This document shows, one piece after another, positions 1 to 41,679 of a stretch of DNA of 41,679 nt. Source of the DNA: a virus. Lineage: Duplodnaviria; Caudoviricetes. The first letter of the stretch is position 1; each line of letters opens with the position of its first letter. Below the pieces are notes generated by a model. It ran no database searches and was not told the DNA's origin. It saw only the letters and a program-made list of their open reading frames with translations. Position numbers and translations under genes: made by a program. The stretch spans positions 1 to 41,679 of IMG/VR virus record IMGVR_UViG_3300022895_000239. One strand, given 5' to 3'.

Positions 1-1110
1 TTATTTGAAATCGACTTCCATGAGTTCTGCGACAGTGAAATCACGTGTAGTGGCCACGCATTTATCAATATAATCGGTAAATCTCGATGAGGGTCCCATC
101 CCCAGCTCAAGCAGCTTATCATTGCTGAACACCACATTAAGCTTTGAAAAATGGCCGTAAAGATTCATGGCGCGTAACATGATACGCTTATTGCAGGGAC
201 CAAAAAGTGTATCGAAAGACGCTTTGCTTTTTGCCAGCTCACTCACACTGACTTTCCGATAGGTTTCCGCGATGGGCCTATCACCTGATGCTTCAGCCAT
301 TGCCTTGTCAATTTCGGCGAACGTGACACTACTGTTTAAGCCGGCAGAAATATGAATTATGTTTTTATCCACGTTGTCGGCTGTAAGTAATAATTCGAGT
401 GCATCCGCGCAGTAATCCACGGGCACGACATCAATCCGGTCATCAAGATCACACGTGAATTTCCCCAACGCCAGCGCCATGCGAAACACCCAAAAAATAC
501 TTGATGAAGGCCCGCAGCCCCACAGTGAGTGACCGACAATGATCGAGGGACGAGCAATGACCAGTGGGAAATCAGGTAACTGCTCCAGCATCATTTTCTC
601 AACCGTGGCTTTACTCCAGGTATATTCGACAATGTGCTGGTCGCGCTGCGTGCGCAGTTCGGATTCGGTCACCAGAGAATTCGCCTCGGGTGCACATGAC
701 ATCGCGGTACCGACATGCACAAATCGCTTAAGCCCGGCTACCTCACTCATGCGCCGGGCAAACGCAAACGTCCCGTCTACATTGACTTTCCATATGTGCG
801 GATTGGTACCAAAGGAAGCCAGCGCCGCGCAGTTCAGCACATGGGTAACATCCTCCAGCCGGCTGTCGTGGATAAATCTGTCCGCGGCACCCAGATCACC
901 CAATAAAATATTTTCAGTCGTCAGGATTTCTAATTGCGTATCGGCAAGTCCAAACTTTCTTAAGTTTGCTTTAACTCTGTTCAGCCCCTCTTCACGGCTC
1001 GTGCCTCTTACCAATAATAGCAACCTTACGGTTTCATGTCGGTTCAGAAAATTGACCGTGACCGCCCCACCAAGAAAACCTGTTGAGCCGGTAATTAATA
1101 ATGTATTCAT
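1..1110 (-). CDS. SDR-family NAD(P)-dependent oxidoreductase (extended SDR, thioester-reductase/male-sterility-like)
   Basis: Rossmann motif ITGSTGFLG at the N-terminus, YTWSK catalytic motif and ARPSIIVG. The likely start is MNTLLITG at 1110 rather than 1215. Confidence 0.85.
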   Translation of the reverse strand: MNTLLITGSTGFLGGAVTVNFLNRHETVRLLLLVRGTSREEGLNRVKANLRKFGLADTQLEILTTENILLGDLGAADRFIHDSRLEDVTHVLNCAALASFGTNPHIWKVNVDGTFAFARRMSEVAGLKRFVHVGTAMSCAPEANSLVTESELRTQRDQHIVEYTWSKATVEKMMLEQLPDFPLVIARPSIIVGHSLWGCGPSSSIFWVFRMALALGKFTCDLDDRIDVVPVDYCADALELLLTADNVDKNIIHISAGLNSSVTFAEIDKAMAEASGDRPIAETYRKVSVSELAKSKASFDTLFGPCNKRIMLRAMNLYGHFSKLNVVFSNDKLLELGMGPSSRFTDYIDKCVATTRDFTVAELMEVDFK

Positions 1111-2234
1111 CTCTATTGTCTTAAGGTTAATTAATATGGTTTGTAACGTTTTCCCGTGTAGGTAATTTAATTCCTTCGGGCTCAATGTAAGGTAAATAGG
1201 ATTTTCAACAGGCAATCAAACCGGCTTCTGGTTAGTTTTGGTTTAATTATGTCATTTTCACACTCTCAATTTTCTTACTGCGTCCGTAGCCCCCATTAAG
1301 TCCGGTATGACAACAGGCGGGGGCATGCGCCTTTGCTGTAAGCTGAATTACCTTACGCTAATGAACGGGTATCAGGCGCTCATGACACATTCCAGAACCA
1401 CGGGTGTGAATACGCTCTGACGGCGCTAACAGGTCCTGCCGTGATAAGCAGGTTCTGAACACACAATCCCTTTACTCTCTTAAATTGTGATCGGACAGAT
1501 TACCGGACGTATAAATATATTTGGGTGAAGACGTCAGGCACACCTTGTCTCAGGATTTCATGATGCCGGGCAAACATTAAATGTGGAATGTGCACACGCT
1601 ATAACATTTAAAAAATGATAAATAACTTTTTAAATAACCTGAATAAATGTGGAGTTATGGATATCCCATGCCTGGCAAAAGCAAGTTATGAGATTGCTGC
1701 GTATTCGCGATAAGAGCGTGCTTATTACCGGAAAAGAATTCCGTCATGGGTTTGTACCGTAAATGGAGAAATAACGTAATGTGCCGCCTGCTGGTTAAAT
1801 AATGCGTTGGGCTGCGAAGTCACTTTAGATCAAACAGTGGATTTGCCGTGCGAAACATCCGGGTTGATGATAAATATGAAATAAGGGCGCCTGGTTATTC
1901 AGATGTTGGTGATTTTCCCGCCTTTTAGCGAGCGCGCGGCGCTGCTATCTGCTGTGCGTTTGCTGATTGTCATACAGGAGCTTCAGCACATCAGAGATAC
2001 AACAGCCTAACTCCGGCAGGATCTGGCTCAGGAAAATGCCCAAGCAATAAGCTGGCTGCGTCAGTACAGCCATTCGGTTTGAGCATTAATAATGTTTAGC
2101 TGGCCGACAACGGCGCAGGTTAGTCTCCGTGATCCCCTCTGCCGCTACGGCTTAAAAATCGGGACCGGTTCCCTTCACTCTCGTTCAGATCACGCGTAGC
2201 TGGATATTTAAGATGCAAACAAGCCCGACAGGTG

Positions 2235-2360
2235 TGAACTGCCCCAGAAAGCTGGCCCCCCATGAGTAAGTTGCAGTTGACACTGAACTGACCCAACAAG
2301 TTGACATTGAGGTCGGGCATTTATGTTTTCAGGTTTTGAGTTGGTGAACTGACCGTGAAA
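2235..2360 (+). repeat. Three short direct copies of an IS3-family terminal-repeat-like motif TGAACTG(A/C)CC
   Basis: tgaactgccccagaaagctgg (2235), tgaactgacccaacaagttgac (2284) and tgaactgaccgtgaaag (2345). These resemble IS3/IS150-type ends, with no adjacent transposase. Confidence 0.4.
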
Positions 2361-2692
2361 GTCACTCTGCCTCTGACGCTACTGACCTGGTGATGATGCG
2401 GGATACGGGCCCCCGGAGGGTGCCTTTGCGCCGGGAAAAGACCTTTTCCATGCACCCTTAACCACTCTTCGTTTTATGATTATTTACAGCCTGCCCTATG
2501 TTTTCACTCGGTTAGCCCTTAAACCACCCCCCCCCGAATAAATAAGTAGCTTTAGCAGCACAACAGTTAAAGACAGAGAGAATATGACGATAAGAAAGCC
2601 CGCCGTAAGAAAAGGCGCAGGTGTGGGGTAAGCACCGGGGCATCAGCGCGGGCCCGCGGGTCTCCGTGTACCAGCCTCAGCTGGCCGGAAGA

Positions 2693-2980
2693 TCAGAGAG
2701 CATAAATGATAGTCTTACCGTCTGGCAGCTTTACCTCAATACTGAGTTCGCCGCCCAGGGCCTTTACGTAGCGCTGTAGTGTAGACAGGCGCGGGTCGTT
2801 GTCAGGTTGCTCCATACGATTGACGGCTGGCTGGGTGATGCCCATTGCTGCGGCCAGCGAAGTTTGTGACATATTCATTTCCTCACGCAGACGCGCAAGA
2901 ATGGTACGGACATCCTCCGCATCATCGTGCGCCTGCACCTTCTGACTTTTTGCTGCCAGCAGGGATTTGTAATCTGACAT
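2693..2980 (-). CDS. XRE/Cro-type HTH antitoxin (HigA/Ata-like)
   Basis: LARLREEMNMSQTSLAAAMGITQPAVNRMEQ...PRLSTLQRYVKALGGEL. RBS GGAGG precedes the ATG at 2980, and a toxin remnant lies directly upstream. Confidence 0.85.
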   Translation of the reverse strand: MSDYKSLLAAKSQKVQAHDDAEDVRTILARLREEMNMSQTSLAAAMGITQPAVNRMEQPDNDPRLSTLQRYVKALGGELSIEVKLPDGKTIIYAL

Positions 2981-2983
2981 CGT

Positions 2984-3335
2984 ATTCCTCCCGTTTCGCC
3001 AGATGCTGCTGAATTTTGCATCAGCAAAGGCGATCGTCGTCTTACAGACACGTTTTTCATTCAGTCGCGATTTGGTTCCCATGCAGAGCACTGTAATGTG
3101 GCGACTGGGGGGCCAATGCGAAAAAATATGCGCACCGGATAACCTGCATGCTGCACGCGCAGTGTCTGCCTATTCGTGAAAGCCGAACCGTACAGGGCAT
3201 TCACGCGGTGGCGGCCCGTGACCGGACCCGAGATTTCCGGCGGCCCCATTATGTCACAGAGGAACCCTCTCAGGGCGTCATCCAATGATGAGATGTCAGG
3301 CCCTGCATTTTTTAGAGTAATAACCCGTCTAATGC
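2984..3335 (-). pseudogene. Frameshifted RelE-superfamily (Gp49/Tad-like) type II toxin
   Basis: Two frames join to give ...GPVTGRHRVNALYGSAFTNRQTLRVQHAGYPVRIFF / ITVLCMGTKSRLNEKRVCKTTIAFADAKF, a decayed Gp49-like toxin pattern. The start codon is lost. Confidence 0.7.
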
Positions 3336-4529
3336 CACTCCCTAATGCGTATATTCAGGCGGATTATTAGTTAAGCATTATAAACAGGTATTCTGACATT
3401 TATTACGATGGTCATTTAAAGCGCACCGCAGGGGCCGCCCCTTCAGGGCACAAACCGATGGTCCACGTTATGCACCCAGGCAGCCACGGCCCAGCCCTGG
3501 TGCATGAAAATACGCTTTCCTTTCTGTTCGTCTCAGGGGTCGTACAGCGCTTTTTCCGGCAAAGGTTACCTCATCGTGGATGCACGCACACAGTCCGTGA
3601 AAGTGTGCCACATTCAGGGCCTTCGGCAGGCGTAAACGCAGCCGCAGAAGGGGCGCTGGCAACCGGATTTACCTGTGCATCGAGACATGAGGTTTACGCC
3701 TTCATACACTGGTGCTGGTCGGGGGGTGTGGCTGCACGACAAGCCGTCTGGGGTTCCGGCTCAGGCTACTTTTAACGCGCTATATCTGCCGCGATTTCCG
3801 GCACGGCACCGGGCACCCGATCCGCTGGGTCTCCCCGCCCCCTGGTATTCAGGGTAGCGAGCGGGAATACGCGCAAAACCTCCGTCACGCTGGGATACAT
3901 TTCTCTGCACCTGAACGTCTCACCTGCGGATGATGGTGCGCGGTCCAGCGGCGGCAGGACGGTTAACTTATGCATACCACGCGCCTCGCTGATGCCTTCC
4001 CACGGTCTGAACAGACGGCGGCAGAAAAGTGCGTCAGCCTGAACGCCCGGTATCAGCCTCCTCTTCCCACACTGCACCTGCAATTTTTTCCGGGGTTTAA
4101 ACCGGCTATGGAAACAAGGCTGTCATTAGTAAGCATAATGCCTGGACAGGGACCTTGCCCGATCGAAGCCCGCGTGACCGCGATTTCTTTGCCGGTATAT
4201 TTTAGCCGTTAACCCATGATTTGGTCGACTCAGGGGCAGCGATGTTGACGTTGTGTTTAACTGTGGCATTTATCGTGCCGGGGTGGTTTTCATATTCGAT
4301 TGGTCCGGTCGCGGTTAAAGCCAAAGGCGCCCTGGCGTAGCGAAGAACGTCGGCGGCGGCGAAACGATTCGGCGGGATCCGGTATAACGCTTATGGTGAC
4401 GTTCTTTCATTCCCCCTTGCGGGGCGAGCCCGCGGTGTTACAGACCGTCATCCGCGCCATGACTGATTGCAACCGCCCGCTACGCACGACAGCGGCATGA
4501 CGCCCGATGCGCGCCGGCGTGACGTCATA

Positions 4530-4736
4530 AACCATCGGGGATGTTATCGACTGGTGGAAGCGTGGGCGCAGGCCGCAGCAGGTAGCGGTCCTTAACTCTT
4601 CCTGTACGTCAGTGCGTACCATTTTCAGGTCGGCATCCCGGGTGCGGAATGCGAGGTTACCGTGCCCCTGTGAGGACGGGTGCCCAGTGAAGCGCGACAG
4701 TTACGCTGTCCGGATATCTGAAGAAGGTCTGAACTG
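4530..4736 (+). pseudogene. Possible decayed LuxR-type HTH regulator fragment
   Basis: Translation DVIDWWKRGRRPQQVAVLNSSCTSVRTIFR loosely fits the LuxR G-x-x-x-x-x-IA...S-x-RTV pattern. It is preceded by a stop codon and has no start. Confidence 0.25.
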
Positions 4737-5549
4737 ACCCGACGCCAGAAATCCTGCACCTGCATCTGGGGCAGTTAAGCGAATATCATGAGGAGGCGCG
4801 GATCATACTCCGGGAGGGGACGTATAATGCGTGTCAAGGCTGACCGAAGCGGCTGGCGTTAAGCCGCAATGATGTCGTTTCTCTTATCAGGGCCCCCGGC
4901 AACGGAACCGGGGGGGGCCGTTGCTGAGGAGCCGGCAGGTGTTGAAGGAGAACGACGTGGCCCTCCTTTTCCTGCATCCCGTGTGCTAATGCCGTTGAAT
5001 GACGGCATCTGCTTTCAGGCATGGGATTGTAATCACTGACCATTGCCCGCAGGGACTGTTCTTCTGCGGGTGACGTCTGCCCGCACATAACGTATCAAAC
5101 CCTCGCGCCCTTACCCGGGCGCCACGCCAGCGCGTTTCTTAGGCGTCAGAGAAGCGACGGAAAGCGGTTTCATAATCTTCAGCGATCCGTCCCCCCATCT
5201 GATGCCCTCTGCCAGGCGTGCCTGTCAGTATGGGCTGTCCTCAGGCTGATACCCGCCTGGCCGGCAATCACCTGTGTGAACGTCATTTGTTAAAATTTTC
5301 CCGCCCATGCTGTCAGCCATATTAAGGAACCCTGCCGGATGCTTATTTGTAAACAGGCACCGGCCTGGACCGTGAGGTAGTCAGGCAGAATTCACCCCGC
5401 AGCCTTACCAGCTACAGGACGCGCAAAGAGGATGCTGCGCTGTAAAATCCGCATATAATCAGCGGGTTAATTACGTTCATTTTGCATGCATCTGGTACAG
5501 AGTCGTTCATATCCGGACTGGCAGGTCCACCTTAAAATAGAGGCGGGTT

Positions 5550-5820
5550 TAGATTAAAAAAGGATTAATAAAATTGTCTGTATAATTGATTATTTCGAAA
5601 TATTTCACCTTAATTTTCATTAAAATAGTCTTATATATCAAAAAATATTAAATATTGCATATGAGCTAACGCTCGCCCCACATTAAAATACTTTAAATTC
5701 ATAGTGTTACAAAATCATTACTAAAGTTTTATTATTGAATAATTATAAATTTAGAAAAATCAGCAAATTAACAAAATTCCCCCCATAAAAAATATACTTT
5801 TTCCTACTGAAATACTCAGC
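5550..5820 (+). promoter_or_regulatory. Very AT-rich upstream/promoter region of the Mor-like gene
   Basis: Abrupt AT-rich non-coding stretch in a GC-rich context, directly upstream of 5846. I could not assign exact promoter hexamers. Confidence 0.5.
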
Positions 5821-5845
5821 GATGGAATACCAGCGAGGGGGAAAG

Positions 5846-6300
5846 ATGAGTCTGACATGGCAGGAGCTTTTTGAAGGTTCAATGGTGGGATCGGACAGCT
5901 GCGTAGCATTCTGCAATCAGCATGCACCACTGGTGCTGGCCTGTCTTCCGTTTGCGCTATCTGAACTTGCCGGCCGGAGCAGTTTCAATGATATGTTCGA
6001 GCTGGTAAATAAAGTGGGGGGACGTAAAATTTATCTGCCGAAGTTCGGCAAAAATTTTGCTGAAACGTTTGGGATAGCCCTTGAGGAGAGTATCTACCAG
6101 CGCTGGCGCCAGATGGCAAATCAGCACGGTCAGATTGAAATTCCGTCTAAATGGGGGTATTCCTCACCCTTCGCCGCGTAGCGATATATACCGCAATACA
6201 AAATGGGCTCAGCAATGAAGAGCTGACTATAACTTTTGGCATCACTCAGCGTCAGCTGAGAAACATGCGCGTGAAGCTGAATGTCCCCTTCGAACGTTAG
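5846..6300 (+). pseudogene. Mor-like transcription activator with one frameshift in a G5 run
   Basis: LVNKVGGRKIYLPK is a Mor-like motif. Adding one G at 6153-6157 continues WGVFLTLRRVAIYTAIQNGLSNEELTITFGITQRQLRNMR (C-terminal HTH) to TAG at 6298-6300. Confidence 0.65.
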
Positions 6301-6499
6301 AACCAGCAAAAAACAGAGTGCGAGATCGTTATCCCGATTCTGAACCTCCGGAATGAACATATAGCGGATAATCTTCACACTTGTATTCATTCAACCTGCC
6401 GCCATGATAGCCAGCTCACATTACCAGGCTTCTTCGCCGTAAAAATTTCTTATTTTATGATTTTTTCGATAATTACATCCTACCCTCCTGGGAGCCTGT

Positions 6500-6766
6500 A
6501 TGAACAGAAGTCGGTTTAGTGAATTTGAAAAGCGTTTTGCCCTGACCCAGGTTGATAAAGGGGCCAGCATCCGCGATGTGTGTTACGTGTTTGGCATCTC
6601 GCAGGCCACTTTTTATAACTGGAAAAATCAGCTGACTGAAAGCTCGATGGTGGATATGGATCGGCTACAAAATCTGGAGAATGAAAACAGACGACTGAGA
6701 GAAAAGCTGACTGAACTTGAGAAGGATAAACAGATGTTAATTACTGAACTCAACCGGCGAAGATAA
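6500..6766 (+). CDS. Solo IS3-family OrfA-like HTH/leucine-zipper protein
   Basis: RSRFSE...SIRDVCYVFGISQATFYNWK...RLQNLENENRRL, with a GGAG RBS. No OrfB/DDE frame follows. Confidence 0.8.
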   Translation: MNRSRFSEFEKRFALTQVDKGASIRDVCYVFGISQATFYNWKNQLTESSMVDMDRLQNLENENRRLREKLTELEKDKQMLITELNRRR

Positions 6767-6912
6767 GGGTATTCCGGTTGTTCAGGAGTCAGGTGTTTTA
6801 TTTTCCTGTGGCTGACGGCGTGAGACACTCTGCTGCTCAGCCACAGTATAACGGTTTATTGTGACGCTTATGACTGCGTCAGAGAATAACCTGGCACAGA
6901 CCGAAAATTAAC

Positions 6913-6958
6913 GGTGACTGACACCACGTTCGCTTGCGAAAACGTGGTGTCAGTCGCC
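6913..6958. terminator. Long inverted repeat (18-bp stem), terminator-like or other structural element
   Basis: ggtgactgacaccacgtt-(cgcttgcgaa)-aacgtggtgtcagtcgcc has 15 perfect bp plus a G-U-compatible extension. There is no strong U tract. Confidence 0.5.
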
Positions 6959-7779
6959 TAAACCCTGTTCGTTGCTGATACGTTAAGCGCTGACACCCGT
7001 CTCTCTCTGAGGCCGCTGGTTTGACAGACGACAGCAGTTTTCCGCCCGGGCGGGTAGTTCCGTTACTGCACGACGCCCCGTTCACGGGAGGATTTCCCTG
7101 ACGGGCACCTGACGAGGGCCGGCGATTTCTTCCGGGGTTAATAATCGCGCCTACTGGACAGCGGTCGGGACACTCGTTGCGCGAACCTGCAGCGCTGTTC
7201 AGCGTATGCCTGTGCTGAGACTCAGGTTCACAACGCTTACCGCCTCAGCCAGGCTTACCTGGTGGCCGTGCGTATTGAATCTCTGCCCGCGATGAAATCT
7301 GCGCTGGGAGACAGGATCGCCCCGGATATGCAGGCGTTTCCGGCGCCCATGTATTTCAGGGCAGGCGCGTCACCCCGCGTGATACCCATTCCGGAAGCGG
7401 ACTGACGCCGGGTCTGCAGGCGTTTTTTTATGATAAACGGACGCTCTAATCCGGCGCACAGGCGTCTCGGGCGGGGTCCGTAGACCGCGAGGTGGCCTGT
7501 AACGGCAGCAGGATCCGCGTCGCGCTGCGTACAGCGCTCGTTACACTGTCACGCGTACCGGAAGGTGTCTGAGCAGGCTGCCTCTGATCTGGCGTTACCG
7601 GCCGTCGTCCGGTCTCTGACATTCAGCCTCCGTCCGGGGCCCCGTCCGTCTGCAAAATCCGGCCGTGCGTTCCCCGTCGTCGTCGCCCGTCGCGGCGGCC
7701 ATGATGGCTGTCATCTGTTCTGCGCTGAGGTCCCGGATGACCTCTTACCGTTTCATGGCGCCCGGCGCGCGGAGGAAGC

Positions 7780-8049
7780 CCGCGGGATTGTCAGGCCGAC
7801 AATATCACCTGCTGTTGAACTGCGCCGGCATTTGCCGATACCGGGTAATAAAATACAGTGCGGCTACCGTCGGCTGACCCGTTCCGGCCACCGAAGACGT
7901 GCATATTGCCGCCCTCTGTCGGTTATCGGGTTGTGCAGAAGATCCGCAAGGTGTCTGAGAGGGTGTATAAGCCGTCAGCCATTCTGGCCTGCGCGCATCA
8001 ACGCACGCTGACCGCCCAGCGTTTACCCCTCTTCATCCTGCCAGGCTAA
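7780..8049 (+). pseudogene. Possible second decayed LuxR-type HTH remnant
   Basis: Fragments in different frames, GLSGRQYHLLL and PKT-/-YCRPLSVI, are reminiscent of LS-x-R-E/Q and S-PKTVY. Confidence 0.2.
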
Positions 8050-8640
8050 TCGCTTCCGATAGTTTTGCCTGAACCGTTCTGCTGCTGGTACAGAATTGTC
8101 CCCGTCGGATAACCCGGTGCGCCCTGGGTTTCATGATTGCCACACGGGGCAGCTGCGTCGGCTGAACGGGGGGGGGGCGGTGAGTGCGCGACGTCAATCC
8201 TCAGCGCCTGTGCTCTGAAAACGGAACTGCCGGCTTACGCGACATGAGCGCCGTTCCGGTGACCTCCGTTAAGCACGTTTTGGCGCTGAACGCGGTGGAA
8301 ACCGTGGGGTCACGGGAATCCTGCACTTTATCGCGACAGGGGAAAAATAGGCACCTTAAACGGCGCAGTGCAGGTTAAGCCTCTGGCGGCAGACCGCACG
8401 TCATCAGGGTCGCACGCTGCCGGAAACGTGACCGTGAGGTGCAGACACGACCGCGCCGGCTGTTCAGCCGCGCTCACATAATGGCCTGGCAGCGCAAAGG
8501 ACTCGCAGATCGGGTGGGAGCAGAATCGCCCGGACGTTATACGACGAGCGTAACCTGATAATCACTCTACTGCGCAGTACGGCAGGGAGGACGCCGGACA
8601 ACGAGCGTCAGCATTACTGAGCGCACTGACCGCTGGCGGG

Positions 8641-8916
8641 TCAGGTTTTCAGGCAGCCCGTCAGCGCGGCTTCCAGCTGAGAGATGTAATACTGACGTGC
8701 CAGCCGATCGGCCAGCAAATTATTCACCACCTGATAATCCGAACCTGCTTTTAACTGTGCGTCAGTCATGAACGCGGGTCTTGCGGGCAAGGCAGTCAGG
8801 CACGTGACCGGGACCGGCACCTTTACGTCCACCGTTCGGGTTGCGGGGAGAGAAGAACAGCCCGTCAGCATCGCGATGCTAACGGGCAGCGCGCCATTCA
8901 CGAATCGCATCATCAC
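8641..8916 (-). CDS. Rz1: Outer-membrane lipoprotein o-spanin (Rz1-like)
   Basis: Lipobox MLTGC, Pro-rich VKVPVPVTC...LPARP, overlap with the 3' end of the i-spanin gene, and last position in the lysis cassette. Confidence 0.75.
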   Translation of the reverse strand: MMMRFVNGALPVSIAMLTGCSSLPATRTVDVKVPVPVTCLTALPARPAFMTDAQLKAGSDYQVVNNLLADRLARQYYISQLEAALTGCLKT

Positions 8917-9289
8917 AACTCCATTTTTTCATCGTTTCGGCGGCACGGTTCTTTTCATTCAGCCGCGCAATCTGCGCCTCGTACAGGCGCCCGTTTTGCT
9001 GAGCACGCAACAGGGCCCGCTCGGCTGCCTGATGTCTCGCCTCGCCTTCCTTTTTCAGGTTGTCCACCGCGGTATTCTGGTGCGCAATCGTCTGTCGCAA
9101 CTGCGTGACGTTTGCCTCCAGCTGCGCGATCGCCGCCTGACGAAGCGCCAGTGCACGGGCCTGTTCATTCACTTCCCGGCGGGCCGAATTGCGCTCGATC
9201 CACAGCGTGCTCACCACGCTCAGCACCAGAGCGGCTGCTATAACATATTTTCCCCCTGTCCCCAGAAGCATCCGCGCGAGCATCATCAT
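8879..9289 (-). CDS. Rz: Inner-membrane i-spanin (Rz-like)
   Basis: One N-terminal TM helix (YVIAAALVLSVVSTLWI), a long Ala/Gln coiled coil and a C-terminal Cys (SCDDAI). Confidence 0.75.
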   Translation of the reverse strand: MMMLARMLLGTGGKYVIAAALVLSVVSTLWIERNSARREVNEQARALALRQAAIAQLEANVTQLRQTIAHQNTAVDNLKKEGEARHQAAERALLRAQQNGRLYEAQIARLNEKNRAAETMKKWSCDDAIREWRAAR

Positions 9290-9675
9290 TTTAGCGACTG
9301 CCCGGCGCTACCCGCGGCCATTTCTTTTTTGCGTTGTGCTCTGACCTGCAGCAGGCTGCGAATGATAACGGCGATATCCCCGTGAGCCAGCAGCATCAGG
9401 GCCAGCACCAGAAAGTTAACCGCTACGTGAGTGGGTTCGACCGGGGTGTAATACCAGCCCATCCATACCCGGAGGGCTAACACGGCATAGGCGGCGGTCA
9501 GGACGAAGCGGATGGCGCGCTCATACCAGAACAACGCATTTTTTTGTTCCGCATTTTTATGCGGAGATAAAAGAAGCACTCCCGCAATGCCCGTGGCAAG
9601 CGTACCGTTAATCAGCAATAACAACAGATCAGGCAGGCTGTGCGCATCAAAATAAAGCTCAATTGCCATCATCAT
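9286..9675 (-). CDS. Three-TM membrane protein in lysis cassette (second holin or antiholin candidate)
   Basis: Three hydrophobic segments and a basic C-terminal tail. It overlaps both neighbouring genes. Confidence 0.6.
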   Translation of the reverse strand: MMMAIELYFDAHSLPDLLLLLINGTLATGIAGVLLLSPHKNAEQKNALFWYERAIRFVLTAAYAVLALRVWMGWYYTPVEPTHVAVNFLVLALMLLAHGDIAVIIRSLLQVRAQRKKEMAAGSAGQSLK

Positions 9676-10054
9676 CTTTTGTCTCCGTCCTTCTCTTCAG
9701 GGGATCCTGTGGTGCCTGCTTTCCGCCAATTAACCGCTGGACGGCCTGCGTCAGCAAATCCGGTACGGCATTCTCTGACCAGTCCAGAACGACGATAGCC
9801 AGGGTAACAATGACCGCTGACGACAAAAAGGCGGCGGGCCACTCGGGTAACCCACTTTTATCCTGGGTAAGCGGCGCCATCGCGACCCCACCGACAATGG
9901 AGATCAGAAAATAAAGCAGCTTACGTGGCCATGAAGGTTCATGGCTGCGCAGCAGGAAGACCAGTGCGCCACATAATACTCCGCTGACCAGCGTCAGATC
10001 GGAATGCGACCAGGTCTGGCTGGCGGTTTGCCAGATTGCTGAATTTGAGATCAC
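9659..10054 (-). CDS. Putative holin
   Basis: Three TM segments (GVLCGALVFLL; KLLYFLISIVGG; AAFLSSAVIVTLAIVV) and a charged C-tail. GTG start with a GAGAGG RBS. Confidence 0.7.
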   Translation of the reverse strand: MISNSAIWQTASQTWSHSDLTLVSGVLCGALVFLLRSHEPSWPRKLLYFLISIVGGVAMAPLTQDKSGLPEWPAAFLSSAVIVTLAIVVLDWSENAVPDLLTQAVQRLIGGKQAPQDPLKRRTETKDDDGN

Positions 10055-10243
10055 GTTGCCCTCTCACGATTAAACGTGGCACGCCCCGCTTTGGCATTCG
10101 ACAGGTAGCTAAGTGATTGAAAGTAAATTATCTATAAAAGTCTGCTCTGTCAGTTGTGCGCCTGCTGACGTTTGAGAATGTGAGGCAGTTCACGTTGCCG
10201 GCAAACTGCCCCACCGCCTGACGGTCAGCCAATGACGCCGTTT

Positions 10244-10414
10244 TCAGACTAATTTTTTAGCCAGCTTCACCGCGTCATCGAATATAACGTCAACGTCGTG
10301 GCCCGCGACTTTCAGCAGTTCTTTCAGTTTTGCTATGACAGCGTCGGTGTGGCTGGTATCCGTGGAAAGCGGTTCCGGGGAATACGCATTTACATCATCA
10401 ATGGGTTCAGACAT
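10244..10414 (-). CDS. Small 56-aa protein in lysis cassette (not in ORF track)
   Basis: AAGGAG RBS, then MSEPIDDVNAYSPEPLSTDTSHTDAVIAKLKELLKVAGHDVDVIFDDAVKLAKKLV*, predicting two amphipathic helices. Confidence 0.75.
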   Translation of the reverse strand: MSEPIDDVNAYSPEPLSTDTSHTDAVIAKLKELLKVAGHDVDVIFDDAVKLAKKLV

Positions 10415-10522
10415 TGTGTGACTCCTTACCTTCGGTTGATAACACGTTTTTCATCCAGAGGGGCATGCTGACCTGCGCGCCACCTCTTTACTTCTGTTCA
10501 TCCCGCCCTCCTGACGTCGGAT

Positions 10523-10948
10523 TCAGGAGATAAACATGTCCTGCTCTGCGGTCCGCCGCGCCGCCAGACCGGGCAGCGCTTTACCGTCAGCATGATCCCA
10601 CTGCGGGAATTCCGCCGCCGCACCGGCGCTGTCACCGGCGTTCAGTTTCCTGAGGAGCGTTGATTTAAGGAGATCGCCTGCGCCCAGGTTAAACACGAAC
10701 GACACCAGCGCATCGAACTGTCCCTGCGTCAGCGACACGCTGACATGTGCGCTGACGGTCATCTCCGCCGTCCTGACGTCGTCTCTTAAAAGCGCGTCGG
10801 CCTGCTCGGGGGTAATGACATCGCCCATCTTAACCCCCTGCGTATGCCCATACCCGATTGTGGGCAGACCGACGCTGTCTTTGTAGGCCGCAAGCTTCAG
10901 CCCTTCAAAGCGTTTAATCAGATTGATGCCATTAAGACTTGTTTGCAT
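10523..10948 (-). CDS. Endolysin, GH24 phage lysozyme
   Basis: IKRFEG..AYKDSVGLPTIGYGHT (E-D-T triad), FDALVSFVFNLG, GLAARRTAE. No N-terminal SAR or signal segment. Confidence 0.95.
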   Translation of the reverse strand: MQTSLNGINLIKRFEGLKLAAYKDSVGLPTIGYGHTQGVKMGDVITPEQADALLRDDVRTAEMTVSAHVSVSLTQGQFDALVSFVFNLGAGDLLKSTLLRKLNAGDSAGAAAEFPQWDHADGKALPGLAARRTAEQDMFIS

Positions 10949-11361
10949 CCGGACCTTCATTTTCAGTCAGCGTTTACCGGGATTATCAGGGCCGTCATCG
11001 CTGTCTTGCAGGCGACGCGGCGGACTGCAATCTGTTTTTCCGGTGAATAAACGTTGGGGTGATAACTGTCCCGGGGTGCCTGTCGCACCGGATAACCGAA
11101 GTTTAGGTAGCGTGGACTCGCCTGCCAGGTGGAAGGTATCCATCCAGGGCCTGACGGCGGAGTATGCGGTATCGGTCCCTTCATCACCGGCGGATGACGT
11201 CGGGTATCCCTGAAAACGCCGGGCCGGAAAGCGGCAAAGCGGGGGCGCAGGCGTTTGTTTCGCGGGTGAATTTTTGAATGTGTGATGGCGTATGGCGGCG
11301 GGGGCGTCCGGGGGTGAGAGCCCGCGGTCGGGGGGCGCGGTGGTGTTCTTAGCAACAGGTG

Positions 11362-11397
11362 AAGCCCTTTACGCCGCGGAGCTGGCGTTAAGGGCTT
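11362..11397 (-). terminator. Hairpin between afp16-like gene and lysis cassette
   Basis: aagccctt-t-acgcc-(gcggagct)-ggcgt-t-aagggctt inverted repeat. It lacks a clear U tract. Confidence 0.35.
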
Positions 11398-11546
11398 ACC
11401 ACGCGGGGTCTTTTACTGAGCGGGTGAGCGCCAGAAGGAAAACCCGCCCCCCGTTGTGACGTAGGGCCTGCCGTCACGCCCGGTGTGTTGACAGGCAAAC
11501 GCCAGCACCTTATTGCGTCACCCCCTTTCGCTTGCGCGGAGGGTGC

Positions 11547-12530
11547 TCATGCCGCACCGCCCCGGTTTTCTTCAGGCACGTTTTCCTGAGGCCCGCTGTT
11601 TACCCGTTCCGGTGCCTTGACCACCTTCAGTGGAGCGACAACGTTCTGGCCGCTCTCCTTAATCACCGCTGGCAATACTGAATTTATGATCTTGAGGCAG
11701 AGTTCATCTACCACCCCTTCTAAATCATATCCTGCCGTCTTCTTGCCTGGCGTCTTCTGATCTGGCACGATTTTCTGAAACTGCAGTTTAGTGAGCTGCG
11801 CACGTAACGCGTTGAGGTCATTATTCACGTCAAGTGCTGCACTGGCGATGACTTTCTCCAGCAGCAACCGCCTCAGGGCCGTCACACTGTCCTGCGGCAT
11901 GCCAGACACGTCGGACGAACCGGGAGTGATTTCCTCCAGTTCGGTTTTCCGCACCGCCGGGGCCTTCTCTTCCAGAGTGTCTGACCTGAGCCCCAGCTGG
12001 ACAGGAATGGTGACGTTGAAGTTCAGGCACAGGCGGGGTTTATCGCCCAGCGACTGCCAGAAATTACCGAGGCTTGAGAGATGCTCAGAGGGGGCCACCA
12101 CGCGCAGCACGGCGGGGAAATCGTCCCCGAATTGCATATTCAGGAGCCCATTGAGCGCACTATTCATGAGTACCACCGCCGGTGCGTTAAATTTGACATT
12201 TGCATCCTCTGAATTTTCCCACAGCGTCAGCAGATAACAGCAGCGCATATGCACCTGGCGGGGCGCATAAACGCCAGTGGTGGCATCAAACTGACGCGCC
12301 TTGCCCTGCCGCAGTTCCAGCGCTTCCTGAATATCGTACAAAAAAACGCAGTATGTTGACTTTTGCGGTTTGAACTCTTTATCCACCATATCGAAGCGAA
12401 TGTCTGACTCCTCTGGCACATAAAGTTTAAGCGCCGCGTCAATTTTTCCGTTTAACAAAATCAACGTATTATCGCTTTTCATAGTAACGTGGTCATCGGT
12501 ATTCGTTTTTTTATCTTGCTCACTCATCAT
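11547..12530 (-). CDS. Afp16/Pvc16-like tail terminator/cap (DUF4255)
   Basis: DIRFD...VFLYDIQEALELRQG, LSSLGNFWQSLGDKPRLCLNFNVTIP. It is the last structural gene, after the ATPase. Confidence 0.9.
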   Translation of the reverse strand: MMSEQDKKTNTDDHVTMKSDNTLILLNGKIDAALKLYVPEESDIRFDMVDKEFKPQKSTYCVFLYDIQEALELRQGKARQFDATTGVYAPRQVHMRCCYLLTLWENSEDANVKFNAPAVVLMNSALNGLLNMQFGDDFPAVLRVVAPSEHLSSLGNFWQSLGDKPRLCLNFNVTIPVQLGLRSDTLEEKAPAVRKTELEEITPGSSDVSGMPQDSVTALRRLLLEKVIASAALDVNNDLNALRAQLTKLQFQKIVPDQKTPGKKTAGYDLEGVVDELCLKIINSVLPAVIKESGQNVVAPLKVVKAPERVNSGPQENVPEENRGGAA

Positions 12531-12589
12531 TCCTGTCCTCATTTGCGGACGCCCGCAGCCTGAGCGTTACCCGTGGTGGTCCCCTGCCG

Positions 12590-14743
12590 TTAAGCCGGCA
12601 GGGGCGTCATAATCAGTTTTCCGGATTTGTCCATCTCGCGTCGCACCGCCCGCGCAATGTCAGACTGGCTCACCGGCCGGTTGCCCTCGGCCGCCAGCCA
12701 GCTGGCCAGCAGCGCGACGTTGCGGATGTTTGCCCCGGTCAGATCGGTCGCGGCCGCCCATTGCGCCCAGTCGACGTCTTCGTCAACATGAATCTGCGTG
12801 GGCCAGATATCGCGCCACATTCGCTCGCGCAGGGCCGCATCCGGCGCGTCGAAGCGGGTAATAAAGGTCAGGCGGCGGGAAAAGGCGTTATCCAGGTGCG
12901 CGCGATTGTTGCTGGTGAGCACCACCAGACCCGGATAGTTTTCCAGGCGCTGCAGCAGGTAGGAGACCTCGATGTTGGCGTGACGGTCTTTCGCGTCTTT
13001 GACCTCGCTGCGCTTGCCGAACAGGGCATCGGCCTCATCAAACAGCAGCACCCCGGTATCCGCCGTGGCCATGTCGAAAATCTGCGCCAGATTTTTTTCC
13101 GTCTCGCCAATGTATTTGTTCACCACCGTGGACAGGTCGACGCGGATCAAATCCACCCCCAGGGTGCTGGCCAGCACCTCCGCCGCCAGGGTTTTACCGG
13201 TGCCGGAGGGACCATGAAACAGCGCGCTGATGCCGGTGCCGTAGCCCACCTTGCTGGCAAACCCCTTATCGAGCACCGCCTGCTTGTGATGGATGGCAGC
13301 GAGGATTTCGCTTAACTGCCCTGAGAGTTTGTCGTCGACAATCAGGTCCGCGAAGCTGCGCTGAGGCCGGATGCGCTGCGCCAGCCCTTTAAATTGCTGC
13401 TGTCCGCGCACGTGCAGGGCCTGATGCAGGTCACGCCACTCCAGTGCTGCGGCCGGGGCACGGAGCATGCGGTACCCCTGCGCCTCCTGCCAGGTCTGGG
13501 CCAGCGCGTCAGCATCGAGATGGGTGCGCCTGAGCAACGCCTCCCAGTTCGTATCTGCACGCCACTCCGGGTTGTCTGCCTCGCCCGCCGGGTGTGAGGA
13601 CAACAGCCGCGCATCATCCTGTGCGGTCCGCAGCGGCAGCGTCATCATCAGGCGCGGCAGCTGCGGATAGATGTCTGCGGCTTCGTCCGCCGTGACCCGC
13701 GCAATCACCGGCTGGCCATGGTCTGCCAGGGTGGGCTCCAGCGCGTGAAGCAGCGCCGCATACCGCTCCACCCCTGCACTCCAGTTGCACAGCAGCAGCA
13801 CCCCTTTATAAAGACGCACCGCGCGCAGCGCCGCGTACAGGAGAGCCTGCGCCTCGGCCTCGTCGGCGGGTAAGCGGGCCAGATTGAGTTTCAGCAACGG
13901 GCGACCCGCGTCCTGTGCCACCTGGCTGATCAGCGTCTCACAGCCGTGGCCGCCCTGCAGCAACAGCAACGCCACGGGGGTGCGGATGGCCGTCTCAAGC
14001 TGGTCTGCGCAGGCGGCCCACGCGCCTTCCCGCAGGCGGGCCGCCGGGGCGGGATGCTGCCACTGTGCCGCCTCACCGGGTTCGATGCGCAGCGTGTCAG
14101 CGGGTTCACCGCACAGAAAGTGGAAGACCATTTCGTTCAGCCGCAGAAATTTCTCCCCGCCCCCCGCACGATTCCCGTTTATATCGGTGATCAGCACGAG
14201 CTGATGGCGCAGCAGCGCGCTGTTTTTTGAGAACAGCGTCAGACGGTTGGCGATACGTTCGCTGTGGCTGCGACTGAACAGCATCAGCAGCATTTCGCTG
14301 CCGGGCCAGATCATCCGGGATTCCCGCTGGACATACGAGATGATGCCGCCGTAGCGGGCATCGAGCATCGGCAGTGCCGTCAGCACCAGGACCTGGGTTT
14401 CAAACGGCGTCAGCGCAAAATTCGTCACGAGTTCGGCCAGTCGGCCGCGCAGCGGCGGCATCTGCCGTCCGTCAAGCCACGGGGTCGGCTTTGCCTGCTG
14501 CTGCCAGTGGGGCACGTCGGCGACGGGTGTCCAGGCGTCCCCCTCACCTTCATCCGGCAGCAGCATGTCTGCCATGTTAAGATAATCCTCGTCATGTTCG
14601 CGCTGCCATTTCAGCAGGCCCTGAAGCACCAGGTCGCTGTAATGCAGCCACGGGCCCAGCGAGGCCATGGCGTCGCGGTGCAGGTCTGTTGCCGGGGTAG
14701 ACGCACTCGCGTCCACGGGCTTATCACGCCATTCGTTTGTCAT
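12590..14743 (-). CDS. Afp15/Pvc15-like AAA+ ATPase
   Basis: Walker A GPSGTGKT, VVNKYIGETEKNL, Walker B LLFDEAD, DRHANIEVSYLLQRLE. An ATGA overlap with the upstream stop suggests a start at 14743. Confidence 0.95.
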   Translation of the reverse strand: MTNEWRDKPVDASASTPATDLHRDAMASLGPWLHYSDLVLQGLLKWQREHDEDYLNMADMLLPDEGEGDAWTPVADVPHWQQQAKPTPWLDGRQMPPLRGRLAELVTNFALTPFETQVLVLTALPMLDARYGGIISYVQRESRMIWPGSEMLLMLFSRSHSERIANRLTLFSKNSALLRHQLVLITDINGNRAGGGEKFLRLNEMVFHFLCGEPADTLRIEPGEAAQWQHPAPAARLREGAWAACADQLETAIRTPVALLLLQGGHGCETLISQVAQDAGRPLLKLNLARLPADEAEAQALLYAALRAVRLYKGVLLLCNWSAGVERYAALLHALEPTLADHGQPVIARVTADEAADIYPQLPRLMMTLPLRTAQDDARLLSSHPAGEADNPEWRADTNWEALLRRTHLDADALAQTWQEAQGYRMLRAPAAALEWRDLHQALHVRGQQQFKGLAQRIRPQRSFADLIVDDKLSGQLSEILAAIHHKQAVLDKGFASKVGYGTGISALFHGPSGTGKTLAAEVLASTLGVDLIRVDLSTVVNKYIGETEKNLAQIFDMATADTGVLLFDEADALFGKRSEVKDAKDRHANIEVSYLLQRLENYPGLVVLTSNNRAHLDNAFSRRLTFITRFDAPDAALRERMWRDIWPTQIHVDEDVDWAQWAAATDLTGANIRNVALLASWLAAEGNRPVSQSDIARAVRREMDKSGKLIMTPLPA

Positions 14744-16617
14744 ATTTTCCAGTCCACTGTCAGGGGAAGCGGTAGCCACGGCACCACCACCGGGGTTAAG
14801 GGCCATGGCAGGTCACCGAGCAGCACGTCGGCGGCCTGCGGTTCAACGGTGAGTTTTACGCCACCTTCAATGCGCAGCGTCCCGGGCCGCTGCAGGAACA
14901 GCTCGCGCAGCATCGGGACACTACAGCGGTTCAGCGAGGGCAGCGCGCGTAAAACGGGCGGCAGCCAGGCATCGATCTGGTCCTGTTGTGCGGTATCGGG
15001 CAGAGTTGCCACAAAGGGCGCGTCAGGTTCGATGCCGCAGAGAAGCCGCGCGCAGGGCGAGCGCCATTCGGCGAGGTCGCTGTCGCCCCAGGCGAGCCAG
15101 TCCAGTGCGGCCATGGCCTGCCAGCGCGCGGCCTCGTCAGTAAACTGCCCTTCCCGCAGCCAGCCGTGGCTTTCGAACCACGCCGGCAACAGCGGCCACA
15201 GCAAGACCAGCCCGGCACCGGCCACGCCCCAGGCGGTCTCCTCCTCCATCAGGGGGGACCGGGGGGCGGCGGGCGTTAATCGCGCAGGCGACACGGTACC
15301 CCGGACGCCCTCGCTGTTCACGACGTGCGGTACCAACGGGTCGATCGTCACCCGCCCGGCATGGTTCACGCGCCGGGCGTCATTCCCCCCCGGTCCGTCC
15401 GGCTGCGCAGCCGGGCCGGGGAGCCGGACTGCGTTCCCGTTTGCAGAGTGCGGCGTTGCCGGGTCGGGGGGTGACCGCGTGGCGCGCGCCTTCGCGCTGG
15501 CCAGCTGTACCACGGCGGCCAGCGGACGCGGCGGGGCGTCAGGCCCGTGCAGGACGTCAGCTTCATCCGCCGGCAGCGATTGAAGCCACACCTGGATCAC
15601 CGCTTTTAACGGTACGGGCAGCGGTGATGCCACCAGCGCCGCCAGCCAGGCGCGCAGTGCGCTGTCCTCTTCTGAGGGTGATGCGGCGCGCTGTTGCGTC
15701 GCCCGCGGGTGGGGCGGGCGGTGCAGTGCAAACTGCGGCGGGCGCCCCAGGCGCACCCGCGAGGGCACGTCGTCGAGCGCCCGCGACACGGCGGGGTCGG
15801 TCCAGGTCTGCGGCTGGTGCTGCAGTGCCAGCAGGGCTGCCAGCGGCGCAAAGTGCGCGACGTCTGCCTGCGGCGGCGAGGGCAAACGGGGCGCATCCGC
15901 CAGCCACAGGCTCAGCCTGGCCAGCGCTGACGGTGACCAGGTGGTGACCAGCCGCTGCCAGCAACGGGACTGCAGCAGCCGCAGCGCCAGTGCCACCCGT
16001 GGCGGGGTGGCGCTGGGCGGCTCGCCATACGGTAGTGCGTCTATCAGCCAGGCGTCACGGGCCTCCCGGCTCAGCCACGGCCGGGCATCGGCAATGCGCC
16101 CGCAGTCCAGATAGCGCAGCAGCTCGATAAAGCGCGCGGCGCGCGGTGCGGCTTCCTGATGCTCCGCAGCGCGCCAGGACGAGAAATCTTCCCGGACCAC
16201 GTCTGCGTCTGACGGCACCACGCCGCCCGCTGACGTCATCCGCAGGGCGTCCCGCGGTTCCCTGCCTGACATCGGCGGCGTGGCGTAATGTCCGTCGGAA
16301 GCGGCCACGCTACCACGCAGGAAGCCCTGTGCGTCGCGCTCCCAGCGACACTGATGCAACGCCGCCTGCAGGCGGGGGATCACCCGTTCATTCAGCGTCT
16401 GCTCAAAGCGCGAGAGCGGGATTTCGCCCACGTCAATCACCAGCTTATCGATGATAAAGTCCTGGTCTTCTGCCACCGCAAATCGGGTCAGTACCCGCGT
16501 CAGTTCGGCGTGCAGGCTGGCATAGAACCAGCGGCTGCTGCGTTGTTGCAGGTCCTGCGCGAGTCGCTCGCGACTGTGCAACCGCACGCGTAATCGTCCT
16601 GTCAGTGCTCTGTTCAC
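14740..16617 (-). CDS. Afp14/Pvc14-like tape-measure protein
   Basis: N-terminal IDKLVIDVGEIP and C-terminal AGLVLLWPLL...LRELFLQRPG...DVLLGDLPWPLTPVVVPWL motifs of eCIS tape measures. GTG start with an AGGAGG RBS. Confidence 0.9.
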   Translation of the reverse strand: MNRALTGRLRVRLHSRERLAQDLQQRSSRWFYASLHAELTRVLTRFAVAEDQDFIIDKLVIDVGEIPLSRFEQTLNERVIPRLQAALHQCRWERDAQGFLRGSVAASDGHYATPPMSGREPRDALRMTSAGGVVPSDADVVREDFSSWRAAEHQEAAPRAARFIELLRYLDCGRIADARPWLSREARDAWLIDALPYGEPPSATPPRVALALRLLQSRCWQRLVTTWSPSALARLSLWLADAPRLPSPPQADVAHFAPLAALLALQHQPQTWTDPAVSRALDDVPSRVRLGRPPQFALHRPPHPRATQQRAASPSEEDSALRAWLAALVASPLPVPLKAVIQVWLQSLPADEADVLHGPDAPPRPLAAVVQLASAKARATRSPPDPATPHSANGNAVRLPGPAAQPDGPGGNDARRVNHAGRVTIDPLVPHVVNSEGVRGTVSPARLTPAAPRSPLMEEETAWGVAGAGLVLLWPLLPAWFESHGWLREGQFTDEAARWQAMAALDWLAWGDSDLAEWRSPCARLLCGIEPDAPFVATLPDTAQQDQIDAWLPPVLRALPSLNRCSVPMLRELFLQRPGTLRIEGGVKLTVEPQAADVLLGDLPWPLTPVVVPWLPLPLTVDWKI

Positions 16618-16690
16618 ACGTTTCCTCCTGTTGGGGTAGCGCAGAACGCCCGTTTACGCTAAAATCCCGCTCAGATTTAGCTGGCCCTGA

Positions 16691-17692
16691 ATGATAGTGG
16701 CCATCCGTTTGTCGCCATTTTTACATGCCAGTGATACAACGTTCCGTCGCCTCTGCCAGCAGCGCCACCACTGGCCTGCGGGCGCGGATATCTGGCATCT
16801 GCGGTTTCACTGGCAGCGTGAACGCCTGCGGATACGGGACGCCCTGCATGCGGGTGAATATCTGCTTGTGCCATTATCGGTCGTGCATCGCGCAACCGGG
16901 GACAACGTGGTTATCTGGTCCGCTGCGGATGCGCTGGTCATGCACTGCCTGACCGCCTGGTCAGCGAGCCGCCTGTTGCTGCACCGGCCCTGTGAACATT
17001 TACGCGGACACGGCGGCGGGCACGTTTCCGTGCGACGCATTGACGCACTAATGTGCAACGGGCGTATCATTCTGTGTGTCGCTCCGCCAGTCGCGGACAT
17101 TACGCCAGCATCAGTAAAACCCGTCTGCGGGTCCCGCTGCGGCAACGGGTTCACTGTCCCATCGTACCGGACCTGCTGCGGCAGTTTCAGCACGACAGCG
17201 TTGAGGACGGTGGACGGTTTCACACGCCCAAAAAGGCATCGCCCGCAGCCGCGCGCTCAGCCCATTGCTGGCGGCGTTTCACCTGTATCGCCTTGATGAC
17301 ACGCTGAGCTACAACCCGCACGTGCATTACGTACGCTATATGGATGACATACTGATTTTCGCCGCTACGCGCTGGCATCTGCGTGACGCTGTGCGGCAGA
17401 TGAATCAGATTTTTGCCGAATACGGTTTTGTACAGCATCCGGACAAAACTTTTATTGGCCGCATTGATAAAGGTTTCGACTGGATGGGCTTACAATTTAC
17501 GGCTCTGGGTGTTATCAGCATCGCACCACGAGCGTTAGCAAACCATCAACGGAAACTGCCCCCGCTTTAGAGCAAGCCCGGCAAAATTGCTACCCCGATG
17601 GAGGGGTGCAGCGGGTGGTGCAGTACCAAAAGCGGTGGTTGAGGTATTCCTCCCTCGGGTCTGATTGGCCTCGCTCGCGCCCGCCCGGCTGA
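16691..17692 (+). pseudogene. Reverse transcriptase pseudogene, antisense within the eCIS operon and convergent on the tail-fibre gene
   Basis: Four frame segments join: ADIWHLRFHW...WSAADALV...HLRGHGG / VCRSASRGHYASI / KGIARSRALSPLL...YVRYMDDILIFA...HPDKTFIGRIDKGFDWMG / EQARQ...YQKRWLRY to TGA at 17690-17692. YMDD is at 17337-17348. Frameshifts are near 17060, 17235 and 17569. Confidence 0.9.
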
Positions 17693-17703
17693 CACATCTG
17701 GTC

Positions 17704-19671
17704 TCAACTTGTAACGACGAACACAATCGAGATATCCGTGTCGTCGCCCAAGTACATTGACTCCCGCCATCCGTCTGCCGGCCGCGCTATACTGCCATGC
17801 GCTTTCTCAGTTTCCAAAAAGACGGCGCCCTGGTAATACCCGTAATCGTACTCGCCGCTAGATCCTCGTCGTTCGAATAACTTACCCGCTACATACAGTT
17901 TCCCGTACACCCACCACACCTCCCTCATTTCGCCTTCTCGCCCTGCGAGGTGCATGTAAACGATAAGGTCTTTGCCATCGGAGCCGACCGTCACCGTGCC
18001 GTCCTTCTTATCGTCATTTGGATTGGGGACCCACTTGATTATTTTGCTGAGCGCGTCCTTGCTTCCGGCGAGGTTCCCATCTTTATTGCCCTCTATAATC
18101 CCGTCACCCTTTCCTTTAGCGTATGCATCCACCATTGCTTTTCCTACTTCTCTCTCTCCGGTTACATTCTCTTCAGGCTCGGACTGGTAATTTCCGTTGT
18201 CATGTTTTGCCTGTTCGACTGCTTTCTTAACGGCGGCATTAATCGCAACTGTATCTGTGCTACCTCTGTTAAATCCATCTTTATCTCCGGCGTCATAACT
18301 CATCTTCATGGCATCCGCCACCGCGCGCTCTCCTATCGTTCCACCTTCTCCCTGTAGTGGGGTCCATTTGCCATCCTTTACCTGAGTGGCGCCAATTGCT
18401 CCATTTACTGCATCTTCTACCGCCTTTCTGAGTGCGACTTTATCCTTCTTACCGCTGTCGTAGCCCGCCTTAAAGGCGCCGGGGTCGGCGACCGGATTCG
18501 CGAACAAGGATGGGCTATCCGTACCCAGTTTGGCATACGCCACCACAACAGGAGCTCTGTGACTGCATAAAACCAGGCTCGCGTATTCTGTTACATATTC
18601 GCCTTTCTGGTCGGGCTTGCCCTCTTTTGACAGCAGCCCGACAATGAAATAGAGTCCTGGATTATAAGCCTTGACATCCTCTGGGTGATTATCAGCGAGC
18701 CTTTCAAATCTTCCATTGCTATCTAGATTAAAGACCCATAAGCAGTCATGCGAAAAGGGCTGCGGTTCGTCACCCTCCTTTTCCCCTTTTGTATAAAACG
18801 TGCCATCCGTTTTGTTAAACGCGCTCATTACTGCAGTGCCGTTAACTATTTTATCCTTCCAGTCGCTTCGAAGGTTACTATTCAGAAAATCAATGACTGC
18901 ATTACACTCCTTCTCATGCGACCTGCCATCCGCGTATGCGGCATTTAGCGCATTTGCAATGTCTTTCTCCGTTTGGCTTTTCTTACTTTTGCTATCTAAG
19001 GCTATAAAGCCATTCGATGTATCTTTCTTCGCATCATCCAATGCCTGCTTCGACACTGCTGCCATCGCGGACTTCATGGAATCAATGCCTTCCTGAGTCA
19101 GATGCAATCCGTCCTTGTCCTGCTTAAGGTAATTAACTTTCCCGGCTACTTGCTCAGGGAGCTTCACTTGAAGCTGGTTTTTATTATCAATAGTCAGTCC
19201 CGAGGTGTCAGTATTTCCCTCAGTATACAGGTGCACACGAAGGCCACCGTCTGTACTGTCTTGTACCAGCCCCCCCTCAGACGCCAGTGAGACAGACAAT
19301 CCAGACGTATCGGTTTTAATGCCGGGCCCACATTTAACACCTAGCCCCTTAGAGGTTTTCTCGAGTCCACTCCCATCTGCTAACTTAACGCTCAGCTGGT
19401 TATATCCATTCACTTCGATGGCAAGGGAGGGATCCAGGTTCAGTTTCGCGGCACCACTTTCGTCGAAACCAATGCCGGCACCGTTGTTCAGCTCAATAAC
19501 CGTCTGTGTTGTCGCCGGATTGTTATCTTTACCCGCAACGTTGATTTCTTTCACCTTCAGGCCGTTCCCGAGTTGCGGATCCGCCAGTTCGATCAGCTTT
19601 TGGTAATTTGTTTCGTTTGGTACGTTGCCCTGTAGAAACGCTTTTTTCAGTTCGTCCGCTAATTTGCTCAT
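17704..19671 (-). CDS. Long tail-fibre protein (Afp13/Pvc13-like) with C-terminal putative receptor-binding domain
   Basis: N-terminal LKKAFLQGNVPNETNYQKLIELAD anchor, adenovirus-shaft-like G-L-x-V repeats, then helical repeats and a beta-rich aromatic C-terminus. It occupies the afp13 position. Confidence 0.85.
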   Translation of the reverse strand: MSKLADELKKAFLQGNVPNETNYQKLIELADPQLGNGLKVKEINVAGKDNNPATTQTVIELNNGAGIGFDESGAAKLNLDPSLAIEVNGYNQLSVKLADGSGLEKTSKGLGVKCGPGIKTDTSGLSVSLASEGGLVQDSTDGGLRVHLYTEGNTDTSGLTIDNKNQLQVKLPEQVAGKVNYLKQDKDGLHLTQEGIDSMKSAMAAVSKQALDDAKKDTSNGFIALDSKSKKSQTEKDIANALNAAYADGRSHEKECNAVIDFLNSNLRSDWKDKIVNGTAVMSAFNKTDGTFYTKGEKEGDEPQPFSHDCLWVFNLDSNGRFERLADNHPEDVKAYNPGLYFIVGLLSKEGKPDQKGEYVTEYASLVLCSHRAPVVVAYAKLGTDSPSLFANPVADPGAFKAGYDSGKKDKVALRKAVEDAVNGAIGATQVKDGKWTPLQGEGGTIGERAVADAMKMSYDAGDKDGFNRGSTDTVAINAAVKKAVEQAKHDNGNYQSEPEENVTGEREVGKAMVDAYAKGKGDGIIEGNKDGNLAGSKDALSKIIKWVPNPNDDKKDGTVTVGSDGKDLIVYMHLAGREGEMREVWWVYGKLYVAGKLFERRGSSGEYDYGYYQGAVFLETEKAHGSIARPADGWRESMYLGDDTDISIVFVVTS

Positions 19672-19739
19672 TGCTAACAGCCTCTGTGTATTGATGTTCG
19701 TTCACGGAACCAGGCACCCAGGGGGCCGGCAGCGATAAT

Positions 19740-20360
19740 CTACTTATTTAACAGACCCATCAGGTAATCCATGTTCAGATCGAGACCGCTCTCGTCCACC
19801 TTCAGCCCGCCGTCTGGTTTGCAAACAATGCGCACCCCCTGGCTGTCCGTTTTCAGCGCCTGCTGGTCAGCGTTAAGATGCAGGTCATTGTCCCGCAGCA
19901 ACAGCCCCCCCATGCTGGAAACGGCGAGCGCCACCTGATTCGTGTCCTGGGTGGGCCTAACCAGTCCGCCTTTCTCCTTTATCTGCACTGCAAGCCCATT
20001 TGCTGTAATCTTCAGGATGTCCGAATTCATCACCTTCAGACCTAGCTTTTTTTCCCCATCCAGCGAGGGGGGGCTTAGGGTGGTGCCATCAACATTTAAC
20101 ACCAGAGGCCCGCCTTCACAGGACAGGCCCCCCCCGACGGCACAATGGATGGACAACGGCGCTACCGGTTGGTTATCCGAATCATCGCCGCCCCCCTCCA
20201 GACCCGCTTCCTTGCTGGCGCGCAGGGGGGTGTCCGCACGATTGATAAGCCTTGCAAACTCCCCCTCACCTGGGACACACCAGGCTTTGAAACTTTTTGT
20301 GAGGTCTGCATCTGCGCCTGTTTTCGCGTATGCCGCTTTTTTAATAGCATCATCGGCCAT
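19740..20360 (-). CDS. Short tail-fibre protein (Afp13-like anchor plus shaft repeats, no head)
   Basis: LTKSFKAWCVPGEGEFARLINRAD anchor and GGL-x-V shaft repeats to the end. AGGAG RBS before the ATG at 20360. Confidence 0.8.
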   Translation of the reverse strand: MADDAIKKAAYAKTGADADLTKSFKAWCVPGEGEFARLINRADTPLRASKEAGLEGGGDDSDNQPVAPLSIHCAVGGGLSCEGGPLVLNVDGTTLSPPSLDGEKKLGLKVMNSDILKITANGLAVQIKEKGGLVRPTQDTNQVALAVSSMGGLLLRDNDLHLNADQQALKTDSQGVRIVCKPDGGLKVDESGLDLNMDYLMGLLNK

Positions 20361-20365
20361 GGTAA

Positions 20366-23300
20366 TCACTCCTGAGCCTTTGCCACACCAGGTGTTGGTG
20401 GTTTTGTGGGTGGTGGTGTTGGTTCAACGTAAATGACTGCAAGTGACTGCAGGATCTGACGTTTCTGTTGCAGGTCTTCAGTACCGTGGACGGCCTCTAT
20501 TGCGTTTGTCTTTTCATTATCGGAGGCCACGTGCGAAGAACCAATTCCGCTGCGCTCGTCAACAGGACGTTCACCGATACCCAACTTTTTCAGCAGCAGA
20601 TAAGACTGGTCTCCCACCGGCCGTCCTTTGTTCTGCCAGTTCAGGTATTGCCCGGCAAAATCGTCGAACTCTTTAATCCAGTGCATCTGCAGGTTGAGAT
20701 GGCTGGGCATCTCCTCACGAACGATGCTTTCAATCCACTGACTCAGTTCAGCCGGATTGTTACCGTGTTCGAGCAGCGTGCGGTCCAGCACCACACTTAA
20801 GGTAAACGCGAAATTTTCACTGTCATAGGGCAACGACCATGCGTAGCTGTCTGAGCTGGAGAGGTCCAGCTTATCCCAGTCAAAATGCTGATCCCCGGTA
20901 GCAGAATTCAGGTCTACTGGCTTAACACCTTTCCGCTGCTCCGGGGTTGCAGCAACGTTGCCTTTTCCGTCCAGAAATACCGGTTGGGCATTCCTCTTCC
21001 ACTCCACCTCCACCGTACCCAGAATCGGATCGACCTTCGTCACTTCAACAATAATGTCCGGTTTATCCCGGTTACTGGCGTCAGGCTGGAGATCGTGAGT
21101 ACTTGGCTGAAAAAGCCAGCGCCCCTGCGGCCGTAGCGCAAATTGGGTATTCACTTTCAACCCGGCAGGAAAGGCGCTCTTCACCGTCAGTACGGCCTTA
21201 TTTGAATCACCGTCGGTCTTTTTCGAATCACCATCGGCCTTTTTCGGATCATCCTTGACCTTTTCCAGTTTGAAGTCCTTATAGACCACCGGTTTCAGCC
21301 AGGTCTGCGACACACGCCATTTCCATGTGTTTTTAGTGTCTTCAAACAAATTTTTGCTGTCCCGGAGACGCCGGTTGTCATCCAGGTCGATGTAAAGCGC
21401 ATTATCTGAGTCAGTCTTATAAAACACGACCCCCATAAACGGGTCAGCGCTCTCAGCTCCCGCGTTTTCAATATCAATCAGCTGACCCACTGCTGGCGCT
21501 TTACCCTTGAGATTTAATTTCAGTACTGTCTTTCCTGCTTTCTGAGTCTCGTGGTCTTCATTAACCAGTCCAGCCCTGGACACGTCAAACCAGCCCTTAT
21601 CGTCTTTTGCCCCACCTGTTCCATCCTGGACAGTGCCCGGCATTTTTGGCAATAGCTCCTGGTGTTCCACCAGATAGAAAGGCAGCGTCTCAGCCGGGAA
21701 AGTATTCGGATATTGCTGTTCATCATTGCCTGACTGCGGCGATTCACCATTAACCGGACGCTGCCATTTCTCATCAAAAAGCGTTCTTCCCACCCCAATA
21801 CGGGCGGCGATTTTACGCTGTAGTGCGGAAATTTTGCTGATGCTGATAGCGGCGCGGTCATAGGCCAGACGCGTCACCTGGCGTAAAAACCCCTGCTGGA
21901 TGACGATAAAATCTTTCTGGTCTTTCAGCAGAATGTCACCGGCTGCTCGCGTTTCATTGAAATAGCCCAGCAGATAATCGAGGATAGCCAGCTCTTTTTC
22001 CGGGTCCTGCATCTGATCGAGGCTAACATTCACAAGCGCGCCAATGGTGTCATGGTATTTCTGCGGTAACAGGGCGTTACTCTGCTCAGCCGTCAGCGGA
22101 TCCTCCGCTACATACGGCCAGTAGGACGCGCCCCACACAAATCCTTCCGGCTGACGCCCGTCGAATCCCAGTAGCGAAGGCAGCATGCCAAGCTGGTAGG
22201 CGCTGTTCGCCAGCTGTTGTTCAAAGGTACGCAAAAATAACAGCAGATTCTGCGCATTTTTGTCTCCACCTTTCCCGAAAGCCTCTGCCCCCTGCTGTAA
22301 CCCGTACACCGGGGGCAGGGTCGTGCCCACGCTGCGATAAAAGCCCGGATTTCGATAGCGTCCATACGGCACGCTGCGCGTATCGTCGGGCGTGGCCAGA
22401 CAGGTCTCGGCCTGGTGGCGCCCATAGGCATCCTGAATGGCTGTTACATCCGTTGTAGTCAGCTGGATGTTCTGACCGCGCTTGTAGATGCTGACCGATG
22501 TAGTAAATTGAGGGTCGAGTTTTTTTTCAACGTCAGGCGCAGTGACGTCCTTCGTATCAGGTTTGGGGGCCGGTGATAGCCAGAACTGCAACTGCATATT
22601 GTCATTCACCGTATGGTTATCCTTTTCCCACTGGACCCTGATAACCCCGGACACGTTGCCCAGCACCGCCGCCGACAAACTCTGACTCGTGACAACATAC
22701 GCGTTTAACTTGTCTGCATTCGTCTCGCGCTCAGGTGGCAGCCGCACCGCCCAGCCATATTTCAGATTTGGACCGCTATACACCTGCTCCGCCACCTCGC
22801 CTGCGGCAAGGCGCACGGCGGCGTTTCTGCGTTCTGTCGGCGGCATCAGGGTTTGATTGATTTCCCACAGGGCGTCGGCTATCACCTGAATGATGCGCCC
22901 GGCTGGCAGGTCATCGTTCAGCGTCAGGCTGACTTTGGGTTCCGCCCTTTCCACGTCAATAAACTGCACATCCTGAATTTCCCATTCGCACAGGTTACGG
23001 TGCGCCTGCAGCCACGGCTTTAATTCAAGATTTGCTTTATCTTGTGTGACGCCGGGATTTAACGTCAGCCACAAGCGGTAGCCCCCTGACACCGAGTAGT
23101 CTTTTAAGCCTTTCTTCGCTTCTTCAGAAACTTTCTTTTCGTATTGAGTAGCGTTCTTTCCCTCACTGGATCTGAACTCAAAAGCATAGTTTTTCTCGTT
23201 ATAGGCGTACTGGTAGCTTTCTTCTGGCGCCAGCTGTGCAATCTGCACATCGCGGAAACAAAAACGGTGCGATTTGTCAGCATCCATGATCACTGTCAGG

Positions 23301-23671
23301 TCCAGCAGCCCACGACGGTAATCTTCCAGCGTTACCGGACTGCTGGTGAGTGCCCATTCTGGCCCAAACTCCGGGGCAAAAATTCCCTTGCTGTGATCAA
23401 GGCTGGTTACAATCTGGGTGTCAGGAGTATGATGATGCGTCAACAAATCCACCAGCGGCAGGGTGTGGCGGTAACTGATGTCTGAGACACCATAGGTAAA
23501 GGCCTGCATCAGCGTGATGCCCGGGTCGGCGTCACCGCGCGCTGTCCAGCGCTTACCGGCGTACAGCGACAGCGCGTCCTGGGCGGTGGCCCAGAGGGTG
23601 TCATAGTGGATCTGTTCCTGCACGTCATCGCTCACCGGCGTGACGGCGAGCGGCGTTCTGTTGTCAGCCAT
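20366..23671 (-). CDS. Afp12/Pvc12-like baseplate wedge protein
   Basis: WTARGDADPGITLMQAFTYGVSDISYR, PVTLEDYRR, HRNLCE, LDYLLGYF, FYLVEHQELLP, IVREEMPSHL. Confidence 0.9.
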   Translation of the reverse strand: MADNRTPLAVTPVSDDVQEQIHYDTLWATAQDALSLYAGKRWTARGDADPGITLMQAFTYGVSDISYRHTLPLVDLLTHHHTPDTQIVTSLDHSKGIFAPEFGPEWALTSSPVTLEDYRRGLLDLTVIMDADKSHRFCFRDVQIAQLAPEESYQYAYNEKNYAFEFRSSEGKNATQYEKKVSEEAKKGLKDYSVSGGYRLWLTLNPGVTQDKANLELKPWLQAHRNLCEWEIQDVQFIDVERAEPKVSLTLNDDLPAGRIIQVIADALWEINQTLMPPTERRNAAVRLAAGEVAEQVYSGPNLKYGWAVRLPPERETNADKLNAYVVTSQSLSAAVLGNVSGVIRVQWEKDNHTVNDNMQLQFWLSPAPKPDTKDVTAPDVEKKLDPQFTTSVSIYKRGQNIQLTTTDVTAIQDAYGRHQAETCLATPDDTRSVPYGRYRNPGFYRSVGTTLPPVYGLQQGAEAFGKGGDKNAQNLLLFLRTFEQQLANSAYQLGMLPSLLGFDGRQPEGFVWGASYWPYVAEDPLTAEQSNALLPQKYHDTIGALVNVSLDQMQDPEKELAILDYLLGYFNETRAAGDILLKDQKDFIVIQQGFLRQVTRLAYDRAAISISKISALQRKIAARIGVGRTLFDEKWQRPVNGESPQSGNDEQQYPNTFPAETLPFYLVEHQELLPKMPGTVQDGTGGAKDDKGWFDVSRAGLVNEDHETQKAGKTVLKLNLKGKAPAVGQLIDIENAGAESADPFMGVVFYKTDSDNALYIDLDDNRRLRDSKNLFEDTKNTWKWRVSQTWLKPVVYKDFKLEKVKDDPKKADGDSKKTDGDSNKAVLTVKSAFPAGLKVNTQFALRPQGRWLFQPSTHDLQPDASNRDKPDIIVEVTKVDPILGTVEVEWKRNAQPVFLDGKGNVAATPEQRKGVKPVDLNSATGDQHFDWDKLDLSSSDSYAWSLPYDSENFAFTLSVVLDRTLLEHGNNPAELSQWIESIVREEMPSHLNLQMHWIKEFDDFAGQYLNWQNKGRPVGDQSYLLLKKLGIGERPVDERSGIGSSHVASDNEKTNAIEAVHGTEDLQQKRQILQSLAVIYVEPTPPPTKPPTPGVAKAQE

Positions 23672-26600
23672 GATGTTTTTCTCCCGATGCCGTTACATTC
23701 AGGGTGATACGTTGTCCCGCTGCTGCCGAATAAAGCGTGACGTCCGGGATGTCTTTTACTTTCAGGCTCAGCGCCAGGCCGAGGTGGTAGACACCGCAGG
23801 TGCCGGCACCCGCAGTGACTGTAAATTTCCCATGGTGCACACTTTCACCGGATTCAGTCTTGTCAAGGGTAATGTCCTTAATTTTCAACCTTAACCCGGT
23901 TCCACTGGCCTTCTCAGTCAAGGGCTGTCCGCTGTCCAGATCGACCAGACTCACGTCTGTCTTCGCTGTAGCAATCGGTACCTCACCCAGCCCGTAAACC
24001 TCATCGGGATAGGTGACCCACACCTCTGCTTCTGCCGCGTTCACACTCATCAACGTCTTTTCCTCCCGCAGAGAACAGGACGCGTTATTGTCGTTATTCC
24101 ACATCAGCGTCAGCCCGTTATATTCCAGTGGCACGCAGTTCAGCACCGCCACCTGGTTCGGCTGGAGATTAAGGCCGGCGGTCTTTGAACCGTTCAGGTA
24201 AACCTGTTCGATACTTTTCACGCCCGGCACGCGGCGCAGCACATCCTGCACCGTGCTGTGGTCGATTTGACGGCCAATCACCGCCGTTCCCACGTCATCA
24301 TCCGGGGCCAGCCACGGCATAAACGCCTGTTCCAGCGCGCTGCGCGCTGCGGCATCCACCGTGGTACGGCTTACTCCGGTTTCACAGGTGATCTGCCAGC
24401 TGACGTTAAGCGGAACATAGTCGGGGTTGACGCAGTCAAGTCCCAGCCACGGTGAGGCAATGGCTTTGATCTCGTCCGCCATGCGGCTCAGACGCTGCTG
24501 ACTCAGTGCGGGGCGGCGCCGGTCTTCGCTGTCATTCAGTTCAGCCCCCGGCATCACCACCACGGATTGCTTCAGCGCGTGGGAATTCACATTGCGCTCA
24601 GGGGGCTGTACCGCCAGTTCACGAAGGCCTGCATGGCGTTCCTGCAGCAGCGACTGGATATCGTTATTATTAAGCGCACGTTCGCGGTGGCGCAGCCGAC
24701 GCGCTACGCGGGCTTCGAATACGTCAGTCGTCTCCGCCGGCAGCCCGCCAGATGACGGCCAGGGTTGCTCCACCGTCTGCAGGCTGGCCGGCGCGTCCAG
24801 CGCCTGGATAATCCGCCCTGCGGGTAGCCCGGTGATAAAGTGATCGGGCTGGACATCCTGCGCATTCTGAAGGGTTGCCCTGACAGCATTGGTCACCACC
24901 CCACTCAGCCAGGGCGTGACCGGCAGCGTGGCCTGTTCTGGCGCCCGGTCACTCAGTTTTGCCAACCGGCCGCGCAGCCACATCCGGCCTGCCGGCATAC
25001 TGCGCGCCGTGCGGCTGGCATCGCCGGGCCACTCTCCGGCCATGCTGCCGCTAACGCCAAATTCGTTGGTTTCATCGCTCAAGGGTAGACGCGCCCATCG
25101 CTCCCCTGGCGCCAGATACTGCCACTCCATCCCCGTCAGACTCTGTGGGCTGCGCAGCTGCCAGTGCAGCGTCAGCAGCTGGCCCGGTTCAATACCCTCC
25201 ACGCCCAGATAGAGTTCAGCGTCCGCCGCCGGCTGCGCCAGCGCGTCATCCTGCGGCGCATAGCCGAACGGCGTGATCACCTGCTGCTGCGGGCACGCTT
25301 CCTGCGCGCAGTAGCCGACGCTGACAGCGGACCACTGCGGCAGGTAGGGCGGGTTCCACTGCGCCCTGGGGACCAGAACGGGGACGGGTGTGGTGGTTGT
25401 CGAAAAGGTTTTTTGCATGGCCGGCATCATGATGGTTTTGCCGTTAGCATCCTTTGCTTGTGACGGCACCATTTTATAGACCCACGTATCCTTGTCTCCA
25501 CCGCCCTGAGTTTCACTGCTGTTAACACTGCTGGTAGTACTGTTTTTATCACTGCCGGGGGGTTCCAGTATCGGCTCCTGCTGGGGCGTCACCTCTTCGG
25601 TTATAAAGGTGACGACCTGAGGCGGCGTGGCCTGATGTTCTGCATACGCCTGCTGCAGGAAATCTTTCTGCAGCGATAATCGTAAGTACCATGGCCACTT
25701 CGCCGGATCGTCACTGTCCGGCGGGGTTGTGCCCGTGCTGGCGATGATGTCTTTGATATTGATTTCTAACGCGGTCCCCACAGGGGCAGTTTTCAGATCC
25801 TCGTTAGCATTGAATAACGCTAATGAATCGGATTTCAGCTTGTTGACGATTCCACCTGCCTTCACAGCTGTCACGTTTACGGTGAAATCCTTATCCGATT
25901 TGGGAGCAGCGCTGTAACCAGGATCGCTTTCGATGAGTTTCGCCACCTCAGCACTGCTATCTTTTGTAACGTTTTTCGCACGCCCGGAGGTAAAGCTCTT
26001 TACGTCACTCGCGGTCTTGCCAACGTTCGAATCCCGTGTCACGTTGAGGTCCTTATCCAGCAGCAGCCAGTCGGTGCCCTTTTGCGTGGGATCGGGACCG
26101 TATAGCGCCCTGAAAGATTTATCCTTAGGCAATCCCGCCCAGACCGGCGTTACCGTCACGCTCTTCATCCGGGGGCCCAGCCGCAGCCACTCTGCTGACA
26201 TCAGGTTTACGCCGCTGTTGACCGCCGGCATCGCGCCAAACGGCAGACCACCGTCCGTCAGCGCGTTACCCTCATCATCGGCGCACAGCACGCCTGCGGC
26301 CCCGGTTACCGTCACTTCCAGATTGATTACCCGCGGCAGCGGGCCAGCGCCGTCAGAGGTCAGGCGCAACAGCGGTGCCCTGGATGTCAGACCGTCCAGG
26401 TTCGTCACCGCCGACGGGATGCCGCCAGCGGCGTCAAGCGTTAACTTCCGCGTCGCCATCGCCTCCTGTACCGGAGTGACATCCAGTTCAACCCAGGCCT
26501 CATCCATCGAGATAGCCGCCTGTAGCGTGCCTGTAACCGGCTGATCAAACGTCACCGTCCAGCAGCGCTGCCCGCCGCTGATGGCCAGCAGCGATGACTC

Positions 26601-27374
26601 CAGGATACGTCCGCTGTACAGGGCGCGGTCCGCATCGGCTCGCGGTGGCTGGCCCGGCCGGGCCGGTGAGGGCGCAAACAGCCTGACGCCCCCGGCAGGC
26701 CAGGTAACACCGGCACTTTCATCCAGCAATACGCGCGCCCGGCGGCCCCCGGGCACACAGCCATCCCGCACCACCCAGCGCAGGTCAGTGATGCGCGAGG
26801 CATTGACCGACAGCGGCTGAGTCAGGGCGTAGCGCAACGGCGTACCGGCGCTGTCCTGCCCGGCGTCGAGCGCCAGTCCCGCCGGCAGCAGCTGCTCGGG
26901 CGCCCCGTCTGCCAGGATAAAGCGGGCGGTCAGCTGGTCCGGCTCGGCACCGCGCGGCTTCAGCGCCAGCATCTCCCTGTAATAGAGCGTTTTGTAGCGG
27001 GCCGGCAGCTGATTGAGCAGCGCCCGCGGGGTTTCAAGCAGGCCCAGCAGCGTGAGCAGGAACGCCTGTTCCGGTGGTAGCTGGCCGTCAGCGTTGTCCG
27101 GCAGGGTGTAGTCTCTGGCCAGCCGGTCGCGCAGGGTCTGCCAGGCCTCTGAAAGGGATTCTCCAGGGGTTCCTTTACCCGCTTCATACCCCAGAATCGC
27201 CTGCGCCCAGTTTGGCTCTACCAGGGTATGCAGTTTAGTGGTGTCATTTCCTTCTTCATTCGTATGCGGAATAAACGGCAGGTACTGGCTGTAAGTGCGG
27301 AACCCGTCCAGCCTTTTTTCAATTGACCGGTCATCCAGGACGAATGCCGCCGGTGCGTTATTTTTTGCCGCCAT
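23664..27374 (-). CDS. Afp11/Pvc11-like baseplate J-type protein
   Basis: LYYREMLALKPRGAEPD, ALDAGQDSAG, DETNEFGVSG, FEARVARRLRHRERAL, CVNPDYV, AFMPW. Confidence 0.9.
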   Translation of the reverse strand: MAAKNNAPAAFVLDDRSIEKRLDGFRTYSQYLPFIPHTNEEGNDTTKLHTLVEPNWAQAILGYEAGKGTPGESLSEAWQTLRDRLARDYTLPDNADGQLPPEQAFLLTLLGLLETPRALLNQLPARYKTLYYREMLALKPRGAEPDQLTARFILADGAPEQLLPAGLALDAGQDSAGTPLRYALTQPLSVNASRITDLRWVVRDGCVPGGRRARVLLDESAGVTWPAGGVRLFAPSPARPGQPPRADADRALYSGRILESSLLAISGGQRCWTVTFDQPVTGTLQAAISMDEAWVELDVTPVQEAMATRKLTLDAAGGIPSAVTNLDGLTSRAPLLRLTSDGAGPLPRVINLEVTVTGAAGVLCADDEGNALTDGGLPFGAMPAVNSGVNLMSAEWLRLGPRMKSVTVTPVWAGLPKDKSFRALYGPDPTQKGTDWLLLDKDLNVTRDSNVGKTASDVKSFTSGRAKNVTKDSSAEVAKLIESDPGYSAAPKSDKDFTVNVTAVKAGGIVNKLKSDSLALFNANEDLKTAPVGTALEINIKDIIASTGTTPPDSDDPAKWPWYLRLSLQKDFLQQAYAEHQATPPQVVTFITEEVTPQQEPILEPPGSDKNSTTSSVNSSETQGGGDKDTWVYKMVPSQAKDANGKTIMMPAMQKTFSTTTTPVPVLVPRAQWNPPYLPQWSAVSVGYCAQEACPQQQVITPFGYAPQDDALAQPAADAELYLGVEGIEPGQLLTLHWQLRSPQSLTGMEWQYLAPGERWARLPLSDETNEFGVSGSMAGEWPGDASRTARSMPAGRMWLRGRLAKLSDRAPEQATLPVTPWLSGVVTNAVRATLQNAQDVQPDHFITGLPAGRIIQALDAPASLQTVEQPWPSSGGLPAETTDVFEARVARRLRHRERALNNNDIQSLLQERHAGLRELAVQPPERNVNSHALKQSVVVMPGAELNDSEDRRRPALSQQRLSRMADEIKAIASPWLGLDCVNPDYVPLNVSWQITCETGVSRTTVDAAARSALEQAFMPWLAPDDDVGTAVIGRQIDHSTVQDVLRRVPGVKSIEQVYLNGSKTAGLNLQPNQVAVLNCVPLEYNGLTLMWNNDNNASCSLREEKTLMSVNAAEAEVWVTYPDEVYGLGEVPIATAKTDVSLVDLDSGQPLTEKASGTGLRLKIKDITLDKTESGESVHHGKFTVTAGAGTCGVYHLGLALSLKVKDIPDVTLYSAAAGQRITLNVTASGEKHHG

Positions 27375-27419
27375 GGCTGTTATCCTCTTCTCAGTGCGGT
27401 GGGATGATTCACTGCCCCA

Positions 27420-27848
27420 TCAGCTCGCGTTGACCTTGAACTGCGTCACGATAAAACGGCCCTTGATCGGCGTGGGTGCCCCTACCGTGGGGTCCGGTGT
27501 CCCGCTGGTCGGGTCGGTTGCGGGCGCCGTCGGAATAAACATGGCCTGACATTGCCCTCCCTTGAGCAGCAGTGGCGGACCACTTAAGGTTTTTTTGGCT
27601 GTCTGATCCGGCATTGCCATCACCATCTGTACCATCCCCACGCCGGGTAGTGAGAAATTGCCCGCCGTGTACGGTACGCCCGGAATGACCACTTTGGCCA
27701 AATCGCTGATAACGCAAACCGGCTTACCGTTGATCATCGCCCGCCCGGAGCCGGCCAGCGTCGTTTGCGCGGGGGCCAGCAGCGTGCGGTTAGCTGAAGT
27801 GGGTTCAAACATCACCATATCGCCCGTTGCCACGACTAAATCGCCCAT
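27420..27848 (-). CDS. Afp10/Pvc10-like PAAR-related spike tip
   Basis: GSGRAMINGKPVCVISD...PYTAGNFSLPGVG...GRFIVTQFKVNAS. It follows the gp25-like gene. Confidence 0.85.
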   Translation of the reverse strand: MGDLVVATGDMVMFEPTSANRTLLAPAQTTLAGSGRAMINGKPVCVISDLAKVVIPGVPYTAGNFSLPGVGMVQMVMAMPDQTAKKTLSGPPLLLKGGQCQAMFIPTAPATDPTSGTPDPTVGAPTPIKGRFIVTQFKVNAS

Positions 27849-28282
27849 GCGGTTCCTCCCCCTTCCAGTACGTTAAGCTGACCGCTAATCTGCCTGGACT
27901 GCCCGGACAGGTGGTAGGTCACCGTAATGTTTAAGGTGCTGTGTTGCGTGCTGTCTTTCTCTACCCTGACCGCGACGTTCTCTGCTCGCGGTTCATAACG
28001 CGCCACGCCCTCGGCGATCCGGGTCTGCAGCGCTGCCAGCGGACCTTCTGCAAGGCTTGCAAACATCGATGACTGCAAGTCACACCCCCAGGAGGGCAGC
28101 ATCATGCGTTCGCCTGGCTGTGTGCTGAACAGCAGCTTCAGGCTCTGCCTGACGTTATCGCTACCCGCCGACATCTGCAGGCTGCTTTCAGCGTGATTAC
28201 CCATTGCAGGCGTGCTGAAGCTGACAGGAAACTGCCAGCCGGTGCCGTACAGTTGCGTTAAGGGATCGTTGTCATTGTTCAT
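27836..28282 (-). CDS. Afp9/Pvc9-like gp25 baseplate/sheath initiator
   Basis: YGTGWQFPVSF, VRQSLKLLFSTQPGERMMLPSWGCDL, ARYEPRA. Confidence 0.92.
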   Translation of the reverse strand: MNNDNDPLTQLYGTGWQFPVSFSTPAMGNHAESSLQMSAGSDNVRQSLKLLFSTQPGERMMLPSWGCDLQSSMFASLAEGPLAALQTRIAEGVARYEPRAENVAVRVEKDSTQHSTLNITVTYHLSGQSRQISGQLNVLEGGGTAWAI

Positions 28283-28310
28283 CTTCTGCTCCCGCTATTT
28301 CCCGCGCTGC

Positions 28311-41679: not shown

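Follow-up and report, generated by a model that had tools for sequence, protein, structure and literature searches.

UG4 reverse transcriptases dock tail-to-tail on surface-protein genes: a decayed copy beside an eCIS tail fibre and its relatives

Reverse transcriptases (RTs) of the UG4 class, short for 'unknown group 4', lie tail-to-tail on a neighbouring gene as a trait of the family and not by chance. We met this arrangement in the window, the whole stretch of DNA analysed here (41,679 nucleotides), in which a UG4 pseudogene abuts the tail-fibre gene of an eCIS operon. The recurrence of such docking, across many bacteria, beside surface-protein genes with highly variable tips likely marks an undescribed route of tip renewal. 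The features of the window on which the argument draws are as follows.

14740..16617, − strand: eCIS tape-measure gene, divergent from the RT (Pfam CIS_TMP, E 7.5e-62)
16618..16690, + strand: spacer of 73 nt from tape-measure start to RT start, with no space for an accessory gene or template repeat
16691..17692, + strand: UG4-class reverse transcriptase pseudogene, read through three frameshifts (PADLOC RT_UG4, tblastn)
17053..17059, + strand: first frameshift, frame 2 to frame 1 (tblastn with P0001)
17083..17091, + strand: S-A-S codons replacing T-D-I of the CRTDIRGYY motif, with loss of the conserved aspartate
17229..17232, + strand: second frameshift, frame 1 to frame 3 (tblastn with P0001)
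17558..17570, + strand: third frameshift, frame 3 to frame 2, inside the conserved 12-nt LYEQ-encoding motif of UG4
17572..17621, + (RT-sense) strand: predicted RNA hairpin just after the LYEQ codons, the best local hairpin by fold prediction (−24.4 kcal/mol)
17693..17703, no strand: gap of 11 nt between the convergent stop codons
17704..19671, − strand: eCIS tail-fibre gene, 655 aa, in the Afp13/Pvc13 position, the RT's convergent partner (Pfam Av_adeno_fibre, 25.2 bits)

In what setting does this RT lie? From 11547 to 36104 the window carries a single operon on the − strand, in which Pfam matches identify sheath, tube, spike, baseplate, tape measure, AAA ATPase and Pvc16. The order is that of Afp/PVC-type eCIS: three sheath genes, tube, spike, baseplate, two fibre-like genes, tape measure, AAA ATPase, Pvc16 and a lysis cassette. 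The window differs from these systems by the RT gene that lies between fibre and tape measure. The fibre gene follows the baseplate genes; Afp13 and Pvc13 fibres determine the target range of Afp/PVC-type particles. The original prediction had described an RT of about 1 kb with a YMDD motif, opposite in strand to this 25-kb operon and placed between the long fibre and the tape measure, its stop 11 nt from that of the fibre. Coordinates and the Pfam matches of the flanks bear this out, and the remaining + strand open reading frames of at least 150 aa within 11547–36104 are, by position, nested in − strand genes.

To which class does the RT belong? The PADLOC model RT_UG4 matches it in three pieces and three frames (E 3.3e-33, 8.1e-11 and 2e-50), spanning profile positions 6–277 of 307. 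The best piece scores 169.6 bits, against 57.4 for the next-ranked model; UG17 (2.8e-16), UG18 and UG26 are the second-best models. The YMDD motif is retained, and the piece that bears it is also matched by Pfam RVT_1. A quick tree places the window's RT within the UG4 set, paired with its closest intact relative, P0001 (SH-aLRT 96). PADLOC and tree agree, on the class check that had been proposed, that this is a UG4 RT; it is not that of a DGR, group II intron or retron. Viral contigs held no relative of it above 30% identity.

The three frameshifts that had been read in the gene were found again by tblastn with P0001 (57%, 51%, 72% and 42% identity across the four frame segments) and in the contigs of four runs, two from DNA and two from RNA libraries, which show 0 substitutions and 0 indels over 16400–19800. 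Because the contigs of all four runs carry the identical broken sequence, the frameshifts are not assembly errors, and we rule out that source. Positions T126, D127 and I128 are invariant columns, reading T-D-I in 26 of 26 aligned UG4 RTs and S-A-S in the window's translation. With this replacement and three frameshifts the gene is therefore a pseudogene of the UG4 family, and from the frameshifts and the lost aspartate the copy is predicted to be inactive. Given that predicted loss of activity, the fibre tip would now be frozen. The fibre is nearly invariant among the 7 members of its cluster and the run contigs, the exceptions being V650A, a 1-aa deletion and a truncating deletion. Its only relatives found were those of its own 90% cluster, and the tape measure had none in viral contigs. 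Folding the last 178 residues of the fibre without an alignment gave an unusable model (mean pLDDT 37.7).

Little else fits between the flanking genes. Read through, the RT ends in the TGA at 17690–17692 and the fibre stop lies at 17704–17706, 66 nt from the end of the RT core; all non-RT sequence between the two neighbours totals 84 nt. The original prediction was right that the 73-nt and 11-nt flanks leave no space for group II intron RNA, retron msr/msd plus effector, avd or a template repeat. A group II intron is ruled out by those 84 nt and by the lack of any Rfam match at E<=1 in 15500–20500; a retron by the same Rfam result, by the absence of room or an open reading frame for its parts, and by retron models that score far below UG4. 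A scan of 16300–19900 for promoters and terminators returned nothing that exceeds the shuffled expectation.

The window's hairpin coincides in position with a hairpin conserved in the UG4 family, on the RT-sense strand, a short way upstream of where the RT's conserved coding sequence ends. In a length-homogeneous subgroup of 25 sequences, other than the window's own, the equivalent helix is 79% paired, against 33–50% for slid controls, and its covariation is 0.354, against 0.175 or less; one pair is G.U in 21 of the 25. RNAalifold gave no consensus structure for a mixed alignment of 20 sequences that included the window. Several loci also have a strong hairpin in the interval from the RT's end to the partner's stop, where it could terminate RT read-through.

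Is the docking in the window peculiar to it? The comparison set comprised 80 other UG4 loci, drawn from collection scans that covered 12/64 and 5/64 parts, and RT_UG4 was the best-scoring model for all 80 RT open reading frames. A neighbour could be called in 74 loci, and in 50 of them the arrangement is convergent, where flanking pairs of open reading frames would lead one to expect 34% (p=5.5e-9); these counts rest on crude calling of open reading frames and on phylogenetically non-independent loci. For 44 of the 50, the convergent stop is offset by −127 to +339 nt from the end of the RT core, with a median of 88 nt; in the other 6 it lies at 405–835 nt. The remaining 24 of 74 divide into 19 co-directional loci and 5 in which the RT is fused to its partner. 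The neighbourhood comparison that had been suggested thus came out as consistent convergence, with partners mostly of surface or secreted type: 26 of the 44 convergent partners scanned have Pfam matches of that kind, namely PEP-CTERM in 12 (7 above Pfam's cut-off), collagen repeat in 5, eCIS_core in 3, and invasin, Big, fn3, pilin, DUF1120 and CarboxypepD_reg in one each. Examples on plasmids have inverse autotransporters or a fimbrial operon as partners, and the window, with its eCIS tail fibre, likewise has a surface-structure neighbour. Two loci have convergent neighbours of housekeeping type, pyruvate kinase and rhomboid. UG4 is rare, with matches at E<1e-60 in about 5 of 401 genomes of an order-level sample and at E<=1e-50 in 3 of 401 of a class-level one. 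Across 26 relatives the catalytic motifs are invariant; the tails of the open reading frames beyond the conserved core are not conserved.

The association of such an RT with an eCIS recurs in six other loci. One of them, L087, has an intact 344-aa RT tail-to-tail on a match to the PHROG 'tail collar fiber protein' (E 1.3e-19), next to baseplate genes and the AAA+WHD ATPase gene; a search for close relatives of this RT returned only itself. In L201, L228 and L036 the partner carries an eCIS_core domain. L377 and L378, also within eCIS clusters, account for two of the three UG4-positive genomes in the class-level sample of 401. Between L087 and L201 the RTs share 82% identity, yet the partners are unrelated. 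In the quick tree the window's RT and the cyanobacterial eCIS RTs occupy separate starred clades, and so the link with eCIS likely arose at least twice. A Serratia entomophila plasmid match is not an Afp locus: it is a fimbrial operon with a co-directional RT. A literature search found no published description of an RT inside eCIS loci, in keeping with the original prediction. The link between UG4 and eCIS is new here; the UG4 class and its fimbrial link are already in print, in the portions consulted of PMC9226505, where a subgroup has fimbrial neighbours (Mestre et al. 2022).

What happens to the partner gene beside the RT? In 16 of 16 related locus pairs identity stands at 83–100% through the RT and then drops to about 35–45% within 100–200 nt beyond its conserved end. 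Three sets of paralogs, each within one genome, show a gradient: divergence peaks near the conserved end of the RT and fades with distance into the partner gene. Among the Budvicia paralogs it rises from 2–8% at the partner's 5' end to 60–75% beside the RT, third codon positions included, while the tips retain a W..EWG..NG..C pattern that we presume may be C-type-lectin-like. The paralogs on a Salmonella plasmid diverge by 0.0% over 1440 codons and then by 15–65% across the last ~450; their tips differ by 35–65% with indels, which allele replacement fits as well as mutagenesis. L033 and L034, from one MAG, are 100% identical over the whole unit, which in L033 joins RT and PEP-CTERM gene in 1.7 kb, save for a tract of roughly 450 nt within the partner gene. 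Substitutions in this cleanest paralog pair (AG 15, CT 17, GT 10, AC 4, CG 4, AT 3) show no adenine bias; on this ground, and for lack of a repeat or accessory gene in the window, we reject a DGR. The GC content of the tract adjoining the RT shows a mild, inconsistent trend towards enrichment.

The original prediction had proposed RT-driven diversification of the fibre's 3' end. One part of this stands, in that the RT-proximal part of the partner is hypervariable between near-identical paralogs, but the window's copy is a pseudogene and its fibre almost invariant among the 7 members. The suggested check for a template repeat was negative, no copy of the fibre's 3' 808 nt being found in the 41.7-kb window.

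The window, then, holds a dead copy docked on its fibre gene. For intact UG4 RTs we tentatively propose, from these sequence comparisons, that they may well work in cis, acting on the 3' portion of the adjacent surface-protein gene so as to renew or swap its variable tip. The RT would bind its own 3' hairpin. It might then make cDNA over the partner's 3' region, with either read-through RNA of the RT gene or the overlapping mRNA of the partner as template, and this cDNA would take the place of the sequence already there, in tracts that differ in length and share an anchor at the RT end. A broader reading, which we consider possible and somewhat doubtful, is that UG4 is a second kind of diversity-generating retroelement, one without a template repeat, in which hairpin-anchored copying and write-back of the abutting gene's 3' RNA would serve pili, adhesins, PEP-CTERM proteins, eCIS fibres (in the window's ancestor and in L087) and cargo-linked proteins.

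Several observations count against tip renewal. The support is comparative throughout, and gene conversion that homogenises the flanks could produce the same picture. Adhesins and fibres vary most at their tips in any case, whether or not an RT is present. The substitution spectrum of L033 and L034 is ordinary, and tips that differ by 35–65% with indels resemble allele replacement. Possible terminators of RT read-through occur at several loci. Relative to the partner, the conserved hairpin is upstream on the RT-sense strand, so that the geometry of priming is not obvious. The 19 co-directional and 5 fused loci among the 74, the two housekeeping-type neighbours and, in the window, the near-invariant fibre belong here too.

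Could the RT and its 3' hairpin instead be a selfish or portable module that lands at gene 3' ends and leaves the neighbour unaffected? Tip variability would then come from diversifying selection and recombination, and RT identity from gene conversion or recent spread. Group IIC introns, which land after terminators, offer a loose parallel. Such a module would account for the at least 7 copies, several broken, in Budvicia aquatica, for RTs as alike as those of L087 and L201 on unrelated partners, for RT 3' fragments that persist next to adhesin genes, for frequent decay (the window, L377) and for the unconserved tails past the core. In the portions consulted of Simon & Zimmerly (PMC2602772), UG4 is moreover the only possible example of retromobility besides group II introns. 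We nevertheless judge a module of this kind rather unlikely. A polar gradient tied to the RT end is not among its predictions, and the bias towards surface or secreted partners needs selection beyond random landing. Budvicia and the Salmonella plasmid duplicate the whole locus on both sides of the variable tract, not the RT alone; an unsystematic look revealed no target-site duplication or empty site.

It is improbable that the convergent RT merely regulates its partner, by antisense, transcriptional collision or a cDNA on/off switch, with the partner's sequence unchanged. Antisense control requires no polymerase, yet the catalytic motifs are invariant in the 26 relatives, and the collapse of identity at the RT end is left unexplained. 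Regulation does fit the overlap of convergent open reading frames, the regulator genes (ANR, CaiF/GrlA, LuxR) and DNA invertase of the enterobacterial loci, and the coverage of the window's region by RNA-library contigs, which carry no strand assignment.

Very improbable, in our estimate, is an anti-phage role (Abi/DRT-like) for an RT whose neighbours encode phage receptors or tail-like particles. In its favour, many groups of the UG/Abi family, to which UG4 is assigned, protect against phage (PMC9226505, as far as consulted), and the second-best models for the window's RT were UG17, UG18 and UG26. Against this, the convergent form has no attached effector domain or gene, and the same portions of Mestre et al. 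(PMC9226505) give UG4 no enrichment in defence islands and predict a non-defence role. Least probable of all is that the window holds an unrelated RT-insertion remnant or a canonical DGR with its template repeat elsewhere in the genome: although the copy is a pseudogene and the repeat search was limited to 41.7 kb of the genome, the wide UG4 margin, the spacing of 66 nt against the family median of 88, the lack of accessory gene and repeat in the window and the same fibre–RT arrangement in a second, independent eCIS (L087) leave this reading largely refuted by recurrence.

How does the proposed tip renewal by UG4 compare with known systems? DGRs act on phage tail fibres and on the C-termini of surface proteins. 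UG4 loci share with them an RT beside the 3' end of a gene for a receptor-binding or surface protein, and variability that is confined to one tract, stops abruptly on its 3' side and tapers off in the 5' direction. However, the UG4 RT is convergent, whereas a DGR RT lies downstream in the same orientation; the tracts beside UG4 contain indels, reach saturation and show no adenine-specific pattern; the RT clade is different; and the window has neither template repeat nor accessory gene. Neisseria pilin exemplifies cassette-type antigenic variation by gene conversion, and with it UG4 loci share conserved flanks, a hypervariable middle and multi-copy paralogs in one genome. In contrast to pilin variation, no silent cassette array was seen at UG4 loci, and one conserved flank is always the RT gene with its structured 3' end.

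The loci described here share with the published UG4 RTs, in the portions consulted of PMC2602772 and PMC9226505, RT_UG4 as best HMM, an RT of ~310 residues without an extra domain, surface-structure neighbours, often several copies, and a location on mobile DNA outside defence islands; possible mobility was raised by Simon & Zimmerly (2008). The window's copy differs in being broken. Those portions hold no mention that we found of tail-to-tail docking, eCIS neighbours, a 3' hairpin or a collapse of identity at the RT end.

Few bacterial RT classes still lack an assigned function, and UG4 is among them. Four findings, the docking, the 3' hairpin, the identity collapse and the fading divergence, now underlie a testable hypothesis of what it does. 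To these the window adds a single decayed copy, which can serve as a natural 'RT-off' comparator. Fibres determine which cells eCIS particles hit, and a natural device that alters the genes of fibres or cargo adaptors would, if true, bear on the evolution of injection systems.

The injection system is of the Afp/PVC type and occupies 11547-36104 of the window on the − strand. Its genes are set out below, together with that for the reverse transcriptase (RT) that lies among them.

Genes of the extracellular contractile injection system (eCIS) of the window and its neighbours, in eCIS order.
Within 11547-36104, − strand: three sheath genes, first in order
Within 11547-36104, − strand: two tube genes
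Within 11547-36104, − strand: VgrG-like spike
Within 11547-36104, − strand: large baseplate proteins
19740-20369, − strand: short fibre-like gene
17704-19671, − strand: fibre gene, 655 aa, with adenovirus-fibre repeat
16691-17692, + strand: RT gene, between fibre and tape measure
14740-16617, − strand: CIS_TMP tape measure
Within the eCIS, − strand: AAA+WHD ATPase
Within the eCIS, − strand: Pvc16-like gene
10523-10960, 9659-10054 and 9286-9675, after the Pvc16-like gene: lysis cassette (lysozyme and two holins, respectively)

The read-through stop of the RT (17690-17692) and the stop of the fibre gene (17704-17706) are 11 nt apart, and a mere 73 nt separate the start of the tape measure from that of the RT. 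Since strand, position and tight packing all hold, we conclude that the original prediction was right, as an observation, in every testable part. The G+C content is 68-73% in the tape-measure gene (14500-16500) versus 48-55% in the adjoining fibre genes. Downstream of the operon, 1216-11500 contains few long ORFs besides the lysis cassette and an HTH gene; the cargo genes of this eCIS may be decayed or absent.

What kind of RT is this? PADLOC assigns all three frame pieces to RT_UG4, its model of 'unknown group 4' of the UG/Abi family (E 3.3e-33, 8.1e-11 and 2e-50); the match spans profile positions 6-277 of 307, and the next-best model, UG17, reaches E 2.8e-16. The closest intact relative found, P0001, is 72% identical on the best piece, and alignment with it places the three predicted frameshifts at ~17053-17059, 17229-17232 and 17558-17570. 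In four public runs, two from DNA and two from RNA libraries, contigs show 0 substitutions and 0 indels over 16400-19800; since contigs lose rare variants, minor alleles may still be present. The frameshifts are therefore real, and assembly error is ruled out as their source. The motif CRTDIRGYY, whose T-D-I is invariant across an alignment of 26 UG4 RTs, has become CRSASRGHY, while YMDD is retained. The element is almost certainly a decayed UG4-class RT, and this copy is predicted to be inactive. No Rfam family was matched at E ≤ 1 in 15500-20500, and within the 41.7-kb window there is no second copy of the last 808 nt of the fibre.

The seven members of the fibre's cluster are identical except for V650A, a one-residue deletion and a truncated form of 511 aa. 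The last is the product of an 8.0-kb deletion (10226-18233), after which 10225 adjoins 18234 at a 4-nt microhomology; the deletion removes the last 176 codons of the fibre, the RT, the tape measure, the ATPase and Pvc16. The deletion form is found on 12 contigs versus 4 full-length, with a depth of 30 versus 5 in one run (X6). Much of this population is thus losing the injection system itself.

UG4 is a known class. The pertinent part of Simon & Zimmerly (PMC2602772) defines it as small RTs and regards it as the sole possible case of retromobility beyond group II introns, on the basis of two copies in one genome with ~100 bp upstream in common and differing 3′ flanks. In the UG4 portion of Mestre et al. 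(PMC9226505) it is treated with class 2 of the UG/Abi family and lacks defence-island enrichment. In the mobile-element databases searched there, its main location was plasmids, and one of its subgroups goes with clusters of fimbrial proteins. In the literature on UG4 and on contractile injection systems with RTs or diversity-generating retroelements, supplements aside, we found no account of an RT within an eCIS locus, as had been supposed, nor of the tail-to-tail arrangement. The eCIS context of UG4 is new relative to the searchable papers.

How are other UG4 RTs arranged? Loci were gathered from species genomes, viral contigs and metagenomes as a sample (12/64 and 5/64 parts scanned), and the window itself (L192) was excluded. 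Eighty RT ORFs followed by 700 nt or more of sequence remained, and RT_UG4 was the best model for every one. A simple longest-ORF rule, with crude ORF calls and loci that are not independent, gave 44 with a convergent ORF whose stop lies between −127 and +339 nt relative to the point where the conserved RT core ends, 6 with one at 405-835 nt, 19 with a co-directional ORF downstream, 5 with the RT fused to a long C-terminal extension and 6 with no callable neighbour. The neighbour is thus convergent in 50/74 loci (68%), versus 34% for flanking ORF pairs of the same loci (binomial p=5.5e-9). The median distance from core end to partner stop among the 44 close loci is 88 nt, versus 66 nt in the window. 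Among 44 scanned partners in convergent orientation, 26 have surface or secreted-type Pfam domains: PEP-CTERM in 12 (7 above Pfam's cut-off), collagen repeats in 5, eCIS_core in 3, and invasin, Big, fn3, pilin, DUF1120 and CarboxypepD_reg in one each. Two are of housekeeping type (pyruvate kinase, rhomboid) and 16 have no Pfam match. Annotated plasmids agree: a Photobacterium RT overlaps the final gene of a chaperone-usher operon, and on a Salmonella plasmid a full RT lies tail-to-tail on an inverse-autotransporter gene, as does each of two RT 3′ fragments. In a quick tree, co-directional and fused forms make up one derived clade of 11 rows, and convergent forms are scattered over the remainder. 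The tail-to-tail arrangement is a UG4 family trait.

Some particulars of these loci may be recorded. On the Salmonella plasmid (L004, L295, L296) the fragments keep the last ~135-155 profile positions beside the adhesin genes, their 5′ portions having been lost to IS110 and IS66 insertions; two of the adhesin loci have a gene for a tyrosine DNA invertase upstream. RTs of the derived clade (L007-L009, L168, L012, L013, L169, L173, L379) either are long, at ~700 residues, or are followed directly by an ORF of 260-390 aa; two such ORFs weakly match the C-terminal domain of the MrpH fimbrial adhesin, and the copy on a Serratia entomophila plasmid is the end of a fimbrial operon.

The RT 3′ end is itself structured. 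Just before the core end, the LYEQ codons are conserved across phyla as a 12-nt DNA motif, followed by a hairpin. In 25 sequences of one length-homogeneous subgroup its 8-bp helix is 79% paired, versus 33-50% with slid partner columns, and its covariation score is 0.354, versus ≤0.175 for slid controls, a value reached by 0/500 shuffles. One pair is G.U in 21/25 of these sequences, which fits an RNA of the RT-sense strand. The predicted hairpin is retained in the window at 17572-17621; the third frameshift falls within the 12-nt motif.

Does the association with injection systems recur? At locus L087 an intact 344-aa RT converges on a 628-aa protein matching PHROG 'tail collar fiber protein' (E 1.3e-19), preceded by Tail_P2_I, Baseplate_J, gp25, spike and hub genes, with an AAA+WHD ATPase on the opposite side of the RT; L087 has the architecture of the window with a live RT. 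Proteins with eCIS_core are the convergent partners at L201, L228 and L036. UG4 occurs at E ≤ 1e-50 in 3/401 genomes sampled from one class, and in two of the three the RT is inside an eCIS cluster (L377, where it is broken, and L378). The window RT falls with P0001 in a proteobacterial clade of the quick tree, and the other eCIS-linked RTs in a separate, starred clade; the association with eCIS thus probably has at least two origins. Between L087 and L201 the RTs share 82% identity, but the partners have no similarity. Four eCIS-linked loci also have a Uma2-family (putative restriction endonuclease) gene near the RT (L087 8417-9007, L201 9146-9769, L377 1576-2136, L378 11467-12036), which may reflect only the commonness of this family in those genomes.

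In 16/16 related locus pairs, 83-100% identity holds along the RT, then drops to ~35-45% within 100-200 nt past the core end; plasmid searches gave the same break at the same point. Budvicia aquatica has at least seven UG4 copies in one genome. They are ~90% identical over 2.6 kb of upstream sequence and the RT, and this similarity resumes in the 5′ portion of the partner and continues past it. Toward the RT, partner divergence rises from 2-8% to 20%, 38% and 45-57%, saturating at 60-75% beside it, third codon positions included. Two adhesin genes of the Salmonella plasmid diverge by 0.0% over 1440 codons and by 15-65% over the last ~450. A 1.7-kb unit is common to L033 and L034, on two chromosomes of a single MAG, and is 100% identical outside the 190-aa partner gene. 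Within that gene, divergence from the 5′ end is 7%, 20%, 21%, 54% and 15%, whereas the last 107 nt, the PEP-CTERM anchor codons that overlap the RT tail, show 0%. In L033 the variable tract ends sharply on its 3′ side at a perfect 7-bp GC-rich hairpin, ~+110 to +127 past the core end and immediately ahead of the codons for the PEP motif. In Budvicia (DSM 5075, L285-L290) several copies are broken; the repeated unit comprises a Wzz-like gene, an ANR-family regulator, the RT, an invasin-domain protein and a SinI-family partner.

What might intact UG4 RTs do? From these alignments, the likeliest role, held tentatively and at rather less than an even chance, would be that a process anchored at the RT 3′ end rewrites the 3′ region of the neighbouring gene over variable lengths. 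Against this, substitutions between L033 and L034 follow an ordinary spectrum that lacks adenine bias; the tips show indels and saturated divergence, which resembles allele replacement; strong hairpins between RT and partner in several loci could stop read-through; adhesin and fibre tips vary without any RT; and flank gene conversion could give a similar pattern. Alternatively, the RT may be a portable unit landing beside genes; this reading explains the multi-copy state, frequent decay and unrelated partners, but neither the surface-protein bias nor the divergence gradient. The diversifier originally predicted is supported in part: it gains from the convergent docking and RT-anchored divergence of relatives, but not from the window, where the RT is predicted to be inactive and the fibre is near-invariant. 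The window element belongs, in decayed form, to a known but unexplained RT class, to which the analysis adds recurrence in eCIS clusters, orientation counts, a sharp boundary in every pair compared and a polar gradient in three genomes.
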